Of a stretch of DNA of 64,000 nt, positions 1 through 64,000 are shown piece after piece. A program made the position numbers and the translations under genes. Origin of the DNA: an uncultured bacterium. GTDB lineage: Bacteria > Hydrothermota > Tepidihabitantia > Tepidihabitantales > Tepidihabitantaceae. A model generated the notes under the pieces. That model saw only the letters and a program-made list of their open reading frames with translations. It did not search any database and was not told where the DNA came from. Numbering within the stretch: position 1 is the first letter of the stretch; every line of letters begins with the position of its first letter. Location: assembly GCA_965370805.1 (NCBI GenBank), contig CBDUVZ010000002.1:706-64705 (forward strand), written 5' to 3'.

Positions 1-1884
1 GGGGACGGAGGGTGTCCTTGTTGGCGTAGTAGTACTGCCGGGACGGGTAGGCGATAGTCAGGGCCGAGTTGAGGATGCCGTAGTCGCTGGCGTAAACGAC
101 GTCCCCGTCCAGTGTGAGCGCATTGGCGGAGAACCCGTTGCCCAGCCGGCGGCAGAAGACCAGCGCGTTCCTGAGCCCGGCCCGCCGGACGTTCTGCACG
201 ACCCGGGTGTCAACCAGACCGTAGGAGCGGAATTCCGCCAGGCGTGGCGGCAGACCGACCGCGAGCATCACCAGCAGCAGGACGACCAGGGTCCGGCCGA
301 CGAAGTGCGATGCCGCCCGGTCCGAGACGTCGAGCCGGCAGTTCCGGTTCAGGAACTCCTTGAGTCGCATTCCGCCGAGCACGGTCAGAATCACGAGGCA
401 CGCCGCGGATTCGTAAAGGAAGCGGGATCCGAAGCTGGCGTCGTGGTACCAATAGAAGAAGTGAACCGCGGTCAGGCTGACGAATCCGAGGAGGAGCAGC
501 CAGTCGCGTTTGTCTTTCGTGCCGGCGCCGAACAGGAGCAGAATCGGCACCAGGGATGGAATCGGCCATTCGTACAGGAACTTGTTCACCAGGGTCAGTC
601 GGTTCCCGGTGTTCACCAAGCCCCGGAAAGGGGTGTGAATCATGCCCCAGCCGCTCTTGCCGAACCCGATTCCGTGTCCGGCGCCCCATTTGACCACGTA
701 CCCGAACAGGAGCGGGTCGCCGTTCGTCAGCCAGTTGTACGCGAATGTCAGGCTCGAGACCGCGGCCAGACCGAGAGCCATCAACCCGAACCGGGGAACC
801 AGTCTCTTCGGATTTTTCACTGCCCGGTACAGACCGTAGGCCGCGAACGGCAGCGCCACCCCGAACGCGGTGTAGGGCCGGACGTTGACCACCAGGCCGA
901 GGAACGCCCCGGCAAACAGGGCCTGGCGCCATCTTCCCTGGCGCAGGACCCGGAAGTAGAAAAGCAGGGACAGGGTCGTGAAGAGCAGCGCGCTCGAATG
1001 GTTCATGAATTCGGCCGACATGTTGAAGATGAACGGCGTGAAGCAGGCAAGGACTCCGGCCAGCCGGCCGGTCCGTTCGTCGTAGACCTCCCGGCCCAGC
1101 AGGTAGATTGCCGGTACGGTCAATGCGCCGAGCAGTGGGTTGATAATCCACGGCATGCCGATGAGGACGCCCGGTGCCAGCAGGAGCGAGTGAAGGAAAG
1201 GATACTGCGAATACCATTGCCCGTGGTTGATGATATGGAACAGGTCAAAGAAGTCGGGGAACCGCGGCGAATCAAGGAACAGCCGGCCGGTGGCGAATAT
1301 CCGCGCCTGGAAGAACTGGGCAATCGAGTCCGGGACCCGGGGCATGTGCCCGAACGAGAAGACCGATATCAGGTTGGCGACGATGAACGCGAAGCCGAAC
1401 AGGAGCAGCAGGTAAGTCCGGCGGTCAAGCCCGATGAGCCACTGGTAGGTGCGCTCCAGCGGCCGGTCGAGGAATCGGAGTTTGTCGTACGCCCCGGCCA
1501 GGAACAGGGCGAGCCCGGTGCCGGCCAGAATGAGATAGAGCACCATCCGGGACCCGGTCTCGGACGGGAAGGTATCCGGGAGTTCCCACGGGAACATGGT
1601 GAAGACGAGAAGCACGAGCACGATTGTCGTCGGCACCGCGAACCTGAGCCGGCGCCAGGGCGCTGCGACGGCCCGGCGGAACAGCGGGAACAGGAGTCCG
1701 AGACCGAAGGCGGCCAGCGGCAACCCGACCACAATCCACCAGATGGGGAAGTAGTAATACTGCCCGGCCGGCATCCCCGGGAATCGGACGAATGCCCTGA
1801 ACCGGGCGGCAAGCAGGTAGGAGTCACCGTAGTTGGAAACAGCGGCCAGTCCGAGCAGGACCAGTCCGACAACGAGCAGCACCA
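1..1884 (-). CDS. ArnT/PMT-like (GT83/GT39-type) integral-membrane glycosyltransferase, 3' end truncated by window start
   Basis: Manual reverse-complement translation gives an uninterrupted frame from ATG at 1884 to the window edge: MVLLVVGLVLLGLAAVSNYGDSYLLAARF ... YYYANKDTLRP. Many predicted TM helices are followed by a soluble C-terminal part. Absent from the ORF track because it is edge-truncated. The listed plus ORF 305-1927 is its antisense shadow. Confidence 0.6.
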
Positions 1885-1970
1885 TCTTGACTGCCGGGCT
1901 GATGCGTGTCCCCGGCTGCGCCGGTAGCTGCCGTCGGTTGCTGCTCTGCTTATCTTCTGACAAATACGCT

Positions 1971-2010
1971 CCTCAGCAGGGCGGTGGCTTTCCGCCGCGC
2001 CCTGCTGAGG
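1971..2010 (-). terminator. Hairpin (13-bp perfect stem CCTCAGCAGGGCG / CGCCCTGCTGAGG) downstream of wzc-like gene
   Basis: Perfect inverted repeat seen directly. On the minus-strand RNA it is followed by a U-containing stretch (AGCGUAUUUGUCAG). Confidence 0.45.
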
Positions 2011-2054
2011 CGATTATAGGCCCGACCGGAATCGGGTCAACTGCGGTCTGACGG

Positions 2055-4241
2055 CTAGCCGGCTTCGTCGGCCCGCTGTTGCTGGAGATTGCCGTAGTTG
2101 TAGGAGCGGTACTTATACCGGTAATACCCGTAACGTCGCGACGTGCTCTGGTCGTTTCCGACGGCTCCGAACACCCGGGCGCCCGCCTGGGCCAGGACCT
2201 GCCTGGTTTCCTTCAGTGCCCTTGAGTCGGTCTTGCCGATCCGGACAATCAGCGCAACACCGTCCGCGAGAGCCGCCACCACGGCCGCATCGGCCGAGAC
2301 GAGCACCGGCGGGGCATCGAGTATCACGCAGTCGTATTCACCGGCCAAGCGGTCCAACATTACGGTGAAGGCGCGGGAATTGAGGAAGTCCACCGGTGAA
2401 GGCGGGGACGTACCTGCCGGGAGAAGACTCAATCCCTCAACCGGGCCCGGGCGGACGGCCGTCTCCAACGGGACACCGAGCATGACGACGTCGGTCAGGC
2501 CCGGTTTCCGGCGACCGCCGAACAGCTTGTGCTGCTTCGGCCGCCTGAGGTCGACGTCGATAATCAGGGTTCGCTTGCCCGACTGGGCGAATGTCAGTGC
2601 GAGATTGGCGGCATTCAGCGTTTTGCCTTCCGAAGCGCCCGGTGAAGTAACGACGATCGTCTTCAACGGCTTGTCGCCTGCGGCAGCGCCCCGGTCGACG
2701 AAGCTGAATTGCAGGTTGGTCCGCAGCACGCGGAACGCCTCGGCCGCCGGTGACTGCGGGTCGTGCAGCACAACCAGGTCCTTGCTGCGACCGGGGGAGG
2801 CTTGTGCGCCGTTCGGCTTCAACCGCGGCACACTGGCGAGGACTCCAAATCCGCTCCGTTCCAGATCTTCGACCCGTCGAACCCGGGTATCGAAGTGCTC
2901 GACCGTGAAGACTGTTCCCAGCGACAGGAACAGACCGAGCAGCAGGGCCATTGTCGCGCCTTTGCGACGGCTCGGCTTCACCTTTCCGCCCGGCTCCGGG
3001 CTGTCGATTACCCGCACCGCCGAAATCCTGCCCGCTTCCTGGATCCGGGTTTCCTCGTAGCGCTGAGCCAGCAGGGCGTACACCTGGCGGTCGACTTCCA
3101 CGTCCCGCGTCATCCGCGCCAGCGCTTGTTCCCGCACGGGCAGACGCTTGAGTTCACGGTCGTACTGCTCAACGACGTTCCCTAGTACCTTTTCCGATGC
3201 ACGCAGTCGAACGAGCTCCGGCCGCAGTTCAACCGTCCGGGCAGCCAGTTCCTCGACGCGGCCGACCCCACTCATTGCCATGTCGGCGCTGATGAACTCC
3301 GCTATCTCCCGGCCCAGTTCTCCCTTGACGGCCGCTATCTTCCGGTCGAGTTCCTGAACCCGCGGACTGGCCTCGGGGAAGCCCTGGACGAAAAGCCCCG
3401 CCCGTTTTTCCTCCAGGCCGTAGAGATTGGCCTGCATCCCGGCAACCAGCGGCGACGAGAAGTCGTCCGGCTCCAGCCCGGCCGCCAGGCCGGCGCTGTC
3501 CAGTTCACCGGAGACGAATGCCAGTTCGCGCTCCTTGCCTTCCCGTTCGGCACGCGTCTCCTCGTACAACGCGAGCACCGCGGACTGCCGCCCGACGAGT
3601 GCCCTTGTCTCCTCGGCGAGATCAGTGACCCGATTGGTCTGCTTGTAGCTGGCGAGCATCTGCTCCGCCGAATCCAGCCTGGCTTCAACCAGTCCCAGTT
3701 GCCCCTTGACGAAATCCTTCACTGCGGCAACGTCGGCCCGGTTCCGCGTCAGGTTGAAGTCACGGTAGGCCTCGACGTACGCATTCGCCAGCGCCTGCGC
3801 CAGCTCCGGGCTCGTCGCCTCGACGCTCAGTTGCAGGATATCGGCATCCCGGATTCCCCGTACGGAAACGCGCCGACGCAGACGGCGCGGGTCGGCGGAC
3901 GAAAACCGCGCCAGTTCCTCCCGGTAATCGTCCGCCAGCATGTCAAGCGCCATCCCTGCCAGCGTGTGGCTCCGGAGAATCTCTATGTGATTCATCAGGT
4001 TCGGGCCGCGGCGCGGCCAGCCCGACCGGGCGGCACTGAACAGATCAACCTGCCCGTACGCCGACCCTTCACTGCTGACTAGCATGGTCGCAGTCGACCG
4101 GTATTCCGGCCGCTGGCAGACCGTGGCAATGTAGGTAAGTGCCGCGACCCCGACGAAAAGTCCAACCGCCAGCCAGAGGCGACGCACCACTACGTCCCAG
4201 TAGTCGCGAAAGGCCTTCGTCTTTGTCTCAACTTCGTTCAA
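2055..4241 (-). CDS. wzc: Polysaccharide co-polymerase / tyrosine autokinase (Wzc/GumC/EpsB BY-kinase family)
   Basis: N-terminal TM plus chain-length-determinant region. C-terminal P-loop ATPase (VVTSPGASEGKT) and Tyr-rich tail RRYGYYRYKYRSYNYGN. TTG start at 4241 preceded by GGAGGT. Confidence 0.85.
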   Translation of the reverse strand: MNEVETKTKAFRDYWDVVVRRLWLAVGLFVGVAALTYIATVCQRPEYRSTATMLVSSEGSAYGQVDLFSAARSGWPRRGPNLMNHIEILRSHTLAGMALDMLADDYREELARFSSADPRRLRRRVSVRGIRDADILQLSVEATSPELAQALANAYVEAYRDFNLTRNRADVAAVKDFVKGQLGLVEARLDSAEQMLASYKQTNRVTDLAEETRALVGRQSAVLALYEETRAEREGKERELAFVSGELDSAGLAAGLEPDDFSSPLVAGMQANLYGLEEKRAGLFVQGFPEASPRVQELDRKIAAVKGELGREIAEFISADMAMSGVGRVEELAARTVELRPELVRLRASEKVLGNVVEQYDRELKRLPVREQALARMTRDVEVDRQVYALLAQRYEETRIQEAGRISAVRVIDSPEPGGKVKPSRRKGATMALLLGLFLSLGTVFTVEHFDTRVRRVEDLERSGFGVLASVPRLKPNGAQASPGRSKDLVVLHDPQSPAAEAFRVLRTNLQFSFVDRGAAAGDKPLKTIVVTSPGASEGKTLNAANLALTFAQSGKRTLIIDVDLRRPKQHKLFGGRRKPGLTDVVMLGVPLETAVRPGPVEGLSLLPAGTSPPSPVDFLNSRAFTVMLDRLAGEYDCVILDAPPVLVSADAAVVAALADGVALIVRIGKTDSRALKETRQVLAQAGARVFGAVGNDQSTSRRYGYYRYKYRSYNYGNLQQQRADEAG

Positions 4242-4293
4242 GATGACCTCCGTTCTGTTCCGGTAAATATCTGCCTGCTATTGGCTAGCGACA

Positions 4294-5412
4294 TCATACT
4301 GCTTCCTTCAGCGCGCCGGCGACCGCTGCGACGTCTTCCCTTGTCATCCTCGTGTGGAAGGGCAGCGCGATAGTCCGGTCCCCAGCCGCTTCGCATATCG
4401 GATAATCTCCTTTTCTGTGCCCGAACTGCCGCCGGTAGAAAGGCTGGAGGTGAATCGGCCGGAAGTAGTCGCTGCACTGGATTCCCCGGCCGCGCAGCAC
4501 AGTCAGTATCCGGTCCCGGTCCTGTCTTCCGCGGCCGTTGCGCAGTCTGACCACGTAGACGAACCAGCTCATCGTCGTCCCGGGTGCAACCCGCGGAGTC
4601 TGCACGAACTTCAGCCTCGCGAGCGATTCGTCGTACCAGGCCGCGACCTGCTTTCTCCGGGCCAGAATCACCTCGACCCGTTTCATCTGGGCCAGTCCCA
4701 GCGCGGCGCTGACTTCACTCAGCCGGTAGTTGAAACCCAACTGGATGTGCTCCAGCCAGGTCCCGTTCCGGATGCGCCTTCCCTGGTTCGCCATGCTACG
4801 GCACGACTCGGCAATCTGTTTCCGGTCGGTGACAATCATCCCGCCCTCGCCGGTAGTAATCTGCTTGTTCGGGTAGAACGCAAAGACCCCGGCTTCACCG
4901 AACGCCCCGCATTTCTTCCCGCCGATTCCGGCCCCGAGCGCTTCGCACGAATCTTCAATCAGCTTCAGGCGGTGGCGCCGGGCAATCCGCTGCAGCGCGG
5001 GCCAGTCCGCCGGATGTCCGAACAGATCGACCGCCAGGATTGCCCTGGTCTTGCGGGTAATCCGTTCCTCGATTCTCTCCGGGTCGATATTCAGCGTCTG
5101 CGGGTCGATATCCACGAACACCGGCTTCACCCGCTCAAACAGGAGGCAATTCGCCGACGCCACGAAGCTGAACGGGGTCGTGATTACCTCATCACCTTCC
5201 TTCAATCCGAGCGCCCGCACCACCAGGTGCAAACCCGACGTGCCGGAGTTCACCGCCACCGCGTAACGGGTCCCGACGTATCGCGCCACCGTCTTCTCGA
5301 ACTGCGTAGTTACAGGACCCAACGCAAGTTGGCGGCCGTGGAGCACTTCAAGCACGGCAAGGCGCTCGGCCCCGGTGATGTCAGGCGAAGACAACGCAAT
5401 TGACATTTCCAT
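4294..5412 (-). CDS. DegT/DnrJ/EryC1/StrS-family PLP-dependent sugar aminotransferase
   Basis: Family-typical sequence (AVNSGTSGLHL..., conserved Lys region). Start placed at internal Met (MEMSIALSS) because GGAGGG lies 6 nt upstream. Confidence 0.85.
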   Translation of the reverse strand: MEMSIALSSPDITGAERLAVLEVLHGRQLALGPVTTQFEKTVARYVGTRYAVAVNSGTSGLHLVVRALGLKEGDEVITTPFSFVASANCLLFERVKPVFVDIDPQTLNIDPERIEERITRKTRAILAVDLFGHPADWPALQRIARRHRLKLIEDSCEALGAGIGGKKCGAFGEAGVFAFYPNKQITTGEGGMIVTDRKQIAESCRSMANQGRRIRNGTWLEHIQLGFNYRLSEVSAALGLAQMKRVEVILARRKQVAAWYDESLARLKFVQTPRVAPGTTMSWFVYVVRLRNGRGRQDRDRILTVLRGRGIQCSDYFRPIHLQPFYRRQFGHRKGDYPICEAAGDRTIALPFHTRMTREDVAAVAGALKEAV

Positions 5413-5414
5413 AA

Positions 5415-6611
5415 TTACCCTCCTACTGTCAGTTTCGAATTCCGAATTCCAATTCCCGAATTCGTGTTTCGGCATTCGGCATTCGGCATTTCCGACCGGT
5501 TTTTCAGCAACTCGAACACGTGCCGTTCATCGCGCACCACCCGGTTCTCGTCAAACAGCTCGACCGCCCGGAGCCGACCTGCCCGGCCCATTCCCCGACC
5601 CAGCGCTTCGTCGGTAACAACCCGGACAATGGCGTCGGCCAGGCCGACCGAGTCCTGGGGCGCCACCAGCAGTCCGGTCACACCGTCGACCACTTCCTCG
5701 CGGCAACCCCGGATGTCGGTTGCCACCACCGGCTTCCCCATCGCCATCGCCTCGATTACGCTCCGCGGCATCCCTTCGCGCCACGACGGCAGGACGAAAA
5801 GCGTAGCCCGGGCCAGCAGGCTTCGGACATCGCGGCGGAAGCCGGGGAAGTCCCACCAAGACCCCACCCCGATTTCCTCCGCCAGTCGCTGAACGTTTCC
5901 GAGGTCCGGTCCGTCGCCGGCAAGCATAAACCGCACGAACGGCACGCGGTCAATCACCCGGCGCGACGCTCGAACCAGTTCGAACACGCCTTTCTCGCGC
6001 ACCACCCGACAGGCACAGAGCACAATCGGCCTGACCGGACCGGCTTCCGGGGGGTGCGGCTTGAATTCCTCCAACTGCACGCCGTTGCCGATGTGAACCG
6101 GGCCCAATCCGGTCCGGTGCGAACGGATGCCGCGCTTCCTTGCCCAGTCATAGTCTTCGTGTGACTGGAGCAGCAACAGGTCGGTCAGGTAGCGACACGC
6201 GAACTCCTCCGCTCCGGCGAACAGCAGCCGCTTCCATCGTCCCATCCGGTCGTGATGGTAGAACCCGTGGGCAGTGTAGACGATATACGGCACCCGGCAG
6301 AGCCGGCCCGCGATGCGACCGACCATCGCCATCACCGGGGTATGAACGTGAAGCACATCCGGCCGGTATCGCTTGAGCAGCGCGATAACACTGAACAGGC
6401 TCTTCACCAGTTCCTTCGGGCCAAGGTTCCGCGTTGTCCGGACCCGGAACATCTCAAACCCGGCATCCTGAACCCGATGTGCTCCTTTTGACCCGGGATC
6501 GAAATCGGCCGCACCCGCGACTTCCCAGCCCGCGTCCCGCAACTCCTCAAGCAGCGCGAACAGCAGGGTTCCAATCGTGCTGTCGAGCGCCGCAAGCTGA
6601 AGGATTCTCAT
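5415..6611 (-). CDS. Glycosyltransferase family 4 (GT-B, group 1)
   Basis: GT4 motifs (EGMPRSVIEAMAMGKPVVATD). ATGA start/stop overlap with the upstream gene. The C-terminal tail reads through a heptamer repeat element. Confidence 0.8.
   Translation of the reverse strand: MRILQLAALDSTIGTLLFALLEELRDAGWEVAGAADFDPGSKGAHRVQDAGFEMFRVRTTRNLGPKELVKSLFSVIALLKRYRPDVLHVHTPVMAMVGRIAGRLCRVPYIVYTAHGFYHHDRMGRWKRLLFAGAEEFACRYLTDLLLLQSHEDYDWARKRGIRSHRTGLGPVHIGNGVQLEEFKPHPPEAGPVRPIVLCACRVVREKGVFELVRASRRVIDRVPFVRFMLAGDGPDLGNVQRLAEEIGVGSWWDFPGFRRDVRSLLARATLFVLPSWREGMPRSVIEAMAMGKPVVATDIRGCREEVVDGVTGLLVAPQDSVGLADAIVRVVTDEALGRGMGRAGRLRAVELFDENRVVRDERHVFELLKNRSEMPNAECRNTNSGIGIRNSKLTVGG
5432..5493. repeat. Heptanucleotide REP-like palindromic element (GAATTCC/CATTCGG units), copy A
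   Basis: Seen directly: gaattccgaattccaattcccgaattcgtgtttcggcattcggcattcggcatt. Confidence 0.7.
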
Positions 6612-7924
6612 CGTTTCATGTTATCCGGGTATAGATGTCTGACCCTTGACACGACCGGCCGGAACTTGCCGTTTGCGCCGCGTGCTATCCGGTTGACCCG
6701 CTCGACCTCAATCGCCACCCCGTGGCCCAGCTTGTCGTGCAGGTTACGGACAAGCCCGGTTTCCGTATCCTGACTGCAGCCCGGCCCGGGTACAATCAGG
6801 ACCCGAATCCGCTTCAGTTCCTCCTGGACAATCTGGCCCTCGACAATGCCCTCAAGGCCCCAGAACACCGGGGCCAGCACGCCGATGTAGCCGCGTCCGG
6901 GCACATAGATAATATCATTGGTGCGCCCCTCGATTCGGTTGATGCGCGGCATATCCCGGCCGCACGCGCACCGCTCCTTCGGACCCGGCACCGCGATGTC
7001 GCCGACCCGATACCGAACCAGGAACATCACCGGGTTGAGAAACGACGTCACGACAACCTCGCCCGGTTCTCCACAGTCTGCGGGCGTTCCATCTTTGCGG
7101 ATGATCTCGCTGATTCCGTACTCGGGATTGACGTGCATCGTACCGTGTTCGCAGTCACACCAGTAACAACTGGGCTCGCTCGACGCGTACTGATTGAAAA
7201 CCCGGCACCCGAACGCCTGCTCCAGTTCCTCCCGGTCTCCCGGCCGCAGGGTTTCGGCGGTCACCATCAGTGCCCTGGGAACCGGCAGCCTGGTCCCGAG
7301 ATTCCGACTCACCCGGGCGATAGCCAGCAGCGCGGACGGATACCCGTCAATCACCTCGGGCCGGAACTCACGCAATGCCTCGGCGTAGAACGGCACGGTT
7401 TCCGGAGAAATGCACATGGCCGAGAACAGCACCGCATTGCCCGGACGGTTTCTGCGCCAGTAGACGTGACTGTGCGAGCCCTGATTTGCCGGAATGATGG
7501 GCCGGCCGGTGAACTGGGCACGCCGGGGATAGAAAGGGTCACTCAGCCCGGCCCAGTGCCGGAGCCTGGCCACGAACGCCCAGCGCCGCGAAAACCCGTC
7601 CCGGGTATCGTAGTGCGTCAGCGCCGCTCCGGTCGTACCGCTGGTGGACGCCTTCCGGCAGTTGCGCAGATCGAATCCCTGGTCCACGAACAAGTGCTCC
7701 TGACCACGCACCTGGGACCTCTCCAGAACCGGCAGGCCACGGATGTCCTCCGGCTCCTTGAAATCCCCGGGAAAGCAGCCGAGTCCCTTCTGCAACTCAC
7801 GGTAATACGGCACACGGGCAAAAGCAACCCGCAGCAACGCCTGCAGCCGGCGAACCTGATACCGGTGATACTCCTCCGCGCTCCACGTCTCCGAACCCAA
7901 CAGGAAATCAAACTCAGCCCGCAT
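6608..7924 (-). CDS. Phenylacetate-CoA ligase family adenylate-forming enzyme (PaaK/CapK/F390-synthetase-like)
   Basis: ASTSGTTG AMP-binding motif. N-terminal SAEEYHRYQVRRLQALL matches PaaK-family N-termini. Start set at ATG 7924 (MRAEFDF). The longer ORF to 8089 translates a repeat element (RHSAFGI), so the start is uncertain. Confidence 0.7.
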   Translation of the reverse strand: MRAEFDFLLGSETWSAEEYHRYQVRRLQALLRVAFARVPYYRELQKGLGCFPGDFKEPEDIRGLPVLERSQVRGQEHLFVDQGFDLRNCRKASTSGTTGAALTHYDTRDGFSRRWAFVARLRHWAGLSDPFYPRRAQFTGRPIIPANQGSHSHVYWRRNRPGNAVLFSAMCISPETVPFYAEALREFRPEVIDGYPSALLAIARVSRNLGTRLPVPRALMVTAETLRPGDREELEQAFGCRVFNQYASSEPSCYWCDCEHGTMHVNPEYGISEIIRKDGTPADCGEPGEVVVTSFLNPVMFLVRYRVGDIAVPGPKERCACGRDMPRINRIEGRTNDIIYVPGRGYIGVLAPVFWGLEGIVEGQIVQEELKRIRVLIVPGPGCSQDTETGLVRNLHDKLGHGVAIEVERVNRIARGANGKFRPVVSRVRHLYPDNMKR

Positions 7925-8023
7925 CCGAGCCTGGTCCGCGCGCCGGTATCGGAAGTCAAACCCCTGGGCCGACACAAACAGGTGCTGCAGCCATACCGGG
8001 GCACGCTGGTAGCAGGCCTCGGC

Positions 8024-8097
8024 AATGCCGAATGCCGAATGCCGAATGCCGGGTTTCAAGTGCCGAATTCGGAAATCGTCATTTGGCATTCGGTATT
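8024..8097. repeat. Heptanucleotide REP-like palindromic element, copy B (both orientations, potential hairpin)
   Basis: atgccgaatgccgaatgccgaatgccgggtttcaagtgccgaattcggaaatcgtcatttggcattcggtat; lies between the CapK-like and CapA-like genes. Confidence 0.7.
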
Positions 8098-9173
8098 TCC
8101 TTTTGTTTCAGCACCGTCGCCGCCGCAATCACATGCTGCCACCTGAATCTGCGGAAAGCCTGCAGCAGACCGCCGGAACGCCCGATGAAGCGCACCGGTG
8201 CGCCCAGCGCCCACTGTCGGACCAGTTCGCGCCGCCAGAGCCGCCGGTAACGGGACTCGGGCCATCCCAACGGCCGGTTCAGCCGTTCCTGCATCCGACG
8301 CCTCCGCCCGGTGTCGTCACGCCTCAAAACATGACCCTCCTGCAGCAGAGGCACCACCGCAACGCGCTCCACGCCCGTTCTGCTCACTTCGCAGATGCCC
8401 ACACCTGTCTGCCGGGAAATACGGGGCCACGGCCGGCTCTCACGACCATTCAGGCCCCCGAACAGGAAATTCCCCAGGCTGTAGAAAATGCAGCCATTCT
8501 CCCAGCGCTCGTACCCCTGCAGGCAGTGCGAATGGTGACCTGCGACCACCCTGGCCCCGGCCTCGACCAGTCGCCTTGCGAGACGCCGCTGTGCCGTGTG
8601 CGGGTATCTGACGAACTCGGTTCCCCAGTGCAGGTTCACCACCACGATATCGACCCGGGCCGCAAGCTCACGCACCTCGGCAACCGCCCGCTCTTCATCA
8701 AGGAAGTTAACATGCACCCCGGCCCGGTCCGGGATACACGGATTGGTCTCCCGGCCGACGTAATTGAGCAGGCCGAAAGTCAGCCCTTGCCGGCTGAGCA
8801 CCAGCGGTCGTTGCGCCGCGGCCGCACTCACCGAGGCCCCGAGGAATCCGAGCCCGTGCTCCTCGAAGAACCGGACTGTATTCCCGAAGCCCTGCTCCAG
8901 GCAATCGTACGCGTGGTTGTTGGCCATGAGCCCGACGTCGAGTCGAAGCGGAAGAATGCAGGTCGCGGCATCGGCAGTAGTGCATACCCGCGGCTGCTTC
9001 AGCACGTTCATTCCGCCGTCGCCCCAGAGCGGCGACTCCCAGTTCCCGACCCGAAGAGCACATTCTCCCAGATGCGAAGCGACTTCGGCCATGTTGCCGG
9101 TCAACGCCGGGTGGTACTGCGGGTCGCAGAAAAGCCCGTTGAGACTGATATCACCCACGAACTGGAGTGTCAC
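8079..9173 (-). CDS. CapA-family protein (PGA-capsule-type metallophosphoesterase-like)
   Basis: CapA-like sequence (FVGDISLNG ... VVNLHWGTEF ... AGHHSHCLQG). Start set at GTG 9173 (VTLQFVGD) with GGAGGG 5 nt upstream. The longer ATG ORF overlaps the upstream gene by 100 nt. Confidence 0.7.
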   Translation of the reverse strand: MTLQFVGDISLNGLFCDPQYHPALTGNMAEVASHLGECALRVGNWESPLWGDGGMNVLKQPRVCTTADAATCILPLRLDVGLMANNHAYDCLEQGFGNTVRFFEEHGLGFLGASVSAAAAQRPLVLSRQGLTFGLLNYVGRETNPCIPDRAGVHVNFLDEERAVAEVRELAARVDIVVVNLHWGTEFVRYPHTAQRRLARRLVEAGARVVAGHHSHCLQGYERWENGCIFYSLGNFLFGGLNGRESRPWPRISRQTGVGICEVSRTGVERVAVVPLLQEGHVLRRDDTGRRRRMQERLNRPLGWPESRYRRLWRRELVRQWALGAPVRFIGRSGGLLQAFRRFRWQHVIAAATVLKQKEIPNAK

Positions 9174-10512
9174 TGTTCCCTCCGCGTTCTGCACTCTGCA
9201 ATCTGCCTTCTGACTTCTCCTCGTGTTCGGGCTTCCTGACCAGCACGGAAGCAATACCGGTTGCCAGTCCCAGGAAAAGCAGGAATCCCCGGTCTCGGAA
9301 GAGCGTGCCGTGACACATCTTGACCACGCTGGCGAGTATGAACGCCAGCACCAGCGATTGAACCAGTCCGGCGCTTCCGCCCGCGCGAGTCAACCTGGCT
9401 GCAGGCAATCGCTTCAACTGGCCGGACGCCGCCCGTGCCAGCAGCCAGCAGAAACCCAGCAGGCCGAGCACCCCGGTTTCCACCAGCAATGCCAGCAGTC
9501 CGTTGTGGATTTCGTACGTCCCGGTGTAGTCAAGCATGTATCCGAGTCCGGGGCCGAGGCCGAGCGGGAACCATTCGGCAATTCGCTCCATCACCGACTG
9601 GAACTGTAGGTGGGTGAACGACCCCCCGCTGCCGACCAGTGCCATGCCGTCAGCAAGCCGGCGGCCGAACACCGATTCGACCAACTGCTCCCCGAAGGCC
9701 CCGATGAGCCCGACCGCGGTCAGACTTAGAACCAGCAGAACCGCATACCCGCGACCGCGACCGCGCAGGAACCCGATGAGCAGTGACGCCAGGACCCAGC
9801 AGCCAATGGCGATTGTCCCGCCCCGCTTGCCCGCGGCAACAACGAAGAACATGCCCGCCATCCCGGCCAGTATGATAAACAGCCGGGACCAGCGGCCCCG
9901 GAAAACGACCCATCCCAGCGCCAGCAGCAGCCCGACTGTGGAGAAACCGTAACTCGCAAGCTGGCCGGTAGCGCGGAACGTACCCCGCACCAGCCATCCT
10001 GCCTGGGCCGCAAACCAGTGCGTACCGGAGAAGAAATCGTGGGCGACAATCACCAGTTGCCAGCACACCCCGACCGCAATCCCTGCCACGAGCATTCTGG
10101 TCAGGGCCGGTGACCGGCTGACATTGTACCCGAACACGAAATAGAGGAACGCCACAATCATCGCCGAAGATGCCGTGACTACCGACATGCCGCCGCCGCT
10201 CACAACCACGCCGACTGCGGCCGAGAACAGAATGGCGAACAGGTAGACAAATCCGGACAAATGGAGCCTGAACTTGGATGAAACCGCCAGACCGACGATA
10301 CCCATCACTACTATCACGTCAACCGGTGCGATACGCTGCAACAGAGAAACGGTCTCCTCCGCGCCGGTGAATGTCCGGCTCAGACTGATAAGTGGCAGCG
10401 CCGCACCGACCAGAAGCATCAGACCCCGCTGCCACTTCGCCGGCGTGTGTTCCGTGTGAACCCGCGGCACGGCAGTATTGCCGGGAAGAAGGACACCAGT
10501 GTCTGCCATCAT
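9151..10512 (-). CDS. O-antigen ligase / polymerase-like membrane protein (Wzy_C/WaaL family)
   Basis: Polytopic membrane protein with the Wzy_C-type loop YEIHNGLLALLVETGVLGLLGF. Confidence 0.7.
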   Translation of the reverse strand: MMADTGVLLPGNTAVPRVHTEHTPAKWQRGLMLLVGAALPLISLSRTFTGAEETVSLLQRIAPVDVIVVMGIVGLAVSSKFRLHLSGFVYLFAILFSAAVGVVVSGGGMSVVTASSAMIVAFLYFVFGYNVSRSPALTRMLVAGIAVGVCWQLVIVAHDFFSGTHWFAAQAGWLVRGTFRATGQLASYGFSTVGLLLALGWVVFRGRWSRLFIILAGMAGMFFVVAAGKRGGTIAIGCWVLASLLIGFLRGRGRGYAVLLVLSLTAVGLIGAFGEQLVESVFGRRLADGMALVGSGGSFTHLQFQSVMERIAEWFPLGLGPGLGYMLDYTGTYEIHNGLLALLVETGVLGLLGFCWLLARAASGQLKRLPAARLTRAGGSAGLVQSLVLAFILASVVKMCHGTLFRDRGFLLFLGLATGIASVLVRKPEHEEKSEGRLQSAERGGNSDTPVRG

Positions 10513-11861
10513 CCGGACAACCCCTGGTTCAGGGCTTCGGGACTCCGGCCCCCGCTCACTTCAGCCGCCCGGCATCGCAGTCTCCTCATCGCGTGGGCGA
10601 CAATGCCCAGGCTGCAGAAAGCGGTCAGGCAATTCGCAATAGCCACCGCCCCGACCGCACCCGCCAGCCCGTGGCCCGGAACAAACAGCAGGCACCCGAC
10701 TGCCGTGCTGCCCAGGGCCAGCGCCACCAGCGGCAACTGGATCCGAATGTAGCGGACCGCGGTTATCACATCAGCCATCAGCGTACTGACATAGAAGAAC
10801 AGCGCCGCTACCATGGCGAACACGAAAACGCCGGTATACGCGGCGTACTCGGCCCGGTACAGGATAGTCAGCATCTGCCGGCCGCCGACCCAGGCCAGGA
10901 CAATGGCAACCACTCCCAGCAGCACGCCGACGCCCACCAGGCGCAGCACCAGCCGGCGGAACCCGCGGGCATTGCCGCTCCAGTAGTACCGGGCGATTCG
11001 CGGTATGGCCGACTGGCCCACAGCCCGCATCACCGTCGACCCGGCTACCTGAAGGTAGGTTATCGCTGCGAAGATACCCAGCGCCCCTTCACCCAGGTGC
11101 CGCTCGACGAAGTACCTCGGGGTGTTGACGGTCAGTGATATCAGCGTCATCACGAACCCGAGCGGCAGCGCCAGCCAGGCCAGACTCCTCAGCTTCTGCC
11201 AGCGCCAGGCAGGCTTGATTGCGGACAGCAGGCTTCTGCCTTCCGACCTGAGCACCACGGCGGTACGGGGAATGTCGAAACAGACCAGTATCAGGGCCCA
11301 GACCGCTGCCAGCCCGATTACGCCCCACAGGAGGCTGCCGGTCAGGTAGAAACAGACCGCGAGCAGCAGGAGTGAAAGCGGCCCCTTGACCATCATCGAT
11401 ACGGCGATGCGGTCCATCCGTTCCCGCTGCTGCAGAAGCCCGTAGAACACGTCGCTGACCGACTCGAACACCTTGGCGAATCCCACAATCAGAATCACCA
11501 GCATCGCCTCGCCCCGATACCCGGATACCAGCACGACACCGACCACTGCCAGCAGGGACAGCGCCGCGGTTATCAGCCGCAGACCGAGGTAGTCGCTGAA
11601 AGCGTATTCCCGCCTGGCGTCGGTTGCCTGGACAACCCGAAGTTGGAGATTGGCGAACATTATTACCGGTGCGGTAACGGCCAGCCCGAGTGCAAATCGG
11701 CCCACCGTTTCGGACGAACCCAGCTTGGCCAGCACCACCAGCATGCCCCACTGGGATGCGGCGTAAATCACGTTCCCGACCAGTGTCCAGGCGAAATTGT
11801 GCCTGAGGCTCAACGGCCCGCCGCGTCCGGACGGCAGATTCTGCATCCCCCGGTTACTCAT
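10509..11861 (-). CDS. wzx: Polysaccharide flippase (Wzx, MOP superfamily)
   Basis: About 12 predicted TM segments with typical Wzx architecture. 4-nt overlap with the downstream gene. Confidence 0.8.
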   Translation of the reverse strand: MSNRGMQNLPSGRGGPLSLRHNFAWTLVGNVIYAASQWGMLVVLAKLGSSETVGRFALGLAVTAPVIMFANLQLRVVQATDARREYAFSDYLGLRLITAALSLLAVVGVVLVSGYRGEAMLVILIVGFAKVFESVSDVFYGLLQQRERMDRIAVSMMVKGPLSLLLLAVCFYLTGSLLWGVIGLAAVWALILVCFDIPRTAVVLRSEGRSLLSAIKPAWRWQKLRSLAWLALPLGFVMTLISLTVNTPRYFVERHLGEGALGIFAAITYLQVAGSTVMRAVGQSAIPRIARYYWSGNARGFRRLVLRLVGVGVLLGVVAIVLAWVGGRQMLTILYRAEYAAYTGVFVFAMVAALFFYVSTLMADVITAVRYIRIQLPLVALALGSTAVGCLLFVPGHGLAGAVGAVAIANCLTAFCSLGIVAHAMRRLRCRAAEVSGGRSPEALNQGLSG

Positions 11862-11906
11862 CGACTACGGACCGACCCTTGAAACGGCTTTTGTTATCAT
11901 TCCCGT

Positions 11907-12848
11907 TTATGCTCCTCGCTCAACCAGCAGGCTCAGGCCTTCGGGAAACGAAAGCAACTGCTTGAGCCCGACCTTGCCGGTCAACACCTTGATGCTTGCC
12001 AGTGAGTGCTTTACGTCTCCCGGCCTCGGCGGGTCGAAGATTGGCTCGATGCTCCGGTCCAGCAGCCGGCACAACTCGCTGACCAGGAACTTCAGGGTGT
12101 AGCGCTTGCCCACACCCACGTTGCTCACCAGGAACCCATCAATCTGTGCAGTGCATGCCGCCAGGTTGGCGGCCACCACGTTCGCGACCGGCGTGAAATC
12201 CCGCGACTGTTCGCCGTCACCGTATACTACCGGCTGCCGCCGGTCCCGGATTGCGGTCAGGAACTTCGGAATGACCGCCGCGTACTGGCTCGCCGGGTTC
12301 TGCCGCGGGCCGAACACGTTGAAGTACCGCAGGGCGACCGCTTCCAAGCCATACACCTGGCTGAACACCCGCGCGTAATGCTCACAGGTCAACTTGGACA
12401 CCGCATATGGTGATTTCGGGTTCGGAGTCATCTCCTCGTGTTTGGGCAGGGTCTCCGAGTCACCGTAGATCGAAGAAGAGGAAGCCAGCACCACCCGCCG
12501 AGCCCCGCACTCAATCGCGGCCTTGAGCACATTCAGGGTCCCGGTGATGTTCGCTTCATGGGTAGCGAACGGATCGGCAATCGAGCGCGGCACCGACGGC
12601 AACGCCGCTTGGTGAAGCACGTAATCCACGTCCCGGCACGCGGACATGACCGTAAACGGGTTCCGGATGTCTCCTTCAATCAGGTCGATGTCTTTGAGAA
12701 ACGGCTCGACATTGGACCGTCGGCCGGTAGAGAAGTTATCCAGAACCCGGATGTCCTGCTTCCTGCCGACCAGTTCCTCAACGATGTTCGAGCCGATGAA
12801 TCCGGCTCCCCCGGTAACCAGGTATCGCACGATGCTTCCTCCTCCCAC
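11907..12848 (-). CDS. NAD-dependent nucleotide-sugar epimerase/dehydratase (SDR, UDP-sugar 4-epimerase-like)
   Basis: VTGGAGFIGS Rossmann motif and YAVSK catalytic motif. Confidence 0.85.
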   Translation of the reverse strand: MGGGSIVRYLVTGGAGFIGSNIVEELVGRKQDIRVLDNFSTGRRSNVEPFLKDIDLIEGDIRNPFTVMSACRDVDYVLHQAALPSVPRSIADPFATHEANITGTLNVLKAAIECGARRVVLASSSSIYGDSETLPKHEEMTPNPKSPYAVSKLTCEHYARVFSQVYGLEAVALRYFNVFGPRQNPASQYAAVIPKFLTAIRDRRQPVVYGDGEQSRDFTPVANVVAANLAACTAQIDGFLVSNVGVGKRYTLKFLVSELCRLLDRSIEPIFDPPRPGDVKHSLASIKVLTGKVGLKQLLSFPEGLSLLVERGA

Positions 12849-13046
12849 TGCTCCGCGAGTCGTCCCTTAGGCCGACTCAGTTATCGGTCTGCTGAGGCAT
12901 AGTCCTCAGTTTTCCATCTCACTTGTCGCATCGCAGATACTGACCGAACGGACCCTCTTGCCGCAAGACTGACGCACTGGATTATATCGACAACGCCCGC
13001 CAATGTCAAACAGTTATGGAGGAAATCCGCCTCCGGGGGTGCGACA

Positions 13047-13080
13047 GCGGAAATGCCGAAGTGCGGATTCGGAAATCGAC
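13047..13080. repeat. Heptanucleotide REP-like element, copy C
   Basis: gcggaaatgccgaagtgcggattcggaaatcgac, in the divergent intergenic region. Confidence 0.55.
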
Positions 13081-13105
13081 CTCGCGGGGAAACACAAATA
13101 CGCAA

Positions 13106-13134
13106 TTGACAGTGCACGCTGAATTGTGTAATAT
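13106..13134 (+). promoter_or_regulatory. Sigma70-type promoter TTGACA-17-TAATAT with extended -10 (TGTG) for the giant T9SS gene
   Basis: Consensus hexamers and spacing read directly. TSS predicted ~13141, giving a ~120-nt leader before AAGGAGG-ATG at 13262. Confidence 0.55.
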
Positions 13135-13261
13135 CCTCTAGCTTGGGCTCTTGGGTTCGGTCCCAGCATCATATCGTTACATCTGTCGAGAAGCGATGGT
13201 ACCCGGCTTCCGGGTTCAAGCTTCTGGGGCGCAGGATGACACTGAAAAGAAGGAGGTCTGC

Positions 13262-16200
13262 ATGTTCATACGAACGCTGCTCACCGGCTGCCTGGTCATT
13301 ACGTTGGCTGGGGCCGTTTCCGTCGAGGCGCCATTCGTCGAAGTCCCTGGTCGTATTATGCCCGATGGCGGCGGTGGGCCGGATGCGTGGGGCTACACCT
13401 GGCTGGACAGCGACACAAGTTGTCCGGGCGCACCGGTCTACAACTGGATCGATATCACCCGGTTGCCGGGAGTCATCCACTGCTCCACACTGGTGGATGA
13501 CAATGTTGCCGGTCCGCTCTCGATGGGGATTGAGTTTCCTCTCTACTGGCATACCTACTCCAATTTCTACCTCGGTTCAAACGGCTACATCTCATTTGAC
13601 GACGACTACAACGCATCGCATCCTTTTCGAGATATCCCCAATGTACTGCACCCCAACAATGTAATCGCCCCGCTGCTGTCCGACCTCAATCCTGGGAATC
13701 TGCCGGCGCGCAAGGGTTACTTCTACTGGCACAACGACACCCGGGATACGTTCATCATCCAGTGCGAAAGCGTTCCGTTCTGGGGCGTGCCTACGAGCAA
13801 CAACACATTTCAGATTATCCTGTCCCAGTCCGACAGCACTATCACCTACCAGTACAAAGAGCAGACCGGGGCGCCTTACCTCGGTTGGACTCCGGGGAAC
13901 GCCACCGTCGGGATTGAGAATATCGTCGGGCTGGTCGGGCTCCGTTACCTCTACGGCAACACGCCGTCACAGAATGACATCCATCCCGGGCTGGCGATTC
14001 GGTTCACGCCGCCGGCCACGACGAGTCACCGATTCCACGACATGATGGTCAAATGGGCGATGAACTCGAAATCCGGGGGGATGTTCCTCCATGACGCCCC
14101 GATTCAGCCGGCCAGTATCAGGGCCTGCTTCCTGAATGCCGGCAACCAGATTGCCTACGACGATTCGATGTTCGCCGAGATCCGGGACCTGGGGGGCACT
14201 CTGGTGTTCGCGGAGTCGGCCTGGACCGAGGAAATGCGGGTCGGCGAGCAAGTCATCCATACCTTCGGTGACTGGACGCCGCCGGACACCGGGTTCTACA
14301 TCCTGAAGGTCAAGTCGCGAATGGTAGGAGACGAATGGGCCGGGGACGACTCCGTGCTCGTCGAGATCCACGTTGTCAACTACACCTTCCCGACCACACT
14401 CTACTACGATGCGGACCGCACCGGTTCGGTCAGCCTGTCCGGGCCTCACGGGTTCGGGACCAAGTTCATTCCGCCCCGCTTCCCGGTCCGTATCGACGAG
14501 CTCTACTACTACTTCACGAGTGCCGGAGCCCAGTGCACTGTCTACGTCTATGACGACGACGGGCCCAACGGCGCGCCCGGGACCGTACTCCTCGACTCGG
14601 TCATTACCACGGTCGCCGGTTGGAACTCAGTCGACATCCAGGCCTGCAGCGTCAACGTCCAGTCCGGCGGCTTCTACGTCTGCTACATGACAAACACCGC
14701 CGGCAACCCCCGCATCGGACTCGACAACACGCTCCCGCACGCCCGGCGCAGTCTCGAGTTCACCGGCCGCTGGGCGGAATTCCGGTGGAATGAAACCCAG
14801 GACTTCCTGATTCGAGCCAAAGTAGGCCAGGGTACGCCCACCCATGATATCGCGGTCACCGAGATGCTCCAGCCCTCCGGCAACCACGACTCCGGCGACG
14901 TTGTCATACCTATCGCCCGCATTCAGAACAACGGCATGTTCCACGAAAACGGGTTCAACGTCACCTTCACGATAACCGGCTCAGGCTACCAGCAGACACG
15001 CACCTGCTCCCTCAACCGCGGCACCTCGGACACCGTCGCCTTCCCCCCCTGGACCGCGATGCCCGGGTACGGCTACGTCCCCCGATGCTCCATCCACCTC
15101 GCCGCCGACGTCAACCCCGTCAACGACACCATCAGCGGCGCACCCTTTGACGTCTACGGCCGCGACGTCGGTACGGCCGCTATCCTCGCGCCCCGCGACA
15201 CTACCAACTACGGGGACGTTATCACCCCAGAGGCAGAAATACTCAACTACGGCAACAGCGCCGAAGACTTCCTCGTCCGCTTCAAGATACCCGGCGCAGG
15301 CTATCAAGACTCGGCCAACGTCCACCTCGGAGTCGGCGAAAGTGACACGGTTACCTTCGACACCTGGCTCGCGGACACGGTCGGAAATCCCCCCGCCATG
15401 ACCTGCTCCACCGAACTCGGCACCGACATGAACCCCGACAACGACCGTGCCACCGCCCCCCTCTTCATCCGCTACGCTGATGTCGGGGCCATCCAAATCC
15501 TCCAGCCCGTCGGCAGCTACGACACCCTCACCACAATCATCCCCTCCGCCCGGGTCACCAACGTCGGCAACGCGCCCGAGACCTTCAAGGCATTCCTCAC
15601 GGTCAACGACCCCACAGTCGATGCCCCTGTCTACTCCGAATCGCTCAATGTCCTACTCCACCCCGACGTCGATTCGACGGTGATCTTCCCGCCCACACGC
15701 TTCCACGTCATCGGCACCCATACGGCCAAATGCTCGGTCCATGTGGGATGGGAACAAGACTGGACCAACAACGTCATCGACAACGACTTCCAGATCATCC
15801 CCACCATCCCGCACAACGTCACCGCCCAACGCATCCTCGCCCCGACCGGGACGATCGACAGCGGCGCAGTAGTAACGCCAAGCGTTATCGTCCGCAACAC
15901 AGGACTCAGCACCGAAACCTTCGACGTCCACTTCACCATCGACCCCGGATACCACGACTCGGCAACCGTCTCCGCCCTCCCCCCCGCCACATCGGACACG
16001 GTAGAATTCGCGGACTGGACCGCCCAACCCCGCGACAGCACAACCGCCACCGCCTGGACCCTACTCATCGGCGACGAAATGCCGGAAGACGATACGACCA
16101 GCCTCCGGCTCCTCGTCCAGGTCCGCGACGTCGGGGTTGAGCAGGTCATCTCACCGGTGGGTACGCTGCCGGTGGATACCATCGTCTATCCCGAGTGCCG

Positions 16201-18058
16201 AGTCCGCAACTACGGCAACACGACCGAGACCTTCGACGTCGAATTCCGCATCGGCCACTACCTCGGCACGGCCACCGCGACCGCACTCGCACCCGGCAAC
16301 ACCCAAGACCTCGTGATGAGCCAGCCCTACACCACCCAAGTCGGCGTATGGCTCGACCGCGCCCGCACCACCCTCACCGGTGACATCAACCCCGCCAACG
16401 ACCTCGCACTCGACACCCTCTGGGTCCCCGGCCCCGTCACCCACGACGTCGGCGTCGACGAAATACTCGCCCCAGTCGGCACCGTCAACCCCGGCCAGAC
16501 CATCACCCCCAGCGCCCGCGTCGCCAACTACGGCGACCAGACCGAGACCTTCCGGGCTTACTTCGCAATCTACGACACGACCACCGACGCCCAAGTCTAC
16601 GACGAATCGCTCCACGTCACCCTCGCCCCAGTCACGGACACAACCCTCCCCTACCCCGACGTCAGCTTCACACTCCAAGGCCCCTACACCACCCACTGCT
16701 CCACCTACCTCCCCACCGACCAGAACCAACTCAACAACGTCAAAACCGGCCAATTCCACGTCAAACTCCAACTCCCCTGGGACCCCGGCTGGCACGAAGT
16801 CCAACCCATACCACTCCAGCCCAGCGGCAAACCAGTCAAACGCGGCGCTTGGGCCACCCACAACCACGGCGACGACCTCATCTACACCGCCAAAGGCTAC
16901 AAAACCACCGACTACTACTCCTACAACCCCCTCGCCAACACCTGGAATACCCTCACCGGCATGCCCTACCAACGCCACACCAACCCCAAATGGGCCAGAA
17001 AAGTCCCCCGCAAAGGCTCCAAAGGCGCAGCCGACGGCGACAACTACATCTACGTCACCCAAGGCAACAACACCCTCGGATTCTGGCGCTACGACATCGA
17101 CCTCGACTCCTGGACAACACTCCACGACATCCCCGCCGGACCCAACAACAAGAAAGTCAAAGGCGGCACCGACCTCGCCTACCTAGTCCGCGACGACGGC
17201 CAAGCCTACATCTACCTCCTCAAAGGCTACCGCACCGAATTCTACCGCTACCACATCACAGCCAACACCTGGCAAACCCTCGCCCCCGCCCCCACCGGCA
17301 AACGCGCCAAATGGGGCAGAGGCTCCTGGCTCATCGCCCAAAACCAAACCGCCACCACCCTCTACGCCCACAAAGCCAAATACAACGAACTCTGGTCCTA
17401 CGACGTCCCCGCCGACTCCTGGGACCAACAACTCACCGGCATGCCCTACGTCGGAATGCAAGGCCGCAAAAAGAAATCCAAAGACGGCGGCTCCGCCGAC
17501 TGGTACGACAGCGAAATCTACGCCCTCAAAGGCGGCAACACCAACGAATTCTGGAAGTACACCCCAACCACCGACACCTGGACCGAGCTCGATTCGATGC
17601 CGACGATGGGCTCCACCGGCAGGAAGAAACGAGTCAAGTACGGCGCTGACCTCGTCAACTACGCCGGCTACCCCGCGTTCTTCTCGCTCAAAGGCAACAA
17701 GACGCGCGAAATGTGGCGCTACTACTTCGGCTCGGCGGTGCTGGCTGTTCAGCCTCGCCCCGGTCGCGGCGGCGTCCTGGCCGAACCGTCATCGGGCATT
17801 CGGCAATCGTCATTCGACATTACCCCCAACCCGCTTGCGGGTGGATTCGCCACGCTGCGCTACAGCCTGCCCAGGGTCGGACACGCAACGGCGAGCATCT
17901 ACGACGCTACGGGTCGTGCCGTCACACAACAGACGGTACTTGCCGGTCGTACCGGGGCTGTCAATCTCGATCTGCGTTCGCTCAGCGCGGGAGTGTACCT
18001 GGTGCGGTTCGAAGCCGGCGGCTTCAGCACCACGAGAAAGCTTGTACTGCAGCGTTAG
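13262..18058 (+). CDS. Giant secreted T9SS cargo protein (~1598 aa): signal peptide, N-terminal choice-of-anchor/MAM-like domain, ~9 CARDB-like Ig repeats, 4 Lys-rich repeats, T9SS C-terminal sorting domain
   Basis: Start at ATG 13262 (MFIRTLLTGCLVITLAGA signal peptide) after AAGGAGG. Repeats of N[YH]G...ETF...F.I..GY.DSA.V.L..G.SDTV.F..W are CARDB-like. C-terminus ...GVYLVRFEAGGFSTTRKLVLQR is T9SS-CTD-like. Confidence 0.8.
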   Translation: MFIRTLLTGCLVITLAGAVSVEAPFVEVPGRIMPDGGGGPDAWGYTWLDSDTSCPGAPVYNWIDITRLPGVIHCSTLVDDNVAGPLSMGIEFPLYWHTYSNFYLGSNGYISFDDDYNASHPFRDIPNVLHPNNVIAPLLSDLNPGNLPARKGYFYWHNDTRDTFIIQCESVPFWGVPTSNNTFQIILSQSDSTITYQYKEQTGAPYLGWTPGNATVGIENIVGLVGLRYLYGNTPSQNDIHPGLAIRFTPPATTSHRFHDMMVKWAMNSKSGGMFLHDAPIQPASIRACFLNAGNQIAYDDSMFAEIRDLGGTLVFAESAWTEEMRVGEQVIHTFGDWTPPDTGFYILKVKSRMVGDEWAGDDSVLVEIHVVNYTFPTTLYYDADRTGSVSLSGPHGFGTKFIPPRFPVRIDELYYYFTSAGAQCTVYVYDDDGPNGAPGTVLLDSVITTVAGWNSVDIQACSVNVQSGGFYVCYMTNTAGNPRIGLDNTLPHARRSLEFTGRWAEFRWNETQDFLIRAKVGQGTPTHDIAVTEMLQPSGNHDSGDVVIPIARIQNNGMFHENGFNVTFTITGSGYQQTRTCSLNRGTSDTVAFPPWTAMPGYGYVPRCSIHLAADVNPVNDTISGAPFDVYGRDVGTAAILAPRDTTNYGDVITPEAEILNYGNSAEDFLVRFKIPGAGYQDSANVHLGVGESDTVTFDTWLADTVGNPPAMTCSTELGTDMNPDNDRATAPLFIRYADVGAIQILQPVGSYDTLTTIIPSARVTNVGNAPETFKAFLTVNDPTVDAPVYSESLNVLLHPDVDSTVIFPPTRFHVIGTHTAKCSVHVGWEQDWTNNVIDNDFQIIPTIPHNVTAQRILAPTGTIDSGAVVTPSVIVRNTGLSTETFDVHFTIDPGYHDSATVSALPPATSDTVEFADWTAQPRDSTTATAWTLLIGDEMPEDDTTSLRLLVQVRDVGVEQVISPVGTLPVDTIVYPECRVRNYGNTTETFDVEFRIGHYLGTATATALAPGNTQDLVMSQPYTTQVGVWLDRARTTLTGDINPANDLALDTLWVPGPVTHDVGVDEILAPVGTVNPGQTITPSARVANYGDQTETFRAYFAIYDTTTDAQVYDESLHVTLAPVTDTTLPYPDVSFTLQGPYTTHCSTYLPTDQNQLNNVKTGQFHVKLQLPWDPGWHEVQPIPLQPSGKPVKRGAWATHNHGDDLIYTAKGYKTTDYYSYNPLANTWNTLTGMPYQRHTNPKWARKVPRKGSKGAADGDNYIYVTQGNNTLGFWRYDIDLDSWTTLHDIPAGPNNKKVKGGTDLAYLVRDDGQAYIYLLKGYRTEFYRYHITANTWQTLAPAPTGKRAKWGRGSWLIAQNQTATTLYAHKAKYNELWSYDVPADSWDQQLTGMPYVGMQGRKKKSKDGGSADWYDSEIYALKGGNTNEFWKYTPTTDTWTELDSMPTMGSTGRKKRVKYGADLVNYAGYPAFFSLKGNKTREMWRYYFGSAVLAVQPRPGRGGVLAEPSSGIRQSSFDITPNPLAGGFATLRYSLPRVGHATASIYDATGRAVTQQTVLAGRTGAVNLDLRSLSAGVYLVRFEAGGFSTTRKLVLQR
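17788..17820. repeat. Heptanucleotide REP-like element, copy D, in frame inside the CDS at the CTD junction
   Basis: catcgggcattcggcaatcgtcattcgacatt encodes SSGIRQSSFDI immediately before the CTD start (TPNPLAGGF). Confidence 0.6.
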
Positions 18059-18073
18059 TCGCTGAGAACACTT

Positions 18074-18105
18074 GAGAAGGGACGGCAGTGATGCCGTCCC
18101 TTCTC
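18074..18105. terminator. Bidirectional hairpin terminator (14-bp perfect stem) between convergent genes
   Basis: gagaagggacggca-gtga-tgccgtcccttctc. No obvious U-tract, which is common in GC-rich genomes. Confidence 0.55.
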
Positions 18106-18121
18106 AGGAATGTGGCCGGAA

Positions 18122-19096
18122 CTACTCGTCGCGCTGGTTTCTCTTCTTGTCGAACAGGTCAAGGAAGCGGTCTTCGTAGAGTTCAAACAGGCCCCAGCGG
18201 TCAAGCTGTTGTTTGAGCAGCCCGGCTTTCGAGCGGTCGTGCTGGACAAGTTCAAAAAGGCTCTCGATCCGGTCCATCGCTTCGTGGGGCTCCACTTCGT
18301 GGGGCCCGGGCTGTTCTCCGTCTTCGGCGGCTCCTTCCCCGGCCCGGATGTCCTGTTGGGAACCCTGTCTCATAGCCTGGAGCGCGGCGTTGACCCTTGA
18401 TTCGAACTCACCCAGCAGCTTATCGACTTCGGCTATCGAGCGGTCGATTCCGGTCATGTCAACGGCCGTATTGAGGATCCGCTCGAATACACGCACAATG
18501 GCCTTCGAGGACTTGGGGTTCGGGGTGTGAACCGCATACTGCGGCATGGTAGCCAGGAAGCAGGCGGCAGAAAGGTTCCTTGACCCTGCCAGCCCGAGCA
18601 GGAGACCGTTCAGGCCGGAGATGCGGCCCTGAGCCAGGGGTTTGACACCGTAGCTGGCGAAACTTCCTTTCAACCGGTCGCCGGTAGCCACGCCGAATAC
18701 TTCGACCGAGTCGCGGAAACTCATGGGCACCGCGAAGGCGGCCCCGGTGTAGACGGTCCTGACTCCGTGCCGCTGGGCGAAATCCAGCAGCTCATCGGCA
18801 ATGGCCATTCCCGCCTCGCCTCCGGCCTGGCTCTCACCTTCGAAGATCAGAACCGGCGGGTCCTCAATGAGATAGATGTTATGGTCCGGCGGCGACGGTA
18901 TCCGGCCGATGCCGTTTTCGACATCGACCGCCTCGGGAAAGAAGTACCGGGTCACGTCGATCCGGGCGCATAACGATCCCTTGAGTTTCTTCCGCAGGTA
19001 GGCGGCTGCCCCGAAGCCGACGTTACCCATGCCGGGCCAACCGGCAATCAGCACCGGGATGTCGGACCTGATTTCCTTCTCTGTTCTTATCGGCAT
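18122..19096 (-). CDS. PAC2-family protein (proteasome-assembly-chaperone-like)
   Basis: N-terminal IPVLIAGWPGMGNVGFGAAAYL matches the PAC2-family signature. Confidence 0.55.
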   Translation of the reverse strand: MPIRTEKEIRSDIPVLIAGWPGMGNVGFGAAAYLRKKLKGSLCARIDVTRYFFPEAVDVENGIGRIPSPPDHNIYLIEDPPVLIFEGESQAGGEAGMAIADELLDFAQRHGVRTVYTGAAFAVPMSFRDSVEVFGVATGDRLKGSFASYGVKPLAQGRISGLNGLLLGLAGSRNLSAACFLATMPQYAVHTPNPKSSKAIVRVFERILNTAVDMTGIDRSIAEVDKLLGEFESRVNAALQAMRQGSQQDIRAGEGAAEDGEQPGPHEVEPHEAMDRIESLFELVQHDRSKAGLLKQQLDRWGLFELYEDRFLDLFDKKRNQRDE

Positions 19097-19148
19097 AGTC
19101 GCATCTCCTTAGACGCATCCCGTGGGTTTTCGATTGTGGATTTCCGCA

Positions 19149-20770
19149 TCATCTCTCCCGGTGGCGCTGCCGGTGCAGCAACTGGGCGAAGGCGTTCTTG
19201 ACTTCGGTGATACGCAGCACCCGGGACAGGAAGTAGTAGCCGCCGACCCCGAGCACGCCGGCGAGCAGGACCTGACCGGCCTGGGTCCAGATTTGGTCCG
19301 AACCGACGCAGGTTTCCTTACCGACGCAGGTTTCGTAGATACGGGATGTTACGTATGCCAGGATGCCCGCACCCAGCGACGCAGCCAGGACGCGCAGGGT
19401 CACGGAAGCAAGTTGTCTTCCGTGCAGGCCGCCGGTCCTCCGGCGCAGCAGGACGAAGAGAACGGTAAGGTTGAGGACCCCGGTGAATGCCGCGGCGAGC
19501 GGAAAAGACCGGAATCCGATGAAGCGCATCAGCGCCAGGTTGATCACGATATTGACCGCCACCACTCCGACTGCCACCAGGGCCGGGGTTTTCGTGTCGC
19601 CGAGCGAATAGAACCCGGCCGCGCAGTTGCGGGTGGCGGCCGCGGCCCAGATGCCCAAACAGTAGAGCATCAAAGCCTGGGCGGTCAGGGTCGTATCCGC
19701 GGCGGTAAACCGGCCGTGCTGGTAGATGAGGCGGACAACCGGATGCGCCAGGACCAGGAGCAGAATCGCGGCCGGAATGGTCAGCGCGGCGACCAGTCCC
19801 ATTGCATGGCGAAACCGGTCCCGGATGGCCGCGGCCGACTGGCCTGCGGCCTGGTGTGAGTATTCGGCAAGCGCAACCGACCCGATAGCGGCCCCGAACA
19901 AACCCGCTGGCAGGTGCTGAATCCGGTACGCGTAGCTCACCCAGGTGACCGAGCCCTGGGCGAGAAACGTCAGCAGGAAGGTGTTGATGAGGAAGTTCAC
20001 CTGCCAGGTGGCATAGCCGAAGACCATTGGAATCCACCGGGTGAAGACCCGGCGCAGTTCGGGATTCCTGAAATCAAGCACGGGCCGATAGCGGAATCCG
20101 TGCCGGTACAACCGGGGAACCTGGACCAGGAACTGGGCGACTGACCCGAGCGTTACACCGCACGCCATACCGAGAATCGGGTTGAGCCCGCGCGCCCGGA
20201 ACCAACCGTAAGCCAGGAGCGGCACGAGAATAGAGACGACATTGAACGCAGCCGGAGCCACCGCGGGAGTGAAGAACGTCCCGCAGGCGTTCAGGATTCC
20301 CATCGCCCAGGCCGCAAACACAACGAACAGCAGGAATGGGAACATGACCCGGGTGAGGAGTACGGTGAGTTGGAGCTTGTCCGGCTGGTCTGCGAACCCC
20401 ATCGCTACGAGCCGGACGACCTGGGGTGTGAAAACAATGCCGACAAGAACGACGACTCCAAGAACCAGGGCCAGGGCATTGAGCATACTGGCGGCGAACA
20501 GCCAGGTTTTCTCGCGGTCTTCCTCTTTCAGGCTCCGGACCAAAGCCGGGACGAACGCGGCGGAAAGCGCGCTCTCGGCAAACAGGTCGCGGAAGAAATT
20601 AGGGATGCGGAACGCGACATTGAAAGCATCGGTGGCGAACCCGACACCGAACAGACCGGCGAACACCGATTCCCGGACCAGGCCGAGGACGCGGGAAGCC
20701 AGGGTGCCGATTGAGAACAGTCCGACCCGACGGGTGAATCGAGCTTCGGTCGAGTCGGCTTCAGGGACCA
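19149..20770 (-). CDS. murJ: Lipid II flippase MurJ (MviN)
   Basis: MurJ-family sequence (FGVGFATDAFNVAFRIPNFFRDLF...). Start set at the internal Met (MVPEADSTEARF). The upstream 143 codons of the listed ORF are low-complexity and overlap the divergent gene. Confidence 0.85.
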
Positions 20771-20841
20771 TCGGTCGAGTATAGACAGTTGCCGTTTGCG
20801 GACAAGCATTGATTTCCGGGCCGTGGATGGTAGATTGAAGC

Positions 20842-21546
20842 ATGAGCCACAAGCCCGAGGTCGTCAGAGTGAAGGAATGCGGAATCCGGCGCATCATGGT
20901 GAAAACCGGACTCCTGACCGAGAACGATAACCTGGTTGAGGCAGTACGTCGATTCGCCCGGCCGGTGCTGAAGCCCGGCGACATCGTAACGATTGCGGAG
21001 AGTCCGGTGGCCGTGATGCAGGGCCGGGCGATTCCGATTGACCGGATTCGGCCCGGCTTCTGGGCGAGTGTGCTCTGGCGCTTCGTGCGCAAAGTGCCGT
21101 ACGGGATCGGGCTGCGGAGTCCGTGGTCGATGCAGTGCGCGATTGACGAGGTCGGCGTGCCGCGAATCCTCAAAGCGTCGCTTGCCGGGGCCTGGGGCAA
21201 ACTGCGCGGCCGGCGCGGCGATTTCTACCGGGTGGCGGGCAAGCAGGCGGCGATGATCGACGCAGCTCACACATCGGGCGTGAAGGAGTTCTACGAGTGC
21301 GTCATCAAAGGTCCGGCGGACCCGGACGGCGTTGCCCGGGCAATGAAGGAAGCGACCGGATGCGAGTCCGCGGTCGTTGATGTGAATGATATCTTCGGAT
21401 GCGCGGTGGTCGGCGCATCGGACGGCCTGGACGTCGAGCTGGTGAAACAGGCGCTGGCCGACAACCCCACGGGCCAGGGCGATGCGATGACGCCGCTGGT
21501 CATCCTCCGGCCTGAAGGACCATTGACCGGAATAACCCGACAGTAA
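20842..21546 (+). CDS. CofE-like (F420-0:gamma-glutamyl ligase family) protein
   Basis: KPGDIVTIAESPVAVMQGRAI and VVDVNDIFG resemble CofE-family motifs. No other F420 genes in the window. Confidence 0.5.
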   Translation: MSHKPEVVRVKECGIRRIMVKTGLLTENDNLVEAVRRFARPVLKPGDIVTIAESPVAVMQGRAIPIDRIRPGFWASVLWRFVRKVPYGIGLRSPWSMQCAIDEVGVPRILKASLAGAWGKLRGRRGDFYRVAGKQAAMIDAAHTSGVKEFYECVIKGPADPDGVARAMKEATGCESAVVDVNDIFGCAVVGASDGLDVELVKQALADNPTGQGDAMTPLVILRPEGPLTGITRQ

Positions 21547-21555
21547 CCAGCTTCC

Positions 21556-21583
21556 TTGACAGCCTGCCCGGTCTGTCTAGAAT
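21556..21583 (+). promoter_or_regulatory. Sigma70-type promoter TTGACA-16-TAGAAT upstream of deoC
   Basis: Read directly from sequence. Confidence 0.5.
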
Positions 21584-21616
21584 GGGACGCTCCAGCAAAC
21601 CCATGAGGATATCGTA

Positions 21617-22276
21617 TTGAACGGCATCGCTGAGATTATTGACCATACCCTGCTGAAGCCGGACGTCACGCCGGCGGCGATTGAACGGTTGTGTGCCGAG
21701 GCGAAGGAGTACGGTTTCTGCACCGTTTGCATCAACCCGTGTCATGTACCGCATGCGGTCCGGCTGCTGAAGGGCTCCGATGTCGGGGTATGCACGGTTA
21801 TCGGGTTCCCGCTCGGGGCGACACTGACCAGGACCAAGGCACTTGCCACCGGGACTGCGGTCCGGGCCGGGGCCGATGAGCTGGATATGGTGCTGAACCT
21901 GGGTTGGCTCAAGAGCGGTGAGAACCAGGCAGTACTGGAGGATATTGAAGCGGTGGTTGAGGCAGCCCAGGGCAAACCGGTGAAGGTGATTATTGAAACC
22001 TGCCTGCTCACCGCGGAGGAAAAGGAGAGGGCAACACGGCTGGTCTGTGACGCCGGGGCTGCATTCGTGAAGACATCCACCGGTTTCTCGTGCGGCGGGG
22101 CAACCGTTGATGACGTGAAGCTTCTCACGAAGGTCGCGAACGGTGCAATCGGTGTGAAGGCCGCGGGCGGAATCAGGGACCTGGCGACCGCCCGGACAAT
22201 GGTCAAGGCGGGCGCGACCCGACTCGGCACGAGTTCAGGCGTGAAGATAGTGGAAGAAGAGAAACACAAGCAATAA
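21617..22276 (+). CDS. deoC: Deoxyribose-phosphate aldolase
   Basis: DeoC hallmarks: [37 protein letters not shown] start. Confidence 0.85.
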
Positions 22277-22279
22277 TGG

Positions 22280-22370
22280 ATTGCGAATGGCGTTCAGCGA
22301 TGCAGGAGCAGATGCCATTGGATGGCTCCGTGACGAACTCGGCGTTCGCAACTCGCAATTCGACATTCCC
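22280..22370. repeat. Heptanucleotide REP-like element, copy E (both orientations)
   Basis: gcgaatggcg ... cgttcgcaactcgcaattcgacattccc, between deoC and kbl. Confidence 0.55.
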
Positions 22371-22384
22371 ATAAGGAGGACTGA

Positions 22385-23635
22385 ATGGCATTCGGCAAAA
22401 TGAAGGGGTTCCTTCAGGAAGAACTGAAATCGGTCAGGGAGGCCGGGCTCTTCAAGGAGGAACGGTATATCCTCGGCGAGCAGGCCGCGGACATCAGGGT
22501 TGAGTACCCGGAGGGCGCCAAGCCCGAGGACGTGTTGAACTTCTGCGCCAATAACTACCTCGGGCTGTCGAGTCACCCGGAGGTGATGAAAGCATCCAAG
22601 GAAGGTCTGGACAAGTGGGGGTTCGGGATGTCCTCGGTACGCTTCATCTGCGGCACCCAGGGCCTGCACCGGACCCTGGAGCAGAAGATAGCCGAGTTCC
22701 TCGGTATGGACGATGCAATTCTGTATTCGTCCTGCTTTGACGCGAACGGCGGCCTGTTTGAGGCGCTGCTCACCAAGGAAGACTGCATTGTCACGGACAA
22801 GCTCAACCACGCATCGGTGATTGACGGAATCCGGCTCTGCAAGGCCCAGCGCAAGATAGTCAACCATGCGGACATGGCCGACCTTGAGGCGAAGCTGAAG
22901 GAAGCCCGCGCCGACGGCGTGCGCTTCATCGTCATCGCGACCGACGGCGTGTTCTCAATGGACGGCGACATCGCCCGGCTGAACGAAATTTGCCCGCTGG
23001 CCGAGAAGTACGACGCGCTGGTGATGGTCGACGACTCCCATTCGACCGGCTTCATGGGCAAGACCGGCCGCGGGACGCACGAGTACCGCGACGTGATGGG
23101 CAAGGTGGACATCATCACAACCACGTTCGGCAAGGCGCTCGGCGGGGCGTCCGGCGGGTGCACTGCGGCGCGACAGGAAATCGTCGATATGCTGCGGCAG
23201 CGTTCCCGGCCGTACTTGTTCTCAAACAGCCTCGCGCCGGTGGTCGCCGCGGCGACGGTCAAGGTAATCGAGCTGTTGTCGGCGACGACCGAGCGGCGTG
23301 ACAAGCTCGAAGCGAACACGAAGCATTTCCGCAAGGCGATGACCGATGCCGACTTCGATATCGTGCCGGGCGACCATCCAATCGTGCCGATAATGCTCTA
23401 CAACGCCAAGCTGGCCCAGGACATGGCGAAGGACCTGTACTTCGAGGGCATCTACGTCACCGGGTTCTTCTACCCGGTGGTGCCCAAAGGCCAGGCCCGG
23501 ATTCGGGTCCAGCTTTCCGCAGGCCACGAGAAAGAGCACTTGGATAAAGCGATTGCCGCGTTCACCAAGATCGGCAAGAAGTACGAAATCCTCGGCAAGA
23601 CCAAGGACGAAATCATCGAGAAATACGGGCTGTAG
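22385..23635 (+). CDS. kbl: Glycine C-acetyltransferase (2-amino-3-ketobutyrate CoA ligase)
   Basis: Class II aminotransferase / Kbl family with the PLP-Lys region [22 protein letters not shown]. Confidence 0.85.
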
Positions 23636-23659
23636 CCCGGGATTCTCGACCAGAGCGTC

Positions 23660-23685
23660 GGGGCGCAGGCATCCGCCTGCGCCCC
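23660..23685. terminator. Hairpin terminator (11-bp stem ggggcgcaggc/gcctgcgcccc) between convergent kbl and LVIVD gene
   Basis: Perfect inverted repeat followed by gcagtctttcc. Confidence 0.55.
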
Positions 23686-23698
23686 GCAGTCTTTCCGG

Positions 23699-26600
23699 CT
23701 ACCGGTCGAGCAGCAGCACTTTGTGGGTTGAGGTCCGGTCCTCAGACCTGACCAGCAGGAAGTGGACGCCGGATGCCAAACCTCTGACCGGAAGATTCAG
23801 ATTATGCTTCCCCGGGCCAAGCTGAGTCTTCGGGAAGGCTGTAACCTTCCGGCCAGCCGTGTTGTAGAGGCTGAAGGTAACGTCGCTGACGCTGGGGATT
23901 TCGACGGAGAGCCTGATGCGTCCACTCGTCACCGGGTTCTCCAGCAACCTGACTTTGTAGGCGTACAGTTCCTCGGTCGATGATTCCGCGATGCCGATAG
24001 GAAGAAGCTCGTATATCTGGAACCCGGCATAGTAGTCGGCTACGTAGATGTACGGGCTCACCGCAGCCACTCCGCGGGTTGAGCCTGGGGTGTTGTAGTA
24101 GCCGACTCCGTGCGGATTGACCGGGTCAGACACATCAATTACCCACAGTCCACCGGTTCTGCAGGCGACATGGGCGTACTGGCTATCGACTGCTACATCT
24201 ACGGTGTAGCTCGAACCAGACCAGTGGCCGACGTCACAGGGATTTGTCGGGTCAGACACATCGATCATGTGCAGGCCGCCTCGATAGCTTGCGACATAGG
24301 CGTACCGGCCGCGAACCGCGACGCCTCTGGTGTCGGAAATCTGACAGTAACCAACCTCATGTGGATTTGCCGGGTCCGACACGTCGATTACCCGCAAACC
24401 AGCGTCGTCAGCAGCCACATAGGCGTAGTCGCCTTGCACTGCGACGCCTTCGGCATTGTCCGGGGTCTGACAAGACCCAACTTCCTGTGGATTCCGAGGA
24501 TTGGATATGTCAATCACCCGCAAACCGGCGTCGTCAGCAGCCACATAGGCATGTTGGTTCTGGACCGCGACACTGTTGGCGTCATCCGGTGTAGTGCAGT
24601 AGCCCAAGGCTTGAGGATTTGCCGGGTCGGACACATCGACAATACCCAGCCCGGCATCGTCAGCCGCCAGATAGGCGAGCTGACCTATGACCGTCAGGCC
24701 GAACACTCTGTCCGGCGTGGAACAGTGTCCGACCTCTCGTGGTTTGGTGGAGTCGGCAAGATCAAGGATACGCAGGCCGTCATGGTAGTTGGCCAGGTAG
24801 GCGTAGTGACCTGCCACCGCGACATCCCTGGTTCTATCAGGAACGTCGAACTGCCCGACGAGATGGGGGCCACGTGGGTCCGGTACGCTGACTACCCACA
24901 GGCCGCCGTCTTCGTCGGCAACGTACGCATGCGAGTCGAAAGCCGCCACGGCGCAGGCTGAGCCATCAAGCTGGCAATAGCCGACTTCACTCGGGCTTGC
25001 CGGGTCGGACACATCCACCAACCACAAGCCGGCCTCGTAGTCTGCTACATAGGCGAACATGCCTCTGATTGCCACACCGAGGGCTCTGTCCGGTACCGGG
25101 CAACAGCCTGTCTCCCGAGGGTTTGCCGGGTCGGAGACATCTATCACCCGCAGTCCGTTCTCCCAGCTAGGAACATAAGCGAAGTCGCCCTCCACCCAGA
25201 CGTCAGCGGCGTGGCTTGCAGTGGTGCACTGGCCGACTCTGTGCGGGTCTGTCGGGTCGGAGACATCAATCACCCGCAGGCCGTTCAAGTAGTCGGCAAC
25301 GTAGGCGTACTGTCCTTCGACCGCAACACCACAGGGGTCGTCAAAGGCATCACAGCGTCCGACCCCGGTCGGGTTTGCCGGGTCGGATACATCCACTACC
25401 CACAATCCGTCGGAGCAGTCAGTCACGTAGGCATATTGACCCTTGATCGCCACACTGGTGGCTTCCTCCGGGTCACGGCACCAACCGACCTCAAACGGCC
25501 CGGTTGGGTCAGTGATATCGATAACGCATAGTCCTTCCTCCTCGGCCGCCAGATAGGCATATCCGTTTTCCACGGCCACGCCCTGGACGAAACCCGGGAT
25601 GTGGCAGGAACCGACTTCATGTGGGTCGGTTGGGTCGGAGATATCGATCACCCGCAACCCCCAGTCCTCGTCGACGACGTAGGCGTACTGGCCCTGGAAT
25701 GCGACATCAACGGCCATGCCCGGAATCAAACAGTAGCCTACTTCCTGGGGGCCGGTCGGGCAGGACACATCGATTACTTGCAGGCCGTTCTGGTAGTCGG
25801 CGACATAGGCGTGCTGACCTGTAATCGCGACGCTCTGCGCGTCAACGATGTCCTCAAAGCAGCCGATCTCCACCGGTTCTCCCGGGTTCGACGCGTCGAT
25901 GATTCGGAGGCCCTCGTCGCTGGCCGCTACGTAAATGTGCCAGCCAACGGCCTCGACGCCAATAGCGTCGCTTGGTGTTTCACAATGGCCGATTTCCCGT
26001 GGATTGGAGGGATCGGCGATGCTGATGACCCGCAGACCTTCAGCCAAGTCAGCTACGTACGCAAACCAGGCTGCGACCGTGACGTCACAGGCACAATCCT
26101 GTGTCTCGCAGACACCCACTTCGTACGGGTTTGACGGGTCCGATACGTCGACTACCTGCAGGCCTTCATTCCCACCGGCCACATAAGCATACTGGCCGCG
26201 AACCGCTACTCCGTAGGCGTAATCTGGAGCAACGGCGGAGCCGACCTCGTGGGGGTGCACCGGATCAGACACATCGACCACGCAGAGGCCGGAGTTGCCG
26301 TTGGCCAGGTAGGCAAGGTTCCCCACAACCACGACTTCCTCGGTGTAGCTGCTCGTGCCGTGCCCACCGAGCCTCGTCGGTTCCGACGCTGATGAAACAT
26401 CCCAGATATCGAGCCCTGCGGATTTCGCCGCCACGTACAGCCTCTGTGTTGAGCTTTCGTAGAAGAGGCCCTTGACCACACCACGGGTACGGATCGGCTC
26501 ACCGGTCTCTCGGGGTTGGTTGAGATTGGAAACGTCGAGGATATACACCGCGCCGCCGGACCCGCAGAACGCGAGTTGTCGGACGGTATCGACGGCGACC

Positions 26601-26719
26601 GCATAGCACGGCCCGAACGGCCAGTTGCCGATGAATCTGACATTCAGGGAATCGCTGCCAACAGCCGTTCCACAGACCACCAGAATCAGGCCGAAAACCG
26701 CCAAGACTTTCTTCTTCAT
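23699..26719 (-). CDS. LVIVD-repeat beta-propeller protein with T9SS C-terminal sorting domain
   Basis: About 20 repeats of AY.VAV.G.YAYVAD...GL.VIDVSDP..P.EVG. Start at MKKKVLAVFGLILVV signal peptide. C-terminus is T9SS-CTD-like. Confidence 0.8.
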   Translation of the reverse strand: MKKKVLAVFGLILVVCGTAVGSDSLNVRFIGNWPFGPCYAVAVDTVRQLAFCGSGGAVYILDVSNLNQPRETGEPIRTRGVVKGLFYESSTQRLYVAAKSAGLDIWDVSSASEPTRLGGHGTSSYTEEVVVVGNLAYLANGNSGLCVVDVSDPVHPHEVGSAVAPDYAYGVAVRGQYAYVAGGNEGLQVVDVSDPSNPYEVGVCETQDCACDVTVAAWFAYVADLAEGLRVISIADPSNPREIGHCETPSDAIGVEAVGWHIYVAASDEGLRIIDASNPGEPVEIGCFEDIVDAQSVAITGQHAYVADYQNGLQVIDVSCPTGPQEVGYCLIPGMAVDVAFQGQYAYVVDEDWGLRVIDISDPTDPHEVGSCHIPGFVQGVAVENGYAYLAAEEEGLCVIDITDPTGPFEVGWCRDPEEATSVAIKGQYAYVTDCSDGLWVVDVSDPANPTGVGRCDAFDDPCGVAVEGQYAYVADYLNGLRVIDVSDPTDPHRVGQCTTASHAADVWVEGDFAYVPSWENGLRVIDVSDPANPRETGCCPVPDRALGVAIRGMFAYVADYEAGLWLVDVSDPASPSEVGYCQLDGSACAVAAFDSHAYVADEDGGLWVVSVPDPRGPHLVGQFDVPDRTRDVAVAGHYAYLANYHDGLRILDLADSTKPREVGHCSTPDRVFGLTVIGQLAYLAADDAGLGIVDVSDPANPQALGYCTTPDDANSVAVQNQHAYVAADDAGLRVIDISNPRNPQEVGSCQTPDNAEGVAVQGDYAYVAADDAGLRVIDVSDPANPHEVGYCQISDTRGVAVRGRYAYVASYRGGLHMIDVSDPTNPCDVGHWSGSSYTVDVAVDSQYAHVACRTGGLWVIDVSDPVNPHGVGYYNTPGSTRGVAAVSPYIYVADYYAGFQIYELLPIGIAESSTEELYAYKVRLLENPVTSGRIRLSVEIPSVSDVTFSLYNTAGRKVTAFPKTQLGPGKHNLNLPVRGLASGVHFLLVRSEDRTSTHKVLLLDR

Positions 26720-27312
26720 CGTAACCTCCCTAATCATGGGGTCGGCGGGAATCCCGAGACAGTTGTCTCTGCTGTGGCACCCGAAGTAGTGCGCCGCAGA
26801 AGCCTCGGGGTTCCTATCCCTACCCTCAATCAGGATATGGGAGCAGCAACTGATGTCAAGGCATCGCCGCCCACCGCCAGCAGACTGGGTTTCAGTTCCC
26901 GGCGCGGGCCGATGCGGGCCTCCTGCTTCCGTTTCTGCCCCGGAACCTGACCGGCATACTTACAAACCACCTGGAATCGTGACTGACAGCGGTTCTGGCC
27001 GTAATCCTGGCATGGCTTCTGGATGTCAGGCTGCATAAGTATCTGAAAAGGCTGCTGGATACGACCTTGTCTGTATGGCTGGGGTACGTCCTCGTTGGGA
27101 TTCTGTAACCGATGCTGGCGGTTCATCTGGTTCGGCATCTGACCAGGGGGGTGACTTCCCTGGTGATTTAGATTGCGGCTCTGCAATTTCCGACCTGGCA
27201 ACCGTTAGTTTCCGGGTCCTTTCCGGCTCTATCTATGTAACGACACAGAAAGAAAGGTCGGGCCGGAGGAAACAAGCTGACAGATGGCTATGAAGAAAGG
27301 AGCTGATGACTC

Positions 27313-27681
27313 ATGGCAGTTGATGCAGAGAAGAGAATCCGACATTGGGACCAGAAGTTCAAGACCGACCGGGTCAAGGCGTCGCTGGACGCGCTGCGGC
27401 CCGGGATGCTTGAGCATGTCAAGCAGGCGTTTGCCGCGCTTGTCGAGATGGAGACCCAGGTGAAGCAGGTGCTGGACGGGGCCGGCGTTCAGACCATTCT
27501 GTACGTCGCTTACCTGAACTTCGGCCGGCAACTGCACAAGTTGTCGCGGCAGAAGAACGTCTCGGGTCCGTCGTTTGCGCTGGCGGCCCAGGTGCTGCTG
27601 GATAAATGGGCAAGTCGCAGCCTGGACCCGGATGTGCTCGCCACAATCAGGAACGAAGTCTTCAATATCGGCCCGCCGTAA
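27313..27681 (+). CDS. Hypothetical protein (122 aa)
   Basis: Genome-typical GC3 codon usage and an AAGGAG RBS. No recognisable motif. Confidence 0.4.
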   Translation: MAVDAEKRIRHWDQKFKTDRVKASLDALRPGMLEHVKQAFAALVEMETQVKQVLDGAGVQTILYVAYLNFGRQLHKLSRQKNVSGPSFALAAQVLLDKWASRSLDPDVLATIRNEVFNIGPP

Positions 27682-27739
27682 AAGAAAGAGAGGAGCCGGC
27701 AACCCATGCTGCCGGCTCCTGAAGGTCAGGCGGAACGAG

Positions 27740-30520
27740 CTACTCGACGATCAGCTTCCCGGTGCCGGACCATGTCCCCTGCTCGGCACGAACGAAGTAG
27801 ATCCCGGGCGACATGCCCTGCAGGTTCAGAGTGTATCCCGCGAAGCTGGGGATGGCCGTCTGTGTTCGCAGCAGCTTGCCGTCGGCATCGAAGACTTGCA
27901 CTATTGCGGCATCGGTTCCGGACAGGGCAATGCTCGCCTGGGTACGGGCCGGATTGGGCTGGATCACGAGTCGGGAACCGAACGGTATAGGTTGAAGCAG
28001 CGCCGGTTCGCGTTCGGTGCGGATGCCAGGACCGGTGCTGTAGTTGTAGCGCCAGAACTCCATGGTCTTGTTGCCCTTGAGAGCGAAAAAGAGGCCGTTG
28101 CCCAGGCTGACGAGGTCCGCGCCGTATTTCACGCGCTTTTTCCTGCCGGTGGAGCCGAACGACGGCATGGTGTCGAGTTCGTACCACGAGTCGGCCCAGG
28201 GCGAGTACTGCCAGAATTCCTGCGTGTTGCCACCCTTCAGGCAGAACATCTGGTTGATGAGCCAGGCGCCTGAGCCACCGTCCTTGAGTTTCTTGCGCCG
28301 GCCCGCCCTCCCGACGAACGGCATGTCGGCGAGTTGCTCAAGCCAGCTGCCATTCGCGACGTCGTAGGCAAAGGTCTCATTGTACTTGGACTTGCAGCAG
28401 TAGATGGTGCCGGCGCCATCATGGACAATGAAAGAGCCGTACTTGTACTTGTTCTTGCCCGAGTTGCCCAGTGGAGCCGAAGTCAGAGTACTGTCCCACA
28501 CGCCGGTGACGGTATTGTAGCGGTAGAACTCGTTCTTGTAGCCCTTCAGCAGATAGACCCAGCCGGTGTCGCCTAGGACAAGGTACTGCATCTTGGTACC
28601 GCCCTTGATTTTCTTCCCGGTTGCGCCGAGCGGGATGTTAGCCATTTGTGTCCACGCAGTGTCGGTCGTGCCGTAACGCCAGAACTCGACCGTGTTGTTG
28701 CCCTTGACTGCGTAAATGTGGTGGCCGCCGTCATTGCACAAGGCCCCGCCTTTGTAGACCTGCTTGTCGCTTGGACCGTCCGGAACGGATTTCATCTGCT
28801 CCCAGGCGTCAACTGCCACGTTGTACCGGTAGAAATCCCCGGTCTTATTGCCCTTGAGTGCGTAGATGAACCAACCATCAGACTGACTTGTGAGGGTAAG
28901 CGCTCCGCCCCGTTTGACTTCCTTGTTGCTGGGCGGCTTGGGCATGGGTGCCATTTCGGTCCAGCCGGGCGGTATCGGCGGGGCATCAACAGTGAAAAGA
29001 GCCTGGGAGGCATCGTTGGATGGAACCGCATCGCCGGCCAGCTCGGTAGAGCAGGAAGCCACGTAGCTGCCGAGCGTTGCGTTCCAGTTCAGAAAGGTGA
29101 CGTCCTGGGATGCTCTGGGCTGGAGGCCGTTGATGTAGATCGAGTCGATGTAGACAACAGAACCTCCTCGGCGTATCCGGAACTTGACGCCGAAGCTTTC
29201 GGTGAACCCGCCGTAGTTGCGGATACGGGCGCTCGGCAGGACTGGGCCGGGATAGATACTTCCGGTGGGTACCAGGATAGCTTCCACACCGACATTGTGG
29301 TGCGGGGGACCAACTACAAAGGAAGATCGGAGGATATCGTTCCGGGTATCCATGTCGTCGCTGTACCCGGTGCTGCAGGCCATGGCAATCGTGCCCAGCG
29401 TCTCGGCCTGCCATTCACGGAATGTCACGTCGCGAGTCACCCTGGGTACCAGGTTCTCGACGAGTACGCTGTCCAGCCAGGCCTGTATCCGGAAGTAGCA
29501 GTAGAACGCGGAAATAGTCTCGGTGCCGAAGTTCTTCACTCGTGCCTGAGGCGTAACGACCATGCCCGAGTCGACGGTGTCGGGTGGTAAAGTGATCCGG
29601 AAGACTCCGGCGTCCCGCACGACCACAGTGACGGCTGTATCAGCCCGGTCATTGGCCGGATTGATGTCGCCGGTGAGCATGGTTCTGCATAAAACATGGT
29701 TGACTCCACGCTCGGTGGCTGTCCAGTCACGAAAAGCGATACGACGGGTGCTGCCAGGACCCAGGTCGTCGACCAGAGTGGTGTCGGTGTATCCAGAGCC
29801 AATTGTCATTCTCGTCCAGAACGTCTCGGCACTGGCACCGTAGTTCTTGACCGTCGCCTCGGGTCTTACTACGTGATTCGAGTCAACCGCACCGATGGGC
29901 GTCTCGACTGTCAGGACCCCCACGTCAGACGAGGAGTTCATGCCGGTGACGCTGACGTCGTCTATTGCCCAGAAGGTGATGTGTTCGGTGATGCCGTCGA
30001 ACGCCCAGGCCAGGCGGACGTTCGATCTGTTCGCGGCCCAGGGAAGCGCAAGAACCTGCAGCTCCGGCCCGATGATACGCTGGTAGTAATCAAAGACCAC
30101 GTGTTCGAAGGGACCGCCATCCACCGAGCCGACGAGTGCGATCCGGTAGGGTTGGTCTTCCCCGCCGCCGTAGTACGTGGAGCACCGCAGGACGACGAGG
30201 TTGAAATCAGAGCAGTTAATAGACGGACTGATGAGGCTGTCAACGTTCTGTATTTCAGGCGGCTGTGAGTGCAACAGCGCGTACGGTGTCGCGTTGTCCG
30301 TCCACGGGTCCAGCTCGAGGTCAGGAGCCCGGTGCCAGTCATTGCTGCTGGTATCAGCAGGGCCGAATACGATTCGCCAGCCCGCGGGTGGTTGGACGGT
30401 CGACCAGGAACCGTTGAAGTTCTCGGAAAGCAGAATATCCTGGGCCGGGGCTGCTGCGGGAACGAACAATGCCGCCAGCAGTAACGCCGCCAGGGTCCTT
30501 AGAGTAATGAAGGATTGCAT
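27740..30520 (-). CDS. Giant secreted T9SS cargo protein paralog (~926 aa): signal peptide, choice-of-anchor-J/MAM-like N-domain, CARDB-like repeats, 4 Lys-rich repeats, T9SS CTD
   Basis: Start set at MQSFITLRTLAALLLAALFVPAAAPAQ (ATG 30520, AGGAAAT RBS). The longer listed ORF adds 123 low-complexity codons. The C-terminal half is collinear with the C-terminal half of 13262-18058. Confidence 0.8.
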   Translation of the reverse strand: MQSFITLRTLAALLLAALFVPAAAPAQDILLSENFNGSWSTVQPPAGWRIVFGPADTSSNDWHRAPDLELDPWTDNATPYALLHSQPPEIQNVDSLISPSINCSDFNLVVLRCSTYYGGGEDQPYRIALVGSVDGGPFEHVVFDYYQRIIGPELQVLALPWAANRSNVRLAWAFDGITEHITFWAIDDVSVTGMNSSSDVGVLTVETPIGAVDSNHVVRPEATVKNYGASAETFWTRMTIGSGYTDTTLVDDLGPGSTRRIAFRDWTATERGVNHVLCRTMLTGDINPANDRADTAVTVVVRDAGVFRITLPPDTVDSGMVVTPQARVKNFGTETISAFYCYFRIQAWLDSVLVENLVPRVTRDVTFREWQAETLGTIAMACSTGYSDDMDTRNDILRSSFVVGPPHHNVGVEAILVPTGSIYPGPVLPSARIRNYGGFTESFGVKFRIRRGGSVVYIDSIYINGLQPRASQDVTFLNWNATLGSYVASCSTELAGDAVPSNDASQALFTVDAPPIPPGWTEMAPMPKPPSNKEVKRGGALTLTSQSDGWFIYALKGNKTGDFYRYNVAVDAWEQMKSVPDGPSDKQVYKGGALCNDGGHHIYAVKGNNTVEFWRYGTTDTAWTQMANIPLGATGKKIKGGTKMQYLVLGDTGWVYLLKGYKNEFYRYNTVTGVWDSTLTSAPLGNSGKNKYKYGSFIVHDGAGTIYCCKSKYNETFAYDVANGSWLEQLADMPFVGRAGRRKKLKDGGSGAWLINQMFCLKGGNTQEFWQYSPWADSWYELDTMPSFGSTGRKKRVKYGADLVSLGNGLFFALKGNKTMEFWRYNYSTGPGIRTEREPALLQPIPFGSRLVIQPNPARTQASIALSGTDAAIVQVFDADGKLLRTQTAIPSFAGYTLNLQGMSPGIYFVRAEQGTWSGTGKLIVE

Positions 30521-30558
30521 GGCTATTTCCTGTACTTGGTCAGTATGCCTTTCATGAA

Positions 30559-30586
30559 ACATAGCCGATAGATGCCGGTCGTCAAT
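30559..30586 (-). promoter_or_regulatory. Sigma70-type promoter TTGACG-16-TATGTT (minus strand) for the giant paralog
   Basis: Read from the reverse complement. The -35 overlaps the stop of the dipeptidase gene. Confidence 0.4.
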
Positions 30587-31628
30587 CGGAAAGCCGAATC
30601 GGGTCTGCGGCCCGCGCAGCCGTGCTCCAGATCCGCAGGAAGTTCTCGCCGAGGATTCTCCTGACGTCGGGCTCTGAGAAACCCCGGCGCAGAAGCCCCG
30701 CGGTGACTGCCGGCATCCGGGTGACGTCCTCAAGACCTTTGGGCGGCGGGTCACTGAACCCGTCGAAATCAGAACCGAGAGCAACCGCGTCGACGCCGGC
30801 AACGGAAGCTGCATGCTCGATATGATCGAGCACGTCTTCGAGGGAGACCTTGCGGTAATCCTTGCGGAGGAAGTACGGCAGAAAGACAACTCCGATAACT
30901 CCGTCTGCTTCGCCCAGGACCCGGAGTTGTCGGTCGGTCAGGTTGCGGGGAAACCGGCGCAGGGCGCGACACGCGGAATGGGAACAGATGACCGGCGCGG
31001 AACTCGCAGCCAGCACGTCGCTGAAAGTCATGTCCGACGCGTGGGACAGGTCGATGAGCATCCCGAGCCGATTCATACGTTTCACCGCTTCGCGGCCGAG
31101 CCTCGTCAACCCCCGGCGGTGTCCGTCCCGGCTCATGCAGGAACGGGCGAACGGGTTGGAGTTGTTCCAGGTCAGGGTGAGGATCCGGACCCCGCGGCGA
31201 AAGAACCGGTCCAGGTTGCCGATGTCACCTTCCAGGGCGTGGCCGCCTTCGACTCCGAGGATCCCCGCAATCCGGCCCGAGGCTCTGATTGTCCGGACGT
31301 CACCCGGGCTGAGCGCCAGGGCAATCTCTTTCGGATAGCGACGGCAGATGCGTTTGAACTCGTCGATTGCCTTGAGGACAAAGGTGGCCCGTTTGCCCGG
31401 CCTGAACAGATCGGGGTTGGTCCAGATTGCGAACACCTGGGCATTGACTCCGCCTTCGCGCAGGCGGGGAATATCAATATGAAATGCGTCGGACCGCTGG
31501 GTGATATCCTTTCGGCCCCGGACGTGCTCGTACAAAGCATCGGTGTGCAGGTCGATGACAAGCGAGCGGTGGTGCAGGTCCAAGGTTGGTCTGATACCGG
31601 ATGCTACCGGTTCAGCCCGGGCGGTCAA
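30582..31628 (-). CDS. Membrane dipeptidase (peptidase family M19, renal-dipeptidase-like)
   Basis: M19 motifs: LVIDLHTD, ILGVEGGHAL, LTWNNSN, IDLSHAS, ICSHSACRAL, GSDFDG. Confidence 0.85.
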   Translation of the reverse strand: MTARAEPVASGIRPTLDLHHRSLVIDLHTDALYEHVRGRKDITQRSDAFHIDIPRLREGGVNAQVFAIWTNPDLFRPGKRATFVLKAIDEFKRICRRYPKEIALALSPGDVRTIRASGRIAGILGVEGGHALEGDIGNLDRFFRRGVRILTLTWNNSNPFARSCMSRDGHRRGLTRLGREAVKRMNRLGMLIDLSHASDMTFSDVLAASSAPVICSHSACRALRRFPRNLTDRQLRVLGEADGVIGVVFLPYFLRKDYRKVSLEDVLDHIEHAASVAGVDAVALGSDFDGFSDPPPKGLEDVTRMPAVTAGLLRRGFSEPDVRRILGENFLRIWSTAARAADPIRLSD

Positions 31629-31698
31629 GCAGAAGAAGCTGTCCGGGTTTCTTGACGGGCTTTCGTTCCGGAGCTACCATTTTGCGTAAGGAGGTACT

Positions 31699-33093
31699 AT
31701 GGTTGTGCTTCGAGCTACGGTCGTTCTCTTGCTGGCCGCTGAAGCAGCCGGCGGCCAGATGTTCTTCGGTTGCATCTGCTCAACCGATGTCCCTTTCGCC
31801 ACCGGTCCCAACAACGGCCACAAACTGGCCTTTCAGAGTGAGCTTATCGGGATGCCGGACGATACCGTAACCCTGGTCTTTCAGTCGAGCCAGAGCATCC
31901 ACAGTTGCATCGGCGTATTCGGACCCGGCGGCATCGATTGGACCCGACCGGTGTTGATGTATCCGGGACAGAATCCGGCAATCAACTTCGGCGCAGACGG
32001 TGACCGGCACCTGGTATGGCAGTTCCCGGATACTTCAGTCGGGTGGGAGGTGTACTACCGGAATTTCGAGTACCGGATGATGCCGGTGAACGTAAGCCGG
32101 ACCATGGGGAACTCAATGCACCCCGACGTCTGGGCCGACCATCTCGGGCTGGCCCATGTGGTCTGGGAAGACCATTCGCACGACAAGCCGAGAATCTATT
32201 ACCGCACCTGCAATGTCAGCGGCACGGTTGGTGATACTTTCCTGGTTTCAGTCGACACCGTCGGGTGCTGCTTCCTGCCTTCGATAGAGATGTTCCCAGC
32301 AGACAGCGCACTGGTCGTCTTGTGGCAACAGGTCGATTCGGGCAGCTACACTCCATATTCAATCAGGCGGCGGTGCTGCTGGCACGGGGTGTGGCAGGCC
32401 GAGGAGACTCTGGCCCAGCACCACTTCCCTCTGCGGCATCCGTCCCTTGATTGCGGCTCACCATGGGAGGGATTCTCCGGTGCCTGGGAGGACAGTTCAA
32501 GCGGAAACATGGAAGTCCATTTCGAAGGCGGGAACCCGGGCGGTGGCTATCCGACTTTCGGACGCTCGACCGCGCCGGTGCTGGCTACCCTGGGTGATGT
32601 CTGGTCCTATCTCTTCTGGCAGGAAGACTCGGGCGGAACCCGCGACATCCTACACCACTTTAACTACAGGTCCGGCTGGTATGCCCAGGGATCGCTGAGA
32701 CAGGCACTCCAGATTGAGGAGAGCGTTCGCTGGCCTGCGAATCTCGGAGCCCTGCTTGTCTGGACTCAAGGCGACGCCGAACCGTACAAGGTGATGTGCG
32801 CGTACTTCGACTATCCGATACCGGTTGCCGAGGAACGAGCGGTGCCGGTTTCAGACCGACCTGTATCAGTCCAGCCCAACCCGATGCACGACCGGACCGT
32901 AATCCGGCTCGCGGAAGGATTCTGCGGGAACGCGAATGTCGAAGTGACCGATGTCACCGGCAGGAAGATATGGTCCTGGACAGGGACGGACGCACAGGTC
33001 GTCTGGGATGGAAAGGGATTGCCTTCCGGCGTTTACTTCGTCCGGGCGCGTGCCGGAGGAAAGGAGGCGGTAGCCGAGGTTGTGAAGTTCTAG
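31699..33093 (+). CDS. Secreted hypothetical protein with T9SS C-terminal sorting domain
   Basis: N-terminal hydrophobic signal. C-terminus VSVQPNPMHDRTVIRL ... GVYFVRARAGGKEAVAEVVKF is CTD-like. Confidence 0.7.
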   Translation: MVVLRATVVLLLAAEAAGGQMFFGCICSTDVPFATGPNNGHKLAFQSELIGMPDDTVTLVFQSSQSIHSCIGVFGPGGIDWTRPVLMYPGQNPAINFGADGDRHLVWQFPDTSVGWEVYYRNFEYRMMPVNVSRTMGNSMHPDVWADHLGLAHVVWEDHSHDKPRIYYRTCNVSGTVGDTFLVSVDTVGCCFLPSIEMFPADSALVVLWQQVDSGSYTPYSIRRRCCWHGVWQAEETLAQHHFPLRHPSLDCGSPWEGFSGAWEDSSSGNMEVHFEGGNPGGGYPTFGRSTAPVLATLGDVWSYLFWQEDSGGTRDILHHFNYRSGWYAQGSLRQALQIEESVRWPANLGALLVWTQGDAEPYKVMCAYFDYPIPVAEERAVPVSDRPVSVQPNPMHDRTVIRLAEGFCGNANVEVTDVTGRKIWSWTGTDAQVVWDGKGLPSGVYFVRARAGGKEAVAEVVKF

Positions 33094-33419
33094 CCGGGTT
33101 CCGGGTTGACCGGGAACCAGTGGACTTCGGTGTACATATTGGACAGGTGAGAGCAGGACCGTTCGAGCAACTCCATCAGGTGTTCAACTGAGCCGGCTTC
33201 CGGATAGAGACGTTTGACCTTGGCCGCGAGGTCGGCGGTGATTGCGGCGCGGACTTCGTCCGCCTGCTGGTCGTCCTGCAGCAGGAATTCGAGCGCCAGG
33301 CCGGACCCGGTCCTGTTCCACCCGACCCGGGCCGCGTTTTGCTTGTACAGAGAGTGAATGACCTCGAAATAGGGGCGGTTGACATCGACCGGCTGCAAAG
33401 TCCACAGTTCGTCAGTCAC
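33090..33419 (-). CDS. Hypothetical protein (109 aa)
   Basis: Genome-typical codon usage. No motif recognised. Convergent 4-nt overlap with the preceding gene. Confidence 0.4.
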   Translation of the reverse strand: MTDELWTLQPVDVNRPYFEVIHSLYKQNAARVGWNRTGSGLALEFLLQDDQQADEVRAAITADLAAKVKRLYPEAGSVEHLMELLERSCSHLSNMYTEVHWFPVNPEPG

Positions 33420-33591
33420 GCTGCAAGGATACAGCGTTGACGTTCGTAGCGCAACCGGGGCCTGGGGATACGATCCGGGATCCGGAGGACCGGATGCCGG
33501 TCATGTCCCCGTCCGCGGTATCGAAGGGCTGGCCTGCGGAACGGCGGTTGCCGCCCCGCAGGCCGTAGCGGATACGTCGAAGGAGGTCTTG

Positions 33592-35247
33592 TTATCCGCC
33601 GAGAATCGCCTTCAGGTCCTCGTCAGCCGTGGTCGTCGGCATGATGCTGAACTTGTCGACCAGCACCTTGAGCACGTTCGGGGTGATGAACGCGGGCAGG
33701 GTCGGGCCAAGCCGGATGTTCTTGATGTCGAGGTAGAGCAGGGTAAGGAGGATGGCGACCGCTTTCTGTTCGTACCAGGAGATGATCATCGACAGCGGGA
33801 GTTCGTTGACCCCGACGTTGAACGCCTTGGCGAGCGCCAGCGCAATCTGGATCGCCGAGTAGGCGTCGTTGCACTGGCCGATGTCGAGCAGGCGCGGGAT
33901 GCCGTCGATGTCGCCGAAGTCGAGCTTGTTGAACCGGTACTTGCCGCAGGCCAGGGTCAGGATGATGCAGTCCTTTGGCACTTTCTGCGCGAACTCGGTG
34001 AAGTAGTTGCGGCCGGACTTGGCGCCGTCGCACCCGCCGACCAGGAAGAAGTGCTTGATTTTCCCGGCCTTTACCGCTGCGATGACTTTGTCGGCCACAC
34101 CGAGCACGGCGTTGCGGCCGAACCCAACGGTGATGGTTTTCTCCGGTGCATCCTCCGTGAACCCGGGCGCGGCGAGCGCGGCTTCGATTACGGGCGTGAA
34201 GTCCTTGCTCGCACCGATATGGGTGACACCGGGCCAGGCGACGAGACCGGTCGTGAAGATCCGTTCCTTGTAGTTGTCGCGCGGTTTCTGGATGCAGTTG
34301 GTCGTCATCAGAATCGCCCCCGGGAACTCGGCGAATTCCTTCTGCTGGTCCTGCCAGGCCCCGCCGTAGTTGCCGACCAGGTGCTTGTACGCCTTGAGCT
34401 TCGGGTATCCGTGGCAGGGCAGCATCTCACCGTGGGTGTAAACGTTGATGCCCTTGCCTTCGGTCTGCTTGAGCAGTTCTTCGAGATCCTTGAGGTCGTG
34501 ACCGGACACGACAATCGCCTTGCCCTTGATCGGGGTGACCCGTACTGCTGTCGGCTCAGGATGACCGTAGGTCGTGGTGTTGGCCGCGTCGAGGAGTTCC
34601 ATCGCCTTGAAGTTGATCTCGCCGACCTTGAGGCAGGCGCCGAGCAGTTCGTCCACGGTCAGGTCCTCCCGGGTCAGGAGGTTGAGCGCGGCGTGCATCA
34701 TGGCGTAGAGCTCTTCGGATTCCCGGCCCAGGATGTGGGCGTGGTCCGCGTACGCGGCTAAGCCTTTGAGCCCGATTATTGCCAGTTCGATCAGGTCGGC
34801 GACATCGTTGCCGAACCGCTCGCGGCGTCCGGTGATTGCGACATCCCGACCTTGGGCCACGAGTCCGTCGATGTCCGGAGCCGGGGTCCAAGCCGCGGGT
34901 CCGGACAGGACTTCGGGTGCTTTTCCTGCTTTCTCACACGCCTCTTCATACAGGCTTGTTGCTCTGTCACGAACCTGGGCCGCCTTCCGGAGTAAACCCT
35001 GCAGCCGTTCGGGGTCGAAGTCGACGTTGGTGATTGTGGTGAACAGCGCTTCGGCAGTGAAGGTGTTCACTTCATCATCAGTCGCGCCCAGTTCGTGGGC
35101 CCGGTGGGCGTACATCGCGATGCCTTTGGTCGCGTGAATCAGCAGGTCCTGAAGGATTGCGGTCGTTTCGTCCTTGCCGCAGACACCCTTGACCGTGCAG
35201 CCGGTGCCTTTCGCGGTCTGTTCGCACTGGTAGCAGAACATGCTCAT
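33592..35247 (-). CDS. hcp: Hydroxylamine reductase / hybrid-cluster protein
   Basis: N-terminal MFCYQCEQT...[10 protein letters not shown] Cys motif and full-length Hcp-family similarity. Confidence 0.9.
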
Positions 35248-35313
35248 TGGTTCTTCTCCTTTGATTGAGCTATTGCTGGATTTGTCCTTTCTGCGTCGAT
35301 GCGGATGATTCTC

Positions 35314-35745
35314 CTACTTGCGGGCATATCTGCCTCCGAGTTCAAGAGTAAAATCAGACAGCTTCGTGTTCCTCAGCTTGTCGGCAACCTGTCGGTTGAT
35401 CGATTCGAGGAAACCGCCGAGCGCGCACCGGCGACGTCCACAGACCGGCTTGCGGAACATGCACTTCGCAACTTTGAGCGGACCCTCGACCGCCTCGTAG
35501 ATCTGCTTCAGAGTTATCTTCTCAGCCGGACGCGCCAGCTTCGAGCCGCCGGCCGGCCCGCGTACGGAGCGGACAATCCCGGCTCGCTGGAGTACAAGCA
35601 ACACTTTCGCAAGATGCGCTTCCGACGCCTCCAGTCTCTCCGCGATGTTCCGCGTCCGCAGCAACCGGTCAGGCGTACCTGCCATCAGCGCGGCAGCGTG
35701 AAGGGCGAGGGCGGCGGCCTCGGATATCTTGAACAGGCTGGCCAT
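35314..35745 (-). CDS. Rrf2-family transcriptional regulator (NsrR/IscR-like), upstream of hcp
   Basis: Rrf2 wHTH N-terminus (EAAALALHAAALMAG ... IAERL). Cys cluster CMFRKPVCGRRRC. Confidence 0.85.
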   Translation of the reverse strand: MASLFKISEAAALALHAAALMAGTPDRLLRTRNIAERLEASEAHLAKVLLVLQRAGIVRSVRGPAGGSKLARPAEKITLKQIYEAVEGPLKVAKCMFRKPVCGRRRCALGGFLESINRQVADKLRNTKLSDFTLELGGRYARK

Positions 35746-35760
35746 TGAATCTCCTGATAT

Positions 35761-35782
35761 TACCTATTTAGGTATCACAATA
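35761..35782. promoter_or_regulatory. Candidate Rrf2 operator: perfect palindrome TACCTATTTAGGTA overlapping a second inverted repeat GTATcacaATAC
   Basis: Palindromes read directly. They sit between the -10-like TAATAT and the AGGAG RBS of the Rrf2 gene on the minus strand. Confidence 0.4.
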
Positions 35783-35832
35783 CATAAATTGGACTCCCGG
35801 TCAAGGGAATCGATTCCGGGGAACCGTCGCGT

Positions 35833-36972
35833 TCAGGCGGTTGCCGCGAGCAAAGCACGGGCGGCCGCTTCCGCGCCGTCGGTCGGGTGTCTGCCGAAGC
35901 CACTTTCAGCCATCTGCCTCAGTCGTCCGGCCCGGCGCAGCCCGGATACAGTCAGACCGAGTCGTTCCGCGTCCGGGACGGCTGTAACCGGGAGGCAGAC
36001 GCCTTGCTCCTCTGCGAACCGGCAGTTCAGCGGCGCGAACGGGCCGATGTGCGGCAGCAAGACAAACATCGGCAGGCCCAGACCGACCGCCCAGATAGTA
36101 CGTTCGTGCGCGGCCGCGACCATGACGTCGAGCTGCGGGAACGTCTCCGCGGTGACGGTGGTTTCCTGTCGGCGGCTGTCGAAGACGATGACCTGCAGGG
36201 ACCGGGCCGATGCCGGCAGCCGGCGGTGCAGCCGTCCGGATTCCTTCGGGTCGGTGCCGGCGAAGACGATCACCCGGTGACCGACGTCGAGGCAGGACCT
36301 GACGCCGTCGACGATGAGCCGGACGTGCGGCCTCGGATATGCGCCCGAAGTGAAGAAGCCGATAGCCAGCGGTGTATCCGAGTTCAGCCTGCGAAGTCTT
36401 GCTTTAAACGCCGATTCGGCCAGCCGGACGAGTTCGGGTTCGATGACCAGACCGGTGACGGATAGCGCTGACCGCTTGACGCCCAACGCCTGAAGCCCGG
36501 AAGCGGTTGATTCGAGCGGCGCAAAGGTGCGCCAGGCATCAGGAACCGCGGCAACAGGCGGGGCCGCGATTTCCGCATGAAGGTATGCAACCCGGCAGAC
36601 CGGGGCGAGGATATGAGCTACAAGCGGATGCTCGACCAGGCAGATGCCGGTGAATCCGGCCAGGCGTTTCCTGAGTGACGAACCGAGAACGGCAAGCTGC
36701 AATGGTGACGGCTTCCCGCTTTTGCGCAGCCGGTTGTAGATGCCGGTCCGGATACCACCCTGCGCCCCGGCGTGATAGAGTGAGCGGGCCAGGTTCCAGG
36801 CGTACTTCGACGTACCCGAGCATACCTGGTCAAGGGTGACCTGCGACAGTATCTCCTGTCCGGACTCCGGCAGACGGGAAAAAGCAAGCAGGACCGAGTC
36901 AAGGTAGGAAGGGTGACCTCGCCCGATTTCACTGGAGATGGCAATGAGGCGCAGTCCGGCTGAATCGGTCAT
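35833..36972 (-). CDS. Hypothetical protein, possible GT-B fold (MurG/GT28-like) glycosyltransferase
   Basis: N-terminal IAISSEIGRGHPSY resembles the GGxGGH-type motif of MurG-like enzymes. Weak assignment. Confidence 0.4.
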   Translation of the reverse strand: MTDSAGLRLIAISSEIGRGHPSYLDSVLLAFSRLPESGQEILSQVTLDQVCSGTSKYAWNLARSLYHAGAQGGIRTGIYNRLRKSGKPSPLQLAVLGSSLRKRLAGFTGICLVEHPLVAHILAPVCRVAYLHAEIAAPPVAAVPDAWRTFAPLESTASGLQALGVKRSALSVTGLVIEPELVRLAESAFKARLRRLNSDTPLAIGFFTSGAYPRPHVRLIVDGVRSCLDVGHRVIVFAGTDPKESGRLHRRLPASARSLQVIVFDSRRQETTVTAETFPQLDVMVAAAHERTIWAVGLGLPMFVLLPHIGPFAPLNCRFAEEQGVCLPVTAVPDAERLGLTVSGLRRAGRLRQMAESGFGRHPTDGAEAAARALLAATA

Positions 36973-37823
36973 TTGTATTCAGCCAGGACGGTGATGTCGG
37001 AGCGCACTGCCGCACCTAGAAGCCAGGGGCGATTTCGGTCGTCTCCTTCGAGGTAGTAGCGCAGGAAGGCGGTCAGGTATGTCCGTACCGCCCGGAGTTG
37101 GGACTGACGGTTGAACGGCTCGAACCGGTCCTCGATGGCATTGGTGTGGTCGAGGTAGCCGTTGTGGCCGGCGTTGCGGATGCACAAGTAGAAGCAGGGG
37201 GCGGAGCAGGGGTCGTAGAACTGATTCCGCACATTCTCCGCTCGTGCGGTGCGGTCATTCTCTCCGGCCAGAACCAGCACTGGGATGTCCAAGCTCTCCA
37301 CATGGGTCGCCCGCGAAACCAGGTAGGGTGACAGACCGGCAACCGCTCTCACGTGCCGGCCGCAGTCGCGACGGGCGGCCAGAAAAGCGGCGCCACCGCC
37401 CATCGAATGACCAACCAGCGCAGCATTGCGTGGATTCAGTCCGACCCCGGGAAGCTCATTGAGGCTGTCGAGGAATACGAGCGCGGCCAGCATGTCGTTG
37501 GCGAGGCGCGCTGGCGGACGGAACAGTCCGGGGTCCGGATATCCGGGTACGAGGACGTAGAACCCGTGGGAAGACAGGTGGCGGCAGATGCTGTCGTAGC
37601 GGTCGATGCCGGCAAGGAAGCCGTGGCCGAACACGACCGCGGGTCGGTCACCGGGAATCGTGTCGTCGCGAACAGGCTTGTAGAGAATGCTTCTGAATCG
37701 GCGTGCGCCGGATGGGACTTCGATATGAGTGGTATCGACCTGCCACAGCCCCGGCCTATCCGGCGGAGCGAAACTCACCGCGGTGGAAACTGCCAGGAGC
37801 AGGGTGAGAAACAGGTCCCTCAC
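36969..37823 (-). CDS. Alpha/beta-hydrolase (dienelactone-hydrolase/PAF-acetylhydrolase-like), probably secreted
   Basis: GHSMGG nucleophile elbow. Start set at GTG 37823 overlapping the fpg stop (GTGA) with signal-like VRDLFLTLLLAVSTAVSF. An alternative ATG lies at 37867. Confidence 0.65.
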   Translation of the reverse strand: MRDLFLTLLLAVSTAVSFAPPDRPGLWQVDTTHIEVPSGARRFRSILYKPVRDDTIPGDRPAVVFGHGFLAGIDRYDSICRHLSSHGFYVLVPGYPDPGLFRPPARLANDMLAALVFLDSLNELPGVGLNPRNAALVGHSMGGGAAFLAARRDCGRHVRAVAGLSPYLVSRATHVESLDIPVLVLAGENDRTARAENVRNQFYDPCSAPCFYLCIRNAGHNGYLDHTNAIEDRFEPFNRQSQLRAVRTYLTAFLRYYLEGDDRNRPWLLGAAVRSDITVLAEYK

Positions 37824-38665
37824 TTCAGGAGCCGGGATAGACGCCGGTCGGCCAGAATCCTGCCGCCGGTCTGGCATCCCGGGCAGTAGTAGGTAGTTGA
37901 TTCCTTGTAGCTGACGCGGCGGACCCGATCTCCGCACTTCGGGCAGGGCTGGTCGAGCCGGTTGTGGACCCGCAGGAACGTCCGGTCGCGGCGGTCGGGG
38001 AGATGGTCGAGCGTCTTGAGATGCAGGATTGCGTCGAGCAGGACCTTCTTTACGCCCATGTAGAGCCGGATGGACTCCTCGGGCTTGAGTGCCCCGGTCT
38101 GCTGGAACGGAGAAAGCCGGGCTTCGAACAGGATTTCGTCCGAGTAGCAATTGCCAATACCACCGACTGCCCGCTGGTCGGTCAGGAACCTCTTCACGGT
38201 CCGGTTGCGGCGCTTGAGCGCGGAACGGAGCCGGCTCAGGGTGAACTGCGGACCGAGCGGGTCCAGGCCGAGTTGGGCAATCCATTCCACGTTCTGCACA
38301 TCGGTGACGAGGTGGACCGCGACCCGGCGCTTGGAACCGGACTCGGCAACACGCAGGTCGGTCTTGTTGTCCAGATGCAGGGCGAGGAGATGGTGACGGG
38401 TCATCGGCTGGTTTGACGGGATGGTGATAAGACGGCCATTGAGCATCAAGTGGACGCAGAGATGGAGTTTGCTGTCGGTATTCAGGCTGAGGAACTTGCC
38501 CAGTCGCGAGATACTGCGGATATGGCCTTCCTTGAGTGCTTCGAGCGACGGGTCAACGGTCTTGAGCGTGGCGGGATGGCGCAATGTCGCGCCCAGGATG
38601 CGGCGCCCAGCCAGGGTCAGTCGCAGCCGGTCCTTGACGATTTCCAGTTCGGGCAGTTCAGGCAC
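37820..38665 (-). CDS. mutM: Formamidopyrimidine-DNA glycosylase (Fpg/MutM/Nei family)
   Basis: GTG start gives (M)PELPELEIV with the catalytic Pro2. C-terminal zinc finger CPKCG...YYCPGCQ. The longer listed ORF adds 65 non-homologous codons. Confidence 0.85.
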   Translation of the reverse strand: MPELPELEIVKDRLRLTLAGRRILGATLRHPATLKTVDPSLEALKEGHIRSISRLGKFLSLNTDSKLHLCVHLMLNGRLITIPSNQPMTRHHLLALHLDNKTDLRVAESGSKRRVAVHLVTDVQNVEWIAQLGLDPLGPQFTLSRLRSALKRRNRTVKRFLTDQRAVGGIGNCYSDEILFEARLSPFQQTGALKPEESIRLYMGVKKVLLDAILHLKTLDHLPDRRDRTFLRVHNRLDQPCPKCGDRVRRVSYKESTTYYCPGCQTGGRILADRRLSRLLK

Positions 38666-38716
38666 GCATAAGACTAGGAAAGGATGACGCTGCGTCAACC
38701 CGGTGTATTTCGCGAC

Positions 38717-38744
38717 TTGACAGCTCCCGGGAACCGGGTATGAT
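38717..38744 (+). promoter_or_regulatory. Sigma70-type promoter TTGACA-16-TATGAT upstream of the ABC exporter pair
   Basis: Read directly. Leader ~160 nt. Confidence 0.5.
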
Positions 38745-38909
38745 GGTGACTTCAAGCTGTGAGTTGTATGATGATCAGGAACTGAAATACCAACACCGGC
38801 GTTGAGCCTGTCGGGCAGTCCCGAGGCTTGCGCGGATGCACACAATCGGGTAAAGTCCAAACTGAAGACAAATCAGTATGTGTTTGAGATGAACTGGAGA
38901 GCGTAGACC

Positions 38910-40694
38910 TTGTTTTACCACGGAGCAGGCCTGAGCGACGAAGAGACCAAGCCAACCGGTAAGGCTTCGGTCTACATCAGACGGCTGTGGCCGTTTTTCC
39001 GGACCTATCTGGGCCGGGTCATTGCGGCCGGGGGCCTGGTCCTGGTGTCGACCGGGCTGGGTCTGCTCGGGCCGCTGCTCCTGAAGCGGGCGATTGACGT
39101 CAATATCGGGGGCGGAGACCTGGGCGGTCTGGCGGTCACTTCGCTTGTCTACCTCGGGCTGCAGGGCGGGGTTTTCTTTGCCACCTTTTTCCAGATGGTG
39201 TGGCTGTTCCAGGTGGGTGAATCCGGAGCCGCGGACCTGAAGCAGGCCGTGTTCCGCCACCTGCTCGACGTACCGGTCTCCTTCTTCGACAAGCATCCGG
39301 TCGGCAAGCTGATTTCCCGGGTCGAGAGCGACACCGAAGCGCTGAAGATGCTCTTCACCCGCACTTCGGTGATGCTCCTGCAGAGCGCCCTGATGCTGGT
39401 CGGGATGAGCCTGATCATGGCTCTGACCAGTTGGCGTTTGTACCTTCTTGTGCTGGCCCTGATGCCGCCTTTTATTATCGCGTTCTGGGTGTTCCAGCGC
39501 AAGGTAAGACCGGTTTACATCGGGGTCCGGCGTTCGGTCGCGGAGATCAACAGCCTGGTCAGCGAAGCGCTCAAAGGCCTGCCGGTTGTCCAGGTGTTCT
39601 GCCGGCAGCAGTGGTTCGCGGACCGGATGAACAACCTGAACCGGCAGAAGTATCGGGGCGAGATGAAAGCGATGACGCTCTGGTACACGGTCTGGTTCCT
39701 GGTTGATTTCGGCGAAGTGCTGGGGCTCGGGCTGGTCCTTGGTTTCGGCGGGATGATGGCGCTGCGCGGTGACTTGACTATCGGCACCCTGTTCATGTTT
39801 GTGGCATACATCACCCGGCTTTTCTGGCCGCTCCGGATGATCTCCGACCAGATAAACGTGATGCAGCGGGCTTTTGCATCCGCGGAGCGGGTGTTCGGGA
39901 TGCTTGACCAGAAACCGGAGCCGGAAGGCGAACAGATTGACGGACAGTTGAGCCTCAGGGAAGGAATTGTGTTCGAGAAAGTCGGGTTTGCGTACGACGG
40001 TGAGAAGTTCGTGCTGAACGACATCGACCTGGTGGTGCGCAAGGGTGAGAAAGTGGCCCTGGTGGGCGAGACCGGCGGGGGCAAGAGTTCGATCGTGAAC
40101 CTGGTCCTCAAGTTCTACACTGCGCAGCAGGGCCGGATTCTGTTCGACGGGCGGAACCTGGCGGACATGGACCGGCACCAGTTGCGCGGAACGGTCGGGT
40201 TCGTACCCCAGGAAGTCATCATGTTCCCGGGCACAGTGCTCGACAACCTGCGAATGATGGACTCGACCGTGCCGCGCGAAACGGTAATCGAAGCGGCGAA
40301 GCGGGCGAGGATTCATGAAGCGGTGCTCAAGTTCCCGAACGGATACGACACCAACCTGATTGAGCGCGGGGTGAATTTCTCGCTCGGCGAGCGGCAATTG
40401 CTGGCATTCGCCCGGGCCCTGGTGTTCGACCCGCAGATACTGATTCTGGACGAAGCCACTTCCTCGGTTGACCCGCACACCGAGCAACTGATTCAGGAAG
40501 GCCTGGCTGAACTGCTTGTTGGCAGGACCGCGATTATTGTGGCCCACCGGCTGGCCACAATCCAGATGGTTGACCGGATCATCGTGGTGCACAAGGGTCG
40601 GATTGCCGAGCAGGGAAGCCATGAAGAATTGCTGGCTCAGGACGGGCTGTACGCCCGATTCTACAAGCTGCAATACGTTGGCGGGCAAGCATGA
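38910..40694 (+). CDS. ABC exporter, fused permease-ATPase (MsbA/heterodimeric type I exporter subunit)
   Basis: Six-TM domain plus Walker A GETGGGKSS, signature LSLGERQ and Walker B ILILDEAT. TTG start. Confidence 0.85.
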   Translation: MFYHGAGLSDEETKPTGKASVYIRRLWPFFRTYLGRVIAAGGLVLVSTGLGLLGPLLLKRAIDVNIGGGDLGGLAVTSLVYLGLQGGVFFATFFQMVWLFQVGESGAADLKQAVFRHLLDVPVSFFDKHPVGKLISRVESDTEALKMLFTRTSVMLLQSALMLVGMSLIMALTSWRLYLLVLALMPPFIIAFWVFQRKVRPVYIGVRRSVAEINSLVSEALKGLPVVQVFCRQQWFADRMNNLNRQKYRGEMKAMTLWYTVWFLVDFGEVLGLGLVLGFGGMMALRGDLTIGTLFMFVAYITRLFWPLRMISDQINVMQRAFASAERVFGMLDQKPEPEGEQIDGQLSLREGIVFEKVGFAYDGEKFVLNDIDLVVRKGEKVALVGETGGGKSSIVNLVLKFYTAQQGRILFDGRNLADMDRHQLRGTVGFVPQEVIMFPGTVLDNLRMMDSTVPRETVIEAAKRARIHEAVLKFPNGYDTNLIERGVNFSLGERQLLAFARALVFDPQILILDEATSSVDPHTEQLIQEGLAELLVGRTAIIVAHRLATIQMVDRIIVVHKGRIAEQGSHEELLAQDGLYARFYKLQYVGGQA

Positions 40695-42421
40695 GCAAGC
40701 TGGCGCTGGTCTGGAATTTCTGGAAGCGGCACAGGACCTGGACAACGGTGCTGGTCCTGAGCACGCTGGCTATGACCGTGTTGTCCCTGGCATTCCCATA
40801 TGTGCTGCGATTCATCATCGACGGCATCAAGCAGGACATTGACCAATCCCGGCTCATTCGCTACGTGCTGCTGCTCGCCGGGCTCGGGTTCCTGCGAGCC
40901 TTGAGCGAAGCAATTCTGCCTTGGCACCGGGGCCGGACCAACGAGCGGTTCCAGTGGACGGTGCGCAACCGCGTCTTCCGGAAGATGATGGACATGGGAC
41001 ATTCGTTCACCAACAAGTTCCCGACCGGTGATGCGATGGAGCGGCTTGACCACGATTTGGAAGAGTTGTCCTGGTTCGCCTGTTCCGGCCTGTTCCGGAC
41101 TGTCAGCGCGGTGTTCACGGTTCTGTTCGCTCTCGGGGTGATGATCAGCATGAACTCGCTCCTGACCCTTATCACCGTGCTGCCGATGGGTATCGGAGTC
41201 ATCGTCTGGATGAAGCTCGGACCGCTGGTCTATGCGCGCTACAAGAGATGGCGCAAGAAGATCTCCGAGATAAACAACCGGATTGAATCGTCGTTCACCG
41301 GTATCAGGCTGGTCAAAGGCTACAACATGGAAGACCGGGTCGGGGCCCGGTTCAGGCAGACGCTCGACGAGCGGGTCCGGGATGCGGTTATCACTACCAG
41401 GACCGAGATGAGGATTCACGTCTTCTACCAGGCGATTTCCGAAATCGGAATCCTGCTGGTGCTCTGGGCCGGCGGATTCCTGGTCATCGGGGGCCGGCTC
41501 ACCCTGGGTGAGTTCGTTGCGTTCAACGCCTATATCCTGATGCTGGTCGGGCCGATGTTCGACATCGGCAACCTGTTCGTCTCCGGGCGCAGGGCTCAGG
41601 CCGGGGCGGAACGGGTCTCCGCGCTCGAGCAGCACTCGACCGAAGTGAGCCCGCCGGACAAACCCGGGCAGGTAGACCCCGGGACCCTGACGCTTGAAAA
41701 CGTTGATTTCGCCTATGATAAAGAGCAGGTGCTGAAGAACGTGAGCATGATTTTTCCGGCCGGTTCCCGAATCGGAATTGCGGGTACGGTCGGCTCGGGC
41801 AAGAGCACGATATTCCGGCTGCTGTTCCGGCTGGCCGACCCGCAGAAAGGCAGGGTCCGGCTTGACGGTCATGACGTGCGTCTGCTTGACCTGGATAGAT
41901 ACCGGCAGTTGTTCGGGTATGCACCGCAGGAAGCGACGCTGTTCTCGGACACGCTCAAGAACAACATCGCATTCGGGCGCGAGGAAGACGGTGACTCCGA
42001 ACTCGACCAGATGGTCTCATTTGCCCAACTCTCTTCAGACGTGGCCGACATGTCCAAAGGATTTGAGGAGAAACTGGGCGAGCGGGGAACCAGGCTTTCG
42101 GGCGGTCAGAAGGAGCGGGTCGCGATTGCCCGGGCCCTGGTCGGCAAGCCCCGGATACTCGTGTTCGATGACGCCACTTCGGCCCTGGACGCCGAAACCG
42201 AGAAAGAGCTGATTCGCCGGTTGAGTGAAGAACTAGGCGACGCGACGGTCATCATCGTTTCCCACCGGCTCTCGATCCTGTCCGAGTGCGACCGGATTTA
42301 CGTCCTCGACCGGGGCGAAGTCAAAGAAGAAGGAACCCACCAGGAACTGCTCGGGCGTCGCGGTCTGTACTGGGACCTGTACGAACGCCAACTCATCAAG
42401 GAAGAATTGGAACGGCTGTAG
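40691..42421 (+). CDS. ABC exporter, fused permease-ATPase (second subunit)
   Basis: Walker A GTVGSGKST, signature LSGGQKERVAIARAL and Walker B VFDDATSALD. ATGA overlap with the first subunit. Confidence 0.85.
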   Translation: MSKLALVWNFWKRHRTWTTVLVLSTLAMTVLSLAFPYVLRFIIDGIKQDIDQSRLIRYVLLLAGLGFLRALSEAILPWHRGRTNERFQWTVRNRVFRKMMDMGHSFTNKFPTGDAMERLDHDLEELSWFACSGLFRTVSAVFTVLFALGVMISMNSLLTLITVLPMGIGVIVWMKLGPLVYARYKRWRKKISEINNRIESSFTGIRLVKGYNMEDRVGARFRQTLDERVRDAVITTRTEMRIHVFYQAISEIGILLVLWAGGFLVIGGRLTLGEFVAFNAYILMLVGPMFDIGNLFVSGRRAQAGAERVSALEQHSTEVSPPDKPGQVDPGTLTLENVDFAYDKEQVLKNVSMIFPAGSRIGIAGTVGSGKSTIFRLLFRLADPQKGRVRLDGHDVRLLDLDRYRQLFGYAPQEATLFSDTLKNNIAFGREEDGDSELDQMVSFAQLSSDVADMSKGFEEKLGERGTRLSGGQKERVAIARALVGKPRILVFDDATSALDAETEKELIRRLSEELGDATVIIVSHRLSILSECDRIYVLDRGEVKEEGTHQELLGRRGLYWDLYERQLIKEELERL

Positions 42422-42441
42422 CAGGCTTTCGGTCCCGGTCC

Positions 42442-43818
42442 TCAGCGCTGGATGACGACCTTGTGGACCGCTAACCGCTCACCGCTATCCGCTTCCCGCC
42501 GCAAGAAATACACGCCCGGGGAGAGATGCCGGATGTCGTTCTCGCCCGGCGCGAGTTCCGCGACCTTCCGGCCGGAGATGTCGAGGAGGACGCACGACGC
42601 ACCACGCTTGACGCCGGATGCTTCAGGCAGGAACAGTACGTCGCGTACAATTGCGGCCGGAAGCTGTCTGCCATTCGTCATTCGCAATTCGGCATTCGGC
42701 ATGTCCTGGATTCCCGGCGGCACGCTGTCGCGGATGACCGAGATGCTGGAACTCTCATAGTTGCCCACGTACGTCCGGTTCTGCATCGGGTTCCAGGTCA
42801 TAGCGTACGGGTACTCCCCGACCCCAATCGTCTTGACCACGACATTGCTCGCACCGTCAATCACAGTCACGTCGTCGCTTTCCAGATTGGCGCAGTACAC
42901 CTTGTTGTTCGTCTTGTTGAACACCAGTGCAGAAGGTTCAGAGCCGGCCGCAACCGTCGCAATAACCGTATTCAGAGCGCCGTCAATCACGGTCACACTC
43001 CCGCTGCCCGAGTTTGCGCAATAGACCCTGTTCTCGGTCCGGTTGTAGCACAACGCCTTGGGCTGGATTCCCACGCTGACCGTCGCAATCACGCTGTCGG
43101 ATGCACCGTCGATAACTGTTACGGTCGAATCGAGATTGGTGGTGGTTCCGCTGTTGGCGCAGTACATCCTGTTGTCCTGCGAGTTGTAGCAGAAAGCACA
43201 GGCATGAAACCCCGCGGGCACGGCCACTATGACGCTGTCAGCCGCGCCGTCAATCACTGAGACGGTCCGGGAGTACGGATTCGCGCAATAGACCTTGTTG
43301 TCGGCCGGGTTGTAAGCCAGGGCAAAGGGATAGGCTCCGACGTCCACAGTTGCAATCACGCCGCTCGTGGCACCGTCTATCACTGAAACGGTGTTGTCCA
43401 GCGCGTTCGCGCAGTAGACTTTGTTGTCGGCGGGATTCCAACACAAGGCCCGGGGCTGGCGCCCGACTGCCACGGTCGCAATCACGGCATTGGTCTCACC
43501 GTCAATGACAACAACTGTATCAATGTCACTGTCAACATCGTGGGTGCAATACACCCGATTGTCGGTTGAGTTGTGGCACAGCACATAAGGGTAGCGCATC
43601 GTCGGGATGGTTGCGATTATGCTGTTTGACGCGCCGTCGATGACGGCAATGTTGTCGCGCAGGTTGTTCGAGCAGTAAACCCTGTTACCGGTTGGATTGT
43701 AGCACAGCCCCACCGGAAAGGAATTGGACTGCAACTGTATCGTCGTCTCCAGCCACTGGCCGGACGCGACCGACGAAGTCAGAATGCAGAGCGCAGAAAC
43801 CAAAACACAGGATTTCAT
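42442..43818 (-). CDS. YVTN-family beta-propeller repeat protein with T9SS C-terminal sorting domain
   Basis: Eight repeats of ...N.VYCAN...VSVIDGA...VIATV.VG..P.AL. Signal peptide. CTD ...GVYFLRREADSGERLAVHKVVIQR. Confidence 0.8.
   Translation of the reverse strand: MKSCVLVSALCILTSSVASGQWLETTIQLQSNSFPVGLCYNPTGNRVYCSNNLRDNIAVIDGASNSIIATIPTMRYPYVLCHNSTDNRVYCTHDVDSDIDTVVVIDGETNAVIATVAVGRQPRALCWNPADNKVYCANALDNTVSVIDGATSGVIATVDVGAYPFALAYNPADNKVYCANPYSRTVSVIDGAADSVIVAVPAGFHACAFCYNSQDNRMYCANSGTTTNLDSTVTVIDGASDSVIATVSVGIQPKALCYNRTENRVYCANSGSGSVTVIDGALNTVIATVAAGSEPSALVFNKTNNKVYCANLESDDVTVIDGASNVVVKTIGVGEYPYAMTWNPMQNRTYVGNYESSSISVIRDSVPPGIQDMPNAELRMTNGRQLPAAIVRDVLFLPEASGVKRGASCVLLDISGRKVAELAPGENDIRHLSPGVYFLRREADSGERLAVHKVVIQR
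42670..42702. repeat. Heptanucleotide REP-like element, copy F, in frame just upstream of the CTD
   Basis: Reverse complement of gccattcgtcattcgcaattcggcattcggcatg encodes MPNAELRMTNG. Confidence 0.6.
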
Positions 43819-43827
43819 GATAGCTCG

Positions 43828-46494
43828 TTAGCGTTGAATGACTATCCTGGCGGACTTGGCGGTTGATTCGTTTCGGATGAAGTAGACGCCGGATCTGAGA
43901 TGCCGGATGTCATTCGGGCCCGGCAGAAGGTCCATTACCTTCCGGCCGGAGATGTCGAGCAAAGACAATGCCGAATGCCGAGTGTCGAATGACGAATGCG
44001 GAAGAAGAAGTACGTGGCGCACGATGGTTGCGGTCAAGGGTCGGCGGATTGTAGCCACCGGCTTGTCTTCGGTTCCGACGTAGTATTCCACCCGGTACAC
44101 CGGGTAGACCGCGAGGTTGCCGGCAAACGGGGTGCCGAGCCCGAGGTTGTTGCTGGTCGCGGCCTGGGTTTCGAGCGGGACCGCGCAGAGGAAGTTCTCG
44201 CCCATCCAGAGCGTGTCCGTGCCGAAGGACCAGTCCCACTGCCACTGGATCGAGTCCGTGCCCTGGCCGGATGTCACCTGGGTCCATTCCCAGGCCTGGT
44301 GCGCGGTCTGGACCTGGACTATAGCGCCGAGCATCCGGGTCGAGTTCGGGGTCCAGCGGTTCACCGCTTTGCCGGTAATGACCGGGTCGCGCATCTGGGT
44401 CGTGTCGCCGGGCAGATGGTCGAACTCGGCTTTGACCCCGGTGTTCCACACCCGCACCGGGTTGATTACCGTTACACTGCTGTCGTTGGAGTTCGCGCAG
44501 TAAATCCTGTTGGTCACCGGGTTCACCGCAATCGCGTACGGCGCATTTCCTGCCGGCACGAGAACCGTGCTGTTCGTGGCTCCGTCGATCACCATTACGC
44601 TGTCGCTGCCGTAGTTCGCCACGTACACTTTGTTGGTTATCGGGTTCACCGCAATCGCGTACGGTGCGTCTCCTGCCAGCACGAAGGTGGTGCTGTTCGT
44701 TGCCCCGTCAATCACGGTCAGATCGTCGCTGCCGCCGTTCGCCACGTACACTTTGTTGGTGACCGGGTTCACCGCCACGGCCCGTGGTGCGTCCCCGACC
44801 GGCACGAGCGTGGTGTCGTTGGTAGTTCCGTCAATCACGGTCACGTTATCGCTCTGGAAGTTCGCGCAGTAGATCCTGTTGGTCACCGGGTTCACCGCAA
44901 TCGCGTACGGTTCCGTCCCGGCTGGCACGAGCAAGGTGTCGTTCGTGACACCATCGATGACCGTTACGTTATCACTCCAACTGTTCGCTACGTACACCTT
45001 GTTGGTCGCCGGGTTCACCGCCACCGCACGGGGCATGGTTCCGGTTGGAACCAGAGTCGTATCGAGGGTCGCTCCGTCAATCACGGTCACATTGCCGCTG
45101 CTGCCGTTCGCTACGTACACCTTGTTCGTTGCCGGGTTCACCGCAACGGCCCATGGCCCGTCCCCGGCCGGCACGAGCGTGGTGTCCATCGTGACACCAT
45201 CGATTACTGTCACGTTGTCACTCAGGGAATTCGGCACGTACGCCCGGTTCGTCACCGGGTTCACCGCAATCGCGCGCGGGTTGTTTCCGGCCGGCACGAG
45301 CGTGGTGTCGCCGGTGGCGCAGTCGATTACGGTTACGTTGTTGCTCGTCACGTTCACCACGTAGGTCTCGTTTGTCACCGGGTTCACCGCCAGTGCCCGT
45401 GGCCGGGCCAGCGTACGTACTCTCGTGGTGCTGTACGTGATACCGTCGATCACGGTCACGTTGTCGCTGCCGCTGTTTACCACGTACACTTTGTTGGTCA
45501 CCGGGTTCACCGCAACCGCGCACGGTTCGGTTCCAACCGGCAGAAGCGTGGTGTCGTTTGTCGCTCCGTCGATCACCGTCACATTGTCGCCGTGCCAGTT
45601 CGTCAGGTACACTTTGATGGTCACCGGGATCACCGCAACCGCGCAGGGCTGGTTTGCCGTCGGGACGAGCGCAGTGTCGTTCGTGGCCCCGTCAATCACC
45701 GTCACATTGCTGCTGTAAAAGTTCGCGCAGTAAATCCGGTTCGTTACCGGGTTCACCGCAATCGCATACGGTCCATTTTTTGCCCGCACGGTTGTTGTGT
45801 TGTTGGTGATTCCGTCAATCACCGTCACGTTGTGGTCGTTGAGATTCGCCACGTAAATCCTGTTGGTCACCGGGTTCACCGCCACGGCCCAGGGTTTGTC
45901 GCCGACCGGCACGAACGTGGTGTCGTTGGTTGCCCCGTCAATCACGGTTACGTTGTCGCTGCCGCTGTTTACCACGTACACTTTGTCGGTCACCGGGTTC
46001 ACCGCAATCGCGCGCGGCTCTGTTCCGACCGGCACGAGCGTGGTGTCGTTCGTGGCCCCGTCGATTACCGTTACATTGTTGCTGCTGTCATTCGCCACGT
46101 ACACCTTGTTGGTCACCGGGTTCACCGCCACGGCGTGCGGCGCGTCTCCGGCCGGCACGAGCGTAGTGTCGTTCGTCGCTCCGTCAATCACCGTTACGTT
46201 GTCGCTGCCGCGGTTCGCCACGTACACCTTGTTGGTCACCGGGTTCACCGCAACCGCATACGGCTCTAATCCTGCCCGCACGCGGATGGTGCTGTTCGTA
46301 GCCCCGTCAATCACCGTTACGTCGTTGCTGCCCGCGTTCACCACGTACACCTTGTTGGTCACCGGGTTCACCGCAACCGCCTGCGGGTTTTCTCTGACAT
46401 TGACGGTCGCCGTAACCCAGTCCGCCGTTGCCGGCGCTGCCGTGATTGCCAGCAGCACCAGGGCTGCGGTCAGGGCATGTCTTACGTTCTGCAT
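43828..46494 (-). CDS. Large YVTN-family beta-propeller repeat protein (~17 repeats) with T9SS C-terminal sorting domain
   Basis: Signal peptide MQNVRHALTAALVLLAITAAPATA. 41-aa repeats VNPVTNKVYVAN..SDNVTVIDGATNDTTLVPAG..P.AVA. CTD ...GVYFIRNESTAKSARIVIQR. Confidence 0.8.
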   Translation of the reverse strand: MQNVRHALTAALVLLAITAAPATADWVTATVNVRENPQAVAVNPVTNKVYVVNAGSNDVTVIDGATNSTIRVRAGLEPYAVAVNPVTNKVYVANRGSDNVTVIDGATNDTTLVPAGDAPHAVAVNPVTNKVYVANDSSNNVTVIDGATNDTTLVPVGTEPRAIAVNPVTDKVYVVNSGSDNVTVIDGATNDTTFVPVGDKPWAVAVNPVTNRIYVANLNDHNVTVIDGITNNTTTVRAKNGPYAIAVNPVTNRIYCANFYSSNVTVIDGATNDTALVPTANQPCAVAVIPVTIKVYLTNWHGDNVTVIDGATNDTTLLPVGTEPCAVAVNPVTNKVYVVNSGSDNVTVIDGITYSTTRVRTLARPRALAVNPVTNETYVVNVTSNNVTVIDCATGDTTLVPAGNNPRAIAVNPVTNRAYVPNSLSDNVTVIDGVTMDTTLVPAGDGPWAVAVNPATNKVYVANGSSGNVTVIDGATLDTTLVPTGTMPRAVAVNPATNKVYVANSWSDNVTVIDGVTNDTLLVPAGTEPYAIAVNPVTNRIYCANFQSDNVTVIDGTTNDTTLVPVGDAPRAVAVNPVTNKVYVANGGSDDLTVIDGATNSTTFVLAGDAPYAIAVNPITNKVYVANYGSDSVMVIDGATNSTVLVPAGNAPYAIAVNPVTNRIYCANSNDSSVTVINPVRVWNTGVKAEFDHLPGDTTQMRDPVITGKAVNRWTPNSTRMLGAIVQVQTAHQAWEWTQVTSGQGTDSIQWQWDWSFGTDTLWMGENFLCAVPLETQAATSNNLGLGTPFAGNLAVYPVYRVEYYVGTEDKPVATIRRPLTATIVRHVLLLPHSSFDTRHSALSLLDISGRKVMDLLPGPNDIRHLRSGVYFIRNESTAKSARIVIQR
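43966..44001. repeat. Heptanucleotide REP-like element, copy G, in frame inside the CTD
   Basis: caatgccgaatgccgagtgtcgaatgacgaatgcgg encodes HSSFDTRHSAL, replacing the EASGVKRGASCV segment of the paralog 42442-43818. Confidence 0.6.
44450..46400. repeat. Intragenic tandem array of ~16 near-identical ~123-bp units encoding the YVTN repeats
   Basis: Recurring strings such as gggttcaccgcaatcgcgtacgg and ccgtcaatcacggtcac at ~123-nt spacing, seen directly. Confidence 0.7.
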
Positions 46495-47553
46495 CTGCGC
46501 CTCCTTCGGTGAATCCGGAACAAGCCCGGATTACTCTTCATATTCCTGCATATTCGATTTCGTCCAAGCGGCTTTCTTGTCAATCTTCATAGTGGGGTGG
46601 GGATAGGCACCGGAGAACCGTTGCCGGTCCCTGTCCGCTTCTGGTGGTTCTTCTCCACAGGCCTAACTTCTATCGGAATCGGGCGGGATGTCAAGCGCAG
46701 TACTCGCGGGCCGGGCGTGGGCTTCCGGTAGAACTACCAAGCATCTGAGGAAAGGAGAGCCGCAGAGAATGTACCGTTTCGTTTGTATCGACGACAATCG
46801 TGAGTTGGCCGCGCATCTGACGTGCCTTGGGTTTGGGCAGGTGTCCGGGTGGGTGTCCCGGTGCGTCATGGTCGGTGTTGCGCCGACCGTTGTCTTGCCC
46901 GGTGTGGGCGGCGCGATCCGTGCCCTGGAGCTGACAGTTGAGCGTGCCGCTGCCCGAGTCGCTGTCCTTGCCGTGATTCTTGCCGCAGGTCGGGTCCCAT
47001 CCGTTGCCGGAGCCGTTGGCTTGAGCCGGTATGTTGCCGGTGATGCGTTGGTTACCGTGGCTCGGGTCGGGGCATCGGCGGCCAGGTGGGTCGTCAGGGT
47101 CATGGCTACGGTGGGGGTAACCGGGTAGGTGATAAGGTAAGACACCGGCAGAAGTTAGGCGGAATCGCGTTTCCGGACTGGAGGGCGGGTCCGAGAGACA
47201 CATCAGCAGGTATGATAACTCTCTGAAGTGTAAGTGGTAAGTGGTTCGGACGCGGCGATTGATGGTCCGTCGGTATCGTGAGCGGCCACTGGTGCCGGCA
47301 CGGCGGTGACCGTGAAAACGCCCGGGATTCGATGGGTGGACCGGGTGCCGTTAGTCGGCTTGGCCCAGGCCTTGCGCCGGATCTTCCGGCAGAGTCCGGA
47401 GCCGGAGCGGATGCGGAGCATGGCCGAGGCCGTAGTTGACATCCGGGCAGATTCGGGTAGAAACTATGGTGAGGAATCAAGGAGAACAACCGTGTTGTCG
47501 ACGCGCGGGCGGACGGGAAGCTCTCACGGCAATCCGCAACCAGAGGAGGCGAG

Positions 47554-48423
47554 ATGAAACGTAGCATCGTAGTTCTGTTCCTGCTGGTCCTGGCGACCGG
47601 TCCGGTCCTGGCCGATACCACCTACGTGGAGATCGGCAGTCCCTACATCAAGAACGCAATTCCGTTCTGGGGCGACGTACACGACGCGTGCCGGCTGCAA
47701 CTGCTTTATCTCCAGAGCGAGATAGACCAGGCCGGGACGATTGTCGCTTTCGGTCTGTGCTGCACCGAAGACGCGCCGAGCTGGTTCCGCAAAGTCAGGG
47801 TCAAGCTCTGTCACACTCCGGCGTCGTCCCTGGTTTCCACCTTCCAGGCCAACTACGGCGGCAATACGCCCCAGACCATCCTCAGTGCCGATTCCCTGCT
47901 CGTTGGCACCGGCCAGAACCTGACCTGGTACTATTTCCCTTCGGACTTCGTGTACAACAACACCGACAATCTGCTCCTGGAGATTACCTGGCGCGGCGAC
48001 GAAGGTCGTCGGGTAAGAGTCTGGCGCAATCCCAACGGCGCCGACCGCCGTTGCCATGCGATGAACGATACCGCGGTCAGCGGCACGGTCGATGACGTCG
48101 AGGCATACTACGCCCGGATCGGGTTCACCCCCACCGGCGCGACCGAACCCCGGGAGATCGGACTCATGCCGCTGAGCTTCAACGTAACCCCGACGCACGG
48201 GCGCGCGCCATTCCGGATATCCGGCTCAACCTTGCTCGCGGGCAAGCCGGAACTGACCATCTGGGACCCGACCGGCCGGCTGGTCGAACGGCTGAACCCG
48301 GTTCTGAACCAGGGCCGGCTCGAAGCGCGCTGGAACGCAACCGGTATTCCGGCCGGGGTGTACCTCTGCCGGCTGCAGTCCGGCGCGAGCTGCGCGACCC
48401 GCGTCCTGACCCTGATGCGCTAG
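47554..48423 (+). CDS. Secreted hypothetical protein with T9SS C-terminal sorting domain
   Basis: Signal peptide MKRSIVVLFLLVLATGPVLA. AGAGGAGG RBS. CTD ...GVYLCRLQSGASCATRVLTLMR. Confidence 0.7.
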   Translation: MKRSIVVLFLLVLATGPVLADTTYVEIGSPYIKNAIPFWGDVHDACRLQLLYLQSEIDQAGTIVAFGLCCTEDAPSWFRKVRVKLCHTPASSLVSTFQANYGGNTPQTILSADSLLVGTGQNLTWYYFPSDFVYNNTDNLLLEITWRGDEGRRVRVWRNPNGADRRCHAMNDTAVSGTVDDVEAYYARIGFTPTGATEPREIGLMPLSFNVTPTHGRAPFRISGSTLLAGKPELTIWDPTGRLVERLNPVLNQGRLEARWNATGIPAGVYLCRLQSGASCATRVLTLMR

Positions 48424-48478
48424 CCGGGACAAGAACTCGTAGCTCCAGCGGCGCTGCCGCAGCCCGGGCAGGCAGGTA

Positions 48479-48506
48479 TTGACGGGTTCCGTTTTTCGAC
48501 TAGACT
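48479..48506 (+). promoter_or_regulatory. Sigma70-type promoter TTGACG-16-TAGACT followed by a ~270-nt leader upstream of the ABC importer operon
   Basis: Hexamers read directly. Structured GC-rich leader 48513-48781. Confidence 0.35.
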
Positions 48507-48781
48507 CGGCACAGTGCTGAGAATTCAGTTGCAGTTGCTGACCGGGAGGCGTCGGACGTGAGCCGGTACCTTCCGGGCAGTTTGCCCGTAGTCAGACCCG
48601 ATTTACCACAAAGACACCAAGACACTAGAGGAGTAGATCTCTCCGGACAGACTCTCCCTTTGTGCACTTCGTGCCTTTGTGTTTCGTTTTCTACCCCGGC
48701 GAGGTGCGTGACATGAGCGCCCTATGCCGGGGCGGTCGCCCCTGTTCGATAACCAGCAGCAGACAATCCAAAGGAGACAGT

Positions 48782-49906
48782 ATGAAAAGGGCGGTTCTGG
48801 CCGCGTTGCTCGCGGTCGTACTCGTTTCAGTCGGGCTTGCCCAGCCGGCCAAGGTGCCGGTGCTCAAAGTGGGCCATGTGGGTCATGACCATCAGTGCGC
48901 ACCCTATGTGGCCGCGCTGGCCGGTGAGGATTTCAAGGAGCTGTATGGTATCTGGTTCAAGGAGGTCCGTTACAAAGACCTGTACGAGCTGTACGACGGC
49001 GATGAGTTGATTGCCGAGATTGAGTTCTACAAGGCCGGCGGGGGATCGAAGATGCCGACGATGATGAGCCAGGGCGCGTTTGACGTCGGGCTCGGCGGTG
49101 TGGCCGCGGTGTCGTTCTTCGTGGACAAGGGCGCGCCGATGAGAATGATTGCGCCGCTCCATTCCAAAGGCGACATGCTGGTGGTGAAGCCGGACCTGGA
49201 TCTGGACTCGTGGGAGGAATTCGTCGAGTGGATCAAGTTCCAGGGCTGGACGGTTCCAATCGGGTACAAGAACCCGGTCGCGGTAGCCAAGCTGGTGTTC
49301 CAGCGGGCACTGGACGAGGCAGGCATTACCCATACCGGTGACAAGGCGAATACCGACGCCCAGGTTCTGCTGGTGAATATGAAGGGCGAGAAGAACCTGA
49401 TTCCGGGCTTGATGTCAGGACAGATCCAGGCGTACGTCTCCAACAACCCGTGGTGCGCGCTGGCCGAAGCCAAAGGCGTTGGCCATTGCGTGTGCGAACT
49501 GCACGACCTGCCGCCCGGGGTTTTCCGTAACCATCCGTGTTGCTGTGTCGCGGCAAATACCTCGGCGATGGAGGCGCATCCGGAGGAGATCGGCAAGTTC
49601 CTGGAGTTGATGATTGTCTCGACCCATTTCGTCAATACCGAGCGGGAGAAGGCAATCGAGTACGTGGCCCGGTGGATCGGGACAACGCCCGAGGTCGAGG
49701 CGATTTCGATGGCCACATCCGGGTACTCACTCGAGCCGGACGACGCTTTCTACAACGGCATGTGGGTGTGGTACGAGGAGATGGTCGGGATGGAGAAGAT
49801 TACCGACCAGTTGAAGGACAAGACCCGCGCGGAGTTCGAGAAGATGGTGTACGACTTCTCGCTGCTCGAAACCGCGCTCGAAGCCGCAGCCGAGAGAATC
49901 AAGTAG
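48782..49906 (+). CDS. ABC transporter periplasmic substrate-binding protein (NitT/TauT, NMT1/SsuA-like)
   Basis: Start at MKRAVLAALLAVVLVSVGLA after AAAGGAGA. SsuA/NMT1-like fold sequence. Unusual Cys cluster HCVCELHD...HPCCCVAAN. Confidence 0.8.
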   Translation: MKRAVLAALLAVVLVSVGLAQPAKVPVLKVGHVGHDHQCAPYVAALAGEDFKELYGIWFKEVRYKDLYELYDGDELIAEIEFYKAGGGSKMPTMMSQGAFDVGLGGVAAVSFFVDKGAPMRMIAPLHSKGDMLVVKPDLDLDSWEEFVEWIKFQGWTVPIGYKNPVAVAKLVFQRALDEAGITHTGDKANTDAQVLLVNMKGEKNLIPGLMSGQIQAYVSNNPWCALAEAKGVGHCVCELHDLPPGVFRNHPCCCVAANTSAMEAHPEEIGKFLELMIVSTHFVNTEREKAIEYVARWIGTTPEVEAISMATSGYSLEPDDAFYNGMWVWYEEMVGMEKITDQLKDKTRAEFEKMVYDFSLLETALEAAAERIK

Positions 49907-49909
49907 CTC

Positions 49910-50770
49910 GTGCCTCCGAATCCCGGTCCCAGGCAGGAGTTCGGCAGGAAGCTGGGCCGGATCGGCCTGGCTGTAGTCCTGCCGATTCTCCTGCTTGCGG
50001 TCTGGGAGTTCCTGGCAATCCGGCTTCACAACCCGTGGCTCCTGCCCCGCGTCGGCGCGGTGTTCGACCGGCTGATTCACCCGCTCGACAATGTGCTTGA
50101 AACCGGGTCCCTGTTGTACAACATCGCGGTTTCCGGGGTGCGGGTATTGATGGGTTTCACGCTTGCGACAATCGTCGCGGTGCCGCTCGGGTTGCTGATG
50201 GGCCGCATCAGGGTTGTGCGCCGGGTGGTCGGGCCGTTCGTCGAGATGTTCAGGCCTTTGTGCCCGATAGCGTGGCTGCCGTTCACGATGGCGGTGTTCA
50301 AGACCTACACAGTGGTGAACCTGTTCGGGGTGCGGTATTCGGATACCATCTTCGACACAATCCAGGTCGGGATGCTGTTCATCCTGTTCTACGGCGCGTT
50401 CTTCCCGATACTGCTGAACACTGTGGACGGTGTGCTCGGGGTCAGGGATGCGTACGTCGAGTCGGCGTTGACGCTCGGGGCAAAGCCGGGCCAGGTGTTC
50501 CGCAAGGTGGTGCTGCCCGCGGCCCTGCCTTCGATATTCACCGGCCTGAAAGTCGGGCTGGGCGTGGCGTGGATGGTGATTGTCGCGGCCGAGATGCTGC
50601 CGGGTTCGGATTCGGGTATCGGGTATCTGATCATCTACGCGTACGAACTGGCCGAGATGGACGTGCTGATTACCGGGATGATTCTCATCGGCCTGGTCGG
50701 GGCCCTGCTGTCCTGGGGCATCGGGTTGCTCGGGCGACCTTTCACCGGCTGGCAGGCCCTGGAGCGGTGA
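49910..50770 (+). CDS. ABC transporter permease (NitT/TauT family, BPD inner-membrane component)
   Basis: Six TM segments with an EAA-like loop region. GTG start 4 nt after the SBP stop. Confidence 0.85.
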   Translation: MPPNPGPRQEFGRKLGRIGLAVVLPILLLAVWEFLAIRLHNPWLLPRVGAVFDRLIHPLDNVLETGSLLYNIAVSGVRVLMGFTLATIVAVPLGLLMGRIRVVRRVVGPFVEMFRPLCPIAWLPFTMAVFKTYTVVNLFGVRYSDTIFDTIQVGMLFILFYGAFFPILLNTVDGVLGVRDAYVESALTLGAKPGQVFRKVVLPAALPSIFTGLKVGLGVAWMVIVAAEMLPGSDSGIGYLIIYAYELAEMDVLITGMILIGLVGALLSWGIGLLGRPFTGWQALER

Positions 50771-50784
50771 TAGACGAGGTGCGA

Positions 50785-51696
50785 ATGTCGACTGACAAGA
50801 GGAAAGGGTCCAAGGGTCCAAGGGTTCCAGGGTTCCAGGGTGAGTTGCGAGTGCCGAATGCGGGAATCAGGATTGAGAACCTCGGCAAGGTGTTCCAGGG
50901 CCGGGATGGCGGAAGTGTCGCCGCACTCGACGGCATCGACCTGGCAATCGAGCCGGGGAGCTTCACGTGTCTTGTCGGGCCGACCGGGTGCGGCAAGACT
51001 ACGCTGTTGCGGATTGTAGCCGGGCTGCTCATGCCGAGTTCCGGGATGGTAACGGTCGGCGAAAAGCCGGTGACCGGGCCGCGACAGAATACCGGGATGG
51101 TGTTCCAGCATTACTCGCTCTTCCCCTGGCGGAGCGTGCTCGACAACGTCGCGTTCGGACTGGAGATGCGCGGGACCGGGAAGCGCGAGCGGCATGCCCG
51201 GGCAAAGGAACTGCTGGATACGGTCGGGCTTGCGCGGTTTGCCCGGAGCCGGCCGTACGAGCTTTCGGGCGGGATGCAGCAGCGGGTGGCAATCGCGCGG
51301 TCCCTGGCGACCGACCCGGACCTGCTGTTGATGGACGAGCCGTTCGGGGCCCTGGACGAGCGCACGAGGCACCGGTTGCAGGACGAACTGCTGTCGGTCT
51401 GGGAGCGCACCGGCAAGACGGTCCTGTTCGTTACCCACAACATCGACGAAGCGGTCTACCTCGGGCAGCGGGTGGTAGTGATGGCGGACCGGCCCTCGCG
51501 GATTGCCGACGATTTTCCGGTTGGTATCGCGCGGCCGCGCGACCGGGTCGCACCGGAATTCGTCGAAGCGCTCTTACGGGTCCGGACTGTGCTGGAAGAA
51601 GTAATGAAAGAAAGCAGCAGGCAGACAGAGAAAACCAAAGGAGGAGAAGATGAAGAAAGGCCTGATACTGATGGCCATTCTTGCTGTGGCCGTTAG
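50785..51696 (+). CDS. ABC transporter ATP-binding protein (NitT/TauT family)
   Basis: Walker A GPTGCGKTT, signature LSGGMQQRVAIARSL and Walker B LLLMDEPFGALD. The N-terminal 22 codons translate a repeat element, so the true start may be GTG/TTG near 50845-50851. Confidence 0.85.
   Translation: MSTDKRKGSKGPRVPGFQGELRVPNAGIRIENLGKVFQGRDGGSVAALDGIDLAIEPGSFTCLVGPTGCGKTTLLRIVAGLLMPSSGMVTVGEKPVTGPRQNTGMVFQHYSLFPWRSVLDNVAFGLEMRGTGKRERHARAKELLDTVGLARFARSRPYELSGGMQQRVAIARSLATDPDLLLMDEPFGALDERTRHRLQDELLSVWERTGKTVLFVTHNIDEAVYLGQRVVVMADRPSRIADDFPVGIARPRDRVAPEFVEALLRVRTVLEEVMKESSRQTEKTKGGEDEERPDTDGHSCCGR
50806..50866. repeat. Short tandem repeats (GGGTCCAAG x2, GGGTTCCAG x2) fused to a heptamer REP-like unit, copy H
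   Basis: gggtccaagggtccaagggttccagggttccagggtgagttgcgagtgccgaatgcggg, seen directly. Confidence 0.6.
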
Positions 51697-52480
51697 CAGC
51701 GTATCCGCTTCGCCGCTGATCTGGCGCGGGGCATCCGTACTCAAGCCGATGCAGTTGATGGTCCTGGTGCCGAACGGGTACATGCAGACCGCGAAAGGGT
51801 ACGACTGGGACAACAGCGAGTGGGTGGAGCTCAACGACGCCGCGAAGACCACGAGCATCAAGTCGGTGCCCATGGTTGGACTTGGCTTGTTCAATGGCCT
51901 GGAACTCGGAGTCGTGGCCCCGCTGTACTCGAAGACCCAGGGCGACAACAGTTCGCTCGGCCTGGGCGATGCATTGCTCAAGGCGCGGTACGGGTTGCTG
52001 AAAGGCGAGTTGCTGCCCGTGAAGTTGACCCTGTCCGCAGCCGCGGTACTGCCGACCGCGCCCGAAGATGCCAATCCGGCGCTCGGCGACCGGACTCTGG
52101 ATTTCGGCCTCGGCGCCATTGCCCAGACCCAGAAGCTGGCCGGGTTCATCGGCCACCTGCGGCTCGGATACTGGCTGAACGGCAAGACTCCGGGTGAAGA
52201 AGGACAGAAACTGGGCAACATGTTCGAGTACGTGGCCAAGGTGGACTACAAATTCAACAAGAAGACCGGCGTGTTCCTCTCAATGGGCGGCATTATGCAG
52301 GCGGAAGGCGATGCCAACAAGGAGAAGGCTCGGCATGAGGCATGGGTCGGCGTGGTGTGGAAACCGATTCCGAAGCTGGCTGTCCGGCCCAAAGTCGGCG
52401 TGCCGCTTGAGTTTGCGTGCAAGGGCGGCTCGCTTCAGCCGTTCGATATCGGGCTCGATTTCTGGGTGACGCTGCCCTAG
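51650..52480 (+). CDS. Outer-membrane beta-barrel protein (MetA-pathway/transporter-like OMP family), signal peptide
   Basis: Signal peptide MKKGLILMAILAVAVSSVSA. Alternating amphipathic strands. C-terminal ...DFWVTLP. Confidence 0.55.
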   Translation: MKKGLILMAILAVAVSSVSASPLIWRGASVLKPMQLMVLVPNGYMQTAKGYDWDNSEWVELNDAAKTTSIKSVPMVGLGLFNGLELGVVAPLYSKTQGDNSSLGLGDALLKARYGLLKGELLPVKLTLSAAAVLPTAPEDANPALGDRTLDFGLGAIAQTQKLAGFIGHLRLGYWLNGKTPGEEGQKLGNMFEYVAKVDYKFNKKTGVFLSMGGIMQAEGDANKEKARHEAWVGVVWKPIPKLAVRPKVGVPLEFACKGGSLQPFDIGLDFWVTLP

Positions 52481-52497
52481 GAAAACGAGGTAGTCAT

Positions 52498-52770
52498 ATG
52501 GCTGATGCGTTTCAGGAGAACCTCGACCGGGTCAAGGCGGTTGCTGAGGACCACGGACATATTCTGAATCCGAATGAGATGCATCTGAATAAGATGCTCG
52601 AACGGATGGTCAAGAACTTCGAGCAGTTCGGGAAGTATTACTGCCCGTGCAAGCAGCATCATCCCTTAGACCCGGAACAGGATCCGTTTTGTCCGTGCCC
52701 GGAGATGGACGAAGAAGTGGTCGAAGACGGGCACTGCGAATGCTGGGTGTTTTTCAGAAAGGAGAAATAG
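52498..52770 (+). CDS. Ferredoxin:thioredoxin-reductase catalytic-subunit-like protein (FtrB-like, CPC...CPC...CHC)
   Basis: YYCPCKQHH...FCPCPE...GHCECWVF matches the FTR catalytic-chain Cys motif. Confidence 0.65.
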   Translation: MADAFQENLDRVKAVAEDHGHILNPNEMHLNKMLERMVKNFEQFGKYYCPCKQHHPLDPEQDPFCPCPEMDEEVVEDGHCECWVFFRKEK

Positions 52771-53174
52771 TGCAGATTCCGGAACAGGTGAAAGAGATGT
52801 TCGGCAATGGTCTCATGGTCTACCTTGCCACAGTTGATGAGAAATGCACGCCCAATGTTGTGCCGATGCTGCAGTACTGGTGGCTCAACGAAGACACCAT
52901 GGTGATCGGCGACCTGTTCATGAAGGCGACCAAGGCCAACATCAAGATCAACGGCAAGGCCTGTATCTCCGGCTGTGGGAAAGGCGGTGAAGCATACAAA
53001 CTGAAAGGGACCGCGACTTATGAGACCTCGGGGCCGGCTTACGACCTGGCCAACGGCAACCTGCACAAGAAGAAGCCGGACAAGAACTTCAAGGGCGCGG
53101 TTGTCATTAGATTCACCGAAGTCTATGATGCCTCGCGGGGACCCGAAGCCGGGGAACTGATAGCGAAGGCCTGA
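52770..53174 (+). CDS. Pyridoxamine-5'-phosphate-oxidase-like FMN-binding split-barrel protein
   Basis: GTG start overlapping the FtrB-like stop (TAGTG) after AAAGGAGA. VYLATVDEKCTPNVVPM... is PNPOx-like. Confidence 0.6.
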   Translation: MQIPEQVKEMFGNGLMVYLATVDEKCTPNVVPMLQYWWLNEDTMVIGDLFMKATKANIKINGKACISGCGKGGEAYKLKGTATYETSGPAYDLANGNLHKKKPDKNFKGAVVIRFTEVYDASRGPEAGELIAKA

Positions 53175-53223
53175 TTCTCCCTGAGGAATCGGCACCCGGG
53201 TTCGATTTCTTCCAGACCGCAGG

Positions 53224-53252
53224 TTGACAGGCCATGGTCTGCTTCGTATGCT
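53224..53252 (+). promoter_or_regulatory. Sigma70-type promoter TTGACA-17-TATGCT upstream of the FG-GAP gene
   Basis: Read directly. Confidence 0.45.
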
Positions 53253-53386
53253 GGCTGGCGGCTCAGGAGGTGCGACCGCTGAAGTAACGGTCGTTCCGAC
53301 TAGGCGTGCGTCCCGTATTCAACAGGATAGCGGTTGGAGCTGCGAGTAGAATCGGCAGAATAGCGTCAGCATAACGAGGAGACAGG

Positions 53387-55078
53387 ATGTTCAAGACCAT
53401 GATTGCGATTCTGGGTGTGGTGCTGGTTGGCACGCTCACTCAACCGGCCAGGGCGAGTGATATCGAGCCGGGCGCTGCGACCGATTCGGCCCCGCCGTAT
53501 CAGCAGGGGTTCCCGGTGTACACCGGCGGCAATTGCAGTGAGACATCGGCCCAGGTTGCCGACATCGACGGTGACGGTGATATGGAAGTGCTGATCGGCG
53601 GCGGGCAAAGCCTGAGGGTGTTTCACCATGATGGCACAGTGGTAGCCGGATTCCCGGTTTCGGTCGGCGGGCACGCCACCCAGACCGCGGCGATTGCCGA
53701 CATTGACGAGGATGACGAGGTGGAAATCGTCATCGCCGGTCAGCGTTCCCAGTTGTACGTATACAAAGGCGATGGCACGCTCAAGTCTGGCTGGCCCCAG
53801 TCCTTGGGCGACGACGACGGTGCCGCCTGTTCGCCGGCCCTGGCTGACTTGGACGGTGACGGTGACCTCGAAATCGCTATTGGTACGTTCCGGGACCTGA
53901 ACGGCAACAACGGGTACATCCCGGCCCGGTTCTACGTTTTCCATCACGACGGAACTATCTACGAAGGCTGGCCGGTTGATTCGGTCGACCATTTCTCCGT
54001 ATCTTCGACCCCCGCGATTGGAGACCTAGACGGTGACGGGGACCTGGAAATCGTTGTCGGGGGCAGGGATTCTCACAACTTGTGGGCGTTCAACGCGGAC
54101 GCGACGATTGTACCGGGCTGGCCGGTGCATGTGTCCGGGCTGGTGGAATCATCGCCGACCCTGGCTGACATTGACGGGGACGACGACCTGGAGGTATTCC
54201 TCGCCACGGCGGCGGAGCGAGTGTACGCATTCCATCATGACGGCACGCCGGTTGAAGGCTGGCCCCAGTCGATGGGGTACGGGAATCAGCGTTCGTCGCC
54301 GGCCCTGGGTGACATCGACGGGGACGGTGACATCGAGATAGTATGCGGGTCTGCGGGACGCAAGATGCACGCCTGGCATCATGACGGCACGCAGGTTGAG
54401 GGCTGGCCCCAGGAAACCGGGTCGTTCACGCAGGGCACGCCGGCGCTTGGGGACGTTGACGGTGACGGGGACATTGAGATTGTCGGGGGTGCGTATTCCG
54501 GGGTCTACGTCTGGCACCACACCGGCGCGCTGTTTCCCGGATACCCGCTCCCCACCGGTTGGTCAAGGTCCTCGCCGTGCCTGGCCGACCTGGACCTGGA
54601 CGGGGACGTGGAAATACTCATTGGTTCTTTGGATGATTCGCTCTTTGTCTGGGACCTGCCCGGAGCCTATGATACAAGCAACGTCGAATGGGGCGCGTTC
54701 CGGCATAACCTGTGGAACACGGGGTTCAACAGTCGGACCTACGTTGGGGTCGCGGAGGAGAGGGTTCCAGAGTTCGAGGGGTCCAGGGGTCCAGGAGGCG
54801 GAGCGGGACTGGTGCAGAACCACCCCAATCCTTTCGCCCGGTCGACCGAAGTCAGCTATCAGTTGAAGGTCAGGTCGAACGTGAGCCTGAAGGTGTATGA
54901 TGTCGGCGGGAACCTGGTCAGAACCCTGGTGGATAGGATGCAGGAACCCGGTCAGCATAGCGTTATCTGGGATGGCAGGAGTTCGTCAGGCGCAGATATG
55001 GGGGCCGGCACGTACTTCTGCCGGCTGGCAGCCAATGGCCGTGCCGATACCGGCATCCCGCACTTGGTGAAGCGATAG
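53387..55078 (+). CDS. FG-GAP/VCBS (integrin-alpha-like) repeat beta-propeller protein with T9SS C-terminal sorting domain
   Basis: Signal peptide. Eight repeats of ADIDGDGD.EIV..G....V.HHDGT...GWP. CTD LVQNHPNPF...GTYFCRL... Confidence 0.8.
   Translation: MFKTMIAILGVVLVGTLTQPARASDIEPGAATDSAPPYQQGFPVYTGGNCSETSAQVADIDGDGDMEVLIGGGQSLRVFHHDGTVVAGFPVSVGGHATQTAAIADIDEDDEVEIVIAGQRSQLYVYKGDGTLKSGWPQSLGDDDGAACSPALADLDGDGDLEIAIGTFRDLNGNNGYIPARFYVFHHDGTIYEGWPVDSVDHFSVSSTPAIGDLDGDGDLEIVVGGRDSHNLWAFNADATIVPGWPVHVSGLVESSPTLADIDGDDDLEVFLATAAERVYAFHHDGTPVEGWPQSMGYGNQRSSPALGDIDGDGDIEIVCGSAGRKMHAWHHDGTQVEGWPQETGSFTQGTPALGDVDGDGDIEIVGGAYSGVYVWHHTGALFPGYPLPTGWSRSSPCLADLDLDGDVEILIGSLDDSLFVWDLPGAYDTSNVEWGAFRHNLWNTGFNSRTYVGVAEERVPEFEGSRGPGGGAGLVQNHPNPFARSTEVSYQLKVRSNVSLKVYDVGGNLVRTLVDRMQEPGQHSVIWDGRSSSGADMGAGTYFCRLAANGRADTGIPHLVKR
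54762..54800. repeat. GGGTCCAGG/GGGTTCCAG plus heptamer repeat element, copy I, in frame immediately upstream of the CTD
   Basis: gagggttccagagttcgaggggtccaggggtccaggaggcgg encodes RVPEFEGSRGPGG before LVQNHPNPF. Confidence 0.55.
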
Positions 55079-55123
55079 CCCGGCGGCTTGACTTGGCGGC
55101 CGGTCAGGTCTAAGCTAGGCACA

Positions 55124-55543
55124 GTGACCTCAGGGACCGGCCGGATTATTGACGTCAACCTGAACCGGTTGACCGAAGGCCTGAGGGTTGTCGAAGACGT
55201 TGTCCGGCTCGGACTTGAGCGCAAAGGGCTGTTGCGCAGCATCCGGGCGCTACGGACCCGGGTCGGGAAAGAAACCCGGGCATTACGCAAGCGGGTTGTA
55301 CTGAGCCGGGACAGCGAGACCGACCCCGGCCGGGGCGACCGGTTCGACCGCACCGGACGCAAGAGCCTTGACGATGTGCTGCTGGCCAACTTCAAACGGG
55401 CCCAAGAAGCGGCGCGGGTACTGGAGGAAGTGTTGAAGATTGAGGAGCCGCGTCTGAGCGTGAAGTTCAAGGCGGTTCGGTTCCGGCTTTATGATCTGGA
55501 GAAACAGGCGGTAGAGGCATCGAATCGAAGGGAGCAATCGTGA
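55124..55543 (+). CDS. Hypothetical conserved protein (~140 aa), translationally coupled to the downstream T9SS gene
   Basis: Genome-typical codon usage. RIIDVNLNRLTEGLRVVEDVVRL motif of unknown family. Stop overlaps the next start (GTGA). Start uncertain: the ORF track begins at TTG 55088. Confidence 0.4.
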   Translation: MTSGTGRIIDVNLNRLTEGLRVVEDVVRLGLERKGLLRSIRALRTRVGKETRALRKRVVLSRDSETDPGRGDRFDRTGRKSLDDVLLANFKRAQEAARVLEEVLKIEEPRLSVKFKAVRFRLYDLEKQAVEASNRREQS

Positions 55544-56919
55544 AGAAAGCAATCCTGGTCTGTCTGACGATTCTTGTGGCTGTGGCGAGCGCCCAGAGTT
55601 TCTGGACCGATCGCAAGCTCGTCACTACCCGTCCCAATTGGGACTACTGGTGGCTGAATGTTCGGATTGGTGTGGATCAGTTCGACACGGTGTACTGCGC
55701 GGTCTCCCGGTACAACTACTCGCAGGATGACCCGAAGCATGACCTGTACGTGCTGAACAGCGACGGTGACACGATGCGGTCAATGACATCATGGCCGGGC
55801 TACTTCAACCAGCCGATTATCAAGGATGCCGACAGCAACAACATCTATGTGGGCCAGCCGCTGATGGGTCAGGGTCCGAACAGCAGCCCGCACATGGATG
55901 CGGGTGTGACGGATGATTCCAACTGCGTCAGCACCACCAATGCCCATGGCAGCAGCATCAAGTTCACCCGGCTCGGACCGAACGGTGACAGTGTTATCTG
56001 GCTTCAGACCATCCATACCGGAAACCCGTGGACCGGCCGCTCAAGCCTTGCTATCGACCCGCGCGGCTGGCTGCACTGCGCTTACGCGGACAGCATGCAA
56101 TATCTCGAGTACGGATTCTCCACCGACAGAGGAGCCACCTGGACCTGGGACAGACTTGATAACATCAGGGTAATGTCTCATGCCCGGGTGGTGGCTACCC
56201 CGGACACCTGCGTTCACTTCGTCTACCGGACCTGGACTTCCGGCGACCAGTTGCGCTATCTCAAACTCAAGTCGGACGGTTCGGTAGCGGTAGGCGGGTC
56301 GATATTCAGCCAGGGCGGGACGAGATGGTGCCCGAACGTAGCGGTGGATACGTCCGGGAACCTACGGGTTGTGTTCGGCGACGGTTCCACCAGTGGCCAC
56401 AACGTCTACTACACCGTGCTACGCGGGGACCTGGACAACGGCGGAGACCCGGTGCCGGATTCGATTCTGACCCTGGTTCCCGACACGATAATCCAGTACG
56501 ATGCGGTAAGGGTTGCCGGTCCGAAGATCTGCGTTGATTCCCGGGACCGGGCCCACGTGATGTTCGAGCAGGGGACCTACGGACGCCACCAAACCAAGAA
56601 CGTATACCACATCCGGGAAGGTCTGCCGGGTGCGGTAGCCGAGCGCCCGGTGCTCAAGCCGAAGTCGATGCTGACGGTCTCCCCGAACCCGGTGTGCAAC
56701 CGAACCACGGTTCGGTTCAGCCTGAGCAAATCCGGGCCGGTGCGGCTTTCACTGTATGACGTCTCGGGTCGCAGAGCCATGGGAATCGCGGCCCGCGTTT
56801 TCGCTGCCGGCTCTCATTCGGTTTCAATGCAACGGGAAGAATTGCAGACCGGTGCCTATTTCCTGGTGCTCGAAACCGGAACCGAACGGCAGCAGACCAA
56901 GCTGGTGGTAACGGACTAG
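55540..56919 (+). CDS. Secreted hypothetical protein (beta-propeller/BNR-like) with T9SS C-terminal sorting domain
   Basis: Signal peptide MKKAILVCLTILVAVASA. CTD VSPNPVCNRTTVRF...GAYFLVLETGTERQQTKLVVTD. Confidence 0.75.
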   Translation: MKKAILVCLTILVAVASAQSFWTDRKLVTTRPNWDYWWLNVRIGVDQFDTVYCAVSRYNYSQDDPKHDLYVLNSDGDTMRSMTSWPGYFNQPIIKDADSNNIYVGQPLMGQGPNSSPHMDAGVTDDSNCVSTTNAHGSSIKFTRLGPNGDSVIWLQTIHTGNPWTGRSSLAIDPRGWLHCAYADSMQYLEYGFSTDRGATWTWDRLDNIRVMSHARVVATPDTCVHFVYRTWTSGDQLRYLKLKSDGSVAVGGSIFSQGGTRWCPNVAVDTSGNLRVVFGDGSTSGHNVYYTVLRGDLDNGGDPVPDSILTLVPDTIIQYDAVRVAGPKICVDSRDRAHVMFEQGTYGRHQTKNVYHIREGLPGAVAERPVLKPKSMLTVSPNPVCNRTTVRFSLSKSGPVRLSLYDVSGRRAMGIAARVFAAGSHSVSMQREELQTGAYFLVLETGTERQQTKLVVTD

Positions 56920-56973
56920 GTTGATCTCCGGGTTGCGGCGAGGACCGTTCAGCATTACCGGAAAGGACGGACC

Positions 56974-58377
56974 ATGAGGGTCGCGCTGGTCAAGCCGCCG
57001 GCGACCTACGCGGACTGGTACCACCGGCCGGTTCTGGGTCTATCTTACATCGCGGCGTGCATCGAAGCCAAGGGAATCGAGTGCCGGATTTTCGACGCCT
57101 ATTTCCGTTCTTGGTCCGAACCGGAACTCGTCAGCCGCGTGGTTGACTACCAACCTCACCTGGTTGGTCTGACTGCGATGACTCACGAGGTGAATGCCGC
57201 GGCGCGTATCGCGGGCCTGGTCAAGACGCAACTTGGCATCAGGACCGTTATCGGCGGGTGTCATGTCACCGCATTGCCAAGGCGGACTCTGGCCGAGTTC
57301 GATGCGTTCGACTTCGGGGTGTACGGCGAAGGAGAAAGGACGTTTCTTGAGTTGCTGCGGGTTCTGGATGCGGACGGCACCAAGGACCTCGAACGAATCA
57401 GAGGACTGGTATTCCGGGAGAGAGAGAACATCCGGGTCAATCCGGCTCGGGAATTCCTTAGTTCCGAGGAACTGGATGCCCTCCCCTGGCCCGCATTCCA
57501 CCAGTACTACGGCGACGATACCCGGGTGCTGGTCGGCAGGGACGACGAGTACGTAATGATGTCGGGCCGGGGATGCCCGTTCAATTGCGCCTTCTGCATG
57601 CGGGTGCTGGGCGGCAGGATGCGGCGCCGGTCGGCGGAAAGCATCTGCCGGGAGATGGAGTACGCCATCGAGCGGTACGGTGTGCATACCTTCGATTTCG
57701 AAGACGACACCATGTTGATTGACAACCAACCGACCCGGGAAATCCTGCAGTCAATGATCGACACCGGGCTTGCCGAACGGGTAAGATGGAGCGGAATGAT
57801 TCATGCCAGTTCGGCCCGGCCGGAACTGGTGGGATTAGCCCGACGGGCGGGATGTTTCCGGATGGCGATGGGGGTTGAGTCAGGTGACGACCGGATACTC
57901 AAGGCGATTCACAAGAACATCACTGTCGAAGAAGTGAAAGAAGCGGTTCGGGTCGTGAAGCGGGCCGGGATCCGGCTGATGGCTTTCTACATCCTCGGGC
58001 ATCCGGGCGAAACCCGAGAAACGGCAGAGCGAACGGTGAACCTGATGGCAGAGTTGAATGCCGATACGTCTGCAATCGGGTTGATGGTGCCGTATCCGGG
58101 CACGGAGATTCATTCGCTGGCTACGCGCGGTGAAGCCGGGTATCGACTGCTGACCGAGGATTGGGCCGAGTACGACAAGTACGGGGGCAGGGTTCTCGAG
58201 ATTGAGGGATTGCCCTGGGAGGAACTGGCAAAGATACAACGCCGGGCGCTGCTGCGTTTCTTTCTCAGAAACCTGAGGTTGCTGGACCTGCTGCGCTACC
58301 TGTGGAAGCGGAGGGCTGCCCTGAAATTCCTGGTCGGGAAGATGTTCACCCGGGCCAGGAGCAAGCCGGATGCTTGA
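56974..58377 (+). CDS. B12-binding domain-containing radical SAM protein
   Basis: N-terminal B12-binding region, then the CxxxCxxC radical-SAM motif GCPFNCAFC. Confidence 0.85.
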   Translation: MRVALVKPPATYADWYHRPVLGLSYIAACIEAKGIECRIFDAYFRSWSEPELVSRVVDYQPHLVGLTAMTHEVNAAARIAGLVKTQLGIRTVIGGCHVTALPRRTLAEFDAFDFGVYGEGERTFLELLRVLDADGTKDLERIRGLVFRERENIRVNPAREFLSSEELDALPWPAFHQYYGDDTRVLVGRDDEYVMMSGRGCPFNCAFCMRVLGGRMRRRSAESICREMEYAIERYGVHTFDFEDDTMLIDNQPTREILQSMIDTGLAERVRWSGMIHASSARPELVGLARRAGCFRMAMGVESGDDRILKAIHKNITVEEVKEAVRVVKRAGIRLMAFYILGHPGETRETAERTVNLMAELNADTSAIGLMVPYPGTEIHSLATRGEAGYRLLTEDWAEYDKYGGRVLEIEGLPWEELAKIQRRALLRFFLRNLRLLDLLRYLWKRRAALKFLVGKMFTRARSKPDA

Positions 58378-58401
58378 CTTTCGGTAGCCCGGTTCTATAC
58401 T
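58374..58401 (+). promoter_or_regulatory. Sigma70-type promoter TTGACT-16-TATACT for recA
   Basis: Read directly. Followed by a small hairpin ggcagg-caa-cctgcc and GGAGGAAAAG-ATG. Confidence 0.5.
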
Positions 58402-58441
58402 GCCGCAGGCAGGCAACCTGCCCGTAACACTGGAGGAAAAG

Positions 58442-59491
58442 ATGGCCAGAGAGGATAGAACCAAAGCCTTGGATACCGCACTCGGACAGATTGAAAAGCA
58501 GTTCGGCAAAGGCTCGGTCATGCGGCTCGGCGACGCGAGCGCGGCGGTCAAGCTTGATGCGATTCCGACCGGTTCGATCGGGCTGGACGCGGCACTCGGC
58601 GTCGGCGGAGTTGCGCGCGGCCGGTTCGTGGAGGTGTTCGGACCCGAGGCTTCGGGCAAAACGACCATCGGCCTCGAAATAATCGCCCAGTGCCAGAAGC
58701 TGGGCGGCAAGTGTGCGTTCATCGACGCAGAGAATGCGCTCGACCCGAAGTACACCGCGGCGCTCGGCGTGAGCCTGGACGAACTGCTTGTGTCCCAGCC
58801 GGATTCGGGCGAACAGGCACTGGAGATTACCGAGATTCTGACTCGCTCGGGCGGGATTGACCTGCTGGTCATCGATTCGGTCGCGGCCCTGGTGCCGAGG
58901 GCCGAAATCGAAGGTGAGATGGGCGACGCCATGGTTGGGGTCCAGGCCCGACTGATGTCCCAGGCCCTGCGCAAGCTGTCCAGTGTCGTGAGTCGCTCAA
59001 AAGTCTGCTGTCTTTTCACCAACCAGATCCGCCACAAGATCGGGGTGATGTTCGGCAGCCCGGAGACGACACCGGGCGGTCTGGCCCTGAAGTTCTACGC
59101 GACGATGCGACTCGACATCCGCCGGATTGCAGCCATCAAGAAGGGCGACAAAGTCGTGGGCAACCGGACCCGCGTGCGGGTGGTCAAGAACAAAGTTGCT
59201 CCGCCTTTCCGTCAGGCCGAGTTCGATATCATCTACGGCGAGGGCATTTCCCGTCTGGGCGAACTGGTCGACTACGGGGTTGAACACGAAGTGTTCTCCC
59301 GGTCCGGTTCCTGGTACGCGTACGGGGACAAGCGTATCGGCCAGGGCCGGGATGCGGCGATTGAGTTCCTGAAGGAGAATCCGGACGAGGCGGCGAAGGC
59401 CGAGGCGGTCCTGTACGAGAAGATGAAAATCCCGAGGTTCTTGCCGGTTGTGAATGAGAATAACCCGGCTCAAACCGCAAAGAAGAGATAG
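58442..59491 (+). CDS. recA: Recombinase A
   Basis: Walker [10 protein letters not shown] and full-length RecA similarity. Confidence 0.95.
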
Positions 59492-60074
59492 CCGCCGGGT
59501 TTCCGTTTTCCTCGACGGGGCCTACTCCTTCTCACTGGACAACAAGACGGCCACCAGGCTGGGGTTGCGCGTCGGTATGGACGTCAAGCCGCAGGACCTG
59601 GACCGGATACTGTACGAGGGTGAACTGCAGCGGGCGAAGGACTACGCTCTGCTGCTCCTGTCCTACCGGGCACGGACCGTCCACGAACTCCAGTCCCGGC
59701 TCCTGAGGAGGAAATTCCGGCCGGAGGTTGCCACAGCGGCGGTAGGCCGGCTGGTGGAACTGAAGCTGGTGGACGATGCTCAGTTCGCGCGCGACTTCGT
59801 CCGGGACCGGATAGCGCTGGGCCGGCGCGGCAAACGCCTGGTGCACCTGGAACTGATTAGGTTCGGAGTGTCGGAAGAGGATATCGCCCGGGCCATGGAG
59901 CAAGCGCCGGACGAGTGCGAGTCGGCCCGGGAACTGGTGAAGAAGTACCGCACCAGGTATGCGAAGCTGGAGCCGCGGACGCGCAAGCAAAGGCTCTATG
60001 CCTTGCTCGCCCGGCGGGGCTTCTCCCCCGACACTATCAGCGAAGCGCTGGAGCTGAGCGAGTCCGAAGCCTGA
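59454..60074 (+). CDS. recX: RecA regulator RecX
   Basis: Immediately downstream of recA and overlapping it. Three-helical-repeat RecX-like sequence. Confidence 0.8.
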
Positions 60075-60117
60075 GCCCGGCGTTAGAACTCACCGAACCG
60101 AAACCGCGCAGGCAGAC

Positions 60118-61149
60118 CTAGAACAGGGCCGGAATGACCTGGAAGTCGACGGTTGTGAGAAACTTCCAGCTTTCCCCACCGTGGTCCTTGAACATCCCGA
60201 CTTGGTACTTGCCGATGTGGAGCATTGCGCCGCAGGATAACTCCCCGAAGCTGAACTTGTACAGTTGGTCGCTCGCCAGGTCCGCAGCGGCAAAGGCGAC
60301 GCCGACATGATTCAGCCACTTCAGCAATCCGGGACTGCCGGACAGGAAATAGTAGTTCGCTCCCACCTGGTACGTCTTGGCGAATCTGTTGTCCGAGATG
60401 TCGTAGCAGACCGGCGTGAACCGCAGTATCGGCTCCCAGGCCGAAGGGCCGTTGATATTCCCCTTGAAAGGCGGGGCCAAGTTGATGAGCACCATCTCCA
60501 GCAGGTTGATACGGTCACTCCTGGGTCCGTAGCGGATATCGAAGTCGGCGAGAGCCTGGTCGACCCTGACGTCCTCAAGTTCGAGCCGCACGTCGTACCA
60601 GCCGTCCCATGACCGCACCTCGGCAGGGAAGCTCGATACCGAGCCAGATGTGACGTCGCCGTCCCTGATCGTCACAGCGATTGCGAGCAGTACGTTGTAC
60701 AGATCCTCGTAGTCGCTCACCAGGATGTCGAACCCGGATGAACGGAAGAAAGCACCCGACTTGAAGACAGGGTTGATGTGCGGCACGACAAGGCCGATAG
60801 CGTGGCCGAGTTCGAGTTCCGCCTGACGGAAACGGTTGTAGTCGAACGCTTGGACTACGGTGGTGCTGTCGTACCCGCTACCGGTGACCCAGTGGTGGAC
60901 GCCGCCGATTGTCGTATCTCTCACCTGCCCGGGAAACAGCACGGCGGCGACCGGCTCGTATGGGTCGCGGGCGTCGTCCACATAGTATGTCGGCGATGAG
61001 TAGCGTCCCCGGACCGAATCGGCGATGACCCGTGCCTCGGCTGCGACCGCATCGAAGCTGCACGCCCAGCGGTCGAGCAGTTCGGCAAGCGGTTCGCCGA
61101 ACGCCGGGATAAGTGACAGCACCAGTAGCAGTGTGAGGCGTTTCATCAC
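60118..61149 (-). CDS. Secreted/outer-membrane hypothetical protein (signal peptide, C-terminal Phe)
   Basis: Signal peptide MMKRLTLLLVLSLIPAFG. Ends ...FQVIPALF. ATGA overlap with the upstream lipase-like gene. Confidence 0.55.
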   Translation of the reverse strand: MMKRLTLLLVLSLIPAFGEPLAELLDRWACSFDAVAAEARVIADSVRGRYSSPTYYVDDARDPYEPVAAVLFPGQVRDTTIGGVHHWVTGSGYDSTTVVQAFDYNRFRQAELELGHAIGLVVPHINPVFKSGAFFRSSGFDILVSDYEDLYNVLLAIAVTIRDGDVTSGSVSSFPAEVRSWDGWYDVRLELEDVRVDQALADFDIRYGPRSDRINLLEMVLINLAPPFKGNINGPSAWEPILRFTPVCYDISDNRFAKTYQVGANYYFLSGSPGLLKWLNHVGVAFAAADLASDQLYKFSFGELSCGAMLHIGKYQVGMFKDHGGESWKFLTTVDFQVIPALF

Positions 61150-61973
61150 AGGTCCCCAATCAGGTCGCCAATCTCTTTTCGCGACTGGATGATGTAGTTG
61201 GAGAATGCGTGAGTGCTCTTGACGTGGACTTGGTTGAACAGGTAAGGCGGTTCGTCGCGGTGCTTCAGGAACGTACCGCTGAGCGGGACGAGGCTTGCCA
61301 CCGGGTCTCGTTCGTGGCGATACGAATACCAGGAACCGATGTTCGTTCTGTTGCCCCGGGTCGGCTTGCGGATTCCGGTAGACAGGTACCGGATGCTGAG
61401 TCCGACCCGGGATGCGACCTCGTGAATCAGGGCGAGCGGTGAGGCCAGGGTGAATAGGTTCTTGGCCCGGATACCGGCGGACAAACCAAGTGCCTGGTTG
61501 ACGAGGATGTTGTGCATCCCGAGATAGGCGACAGCAGTACCGAGGCTGTGAGATACAATGGTGAGCTTGACATCCCGGGGGCGGATGCCGGCCGCCTTCG
61601 CGTCCCCGTAGATGCCGAGCAATTGCTTCCGGAACCGGTTGACGATGGCGTTGCGGGCATCGACGTGCAGGGCGAAGAATAGAACATGGGATACGGTGTC
61701 GCGGAGCGTGGTGGTCAGCGTATCACTCACCTTCCCGGCTAGTGCGCTGCTGCCTACTAGGTTGGCGAGCATGCCCGTCAGGCCGTACTTGCGCACGAAC
61801 TTGTCCGCCTCGACCTTGGCGTTCATCTGCTTGAAAATGTCATAGTAGAACAACTCGTAGCGGTGTGCGCCGTCCGGGCCCCGGTTTTCCCAGAGCCGCT
61901 GCCAGAGGGGTATAGAATACCCAACATCCTGCGGACCTATTCCGTGCACGAACAGCGCGCATTTTCGTGGCAT
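61146..61973 (-). CDS. Alpha/beta-hydrolase, lipase/esterase-like
   Basis: GXSXG-type VSHSLG nucleophile motif. Confidence 0.6.
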   Translation of the reverse strand: MPRKCALFVHGIGPQDVGYSIPLWQRLWENRGPDGAHRYELFYYDIFKQMNAKVEADKFVRKYGLTGMLANLVGSSALAGKVSDTLTTTLRDTVSHVLFFALHVDARNAIVNRFRKQLLGIYGDAKAAGIRPRDVKLTIVSHSLGTAVAYLGMHNILVNQALGLSAGIRAKNLFTLASPLALIHEVASRVGLSIRYLSTGIRKPTRGNRTNIGSWYSYRHERDPVASLVPLSGTFLKHRDEPPYLFNQVHVKSTHAFSNYIIQSRKEIGDLIGDL

Positions 61974-62077
61974 TCTGTCCTCCCTTCTTGTCTGACCTGC
62001 GGGTCAGCATTCCTGCAGCCCTTCACTATCGAGCGTAGCCCCGTGTATCCTCCTGTCAAGTCCGGTGGCGCAGATGG

Positions 62078-62105
62078 TTGCACTCCCGGTGATTCCGGCT
62101 ACAAT
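62078..62105 (+). promoter_or_regulatory. Sigma70-type promoter TTGCAC-16-TACAAT for alaS, implying a very short (~7 nt) leader
   Basis: Read directly. ATG at 62119 has no SD. Confidence 0.4.
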
Positions 62106-62118
62106 CCCGTTGTCATGA

Positions 62119-64000
62119 ACCATCGTGAACTGCGCCGGACGTTTCTTGAGTTCTACACCACGCGCGGGCACAAGATCGTGCCCAGCTCGTCGTTGATTCC
62201 CAAGGACGACCCGAGCCTGTTGTTCACCGGCGCGGGAATGGTGCAGTTCAAGCCGTACTTCGCCGGCACGGTCGAGTTGCCGTATCCACGGGCGTGCTCA
62301 ATCCAGAAATGCCTGCGAGCGTCGGACCTGGACCAGGTGGGTAAGACCCCGCGGCACAATACATTCTTCGAGATGCTGGGTAATTTCTCGTTCGGAGATT
62401 ACTTCAAAGCCGAGGCGATACCCTGGGCTTGGGAGTATCTCGTTGACGTGGTCAAGCTGGACAAGGACCGGCTCTGCGTGACCGTCCTCGAAGAAGACGA
62501 TGAGGCATACGACGTCTGGCAGAAGAAAGTCGGCCTGCCCGCGAGCCGGATATTCAGGCTGGGGGCCGAGCATAACTTCTGGGGTCCGGTCGGCGGCAGC
62601 GGAGCGTGCGGGCCGTGTTCCGAGATATTCGCCGACATGGGGCCGGAGGTCGGGTGCGGCAAGGAGAACTGCGGGCCGGGCTGCGATTGCGACCGGTTCA
62701 GCGAAGTCTACAACATCGTATTCCCTCAGTTCAACCAGTTGCCGGACGGCACCCGCGAGCCGCTGAAAAACCGGGGAATCGACACCGGAATGGGAATGGA
62801 ACGGCTGGCGATGACTTCGCAGGGAAAGACAACCATCTTCGACACCGACCTGTTCGCTCCGCTGGTCAGCGAAACGAGCCGGATACTCGGCGTCGAGGTC
62901 ACGAATGACAACCGGCAGATGTTCCGGGTCGCGGCCGACCACGCCCGGGCCCTGACGTTCGCCATTACCGACGGCGCGATTCCGTCCAACGAGGCCCGCG
63001 GTTACGTGCTGCGCGGTATCCTGCGCCGGGTGCTTCTGTTCGCCCATCGCCAGGGCGTACGCGAGCCGTTTCTGTACCGGGTTTCCGGCGCAGTGGTCGA
63101 GCACATGCGGCAGTGGTATCCGGAACTGGCCGACAAACGCGAGCAGGCCGGGCTCATCATCAAGTCCGAAGAGGAACGTTTCCTTCGCACTATCGAAGCC
63201 GGACTCGAACGGTGGGAAGACGTGCTCAGGAAGCACCGCTCCGAGGGCGCAATTCCGGGCGAAGACCTGTTCAAGCTGCACGACACATTCGGGTTCCATA
63301 TCGAGATGGTCAAGGAACTGGCCGAGGCTGAGGGTGTGAAGCTGGACACCGAAGGGTTTGAGCAGGCGATGGCGGAGCAGCGGCAGCGGAGCAGGAAGGC
63401 AATTTCAGGCACCCTTAGTTTCGGCACGAAGACATCCGGATTCGCTAAACCAACTCCGTTCGACCAAGTCCCGGTGGAATCCAAGTTCGTCGGACACAGG
63501 GAACTCGAAGTCGAGACCGAGATCGCGCAGTTCATCAAGGCCGAAGATGGCCTCTGGGAAATCATGCTCAAGCGCACTCCCTTCTATGCGGAGGCCGGAG
63601 GCCAAGTTGGCGATACCGGCAAAATAGTCGGTGCGGGATTCGAGTATGCTGTTACGGGCTGCTACTACAGGTCGGACGTGCCGGTATGTCAGGCGAAACT
63701 GAAGTCGGATAAGGCTGGAGGAGGTGAGGTTACCGCCATTGTGGACATCGGACGCCGCCGCGAGATTGAGCGGGCTCACACCGCGACTCACCTGTTGCAC
63801 GCTGCGCTACGCGAGGTGGTAGGCGACTACGTAAAGCAGGAAGGGTCTTTGGTCGAACCAGGACGACTCCGGTTTGACTTCGCGGCGTTCGAGCCGCTTA
63901 TGCCCGAGCAGTTGCGCAAGGTCGAAGAGATGGTTTTTGAGCAGATTGTCGCCGACAGGAAGCTGGACCGCAAACCCGACGTCCCGTTCGAGGAAGCGAA
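62119..64000 (+). CDS. alaS: Alanine--tRNA ligase, 3' end truncated by window end
   Basis: Manual translation MNHRELRRTFLEFYTTRGHKIVPSSSLIPKDDPSLLFTGAGMVQFKPYF is the canonical AlaS N-terminus. Absent from the ORF track because it is edge-truncated. Confidence 0.9.

Follow-up and report, generated by a model that had tools for sequence, protein, structure and literature searches.

The 64-kb stretch of DNA analysed here (the window) belongs to the chromosome of a candidate division WOR-3 bacterium. It carries a minus-strand polysaccharide/capsule operon, murJ, deoC-kbl, recA-recX and two ABC systems. Eight of its proteins have type IX secretion C-terminal domains. Homologues of the glycine C-acetyltransferase and the ABC ATPase at 65-79% identity are named candidate division WOR-3, and closer relatives reach 95%. 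No tRNA or tmRNA was found in the window, and a search of its whole length at Rfam gathering thresholds gave no match.

Dispersed over the window are arrays in which a 7-base unit, GCCGAAT/ATTCGGC, and its one-base variants are repeated head-to-tail. The unit occurs at eight loci, and copy count and distribution refer to these 64 kb of genome. The original prediction named nine heptamer sites; ATTCGNN/NNCGAAT tandems are present at eight of them, but the ninth, at 54762-54800, holds an octamer array only. The arrays are as follows.

5432-5493, unstranded: composite array, about four degenerate CGAATTC units, then TTCGGCA x3.3 (perfect at 5468-5490; TRF, pattern matches)
8022-8097, unstranded: the flagged copy, opposed heptamer arrays with a central palindrome (TRF, patterns, translation, Pfam)
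13047-13080, unstranded: weak composite copy GAAATGCCGAAGTGCGGATTCGGAAATCG with one 1-mismatch match, between divergent promoters
17788-17820, + strand: in-frame array ATTCGGC AATCGTC ATTCGAC, coding SSGIRQSSFDI
22277-22370, unstranded: inserted segment of ~100 bp, with units of CGAAT type in its left part and of ATTCG type in its right part (22344-22369)
42467-42493, - strand: unrelated heptamer array ACCGCTA x3.9, within the last codons of protein J, coding SGERLAV in its sorting domain
42670-42702, - strand: in-frame array of four exact-core units, coding MPNAELRMTNG
43966-44004, - strand: in-frame array in the protein K gene (43828-46494, - strand), coding PHSSFDTRHSAL within the C-terminal sorting domain
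50778-50866, + strand: ABC permease/ATPase junction, a nested composite in which heptamer units (50778-50793, 50846-50866) surround an octamer array
50804-50841, + strand: octamer array AAGGGTCC x4.8, nested between heptamer units
54761-54795, + strand: octamer-only array AGGGGTCC x4.4, coding RVPEFEGSRGPGG, without heptamer units (TRF)

Tandem heptamers exceed chance expectation

The motif ATTCGNNATTCG, which sets two ATTCG cores 7 nt apart, occurs exactly 8 times in the window against 0.11 expected from dinucleotide-preserving shuffles. With one mismatch allowed there are 25 matches against 3.92 expected, and three cores with at most two mismatches match 18 times against 0.14. The matches group at 5436-5492, 8022-8092, 13067-13078, 17798-17816, 22344-22369, 42673-42698 and 43972-44004, and also at 50782-50793 and 50848-50859; the four one-mismatch matches that lie away from arrays equal the chance expectation. 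TRF reports perfect period-7 arrays at 5468-5490 (x3.3) and 8024-8051 (x4.0). Perfect tracts do not exceed four units, and most arrays are imperfect or degenerate, typically with 3-4 units.

Copies are thus commoner than composition predicts, as the proposed family required. Solitary heptamer words outside arrays are not enriched in the window, so the family exists only as tandem runs. This lack of enrichment of isolated words is what a chance similarity or a codon-usage artefact would lead one to expect, but such an origin has a negligible probability: the tandems stand 6- to >100-fold above the dinucleotide-shuffle expectation, and arrays occupy the matching ABC junction in three related contigs (see below).

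The unit GCCGAAT is not a palindrome, contrary to the original description, and arrays are found in either orientation. At four of the eight heptamer sites (5432, 8024, 13047 and 22280), (NNCGAAT)n is followed by (ATTCGNN)n to give an inverted composite. Flank-against-flank BLAST revealed nothing common to the copies except a paralogous coding stretch between proteins J and K, and the flank comparison showed no conserved 5' tetranucleotide. No conserved terminal inverted repeats or other shared ends were found among the copies, and no clear target-site duplication was seen when the deoC-kbl insertion was compared with empty sites. A MITE is ruled out on these two grounds.

Five of nine sites lie at gene boundaries

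Five of the nine sites do lie at gene boundaries, as proposed, and the remaining four are within genes. Of the boundary arrays, only 13047 and 22280 are strictly intergenic; the other three run into annotated coding ends. In all, seven of the nine copies overlap annotated coding sequence. Five copies have a start codon at most ~25 nt away or are placed between divergent promoters.

Within the polysaccharide operon, the array at 5432-5493 codes for ~21 residues (~373-393) near the C-terminus of the 398-aa glycosyltransferase B (5415-6611, - strand) and stops 20 nt upstream of the ATG (5412) of a DegT aminotransferase gene. The flagged copy consists of four perfect AATGCCG units (8024-8051), a short spacer that includes the central palindrome GCCGAATTCGG (8062-8072) and, with the orientation reversed, four degenerate ATTCGNN units (8067-8094; ATTCGGA AATCGTC ATTTGGC ATTCGGT). 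Its units supply the stop codon of the PGA_cap gene, a TGA at 8079-8081 (- strand), as well as the ATG (8087-8089) and the ~23 first codons of the CapK-like ligase gene (6608-8089, - strand, annotated as 493 aa). CapK-like ligase homologues start ~8 residues before a conserved CYQ...WLQ motif; in-frame starts here occur only within the array.

A promoter scan places the copy at 13047 between two predicted, divergent sigma-70-like promoters. The one on the - strand (13009-12981), a perfect TTGACA-17-TATAAT, would serve the polysaccharide operon, and the one on the + strand (13106-13134), TTGACA-17-TAATAT, the large secreted protein. Segment 22277-22370 follows the deoC stop (22276) and precedes the ribosome-binding site and ATG (22385) of kbl. 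In the annotation, the nested composite at 50778-50866 makes up an N-terminal extension of the ABC ATPase (303 aa, start 50785).

This placement brings to mind a cis-regulatory platform, in which a heptad-recognising DNA- or RNA-binding protein, or a ribosome standby or uncoupling spacer, tunes translation initiation or transcription of the downstream gene. In its favour, four arrays (5432, 8024, 22280 and 50778) reach to within ~20 nt of the start or ribosome-binding site of the gene downstream, or cover it, the copy at 13047 is placed between divergent promoters, and one unit is reused at many loci. However, the arrays show no preferred orientation relative to transcription, with mRNAs carrying ATTCG-form units, CGAAT-form units or both, and the strand bias for which a check had been suggested is absent; moreover, three copies lie within secreted-protein genes, far from starts, and no candidate binding protein was identified. 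We consider a regulatory role of this kind unlikely, although it retains appreciable weight.

Most arrays do not fold as REP elements would

The segment 8015-8105 folds with -43 kcal/mol and a z-score of -5.25 on the + strand and of -2.76 on the transcribed - strand, and 5425-5500 reaches -2.82 on the - strand, all relative to shuffles. Folding of 13040-13090 and of 22275-22375 is not significant against shuffles. The expectation that several copies carry both orientations and form hairpins is therefore borne out in its first part, with four sites carrying both, but only 8015-8105 and 5425-5500 beat the shuffles; the other seven of the nine sites fold no better or contain a single orientation. 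A terminator scan of the window found no T-run after an array.

REP units are imperfect palindromes of ~20-40 nt that form stem-loops and lie outside genes, and RAYTs are Y1 (IS200/IS605-like) genes typically flanked by REPs. The arrays resemble REP/BIME elements in being small, dispersed and mostly located at gene junctions; some copies hold both orientations, and two can form strong intercistronic hairpins within one operon. Were they such palindromes, mobilised by a REP-associated tyrosine transposase, they might stabilise mRNAs or attenuate transcription, as originally put forward. The architecture argues otherwise: the arrays are head-to-tail runs of a non-palindromic heptamer without conserved ends, their flanks are unshared, most copies overlap coding sequence, and the folding advantage is confined to the two copies named above. 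Among the window ORFs that were scanned with Pfam, none showed a Y1 transposase (Y1_Tnp)/RAYT or any other transposase or integrase domain. A REP-like identity is thus extremely unlikely.

In-gene arrays cluster at C-terminal sorting domains

Four arrays, three of heptamers and one of octamers, lie inside genes. All four are in frame and all are located at a C-terminal sorting domain, in keeping with the in-frame tolerance noted in the original prediction. SSGIRQSSFDI directly precedes the Por_Secre_tail domain (residues 1559-1632) of a 1598/1635-aa CARDB/Kelch protein (13151-18058). MPNAELRMTNG lies in the linker that leads to the C-terminal sorting domain of protein J, a beta-propeller protein (42442-43818, - strand). 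PHSSFDTRHSAL occupies a variable loop of the protein K domain, where the paralogue J has EASGVKRGASCV. The octamer-encoded RVPEFEGSRGPGG is found just before the FlgD_ig/PNPF C-terminal domain of an FG-GAP protein (53387-55078). Four of the eight sorting-domain proteins carry an array in a region amounting to ~2% of the coding sequence, a concentration that was noted post hoc but is striking.

A perfect array is free of stops in all six frames. Its translation cycles through IRHSAFG or RMPNAEC, and an ATG is available in GAATGCC. Arrays can therefore be read through and are able to donate starts and stops, and the absence of a stop in any of the six frames explains the in-frame tolerance. The property is enabling, not remarkable: half of the heptamer classes, and 61% of those with four G+C, share it, and we rejected six-frame stop-freedom as a special adaptation. 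A general link between array-encoded peptides and secretion domains was likewise unsupported. A search with two such peptides against 5.8 billion proteins returned only 47 short hypothetical ORFs, none of which has a sorting domain.

Several further repeats and compositional features accompany these genes. A second family with an 8-nt period comprises AAGGGTCC, nested in a heptamer array, and AGGGGTCC, in frame before a secretion domain. ACCGCTA x3.9 at 42467-42493 shows that heptamer arrays of other units are also present in the window. The protein K gene contains, at 44490-46380, ~15 tandem 123-bp units (also seen as 369 bp x5), which code for 41-residue YVTN/NHL-type beta-propeller repeats (...NPVTNKVYVAN...DNVTVIDG...) of this 888-aa secreted protein. 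In the CARDB/Kelch gene (13151-18058; 1635 aa), the GC skew of the gene's own coding strand is strongly negative (-0.21 to -0.29) and the AT skew positive, the reverse of what the window's other genes show.

Filled and empty junctions in close relatives

We compared the deoC-kbl junction with that in eight related contigs, whose KBL proteins are 95, 92 or 84% identical. In all eight, the deoC TGA abuts the kbl ATG (AAGGAGGAyTGAATG) and there is no array. The AAGGAGGAyTGAATG motif is kept in the window, with ~100 extra bases that contain the array upstream of it and a new TAA stop for deoC. The relatives with 84% identical KBL served as the outgroup to polarise the change. Because their junction is empty, the array is an insertion in the lineage of the window. 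The ribosome-binding site is thus unchanged in close relatives that lack the array, which speaks against the regulatory reading.

A further difference lies in kbl codons 2-4 (22388-22396), where the start in the window is ATGGCATTCGGC (Met-Ala-Phe-Gly) and all eight relatives have ATGGCATACGGC (Tyr). With ATGGCATTCGGC, the window gains its sole 9-nt match to the array unit other than those in the arrays themselves. This match lies 15 nt downstream from the inserted array, and the change could reflect conversion from, or seeding of, this neighbour.

The ABC permease/ATPase junction is found in more than one filled state. In L142, whose ATPase is 88% identical, stop and start overlap (TAGTG) and no array is present. 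In L144 (88%), the heptamer array is pure: GAGAATG CCGAATT ACGAATG CCGAATG. In L143 (92%), heptamer units stand at either end of an unrelated ~100 bp insert. In the window and in L145 (GCA_030612625.1; 85% nucleotide identity over 4.7 kb), the heptamer units are split by an octamer array. The arrays in L143, L144 and L145 establish that the family exists outside the window, and the idea of a genuine dispersed family, not confined to the window, stands. These comparisons show that, among close relatives, heptamer arrays have been gained at some junctions and not at others and that they attract nested insertions. The insert of L143 (395-500) is A-rich, has internal repeats of its own (ACAGATAAACACAGATGAACAC; ACAGAATACAGGAGGCAGGATACAGG) and is annotated as a 30-residue N-terminal extension; the nested octamer copy of the window recurs nearly identically at 10038-10075 of L145.

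Between the window and L145, positions 50795-50874 are 98.75% identical, against a mean of 84.7% (sd 11%), and the copy number at the junction is the same. The value is no outlier, since some other 80-nt coding windows match it. The array is thus no less stable than the best-conserved coding sequence, and it is not hypervariable. Its conservation fits a selected function as well as neutrality: identity of 98.75% over an 85% background would be expected of a regulatory site, but equally identical 80-nt windows are found elsewhere.

The same comparison bears on whether the arrays are contingency loci, i.e. hypermutable repeats that phase-vary secreted proteins and capsule genes by shifting the reading frame or promoter spacing. 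A 7-bp unit does shift the frame, and arrays occur in surface or secreted-protein genes and in the polysaccharide operon. Yet an array identity of 98.75% against the 84.7% mean argues against hypermutability, and copy number and sequence at the ABC junction are kept in a genome that is only 85% identical. In addition, the arrays are short (3-4 units) and mostly imperfect, and the in-frame copies are degenerate, so that slippage is suppressed. Phase variation is very unlikely on this evidence.

A metagenome scan with the CapK-like ligase yielded relatives of at most 59% identity, with GC of 0.38-0.76 and without arrays, which are uninformative for the 5432 and 8024 junctions.

The period, not the ATTCG core, is general

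Runs of four ATTCGNN units were sought in 185,579 species genomes, and 120 loci among the matches listed were analysed. The matches listed come from Verrucomicrobiota, Planctomycetota, Acidobacteriota, Chloroflexota, Bacteroidota, Cyanobacteria, Xanthomonadales and others, mostly with other bases at NN. We rejected ATTCGNN as a special cross-phylum element on the strength of control cores and of other heptamers at the same loci. In viral contigs, at least 120 loci were found for ATTCG, and two control cores of the same composition were found at 63 and 73. The 120 listed loci contain 79 further perfect heptamer arrays of other units, whereas perfect arrays of periods 5, 6, 8, 9, 10 and 11 number 0, 11, 6, 1, 0 and 0, respectively; with the seeds included, 190 perfect arrays of period 7 compare with 18 in total for periods 5, 6 and 8-11. 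Hence what is general is the 7-nt period, not the ATTCG core. Of 101 arrays of other phyla to which crude ORF models were applied, 63% are at most 40 nt from the start or end of a long ORF, compared with 17% of random positions, and 15% are interior to an ORF, compared with 62%. In several of the loci (L001-L120), one unit is present on both strands or flanks are identical (e.g. L111).

Among the longer simple repeats of many genomes, those of the heptanucleotide class (long simple sequence repeats, LSSRs) are described as the most abundant (Mrazek et al., 2007, cited after PMC4679880 and PMC4692102). According to the same two sources, the 7-nt period dominates these LSSRs and the cyanobacterial STRRs in large, non-pathogen, often GC-rich genomes, and the class, which includes the STRRs of heterocystous cyanobacteria, has several unit families per genome, as here. 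Heptamer periodicity had been called unusual for REP elements; it defines a different class, the heptanucleotide LSSR/STRR (PMC4679880, PMC4692102). As presented in these sources, that class is defined statistically and not mechanistically; the evidence for insertion at junctions and for nesting comes from the present analysis.

Two described families are close in form. TAACTGA direct repeats occur in marine Beggiatoaceae, some Cyanobacteria and Bacteroidetes (MacGregor, 2015, PMC4679880). Like the arrays of the window, they are short dispersed runs of one heptamer (there 2-6 units), have no evident mobilising enzyme and, within ORFs, lie at the extreme start or end, outside functional domains; their placing is similar too, mostly a few nt before start codons and often over the upstream stop. 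They differ in that TAACTGA has stops in three forward frames, whereas GCCGAAT is stop-free in six and readable in either orientation, and in that a single indirect repeat is reported for TAACTGA, against inverted composites at four of eight sites here (PMC4679880). The host here is a WOR-3 bacterium, and linkers of type IX secretion domains are not among the TAACTGA positions given in PMC4679880.

GGGAATC and GGGGA(C/T)T heptameric repeats are found in Xanthomonas and Nostoc (Rehm et al., 2015, PMC4692102). They are similarly highly dispersed, with a modal length of about four units, and over-represented between co-oriented ORFs, at most ~50 bp from starts or stops; the arrays are transcribed (PMC4692102). 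In contrast to the copies described here, most of which overlap coding ends or linkers, they are under-represented in coding sequence, and their G-tracts form G-quadruplexes in vitro (PMC4692102). GCCGAAT has no G-tract, and the lack of any run of three or more G rules out a quadruplex-forming heptamer of the Xanthomonas/Nostoc type.

The regulatory reading gains a precedent from these families. Nostoc heptamers near starts or promoters alter reporter expression (bioRxiv 10.1101/2022.06.06.494920), and a regulatory role has been proposed both for them and for the Beggiatoaceae TAACTGA repeats (PMC4679880); a binding factor has been identified in neither.

Origin and consequences of the arrays

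Four features of the STRR/LSSR class are seen in the window: a period of 7, many loci, sharing of the unit only and a preference for ORF boundaries. We therefore think that the arrays probably constitute a lineage-specific family of dispersed heptanucleotide simple-sequence arrays of this class in a WOR-3 chromosome. Copies survive almost only at spots that tolerate insertion, namely junctions of coupled genes, first or last codons and the linker or loop of type IX C-terminal domains.

Since one unit is present at eight or more unrelated sites, slippage alone does not suffice and a dispersal step is required. The arrays may be generated and spread by DNA-level copying, through replication slippage together with either gene conversion between arrays or template switching; selection may afterwards filter their distribution. 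Most copies would then be near-neutral passengers with side effects that depend on position: formerly coupled genes may become separated, and short peptide tails or linkers may be added. Where opposed arrays abut, as at 8024 and 5432, the intercistronic hairpins that they create could stabilise or attenuate the operon transcript.

A bolder version holds that an undescribed sequence-directed copy-and-paste process, which could be microhomology-primed template switching or an unknown enzyme, preferentially deposits stop-free arrays at coupled junctions and at boundaries between passenger and type IX C-terminal domains, where they are exploited for operon uncoupling, new N- or C-terminal peptides or sorting-domain swapping. 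We regard this version as improbable and favour the near-neutral family of dispersed simple-sequence arrays.

Heptanucleotide arrays are the commonest longer tandem repeat class in many free-living bacteria, and the uncultivated phylum WOR-3 newly joins the hosts of dispersed ones. Clean comparisons of filled and empty sites are uncommon; the present set provides a split stop/start pair at deoC-kbl and an ABC junction in three states (empty, simple and nested). The arrays also illustrate that a stop-free unit can be absorbed into proteins, here into linkers of type IX secretion substrates. For gene annotation, such arrays yield artificial N-terminal extensions, C-terminal tails and spurious short ORFs.

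Other heptamers were observed in the related contigs. In L145, AGTCAGA x4.7 (13862-13894) lies exactly at the junction of two small genes, and thus several heptamer families coexist in the WOR-3 lineage. The contig L136 (KBL 92% identical) opens with a ~1.1 kb stretch (1-1140) that looks non-coding and across which a 241-aa 'gene' is called; the stretch contains heptamer arrays of GATTGCG/CAGATTG at 402-424 and 937-953, and the motif cttTGTTCTCTTcGTGCCTTTGTGGT is present in it twice.

Follow-up and report, generated by a model that had tools for sequence, protein, structure and literature searches.

What are two very large, predicted surface proteins of an uncultured bacterium built from, and is the Lys-rich repeat module that both carry near the C-terminus a new fold or a familiar one? 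We addressed this question for a 64,000-nucleotide stretch of one contig, hereafter the window, in which a first-pass annotation had described two paralogous T9SS cargo proteins with arrays of CARDB-like Ig domains. It had further read their C-terminal module as four ~55-aa repeats that were not a standard named repeat and might form a new beta-propeller or adhesin blade family.

Two paralogous T9SS cargo proteins

Both open reading frames were confirmed at their annotated positions. ORF A encodes, in order, a predicted signal peptide, a three-domain head, six CARDB-like units, a Kelch propeller, a linker, and a T9SS C-terminal sorting domain (CTD):

13106..13134, plus strand: promoter-like site TTGACA-17-TAATAT, consensus match only (10/12)
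13250..13256, plus strand: Shine-Dalgarno AAGGAGG, 5 nt before the ATG at 13262, read from the sequence
13262..18058, plus strand: ORF A, 1598 aa, ATG at 13262, stop at 18056-18058
13262..13330, plus strand: predicted Sec signal peptide MFIRTLLTGCLVITLAGAVSVEA, read from the translation
13337..14848, plus strand: head (aa 26-529), with a NIDO-like beta-sandwich, a divergent CARDB-like unit, and a lectin-like jelly roll
14846..16780, plus strand: six tandem CARDB-like Ig units (Pfam CARDB, 41.5 bits; unit HMM)
16772..17740, plus strand: predicted six-bladed Kelch beta-propeller (aa 1171-1493; Kelch_6, 65.1 bits; pLDDT 96.5, pTM 0.94)
17819..18055, plus strand: T9SS type A CTD (aa 1520-1598; TIGR04183, PF18962)
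18071..18108, strand not assigned: 17-bp perfect hairpin between the convergent ORF A and PAC2 gene (81-nt fold of -43 kcal/mol, z -6.1)

ORF B is shorter and consists of a predicted signal peptide, an N-domain, three CARDB-like units, a Kelch propeller, and a T9SS CTD:

30558..30585, minus strand: weak promoter-like site (9/12)
27740..30520, minus strand: ORF B, 926 aa
29927..30442, minus strand: N-domain (aa 27-198), sub-threshold match to choice-of-anchor J (NF038128)
28970..29926, minus strand: three CARDB-like units (aa 199-302, 303-409, and 409-517; Pfam CARDB, 41.1 bits; unit HMM)
28028..28978, minus strand: predicted six-bladed Kelch propeller (aa 515-831; tblastn to module A, blades align; Kelch_3)
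27746..27961, minus strand: T9SS type A CTD (aa 854-925; TIGR04183, PF18962)
27691..27720, minus strand: intrinsic-terminator-like hairpin just past the stop (13 pairs, then a T-run)

A public protein library holds a 1598-aa protein identical to that of ORF A (P0241). Typical n-h-c regions of putative signal peptides can be read by eye in both translations. The paralogy of the two proteins was borne out, and it lies in their C-terminal ~750 aa, where aa 858-1597 of A and aa 205-926 of B are 39% identical (E 9e-145). Both CTDs scored above the cutoffs of TIGR04183 (43.8 bits for A and 35.1 for B, cutoff 23) and PF18962 (32.6 and 34.7 bits, cutoff 27). The CARDB-like arrays likewise stood, with the Pfam CARDB scores listed above exceeding the cutoff of 22.7 bits, and the sequence motifs quoted in the first-pass annotation are present. 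Pfam CARDB (PF07705; PDB 3idu) matches only one or two units per protein, however, and most were recognized only with a unit HMM built in the present analysis. With this HMM, the tandem units of A (aa 529-634, 635-739, 740-851, 852-955, 956-1061, and 1062-1173) were each found at E values of 1e-37 to 1e-40. One more CARDB-like unit lies in the head of A (aa 270-377), ahead of the jelly roll (aa 378-528), for a total of seven. Matches to the head were only lectin-like, CARDB, and jelly-roll, with no enzyme fold among them; galactose oxidase appeared among the matches to the head model only at rank 48.

The N-terminal parts are a different matter. A choice-of-anchor/MAM-like N-domain had been proposed for both proteins, but we found no homology between the two N-termini (BLASTP E 0.56; 0.1% hhalign probability for the A-head profile against the B N-domain). 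NF038128 gave no match to A and a weak one to B (E 0.032; 14.4 bits against a cutoff of 30), albeit over the whole model (1-162 of 162). From this one sub-threshold match, the N-domain of B is possibly choice-of-anchor J or MAM-like; a search for its homologues returned none at E<=0.001.

The near-perfect promoter attributed to A could be retained in part. A promoter-like site is present upstream of A and has a perfect consensus -35. The 12/12 site in the same intergenic region (13009-12981) lies on the minus strand, where it serves the divergent epimerase/polysaccharide operon rather than ORF A. The high expression as a surface adhesin or S-layer-like protein that had been proposed for A would thus draw only on a 10/12 match. 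The ~128 nt from the promoter-like site to the ATG of A gave no Rfam match to a riboswitch or leader RNA at E<=1. Downstream of A, the hairpin at 18071..18108 is probably a terminator; it has no U-run, which is why a consensus terminator scan missed it. The idea of an operon or conserved neighborhood was dropped, since the window flanks hold unrelated housekeeping genes (an epimerase/flippase polysaccharide cluster, PAC2, MurJ, DeoC, an aminotransferase, and an M19 dipeptidase). No partner gene was common to these flanks and those of one relative in a complete chromosome of candidate division WOR-3, and the window ORFs scanned included none of the T9SS machinery genes (PorU, PorV, SprA, and others).

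The C-terminal module is a Kelch beta-propeller

In place of four repeats, we found six of 50-56 aa in the module of A and likewise in that of B; the two motifs quoted for the module turned out to be one repeat in two registers. Pfam Kelch models matched A well above their thresholds: Kelch_6 reached 52.3 bits on the full-length protein and 65.1 bits (E 4e-18) on the module alone (cutoff 25.3), Kelch_3 gave 36.1 bits (cutoff 22), and Kelch_4 gave 32.7 bits (cutoff 21.6). For full-length B, Kelch matches fell just under threshold (21.3 against 22), and its module alone passed with Kelch_3 (25.9 against 22). The two modules are 46% identical (tblastn, E 4e-88), with all six blades aligned. Across the family described below, Kelch_6 matched 69 of 71 members.

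Structure prediction agreed with these assignments. AlphaFold (AF2) modeled the module as a six-bladed propeller, in which DSSP assigned four strands to most of the blades and fewer to the rest, and in which the N-terminal strand of the propeller closes blade 6 (velcro closure). The top Foldseek matches of this model in the PDB were the Kelch propellers SAKe6, KEAP1, KLHL20, and NS1-BP (E ~1e-14 to 1e-15, probability 1.00, TM 0.6-0.74). In a PDB search with the family profile, the propeller matches were all Kelch proteins, among them muskelin, nitrile-specifier protein, and KEAP1; the CTD structures of gingipain and mirolase were matched as well. The module conserves a Trp, an aromatic pair, a Pro, and a basic residue, and the Kelch GG doublet survives only in blade 5, the other five blades having K-G at this place. 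By its sequence and its predicted model, the module of A and B is thus a six-bladed Kelch beta-propeller, an ordinary fold and not a new repeat. The earlier guess of a beta-propeller was right, while that of a new family was not. An HMM match to Kelch had itself been named as the result that would make the module ordinary, and it is this match that was obtained, with AlphaFold and Foldseek in agreement.

A C-terminal cassette in a large WOR-3 family

Relatives of the Kelch module were abundant, comprising 1053 representative clusters at E<=1e-30. A CTD is present in 133 of the top 140 representatives; in about 125 of the 140, the propeller ends 91-114 aa short of the C-terminus, and in 122 it is preceded by CARDB-like units. 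A few family members carry the propeller far from the C-terminus or have no detectable CTD. Minimal members such as P0016 and P0018 consist of a signal peptide, the Kelch propeller, and the CTD only, and across the family the heads above the propeller vary. A genome scan yielded 403 relatives of the module; the best 80 of these came from MAGs titled WOR-3 or unclassified, except for one labeled archaeon, and the number of copies in a genome ranged from several to ten or more.

The module is a large and unnamed Kelch subfamily, and ORFs A and B appear to be two old paralogues in a large multigene family of T9SS cargo proteins. We define this family by its C-terminal cassette: 0 to ~10 CARDB-like Ig units, one six-bladed Kelch propeller, a ~25-aa linker, and a type A CTD. 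The cassette, the Kelch identity of the module, and the mechanism proposed below jointly give the best explanation of the locus, one that we hold with good confidence.

A basic propeller face, proposed to lie near the anchor

The propeller differs sharply in charge from the proteins that carry it. Across the family, its median pI is 9.14 with a net charge of +8, compared with a median pI of 4.63 and -4.1 charges per 100 aa for the remainder of the proteins. Both the D-A loops and the LKGnKT segments contain conserved basic columns. We placed these columns by combining column-wise charge conservation with strand topology, which located the conserved Lys/Arg sites in the D-A loops and at the junction of strand B and the B-C loop, i.e., on the canonical Kelch ligand face. 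Kelch motifs normally have one basic residue per blade before strand A as a structural feature, and part of the conserved Lys/Arg signal may be structural for this reason.

These data suggest the following mechanism. The family proteins would first take the Sec route, and their CTD would then direct them through the T9SS. By analogy with Bacteroidota, the CTD would then be cleaved, leaving a new C-terminus ~25 residues past the propeller that is tethered at the cell surface; with so short a distance to the tether, the propeller would be the domain closest to the membrane. The CARDB-like units would act as a stalk from which the variable heads, lectin-like beta-sandwiches without a catalytic role, project outward to serve as binding domains. 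Through the cationic face formed by its D-A and B-C loops, the propeller would bind one anionic ligand shared by the whole family. The likeliest candidate is anionic LPS or exopolysaccharide of the cell itself; environmental acidic glycans or eDNA are the alternative. From charge and topology, we thus infer that the propeller may be an anchor-proximal module that binds an anionic ligand.

A bolder version would make the basic propeller a WOR-3-specific docking "pedestal," whose Lys-rich face binds the cell's own anionic LPS or exopolysaccharide noncovalently and onto which any head can be grafted. We regard this version as speculative and rather unlikely. If true, such docking would supplement or replace the covalent A-LPS attachment of Bacteroidota and would constitute a new mode of surface retention for T9SS cargo, beyond that phylum.

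Other roles for the propeller

The cargo proteins could instead be abundant and lattice-forming, S-layer-like proteins, with the propeller driving lateral self-assembly. ORF A is indeed preceded by a promoter-like site of its own, whose -35 is perfect, and by a strong ribosome-binding site, and a strong hairpin follows it; self-assembly is stated for designed Kelch (SAKe) propellers in the titles of their PDB records, and the S-layer of Tannerella is formed by T9SS cargo. But the several to ten or more paralogues per genome are divergent, with very different lengths and heads, and this number and diversity are unlike a single dominant S-layer protein. The promoter-like site of A, moreover, agrees with the consensus at only 10 of 12 positions, in an organism with uncharacterized promoters. 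We consider a lattice role improbable.

A surface-displayed Kelch-type enzyme, such as a sialic-acid mutarotase (NanM-like) or a galactose-oxidase-like oxidase, also fits the data poorly. Two relatives are labeled "N-acetylneuraminic acid mutarotase" by JGI, the cyclically permuted mutarotase model TIGR03548 matched weakly (E 0.005), PF24996 (NANM) matched one of 71 members, and an acidic sugar would suit the basic face. The TIGR03548 score of 16 bits is nonetheless far from its cutoff of 243, and the NANM match is confined to that single member. Galactose oxidase has seven blades, not six, and was absent from the top 50 Foldseek matches of the propeller. Near-invariant columns of the module are mostly Trp, Gly, Pro, aromatic, or Lys, and its few polar columns (Asn, His, Glu, Ser, and Thr) are scattered and form no recognizable catalytic set. 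We rejected the NanM and galactose oxidase readings on the blade number and on scores far under the cutoffs, and an enzymatic propeller seems very improbable.

The reading of the module as a new family of repeats or blades outside Kelch, which its K-G doublets, its unusually Lys-rich D-A loops, and the lack of a module-specific model in NCBIfam might suggest, is refuted to near certainty by Kelch_6, Kelch_3, and Kelch_4 scores above threshold, by the breadth of Kelch_6 matches in the family, and by structural and profile matches to KEAP1, designed Kelch propellers, and other Kelch proteins.

Comparison with known systems

The Kelch identity of the module settles the lead of an unnamed repeat as a false one. 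The analysis also documents that an uncultured phylum very commonly builds surface proteins from one cassette, which in more than 1000 sequence clusters joins CARDB-like units to a basic propeller of the Kelch type and a T9SS CTD, under interchangeable heads. This is knowledge at the level of annotation and not a new kind of system. A literature search found no paper that links WOR-3 with the T9SS or describes a Kelch T9SS cargo.

The module resembles known Kelch propellers (Kelch_1 to Kelch_6; KEAP1, KLHL20, NS1-BP, and SAKe6) in its velcro closure and in its six blades of ~50 aa, where strand B ends in Gly, strand C holds an aromatic pair, strand D has a conserved Trp, and the D-A loop contains Pro and a basic residue. 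It is only 15-21% identical in sequence to solved Kelch domains. Unlike them, its D-A loops bear extra Lys/Arg runs (KKVKGG, KKSKDGG, and KKRVKxG), it is predicted to be extracellular and directly precedes a T9SS CTD in the same protein, and all of its named relatives come from WOR-3.

With the T9SS type A cargo of Bacteroidota (gingipains etc.), ORFs A and B share a putative signal peptide, a passenger built of modules that include Ig-like domains, and a TIGR04183/PF18962 CTD. Here, however, the host is WOR-3, and the CTD is adjoined by a Kelch propeller and not by an Ig-like domain; it is from Bacteroidota, not from WOR-3, that cleavage of the CTD and attachment to A-LPS are known. The closest counterpart of the head of A (aa 26-529) is a conserved ~600-aa family of WOR-3 T9SS cargo (for example, P0157, P0197, and P0222), to which the head is 40-44% identical over 96-99% of its own length and with which it has in common an invariant GGPDxxGYxWxDSD motif. 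In that family, the A-head unit makes up the body of the protein and the CTD follows directly, whereas ORF A has six CARDB-like units plus the Kelch propeller inserted after the head, ahead of the CTD.

Gene models and domain organization

Two open reading frames of the window, ORF A and ORF B, encode proteins with a Lys-rich repeat region (hereafter, the module) ahead of a T9SS type A C-terminal sorting domain (CTD). The genes and the signals around them are as follows:

13262-18058, plus strand: ORF A, 1598 aa; frame open from 13151, ATG at 13262
27740-30520, minus strand: ORF B, 926 aa; ATG 61 nt past the stop codon of an M19 dipeptidase gene
13106-13134, plus strand: promoter-like site of ORF A, 10/12 consensus match
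12981-13009, minus strand: perfect 12/12 sigma-70 consensus (TTGACA-17-TATAAT), facing the divergent epimerase/polysaccharide-synthesis operon
11907-12848, 10509-11861, and 2055-4241: operon members (epimerase, Polysacc_synt flippase, and Wzc-like GNVR/P-loop protein, respectively)
18071-18108: perfect GC-rich 17-bp hairpin without U-run, between the convergent ORF A and PAC2-family gene (18122-19096)
27720-27691: terminator-like hairpin of ORF B, which also has a promoter-like site scoring 9/12

The ATG of ORF A is preceded by AAGGAGG (13250-13256) and matches the choice of gene callers, since an identical 1598-aa protein is present in the public representative library (P0241; P0 labels denote proteins of this library). 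Judged from sequence, both genes look monocistronic, and the hairpin behind ORF A could act as a bidirectional terminator. The domain layout, with CARDB-like unit borders set by an HMM that was built on the repeat units, is:

ORF A: signal peptide, head (aa 26-529), six CARDB-like units, Kelch module (1171-1493), ~25-aa linker, CTD (1520-1598)
CARDB-like units of A: aa 270-377 (divergent), 529-634, 635-739, 740-851, 852-955, 956-1061, 1062-1173
ORF B: signal peptide, ~170-aa N-domain, three CARDB-like units, Kelch module (515-831), CTD (854-925)
CARDB-like units of B: aa 199-302, 303-409, 409-517

Within the window, the module and the CARDB-like units were confined to A and B (tblastn). Both proteins scored above the Pfam CARDB, PF18962, and TIGR04183 thresholds, in agreement with the first-pass annotation of T9SS cargo with CARDB-like units. 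The paralogy that it proposed is real for the C-terminal halves, as BLASTP aligned A 858-1597 with B 205-926 at 39% identity (E 9e-145). The modules are 46% identical to each other, versus 74% between A and its nearest outside relative and 54% between B and its own, and the pair are old paralogues rather than products of a recent duplication. The N-terminal domains, proposed to be common to both, are not shared (BLASTP E 0.56; hhalign probability 0.1% when the B N-domain was compared with the family profile of the A head). For the B N-domain (aa 27-198), a choice-of-anchor J match spanned the whole model but stayed sub-threshold (E 0.032; 14.4 bits versus 30), and the word-indexed search found no relatives.

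A T9SS-type CTD or CTD-like tail also terminates at least six further ORFs of the window:

23699-26737, minus strand: CTD or CTD-like tail
31699-33093, plus strand: CTD or CTD-like tail
42442-43818, minus strand: CTD by tblastn similarity to that of A only, no Pfam CTD
43828-46494, minus strand: CTD by tblastn similarity to that of A only, no Pfam CTD
53387-55078, plus strand: CTD or CTD-like tail
55540-56919, plus strand: CTD or CTD-like tail

Other beta-propellers occur in four of these six ORFs (18 LVIVD repeats, YNCE/lactonase-type propellers, FG-GAP repeats); the organism appears to build its secreted proteins generally as a propeller with a CTD behind it. Two minus-strand ORFs, 38775-40745 (656 aa) and 40661-41872 (403 aa), had no Pfam match at E ≤ 0.001; opposite-strand ORFs overlap both, leaving their true coding strand uncertain.

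The module is a Kelch propeller

The module had been described as four copies of a repeat without a standard name, possibly a new beta-propeller or adhesin blade family, though one that a significant Kelch HMM match would show to be ordinary. Split at its conserved Trp, it contains six repeats of 50 to 56 aa in A and in B, and the two quoted motifs are a single repeat in two registers. Kelch_6 (cutoff 25.3) gave 52.3 bits for A at full length and 65.1 bits for its isolated module, and A also exceeded the cutoffs of Kelch_3 (36.1 versus 22) and Kelch_4 (32.7 versus 21.6); the isolated B module passed that of Kelch_3 (25.9 versus 22), and Kelch_6 matched 69 of the 71 aligned family members. A PDB-sequence profile search led to the Kelch domains of muskelin, nitrile-specifier protein, and KEAP1. 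AlphaFold2, run on the 71-sequence alignment, returned an all-beta, six-bladed model (pLDDT 96.5, pTM 0.94), in which most blades had four strands by DSSP and the remaining ones fewer, and in which the last blade is closed by an N-terminal strand that includes W7. Foldseek matched this model to designed SAKe6 propellers and to the Kelch domains of KEAP1, KLHL20, and NS1-BP in the PDB (E ~1e-14 to 1e-15, probability 1.00, TM 0.6-0.74). The propeller thus stood and its novelty did not, since the Kelch HMM matches that would make it ordinary were obtained: a new non-Kelch family is refuted by the Kelch_6 and Foldseek matches, and we regard the assignment to a Kelch propeller subfamily as practically certain. 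Strictly, the module is an unnamed subfamily of a known Kelch kind, recognized by standard Pfam models; many relatives already carry precomputed Kelch matches, and NCBIfam holds no model specific to it.

Family, taxonomy, and heads

For the module, the word-indexed search yielded 284 relatives, many of them nameless; those with an organism name came from WOR-3 or unclassified "bacterium" MAGs and were mostly annotated as "T9SS type A sorting domain-containing protein." An exhaustive search gave 3025 matches at E ≤ 1e-3; at E ≤ 1e-30, there were 1053 representative clusters. Local HMMs, run on the top 140 representatives, placed the module in all 140, a CTD in 133, at least one CARDB-like unit upstream of the module in 122 (range, 0 to 10 units), and an A-type head in only 5; in about 125, the module ended 91 to 114 aa from the C-terminus. 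Minimal members consist of signal peptide, Kelch, and CTD only (P0016, 397 aa; P0018, 400 aa), so the propeller suffices as a displayed domain on its own. The giant relatives P0263 (4208 aa) and P0349 (1971 aa) carry several tandem propellers of the subfamily, given their 22 and 12 matched Kelch stretches; no CTD was detected in either, and both depart from the rule of one propeller before the CTD.

Scanning species-representative genomes gave 403 relatives; the 80 best lay in MAGs titled WOR-3 or unclassified, except one labeled archaeon. Copy numbers were high: one MAG had at least 10, and the complete chromosome CP070680.1 had at least 4. The archaeon-labeled record (L063; CP070794.1, "archaeon isolate bin1429 chromosome," 648 kb, 317886-326785) holds an ORF with three CARDB units and a Kelch region 51% identical to the module of A; it is probably a mislabeled or chimeric bin, while horizontal transfer may be an alternative source. 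Our literature search found no paper on Kelch T9SS cargo and none on T9SS in WOR-3.

At E ≤ 1e-5, the 504-aa head of A had 685 homologues. The best 120 of them (P0121-P0240) were almost all 597- to 616-aa proteins made of head plus T9SS CTD, and every organism-named one among these came from WOR-3. The family shows ~40% identity and has many invariant positions, among them a GGPDxxGYxWxDSD motif near the N-terminus; such conservation, together with a nearly constant length, suggests that this ~600-aa protein matters at the cell surface across the phylum. Structural matches to parts of the head included PHR domains and viral jelly rolls, with no enzyme fold and no whole-module PDB match. The head is itself a conserved unit, and ORF A is thus a fusion of two cargo types, each common alone in WOR-3. 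Its full architecture recurs clearly in P0275, P0358, and P0368, and with a more fragmented head match in P0331.

A candidate role for the cationic face

Across 138 family members, the propeller had a median pI of 9.14 and a net charge of +8, versus a median pI of 4.63 and -4.1 charges per 100 aa for the N-terminal remainder. The columns in which K/R reaches at least 60% belong to the D-A loops, directly ahead of strand A (VK.G, KKVKGG, KKSKDGG, KKRVKxG), and to the strand B/B-C loop segment (LKGnKT); in four-stranded antiparallel blade geometry, D-A and B-C loops necessarily exit on one common face. Ahead of the type A CTD, at a fixed distance of ~25 residues, sits a propeller with a conserved cationic loop face; N-terminal to the propeller are an Ig-like stalk of variable length and interchangeable, noncatalytic beta-sandwich heads.

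By the Bacteroidota T9SS paradigm, these proteins would undergo Sec export and then CTD-dependent translocation, after which the CTD would be removed and the new C-terminus tethered at the surface, setting the propeller beside the outer membrane. Because of this placement and its cationic face, the propeller would most likely bind a constant anionic ligand, for which the cell's own LPS or exopolysaccharide would be the first choice, with acidic glycans of the environment or eDNA as alternatives, while the stalk would present variable binding heads. We give this anionic-ligand, anchor-proximal role somewhat less than an even chance. ORF A divergently adjoins the polysaccharide-synthesis cluster (Wzc-like GNVR/P-loop protein, flippase, epimerase), a neighborhood compatible with an envelope ligand without proving it. 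That the basic propeller might be a phylum-specific envelope-docking pedestal for T9SS cargo seems unlikely. A putative abundant S-layer-like protein is argued against by the many divergent paralogues per genome, unlike a single lattice protein. The supposedly near-perfect promoter of A, cited in its favor, is a promoter-like site with only a 10/12 match, and the 12/12 site within this intergenic region faces away from A. A Kelch-type enzyme is disfavored by mutarotase models far under their cutoffs and by nearly invariant columns with no recognizable catalytic set.

The anionic-ligand reading would place binding on the face that KEAP1 uses, where the Nrf2 peptide is bound by the D-A/B-C loop side. 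One basic residue per blade ahead of strand A belongs to the ordinary Kelch motif; the extra Lys/Arg runs and K for G in the GG doublet are particular to the subfamily.

Follow-up and report, generated by a model that had tools for sequence, protein, structure and literature searches.

Introduction

In bacterial genes, tandem repeats with a unit length that is not divisible by three are normally either purged or found as on/off switches. Contingency repeats, such as those of Haemophilus, are perfect tracts that differ in length from strain to strain and frequently sit in the OFF state. A REP element is extragenic and consists of one imperfect palindrome of 20–40 bp. According to the summaries of work by Mrazek and colleagues in PMC4679880 and PMC4692102, heptanucleotide units make up the most frequent class of long simple sequence repeats (LSSRs) in many bacteria; these LSSRs are mostly intergenic, lie near gene ends, and have polymerase slippage as their proposed source. 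The authors who described the heptamers of Beggiatoaceae considered protein ends and the stretches between modules to be places where repeats could be tolerated (PMC4679880). [quoted passage not shown] Our literature searches found no paper that contains the repeat sequence described below, and none that joins candidate division WOR-3 with type IX secretion.

Here we analyse a stretch of 64,000 nt (the window; contig CBDUVZ010000002.1 of assembly GCA_965370805.1) from an uncultured candidate-division WOR-3 bacterium. In this bacterium and its relatives, short tandem repeats with a unit of 7 (sometimes 8) bases, of a type usually located between genes, are translated in frame and form the spacer and the loops of the T9SS sorting tag. 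Their presence in frame is unusual because genes are normally free of repeats with units not divisible by three.

Results

Period-7 and period-8 arrays in the window

A sequence-only reading of the window had described one heptamer element that is translated in frame at four sites in four T9SS cargo genes. The translations at these four sites are as claimed and in frame, and the boundaries given were accurate to within 1–3 bases (on our reading 17790–17824, 42670–42702, 43966–43998 and 54761–54799); the idea of one element inserted four times, however, is wrong, since these are microsatellites with a variety of units. Sites 1–3 (in genes p1, 13262–18058; p2, 42442–43818; and p3, 43828–46494) form degenerate tandem arrays whose units belong to a single heptamer family, CATTCGG, but site 4 (in gene p4, 53387–55078) is a separate octamer repeat, GGGTCCAG, that does not belong to the heptamer family and has a sibling elsewhere in the window.

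Site 1 (17790–17824, plus strand) comprises five degenerate heptamers (CATCGGG, CATTCGG, CAATCGT, CATTCGA and CATTACC; period-7 self-match 16/21) that encode SSGIRQSSFDIT in frame and adjoin the PNP (Pro-Asn-Pro) codons at 17825–17833. Site 2 (42670–42708, minus strand; 17/21) is an array of the CATTCGG family with CGAATG-type units in the sense orientation, and it encodes MPNAELRMTNG in the linker just 5′ of the p2 CTD; the homologs P0098 and P0087 have equivalent array-coded peptides at the same position. Site 3 (43966–44008, minus strand; 17/21), which in the sense orientation reads CATTCGT CATTCGA CACTCGG CATTCGG CATTG, encodes HSSFDTRHSAL in the loop between strands 1 and 2 of the p3 CTD. 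When the DNA of the two CTDs is aligned, the same loop in the neighbouring paralog p2 is found to be encoded by a (GACGCAC)n array (42587–42622, minus strand; sense unit GTGCGTC; peptide ASGVKRGASCV), which Tandem Repeats Finder and the period-7 scan also detect. These two methods detect in addition an (ACCGCTA)n array (42465–42504, minus strand; sense unit GGTTAGC) that encodes READSGERLAV near the C-terminus of the p2 CTD. This array aligns with a 12-nt gap in the paralog, its unit is that of the linker array in the homolog L179, and the sole unit in which TAG would be in frame reads GAG. (Both of these arrays in the p2 CTD had been overlooked in the sequence-only reading.)

Site 4 (54761–54808, plus strand) is made up of AGGGTTCC AGAGTTCG AGGGGTCC AGGGGTCC AGGAGGC (unit type (A/G)GGGTCC; period 8, 17/21) and encodes RVPEFEGSRGPGG in the linker before the CTD (LVQNHPNPF) of p4, an FG-GAP gene. 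Its sibling, (AAGGGTCC)n, is intergenic (50797–50850, with 50804–50841 as the narrower span; Tandem Repeats Finder and period scan) and is flanked by single CATTCGG-family units at 50782–50794 and 50848–50860. Elsewhere between genes, a perfect (AATGCCG)4 and an inverted partial array at 8080–8095 are jointly predicted to form a hairpin (8018–8100; RNA fold -31.4 kcal/mol, z = -2.76). At a gene boundary, (CGAATTC)n followed by (CATTCGG)3.3 (5434–5499; hairpin z = -2.36) is translated as the last ~25 residues (EMPNAECRNTNSGIGIRNSKLTVGG) of the glycosyltransferase ORF at 5415–6611 (minus strand), a tail that is included in the public gene call P0243.

With at most one mismatch, the 13-mer CATTCGNCATTCG has 14 matches in the window versus 0.45 expected, and 14 was reached in none of 100 shuffles. 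A period scan of the whole window at a self-match threshold of 16/21 identified eight period-7 and two period-8 arrays, compared to 0–2 for periods 5, 6, 9, 10 and 11. Six of these ten arrays lie no more than 270 nt from the stop codon of a CTD gene, whereas such regions occupy only ~3.75% of the window (p about 5e-7 by a binomial estimate). The remaining four are at gene boundaries or intergenic, so that the period scan places the intragenic arrays exclusively in CTD genes, with none within any other coding sequence. Tandem Repeats Finder reports period 7, with 3.3–5.3 copies, at 5468, 8024, 42467, 42672 and 43967. As in simple sequence repeats and heptanucleotide LSSRs, there are at least three head-to-tail copies of a unit of 5–11 bases, and the repeats are commoner than chance, as judged by the 13-mer count and by period 7, which dominates the window as well as 316 kb of WOR-3 loci; in the latter, units within one mismatch of CATTCGG are ~8-fold enriched. 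CATTCGG itself contains a stop codon in none of the six frames. Among the matches listed from a scan of a genome collection, a CATTCGG-like heptamer is also present in finished chromosomes and in unrelated phyla. Rfam returned no family match across the whole window.

Arrays encode the spacer and loops of a T9SS sorting domain

The p1 CTD (17819–18058 including the stop codon, plus strand) is a T9SS type A sorting domain, attached to a CARDB/Kelch cargo protein, as judged by matches to TIGR04183 (44.8 bits; cut-off 23) and PF18962 (32.6 bits; cut-off 27) and by its fold. The p2, p3 and p4 CTDs score slightly under the TIGR04183 cut-off of 23 (19.8, 17.8 and 22.5 bits, respectively), and that of p4 passes Pfam FlgD_ig (39.9 bits; cut-off 27). 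In an AlphaFold2 model of the p1 tail, residues 81–108 have a pLDDT of 47–59 and are thus modelled as disordered, and residues 121–190 (pLDDT >90) form seven strands arranged as an Ig-like beta-sandwich at the C-terminus. Foldseek matched the modelled CTD to the mirolase CTD 8qb1 (target TM 0.71–0.73) and to substrate chains in the T9SS complexes 8glk/8gl8 (target TM 0.69–0.78). Note that because the first CTD strand in the model is SFDITP, the site 1 array encodes the end of the linker together with strand beta-1. The modelled disorder, taken with what has been reported for RgpB, supports one of the two proposals that accompanied the original observation, namely that the array-coded linker would be a tolerated flexible spacer at the putative PorU cleavage region.

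Arrays bring no net gain in length

The element had also been described as inserted. Exact look-ups of the window proteins matched no encoding contig, all of their 90%-identity clusters are singletons, and the nearest RecA is 87% identical; since no close orthologs were found, we made the insertion test on homologs of 45–60% identity. The p1 linker has the same length as that of 58 homologs, the p2 linker is about 3 aa longer than those of its homologs, and the p4 linker is at the upper end of the length range of 42 homologs. The p3 segment equals in length that of its paralog p2, and the paralog segment (the 42587–42622 array) is itself a heptamer array. Because the length of the linker or loop matches that of homologs, none of the four sites is a net insertion. 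Rather, comparison with these homologs indicates that the arrays take the place of pre-existing sequence of equal length and add none.

These measurements bear on the possibility of four insertions, at CTD junctions, of some small element that is mobile or resembles a REP or MITE. Such an element would be in keeping with the presence of one sequence family at several dispersed sites, intergenic ones included, and with the ability of the intergenic copies to pair as hairpins. However, besides bringing no net length gain, the arrays are without defined ends or target duplication, they show a continuum of lengths and unit sequences, a given site can hold any of many unrelated units in homologs, and the fourth site holds a different repeat. 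The term REP-like is likewise inapt: the coding copies run head-to-tail, are not palindromic and fold like shuffles (z -0.49, +0.88 and -0.60), and six of the ten arrays are translated within ORFs instead of being extragenic. (We noticed no transposase in the ORF annotation of the 64-kb window.) We regard insertion of an element as highly improbable.

Arrays recur in homologs and remain in frame

The arrays recur in homologs. We examined 80 loci of the p1 C-terminal family from WOR-3 metagenomic contigs, counting as strong any array with a self-match of 17/21 or better. The 120 nt upstream of the PNP codons contain 18 strong period-7 arrays, which end at the PNP codons, and the ~1400 nt of cargo per locus (about 100 kb of upstream cargo) contain none. 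Note that the cargo domains we looked at fold tightly as propellers, and the array-free upstream region therefore partly reflects the small number of permissive sites there. A further six strong arrays lie within the CTD and about 10 lie past the stop codon, with other periods almost nil. Arrays are found likewise in the YVTN-propeller family and within CTD loops. (In total, two cargo families were covered, with the homologs on metagenomic contigs.) The units are diverse and occur in both orientations (CATTCGN, CGAATGG, GATTTCA, GTTCGAA, CGTTCAT and TACCGCT), and two paralogs of one contig display concerted change within the array, (GGTCGGT)2 in one and (GGCCGGT)2 in the other.

At a threshold of 16/21, period 7 was found in 25% of the genes whereas periods 5, 6, 8 and 9 were found in none. 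This result argues against coincidence or protein-level convergence, in which selection for a linker or strand peptide would yield repeat-like DNA, as does the fact that periodicity at the protein level would give a period of 21 nt and not 7 nt. Convergence might be suspected because an F-x-I-x pattern before PNP is conserved in the family and because P0284 has the IRQSSF of p1 with different synonymous codons. Against it, one unit is found in both orientations at the same site, where it gives rise to unrelated peptides, the same units build non-coding intergenic arrays, and the 14 matches to the 13-mer stand against a chance expectation of 0.45. We give convergence almost no credence.

We also entertained the idea that arrays are seeded from the PNP or S-F-A codons of the CTD start, which is attractive for some of them (such as GCGATTG in L132). 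We rejected seeding as a general explanation because PNP is absent from the p2/p3-type CTD and because intergenic arrays are built from the same units, both here and, among the matches listed, in other phyla. An assembly artefact, a concern that had been raised with the original observation, is rejected in view of the presence of in-frame arrays in many independent metagenomes and of the heptamer in finished chromosomes (among the matches listed).

Reading frames are intact throughout: the arrays leave the gene out of frame in none of 19 array-bearing homologs and in none of the 80 loci. (Six loci missed by our first pattern are mere motif variants and are not frameshifted; one of them, L176, has an unrelated in-frame stop.) This finding counts against the arrays being contingency (phase-variation) switches, in which adding or losing a single 7-base unit would shift the frame of the CTD and so determine export or retention. 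A location just 5′ of a sorting signal would suit a switch of this kind, non-triplet repeats in surface-protein genes are a classic contingency design, and some coding arrays are near-perfect, such as (GATTTCA)4–5 in L130 and L191. But unit number is equal between related genes (L130/L191 and L135/L169), which thus display no ON/OFF polymorphism, and array-coded peptides, STIYDLRMTIS for example, are conserved across subfamilies. Moreover, the coding arrays of the window (sites 1–3) are interrupted in almost every unit and are not perfect tracts, whereas the intergenic arrays are perfect. We consider phase variation very unlikely.

CTD cassettes are exchanged between cargo genes

The second proposal made from the sequence alone was that the repeats may have mediated the exchange of CTD cassettes, and a comparison of CTD with cargo divergence had been suggested as a check. 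Over 3081 pairs, CTD identity follows cargo identity poorly (r = 0.36), and sequence comparison indicates that CTD cassettes do pass between cargo genes; exchange occurs also in genes without arrays, however, and the repeats are at most a candidate cause of it. The CTD of L132 shares 90–96% of its residues, and about 92% of its nucleotides, with those of a group whose cargo is 40–45% identical, and the jump in identity extends from the last unit of the heptamer array to the stop codon. The gap between cargo and CTD identity (cargo minus CTD) is 0.17 in array-bearing genes and 0.04 in others (p = 0.0002), and after collapsing clusters it is 0.16–0.17 and 0.08–0.09, respectively (p about 0.01).

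Weak coupling, a breakpoint that falls on the last array unit in L132 and a larger gap in array-bearing genes are what might be expected if the arrays were recombination joints, providing short homology at cargo-CTD junctions and after stop codons for the swapping or grafting of CTD cassettes; the same can be said of the arrays in L144, L160 and L168, which begin exactly at the stop codon. However, the sharing of cassettes is equally clear without an array (L148/L178 and L154/L163), and within the window it is the array-bearing p1 whose CTD is concordant with its relatives and the array-less p5 (27740–30889) whose CTD is foreign. Furthermore, a conversion tract between different cargo genes would stop at the cargo-CTD junction regardless, because homology ends there. 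The junction arrays vary in unit and orientation among genes, and most gene pairs are therefore without shared homology at this position. Arrays in internal CTD loops would also be left unexplained. For these reasons we find it possible, but doubtful, that the arrays are recombination joints. Secondary to the main explanation discussed below, and weaker than it, is the claim that arrays mark the 5′ edge of exchanged CTD cassettes, where they may be either microhomology for the exchange or a by-product.

Also doubtful is a broader proposal, in which stop-free heptamer microsatellites would serve WOR-3, and perhaps further candidate phyla that have a T9SS, as universal frame-tolerant joints. They would flank the CTD cassette at its 5′ edge, and at times also at its 3′ edge, so that recombination could swap the secretion tag between cargo genes or graft it onto new ones. 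Were this the case, proteins would be recruited to a secretion system by a repeat-based mechanism, and the junction arrays would be its footprints, held in frame by selection. Guidance of cassette exchange by arrays would also explain how one export tag came to be common to hundreds of unrelated proteins in these genomes.

Discussion

We think it probable that the arrays are slippage-generated coding microsatellites, kept where the sorting signal constrains length and not sequence, and that they are no mobile or REP element. According to this explanation, this genome and those of its relatives would readily generate short tandem arrays with a 7-base or, less often, an 8-base unit, with CATTCGG-like units over-represented. 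Arrays between genes would remain perfect, and arrays within genes would persist only at positions where the protein tolerates changes of sequence and not of length. The T9SS cargo proteins would offer two permissive places of this kind, one being the disordered spacer between cargo and CTD, into the first beta strand, and the other being two or three loops of the CTD. Tolerance there may have been aided by units that are stop-free in the sense orientation, or that lost a single in-frame stop by mutation, by a PorU sortase that, by analogy with RgpB, would cut the spacer whatever its sequence, and by the discarding of the sorting domain after export. Once established, the arrays would be ordinary coding sequence under purifying selection. 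We infer that they originated by replication slippage or intra-array conversion and that there is selection on linker length.

Some of our findings sit uneasily with an origin as coding microsatellites. Each gain or loss of 7 bases shifts the frame, and the existence of intragenic arrays of 4–5 units with no change in length is left unexplained, as are the dominance of CATTCGG-like units and their recurrence in unrelated phyla. In addition, neither the more divergent CTDs of array-bearing genes, compared with their nearest cargo relatives, nor the coincidence of a cassette breakpoint with an array would be expected on purely neutral grounds.

A whole lineage tolerates non-triplet repeats, in frame, at one defined place, which is the boundary of a secretion signal together with its loops. 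The arrays thereby reveal, from sequence, where the T9SS sorting domain can vary freely and where its length is constrained, and in effect they flag, for an uncultured phylum, the spacer that PorU is likely to cleave. They also carry a warning for annotation: repeat-coded peptides, such as SFGIRHS or MPNAEC, at gene ends or in linkers are microsatellite read-through and not motifs.

Like REP/BIME elements, the WOR-3 repeats are short, dispersed and multi-copy, and the intergenic composites at 8018–8100 and 5434–5499 can form hairpins; unlike them, they are tandem heptamers whose coding copies have no palindrome. With contingency loci they share a non-triplet tandem repeat within the gene of an exported or surface protein, but the WOR-3 arrays are interrupted, stable in unit number and always in frame. 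The spacer they encode resembles the RgpB linker (PMC4804311) in being disordered and in lying straight before a beta-sandwich CTD, a position that in RgpB is substitutable, length-sensitive and the site of PorU cleavage. The cleavage site in WOR-3 is a predicted one, and for none of the Bacteroidota T9SS linkers is an origin from repeats described.

Among repeats of the same period, the TAACTGA repeats of marine Beggiatoaceae and the cyanobacterial heptamers (PMC4679880) likewise involve a favoured heptamer, present in arrays of 2–6 copies near gene starts and with a scattered phylogeny. TAACTGA, however, is a different unit in different organisms, contains stop codons when read forward and is found almost entirely between genes, whereas CATTCGG is stop-free and is translated here. 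The G-quadruplex heptamers of Xanthomonas and Nostoc, GGGAATC and GGGGATT (PMC4692102), are similar in forming genus-specific arrays that lie, in either strand orientation, no more than about 50 bp from the end of an ORF, but the WOR-3 units are not G-tracts. With prokaryotic heptanucleotide LSSRs in general (Mrazek and colleagues, summarised in PMC4679880 and PMC4692102), the WOR-3 arrays have in common head-to-tail 7-base units and the dominance of period 7. [quoted passage not shown] The WOR-3 arrays, in contrast, are concentrated in one coding module, where they are in frame, imperfect and without gain in length.

Short tandem repeats near the ends of T9SS cargo genes

The source of the window is a bacterium of candidate division WOR-3. 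For its RecA (58442-59491), a 68-kb public contig encodes a protein of 100% identity, and the next relatives, many of them named WOR-3, are at most 87% identical. [quoted passage not shown] A period-specific self-match scan of the window detected eight arrays of period 7 and two of period 8, with hardly any at other periods, a stark contrast even though the array thresholds are arbitrary. For six of these 10 arrays, the stop codon of a CTD gene is no more than 270 nt away, a zone making up ~3.75% of the window (binomial estimate ~5e-7), and the other four lie between genes or at gene boundaries; inside other coding sequence of the window the scan found no period-7 or period-8 arrays.

The sequence-only reading described one element at four cargo genes. 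All four of its peptide translations were correct on re-translation, and three of the sites do share a repeat, in that degenerate tandem arrays of one heptamer are present in p1 (17790-17824; units CATCGGG, CATTCGG, CAATCGT, CATTCGA and CATTACC), where the array directly adjoins the Pro-Asn-Pro (PNP) codons opening the CTD, in p2 (42670-42702) and in p3 (43966-43998). The p4 site (54761-54799), however, is a different repeat, an octamer array resembling GGGTCCAG with an intergenic sibling at 50804-50841. Allowing one mismatch, the 13-mer CATTCGNCATTCG occurs 14 times in the window (0.45 expected). Note that CATTCGG is free of stop codons in every phase on both strands, and that the two strands of three units translate as AFGIRHS and RMPNAEC, which accounts for the observed peptides. 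Also in p2 are the heptamer arrays (GACGCAC)n (42587-42622) and, near the C-terminus, (ACCGCTA)n (42465-42504), in which the sole unit with a would-be in-frame TAG has GAG instead. Perfect arrays of the heptamer shared by p1, p2 and p3 are found between genes at 5468-5490 and 8024-8051.

Several other repeats of the window were recorded. A GT4 glycosyltransferase ORF (5415-6611, minus strand) reads through two heptamer arrays within 5415-5499 and gains a repeat-coded tail of ~25 residues (EMPNAECRNTNSGIGIRNSKLTVGG), which is included in the public gene call P0243; its stop codon is 2 nt away from the start codon of the next gene. Between two polysaccharide-synthesis genes on the same strand, a perfect (AATGCCG)4 array pairs with an inverted partial one in a hairpin (8018-8100; -31.4 kcal/mol, z = -2.76). 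In the gene downstream, the longest ORF (6608-8089) begins within these repeats (MPNDDFRIRHLKPGIRHSAFGI...), so the actual start probably lies further inside. The signal-peptide codons of p2 (43766-43802, nt 17-53 of the gene) give a weak period-7 signal (14/21, TTCTGCA-like unit) resembling a (TTCTGCA)n array at 9184-9223, at the boundary of genes 9151-10512 and 8079-9254; this likeness may be due to chance. In p3, a YVTN beta-propeller gene, 44490-46380 comprises 15 tandem 123-nt copies of ~72% identity (alternatively scored as 5 copies of 369 nt), a long run of 41-residue propeller blades.

The arrays are neither REP-like nor net insertions

Although the repeat feature is real and statistically strong, REP-like insertion, as it had been called, is the wrong name. 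The coding copies have no secondary structure above shuffled controls and are thus tandem repeats, not palindromes. Relative to homologs, the arrays add little or no length: the p1 linker is as long as that of 58 relatives, p2 exceeds its relatives by about three residues, the p3 segment is as long as that of its neighbour p2, and the length of the p4 linker falls at the top of the range seen in its family. In the paralog p2, the segment said to be replaced by the p3 array is itself a heptamer array, (GACGCAC)n.

Heptamer arrays recur in WOR-3 homologs

Since a search for close orthologs of the window's proteins found none, we fetched for comparison 80 metagenomic loci encoding homologs of the p1 tail. 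The homologs are contigs not assigned to genomes, and the analysis as a whole covered two cargo families, each with a compact propeller domain. Over the 69 nt that end with PNP, 25% of the genes in the p1-tail set score at least 16/21 at period 7, whereas none reaches 16/21 at periods 5, 6, 8 or 9. The 120 nt before PNP contain 18 strong arrays, and the ~1400 nt of upstream cargo per locus (~100 kb in total) contain none; six strong arrays lie within the CTD and about ten past the stop codon. The units are diverse (CATTCGN, CGAATGG, CGAGTGC, GATTTCA, GTTCGAA, CGTTCAT, CTACGAT, TACCGCT), and the CATTCGG family occurs at one site in both orientations, encoding unrelated peptides (SFGIRHSTFAIAPNP in locus L131, RVTIGEWRLAISPNP in locus L132). 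Selection on the protein cannot account for a 7-nt period, since it would yield one of 21 nt; a DNA-level process must act. Protein-level matches to two repeat-coded cyclic peptides were confined to the last ~100 residues of CTD proteins, with no match in 120 RecA sequences, and arrays were confirmed at the DNA level in a YVTN-propeller family and inside a CTD loop. The most frequent repeat period across 316 kb of WOR-3 loci is 7, and 24% of the heptamer arrays have units with no more than one mismatch to CATTCGG (3% expected).

We considered that the arrays might be phase-variation switches. This is unlikely, as all 19 homologs that carry an array keep the reading frame, intergenic arrays are perfect but coding arrays are interrupted, and unit number is kept among relatives.

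In L144, L160 and L168, (GTTAGCA)n arrays start exactly at the stop codon of the CTD gene, ~228-275 nt past the PNP codons, and the unit's own TAG appears to supply that stop. Hexanucleotide GCNCAG repeats encoding QAQAQAQ are present in the linkers of L143, L172 and L196 and near the CTD C-terminus in L201, at the variable linker or loop sites that heptamer arrays take up in other homologs. The L176 linker has an in-frame stop (RYTPY*VVAGAQ) away from any array, possibly reflecting a pseudogene or a sequencing error.

CATTCGG arrays in other phyla

A genome-collection scan found the exact 21-mer (CATTCGG)3 at no fewer than 118 loci (L001-L118) in many phyla. Among the matches listed are Phycisphaerae, Verrucomicrobiota, Vicinamibacterales/Luteitalea, Gemmatimonadota, Lentisphaerae, Streptomyces, Burkholderiales and one other WOR-3 MAG (L114); among these same matches, some MAGs have several copies, and arrays of one- or two-mismatch variants flank the (CATTCGG)3 arrays. 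Inverted (CATTCGG)n pairs sometimes occur (L036, L090, L093). Four Verrucomicrobia genomes have a perfect in-frame (CCGAATG)3-4 (L027:4847-4867, L029:1428-1448, L039:5210-5230, L083:6425-6445) in what, from its sequence, looks like the gene for the phenylalanyl-tRNA synthetase beta subunit. This array is translated as ANAECRMPNAE, shortly before an ANPLS motif, and, because it is conserved and the flanking DNA differs, looks better conserved than its surroundings.

CTD cassettes are exchanged with and without arrays

The repeats had been proposed to mediate domain shuffling, and CTD cassettes have clearly been exchanged in the p1 family. Cargo and CTD identity correlate at only r = 0.36, and the L132 CTD has ~92% DNA identity to the CTD of a group at 40-45% cargo identity, a stretch extending from the last unit of the L132 array to the stop codon. 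In tests whose data points are not phylogenetically independent, array-bearing genes resemble their nearest cargo relatives less closely in the CTD than other genes do (gap 0.17 vs 0.04, p = 0.0002; p about 0.01 after cluster collapse), and pairs at 70-85% cargo identity have a CTD identity of 0.86 without arrays and ~0.60 with them. However, exchange is found between array-less genes too, and, because homology ends at the junction, conversion tracts would stop there anyway. Moreover, the CTD of array-bearing p1 is concordant with its relatives, whereas array-less p5, 47% identical to p1 in the Kelch-type cargo tail, has an unrelated CTD (at most 36% identity to each of ~80 family members) and looks like a CTD replacement without a repeat array at the junction. 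These points leave a causal role of the arrays only possible, and their link to cassette exchange a plausible candidate.

Origin of the arrays and tolerance of the linker

The simplest account would be that heptamer microsatellites arise at a high rate in WOR-3 genomes and that arrays survive solely where harmless, which in T9SS cargo would mean the cut spacer and the loops of the discarded domain. In many bacteria, heptanucleotide repeats are reported to be the most frequent class of long simple repeat, with polymerase slippage proposed as their cause (PMC4679880, PMC4692102). Evolution within an array looks concerted, judging from two paralogs on one contig with (GGTCGGT)2 and (GGCCGGT)2, that is, the same substitution in both adjacent units at unchanged length. 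The best description of the arrays is that of heptamer or octamer microsatellites, read in frame, that across WOR-3 occupy those parts of T9SS sorting signals where length is constrained and sequence is free. Bacterial simple repeats are already known; their place in these signals is unexpected.

When the C-terminal 190 residues of p1 are modelled with AlphaFold2, residues 81-108 come out at low confidence (pLDDT 47-59) and are followed by the strand SFDITP and then by a confident seven-strand sandwich that matches solved T9SS CTDs, an order indicating that the array encodes the end of a disordered linker and the first CTD strand. The suggestion of a tolerated flexible linker at the T9SS cleavage region is supported by this model and by RgpB of Porphyromonas, whose disordered linker is cut by the sortase PorU regardless of sequence, tolerates substitutions and shows altered behaviour when lengthened (PMC4804311). 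These traits fit the array-bearing linkers described here, in which sequence is free and length is conserved.

What the first reader, a model, noticed from the sequence alone, without database searches (positions are those of the whole stretch)
44450..46400. ~16 near-identical 123-bp tandem repeats inside a YVTN beta-propeller T9SS gene, a likely hypervariable/contingency locus
The repeat units are nearly identical at the nucleotide level, not just the protein level, implying recent expansion or homogenisation by recombination. Such arrays change copy number readily and can vary surface-protein size. They are also prone to assembly collapse, so the true copy number may differ. The adjacent paralog 42442-43818 has 8 more diverged repeats.
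Basis: seen in the sequence. Interest (0 to 1): 0.55.

Follow-up and report, generated by a model that had tools for sequence, protein, structure and literature searches.

The report
Sixteen-blade YVTN propeller gene, not hypervariable
The 123-bp periodicity is the DNA footprint of 16 beta-propeller blades in a secreted surface protein whose blades are only about 70% identical and whose blade number is probably fixed by the fold, so it is an ordinary structural repeat and not a fast-switching locus.

Summary
The repeat array is real: 16 in-frame units of exactly 123 bp (41 aa) with no indels, at window 44416-46383. They lie in an 888-aa gene on the minus strand (43828-46494). The units are not near-identical. 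Nucleotide identity averages 70% (maximum 84%), no pair reaches 90%, and only 9 of 120 pairs reach 80%. Third-codon-position identity is 60%, median dS is about 0.7, and the longest exact repeat is 40 nt.

The count of 16 recurs in a candidate division WOR-3 ortholog and in 95 of the 120 best-scoring homologs from many phyla. This argues for a structurally locked number, not a contingency locus.

Synonymous-site patterns show that blades within each ortholog share ancestry more recent than the species split, through old concerted evolution or re-amplification.

Relatives in short-read metagenomes are nearly always truncated or reduced to 1-3 units, so caution about assembly is fair for the family. 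This window shows no sign of collapse.

The parts
43828..46494 (-). YVTN16 gene, 888 aa: signal peptide, 16 YVTN blades, beta-sandwich, linker and CTD
   Evidence: ORF. TIGR02276 E=1.6e-91. AF2 model has pLDDT 91.1 and pTM 0.86.
46500..46507 (-). Shine-Dalgarno-like GAAGGAGG, 5 nt upstream of the ATG at 46494
   Evidence: Read directly from the sequence.
46423..46494 (-). Sec-type signal peptide, aa 1-24 (MQNVRHALTAALVLLAITAAPATA, then DW)
   Evidence: By inspection: charged n-region, hydrophobic core and an A-T-A motif. The model has a helix at aa 2-17. Orthologs share the same '...ATADW' junction.
46384..46422 (-). N-terminal extra strand (aa 25-37, DWVTATVNVRENP) resembling the last strand of a repeat unit. 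It supplies the strand that the truncated unit 16 lacks.
   Evidence: Strand E26-32 in the model. Sequence comparison with the units.
44416..46383 (-). Array of 16 tandem 123-bp / 41-aa YVTN units (aa 38-693). Unit 16 (44416-44538) is conserved only in its first ~26 aa. Predicted to form two 8-bladed beta-propellers.
44080..44457 (-). Post-array beta-sandwich domain (about aa 680-805), conserved across the whole family (W735 nearly invariant, G765 invariant)
   Evidence: Alignment A1 consensus. Model strands 687-801. 101 relatives found with this region.
43993..44076 (-). Low-confidence, probably disordered linker (aa 807-834). Its C-terminal end overlaps the first conserved CTD motif TIVRHVLLLP.
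   Evidence: pLDDT below 50 at 807-829 and 831-834.
43831..44028 (-). Short C-terminal sorting domain of the T9SS type A kind (aa 823-888: TIVRHVLLLP...LLDISGRKVMDLLPGPNDIRHLRSGVYFIRNESTAKSARIVIQR)
   Evidence: PF18962 scores 14.9 bits, E=0.033, below the cutoff of 27. BLASTP to the tail of the window's Kelch protein (which scores 32.6 bits against PF18962) gives E=0.006. hhalign against PF18962-positive tails gives 97.2% probability, E=3.7e-11.
42442..43818 (-). YVTN8 paralog, 458 aa, 9 nt downstream and probably co-transcribed: signal peptide, 8 diverged YVTN units with two conserved Cys per unit, and the same CTD type
   Evidence: CTD is 53% identical to that of YVTN16.

Best explanation
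The 123-bp periodicity is the coding footprint of a structural protein repeat. The gene at 43828-46494 (minus strand) encodes a Sec-exported protein with 16 tandem 41-residue YVTN blades, which most likely fold into two closed 8-bladed beta-propellers. These are followed by a family-specific beta-sandwich, a flexible linker and a short sorting domain of the T9SS type A kind. That domain would take the protein across the outer membrane and display it on the cell surface of what is probably a candidate division WOR-3 bacterium.

The blades descend from one ancestral blade sequence. They were amplified, or homogenised by gene conversion, after this lineage split from its nearest sequenced ortholog. 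That happened long ago (dS about 0.7, 70% nucleotide identity), and the blades have since diverged under purifying selection (dN/dS about 0.36).

Blade number is held at 16 by ring closure, so the array is evolutionarily dynamic in whole-propeller steps (8 and 16, or 7 in a paralog) but is not a switch. Its function is inferred, not shown: an extracellular binding or adhesion scaffold. The same 16-blade-plus-sandwich module is fused in other phyla to whatever surface anchor that phylum uses (SLH, Ig-like, FN3, X2 or CTD).
For: Shown by computation:
- Units and their identities; YVTN membership.
- AF2 model with pLDDT 91.1 and pTM 0.86.
- There are 16 units in 95 of the 120 best homologs, array span median 647 aa, always N-terminal.
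- There are 16 units in the WOR-3 bin69 ortholog L002 4318-6963, which is 58% identical globally and colinear, and 16 in P0085.
- A single-ring 8-unit relative, P0102, has the same C-terminal domains.

Concerted evolution:
- Third-position identity within arrays is 0.74 (P0102), 0.605 (query), 0.568 (L002) and 0.437 (P0085). The between-protein baseline is 0.45-0.46.
- Nearest-neighbour and diagnostic-column tests agree.
- Codon choice is column-specific within the array: Val p=3.6e-7, Ala p=8e-5.
- The same motif columns in the YVTN8 paralog of the same genome use mixed codons, so genome-wide or context codon bias is unlikely to be the cause.
- At identical residues the same codon is used 0.649 of the time, against 0.429 expected from neighbouring genes.

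Other:
- Purifying selection: dN 0.25, dS 0.71.
- CTD evidence. Other proteins in the window carry CTDs above threshold.
- WOR-3 relatives. Varied anchors in homologs.
- The framework of amplification followed by differentiation is from Pereira & Lupas 2022 (PMC9218822).
Against: - The Por_Secre_tail score is below Pfam and NCBIfam thresholds, and no T9SS machinery was looked for or found in the window.
- The taxon (WOR-3) is inferred from the closest relatives only.
- There is a weak positional-orthology signal between query and ortholog (diagonal 0.641 against 0.612, permutation p=0.02), so homogenisation was not complete, or some ancestral order persists.
- Four metagenome ORFs of the same ortholog group have only 1-3 units. 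If they are real and not collapsed assemblies, copy number is less stable than I claim.
- No experiment addresses function.
Confidence: 0.8

Rival explanations
1. One reading: a hypervariable or contingency locus. Unit number changes frequently by slipped-strand mispairing or unequal recombination between near-identical units, varying the size of the surface protein.
For: - The units are in perfect register with no indels.
- 46 exact in-register repeats of 20-40 nt exist and could support rare RecA-type exchange. The length needed for such exchange is my own background knowledge.
- Four metagenome ORFs of the ortholog group have only 1-3 units, and many contigs end in the array.
- Blades have been homogenised in the past.
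Against: - Units are 70% identical and none reaches 90%; dS is about 0.7.
- There is no excess of long exact runs over shuffles, and neighbouring units are no more alike than distant ones.
- The count is 16 in the ortholog and in 95 of 120 homologs.
- A closed 2x8 propeller fold cannot accommodate changes of one unit.
- Arrays of 1-3 units cannot close a propeller, and they occur only on short short-read contigs, so assembly collapse is the simpler reading.
Confidence: 0.05
2. An ancient, position-orthologous 16-blade array. The 16 blades have been inherited vertically since before the phyla diverged, and their similarity is only protein-level constraint towards a strong consensus plus codon bias. 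No concerted evolution or re-amplification occurred.
For: - The unit consensus is conserved across phyla: any query unit is about 58% identical to any unit of distant homologs.
- The count of 16 is conserved.
- Positional orthology is clear in moderately related pairs, e.g. P0019/P0078 (0.76 against 0.55) and P0086/P0111.
- There is a weak diagonal signal between query and L002 (p=0.02).
- P0085 shows no within-array excess at third positions.
Against: - Third-position identity is 0.605 within the query against 0.453 to the ortholog and 0.465 at the same position.
- All 30 units have their nearest nucleotide neighbour in their own protein.
- Rare codons are shared by most blades of one protein only, e.g. 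Gly column 38 is GGA in 8 of 12 query units and 1 of 13 ortholog units. GGA is 25 of 214 Gly codons in neighbouring genes.
- The paralog in the same genome lacks these column-specific codons.
Confidence: 0.12
3. An assembly artefact: the array in the window is collapsed, expanded or shuffled relative to the real genome.
For: - Relatives are badly assembled. A 100-N gap replaces most of a second copy in the 'complete' WOR-3 chromosome (L003 5862-5961).
- All 18 relatives on contigs of at least 5 kb are incomplete, and the 17 whose N-termini were inspected begin inside or just after the array.
- Four ORFs look collapsed.
Against: - Every unit is unique, with no shared exact run longer than 40 nt.
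- The ORF is intact with RBS, signal peptide and CTD.
- The count and the array span (641 aa) match the family mode and median (16 units; 647.5 aa) and the ortholog.
- The model closes with pLDDT above 90 across all blades.
Confidence: 0.03

Closest known systems
YVTN-family beta-propeller repeat proteins (TIGR02276; Pfam Lactonase PF10282 / YncE-like PF21783), with the solved example PDB 1L0Q: Methanosarcina mazei surface-layer protein, YVTN propeller plus PKD domain
   Different: 1L0Q and E. coli YncE (3VGZ) are single 7-bladed rings. Here 16 blades are predicted to form two 8-bladed rings, the blades are far more alike (median 66% aa), and the anchor is a CTD and not an archaeal S-layer context.
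Highly repetitive ('recently amplified') beta-propellers, e.g. the WRAP domain of Nostoc punctiforme Npun_R6612 (Pereira & Lupas 2022, PMC9218822; Afanasieva et al. 2019, PMC6805158)
   Same: Median blade identity is above the 60% cutoff used in that survey. That survey recovered highly repetitive members in two Lactonase-like (PF10282) families, and this protein matches PF10282. Blades of one protein share nucleotides that differ from those of all blades of an ortholog, which is the paper's signature of independent amplification. Multi-ring predictions for arrays above 12 blades are also reported there.
   Different: WRAP has no synonymous differences between blades. Here dS is about 0.7, so this array is at a middle stage of differentiation. 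The count of 16 is conserved across phyla and is not idiosyncratic.
T9SS type A CTD cargo proteins of Bacteroidota / the FCB group (Por_Secre_tail, PF18962 / TIGR04183)
   Same: N-terminal signal peptide plus an extreme C-terminal beta-rich tail with the 'D..G..V......G.....L..GVYF.r......K.v..' pattern. hhalign gives 97% probability against bona fide tails. NCBI names WOR-3 homologs 'T9SS type A sorting domain-containing protein'. Neighbouring genes carry tails above threshold.
   Different: The tail is shorter and scores below the curated thresholds (14.9 against 27 bits). The host is probably WOR-3, where T9SS function has not been shown to my knowledge. No machinery genes were examined.
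Tandem-repeat surface proteins with identical DNA repeats that vary in copy number (e.g. streptococcal alpha C / Rib, staphylococcal Bap-type proteins; my own background knowledge)
   Same: A long in-frame tandem array in a surface protein gene.
   Different: Those arrays have (near-)identical DNA units encoding independently folding bead-like domains, so any copy number is viable. Here units are 70% identical and belong to closed rings that need a fixed number.

Membership tests
YVTN beta-propeller repeat family (TIGR02276) | Multiple ~40-residue repeats scoring above the curated cutoff of the repeat model | tested here: met
   E=1.6e-91, 300 bits against 27.85, 15 stretches. A unit HMM finds 16 units at exact 41-aa spacing.
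YVTN beta-propeller repeat family (TIGR02276) | Repeats fold as four-stranded blades of a closed beta-propeller | tested here: met
Highly repetitive beta-propellers (Pereira & Lupas 2022) | At least 2 consecutive blades with median blade-to-blade identity above 60% | tested here: met
   Median aa identity is 65.9% over 16 units; mean is 67.3% over the 15 full units. Criterion quoted from PMC9218822.
Highly repetitive beta-propellers (Pereira & Lupas 2022) | Nucleotide-level signature of amplification independent of orthologs (positions where the blades of one protein share a base different from the blades of another) | tested here: met
   There are 7 diagnostic columns, and all 30 units have their nearest neighbour in their own protein. 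A four-protein comparison agrees.
Very recently amplified propellers (WRAP-like) | Few or no synonymous differences between blades | tested here: not met
   dS median 0.71; third-position identity 0.605.
T9SS type A CTD cargo | C-terminal Por_Secre_tail domain above the curated threshold (PF18962 / TIGR04183) | tested here: inconclusive
   PF18962 scores 14.9 bits against 27, and TIGR04183 is not reported at E<0.01. Profile-profile comparison with PF18962-positive tails gives 97.2% probability, E=3.7e-11.
T9SS type A CTD cargo | N-terminal Sec signal peptide | tested here: met
   By inspection only: MQNVRHALTAALVLLAITAAPATA, then DW. Conserved in orthologs. No signal-peptide predictor was available.
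T9SS type A CTD cargo | Genome encodes the T9SS machinery (PorV/U, Sov/SprA, PorK-N/GldK-N), and the CTD is cleaved on secretion | not testable with these tools
   Only a 64-kb window is available and machinery genes were not looked for. Cleavage and anchoring need experiments.
Contingency / hypervariable tandem-repeat locus | (Near-)identical repeat units at the DNA level that allow frequent slippage or unequal exchange | tested here: not met
   Mean identity 70%, maximum 84%, longest exact repeat 40 nt, no excess over shuffles.
Contingency / hypervariable tandem-repeat locus | Copy number differs among close relatives or within a population | tested here: inconclusive
   No relative closer than about 58% identity exists in the collections searched. 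More distant orthologs have 16, 16 and 8 units. Four short-read ORFs have 1-3 units, and collapse cannot be told from deletion.
Contingency / hypervariable tandem-repeat locus | Protein architecture tolerates any copy number | tested here: not met
   Closed 8-bladed rings are predicted. Family counts cluster at 16, with minor 14-15.

The most novel reading that the evidence does not exclude
Within one orthologous group of candidate division WOR-3 surface proteins, the blade array is repeatedly re-amplified or homogenised while blade number stays quantised at one or two 8-bladed rings. The four arrays examined then form a natural time series of the amplification-differentiation cycle: third-position identity 0.74, 0.61, 0.57 and 0.44. 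On this reading, the 1-3-unit ORFs seen in metagenomes are real in-register recombination products segregating in populations and not assembly collapses. The locus would then be recombinationally active at the population level even though it is not a classical contingency switch.
Probability: 0.15. Interest if true: 0.5.

Novelty: new member of a known kind. Interest (0 to 1): 0.22.

Why it matters
Mainly as a correction. Periodicity that looks striking by eye in raw sequence can be a 70%-identical structural repeat whose copy number is probably fixed by protein fold closure. It should not be flagged as phase- or size-variable without measuring unit identity.

There is also a modest positive result. 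The 16-blade YVTN module plus beta-sandwich is a widespread extracellular unit conserved across phyla, and no function has been reported for it as far as I know. The WOR-3 orthologs offer a small, clean example of concerted evolution of propeller blades at a fixed blade number, which bears on how beta-propellers arise by amplification of single blades.

Practically, genes of this group are systematically broken or shortened in short-read metagenome assemblies. Counts of such surface proteins in MAGs are therefore likely underestimates.

Tried and rejected
- Exact-protein look-up found no record.
- Rfam found no family at gathering score anywhere in the window.
- Promoter and terminator scans around the two genes were at chance level.
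- The 1.06-kb ORF-poor spacer at 46495-47553 contains only two weak inverted repeats.
- TRF's 369-bp period was rejected as a higher-order repeat, because there is no 3-unit periodicity in identity.
- I looked for recent gene-conversion tracts as over-long exact runs and found none beyond shuffle expectation.
- Positional orthology with 95 distant homologs is absent (0.585 against 0.584). With the WOR-3 ortholog it is weak (p=0.02).
The genome scan gave orthologs of 54% identity or less. The metagenome scan gave two CTD-only hits. The search with the C-terminal domain gave 101 relatives, all incomplete or shortened.
- L003, the second copy in CP070680.1, could not be used for counting because a 100-N gap replaces the array. 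Its three remaining units mostly share L002's codon pattern, which does not discriminate between hypotheses.
- I considered genome-wide or context-dependent codon bias as the cause of the column-specific codons. I rejected it because the YVTN8 paralog in the same genome uses mixed codons in the same motifs.
Full report
**1. Observation**

Tandem Repeats Finder reports one large array in the window: 44508-46380, period 123, 15.2 copies, 72% matches, score 1412. The array lies in an 888-aa ORF on the minus strand, 43828-46494.

In protein register there are 16 units of exactly 41 aa with no indel, at aa 38-693 (window 44416-46383). The last unit is conserved only over its first ~26 residues.

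The key adjective is not.
- Pairwise nucleotide identity between units has mean 70%, median 71% and maximum 84%. None of 120 pairs reaches 90% and only 9 reach 80%.
- Identity by codon position is 0.75 / 0.76 / 0.60.
- NG86 gives median dS 0.71 (range 0.20-2.1), dN 0.25 and dN/dS 0.36.
- The longest exact direct repeat is 40 nt.
- The 46 exact in-register runs of at least 20 nt are no more numerous or longer than in shuffles that permute codons within columns (p about 0.15).
- Neighbouring units are no more alike than distant ones, and TRF's 369-bp period has no counterpart in the identity profile.

DNA-level periodicity is still detectable.

**2. What the gene is**

*Repeat family.* The repeat is the YVTN beta-propeller repeat: TIGR02276 E=1.6e-91, 300 bits against a cutoff of 27.85, 15 stretches. 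Pfam Lactonase and YncE-like also match. The best solved relative by sequence is the Methanosarcina surface-layer YVTN propeller 1L0Q, E=2.7e-42.

*Start and signal peptide.* A GAAGGAGG motif lies 5 nt before the ATG. The N-terminus, MQNVRHALTAALVLLAITAAPATA followed by DW, reads as a Sec signal peptide. This is by inspection only.

*Fold.* An AlphaFold2 model built on a 70-sequence alignment has pLDDT 91.1 and pTM 0.86, with four strands per unit.
- The 7-bladed YncE, WDR5 and 1L0Q score lower, and YncE and WDR5 align fewer residues (277-281).
- Eight units of 41 aa make 328 residues, so the 16 units most likely form two 8-bladed rings.
- I could not open the coordinates. Ring membership of each blade is therefore inferred. 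An extra N-terminal strand (aa 26-32) matches the last strand of a unit, and the truncated unit 16 lacks that strand.

*Domains after the array.*
- A ~125-aa beta-sandwich follows the array and is conserved throughout the family (consensus, model).
- Next is a low-confidence linker (aa 807-834).
- Last is a short C-terminal tail. It scores below threshold against Por_Secre_tail (14.9 bits against 27).
- The tail matches the extreme C-terminus of the window's Kelch protein, which scores 32.6 bits, at E=0.006.
- As a profile with its WOR-3 relatives, it matches PF18962-positive tails with 97.2% probability, E=3.7e-11.

*Context.* Several other large secreted repeat proteins in the window carry this kind of tail (Kelch/CARDB, LVIVD, FG-GAP).

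*Taxon.* The only genomes encoding a relative of the beta-sandwich region are candidate division WOR-3 MAGs (a fifth locus, from Sediminibacterium, matched the tail alone). The window probably comes from that group. This is an inference.

**3. Is copy number variable?**

*Distant homologs.*
- Among the 120 best-scoring homologs, from WOR-3, Fibrobacterota, Acidobacteriota, Chloroflexota and Firmicutes, 95 have exactly 16 units.
- Of the rest, 11 have 15 units and 4 have 14.
- Three of the four '17s' are 16 units plus a stray distant hit.
- The array always follows the signal peptide and has a median span of 647 aa.
- This ranking favours long arrays, so it says nothing about proteins with fewer units. 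But nothing with 24 or 32 units appears either.

*Orthologs sharing the C-terminal domains.*
- The complete WOR-3 chromosome CP070680.1 encodes an 881-aa ortholog with 16 units (L002 4318-6963). It is 58% identical globally, colinear, and also sits next to a short YVTN paralog.
- P0085 (879 aa) also has 16 units.
- P0102 (515 aa) has 8 units, a single ring.

Counts of 8 and 16, and 7 or 8 in the short paralogs, fit a number quantised by ring closure. They do not fit a free-running size variable.

No relative closer than about 58% identity exists in the collections I could search, so a true strain-level comparison was not possible.

**4.

Blades within one protein are more alike at synonymous sites than orthologous blades are between proteins.
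- Third-position identity is 0.605 within the query and 0.568 within the ortholog. It is 0.453 between them, and 0.465 at the same position.
- All 30 units have their nearest nucleotide neighbour in their own protein.
- Seven columns are diagnostic. For example, Val at columns 8, 12, 14 and 24 is GTG in most query blades and GTC in most ortholog blades.
- Gly column 38 is the locally rare GGA in 8 of 12 query blades and in 1 of 13 ortholog blades.

Codon choice differs between columns for the same amino acid: Val p=3.6e-7, Ala p=8e-5. The YVTN8 paralog of the same genome uses mixed codons in the same motifs. Genome-wide or context codon bias is therefore an unlikely cause.

This is the signature that Pereira & Lupas (PMC9218822) use for amplification independent of orthologs. 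Gene conversion among blades would give the same pattern.

Across four related arrays, within-array third-position identity runs 0.74 (P0102), 0.605 (query), 0.568 (L002) and 0.437 (P0085). The last equals the between-protein baseline of 0.45-0.46. These look like successive stages of differentiation.

In moderately related pairs elsewhere in the family, positional orthology is plain: 0.76 against 0.55 for P0019/P0078. Homogenisation is therefore occasional, not continuous.

**5. Assembly**

For this window nothing suggests collapse.
- Every unit is unique.
- The frame, RBS, signal peptide and tail are intact.
- The count and span equal the family mode and the ortholog.
- All blades are modelled with high confidence.

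The family is nevertheless hard to assemble.
- A search with the non-repetitive C-terminal 209 aa found 101 relatives, all of 364 aa or fewer.
- All 18 on contigs of at least 5 kb are incomplete. The 17 whose N-termini I inspected begin inside or just after the array.
- A 100-N gap replaces most of a second copy in the 'complete' WOR-3 chromosome.
- Four ORFs have a signal peptide, only 1-3 units and the C-terminal domains. The two whose contigs I retrieved lie well inside them.
- Because 1-3 blades cannot close a ring, I read these as collapsed short-read assemblies. Real in-register deletions cannot be excluded without reads. They would be the strongest support for instability.

**6. Verdict**

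This is an ordinary, if handsome, member of a very large family of extracellular YVTN propeller proteins. It belongs to the known class of highly repetitive propellers at a middle stage of differentiation. The contingency-locus reading is not supported, and the annotation and repeat count are correct.

Its function is inferred only from architecture: an extracellular binding or adhesion scaffold displayed through a CTD. The supporting observation is that the same module is fused to different surface anchors in other phyla.

Interest is low to modest. The most interesting residue is concerted evolution of blades at a fixed, quantised blade number.

Noticed in passing
P0121-P0221; L010 197-1252; L011 3001-3846: Relatives of the non-repetitive C-terminal domain are all 364 aa or shorter. 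All 18 on contigs of at least 5 kb are incomplete, and the 17 inspected begin inside or just after the YVTN array. Four ORFs (P0122, P0135, P0155, P0181) have a signal peptide, only 1-3 units and the C-terminal domains. They are either collapsed short-read assemblies or real in-register deletions.
   Followed up: partly
L003 5862-5961 (CP070680.1, candidate division WOR-3 bin69 'complete' chromosome): A 100-N scaffolding gap replaces the N-terminal part of a second YVTN16-like gene, including most of its array. Upstream of the gap lies a convergent CTD gene and no YVTN units.
   Followed up: yes
window 23699-26737 (-): A 1012-aa protein with 19 LVIVD repeats (PF08309, E=2e-199) and a sub-threshold Por_Secre_tail. 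It is another large repeat-propeller surface protein, and TRF sees no DNA-level tandem signal in it.
   Followed up: no
window 13151-18058 (+), 27740-30889 (-), 53387-55078 (+), 47554-48423 (+): More secreted repeat proteins with CTD-type tails: Kelch+CARDB (Por_Secre_tail 32.6 bits), CARDB+Kelch (34.4 bits), FG-GAP with an FlgD_ig-type tail, and a 289-aa protein with no Pfam family apart from a weak tail. The window is unusually rich in such cargo.
   Followed up: partly
window 8024-8051: A perfect (AATGCCG)x4 heptanucleotide repeat where ORFs 6608-8089 (-) and 8025-9239 (+) overlap. Unlike the 123-bp array, this is the kind of exact short repeat that can slip.
   Followed up: no
window 43996-46269 (+): A 757-aa open reading frame runs antisense to the whole array. 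It is a by-product of the repeated, GC-rich codon pattern. The YVTN model hits identify the minus strand as coding.
   Followed up: partly
window 43819-43827; L002 4309-4317; L010 188-196: The long and short YVTN genes are separated by exactly 9 nt in the window and in a WOR-3 relative (L002). L010 shows the same 9-nt gap after an unidentified 61-aa upstream fragment. The gene order differs: long then short in the window, short then long in L002.
   Followed up: no
window 42442-43818 (-): Most units of the YVTN8 paralog carry two conserved cysteines (..LCYNP..NKVYCAN..) that are absent from the YVTN16 consensus, possibly one disulfide per blade. The L002 counterpart has 7 units where the window has 8.
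   Followed up: partly
window 46495-47553: A 1.06-kb stretch without a convincing ORF lies between the divergently oriented YVTN16 gene and the 47554 CTD gene. It has no Rfam hit and no direct repeats, only a 27-nt, 81% complementary inverted pair (46668-46694 / 47436-47462).
   Followed up: partly
L009 4001-5548 (P0102): A single-ring relative (8 units) has the same beta-sandwich and tail, and the most homogeneous blades seen here (third-position identity 0.74). It shares L002's GTC codons at Val columns 8 and 14, which suggests the 8- and 16-blade arrays of that lineage derive from the same ancestral blade.
   Followed up: partly
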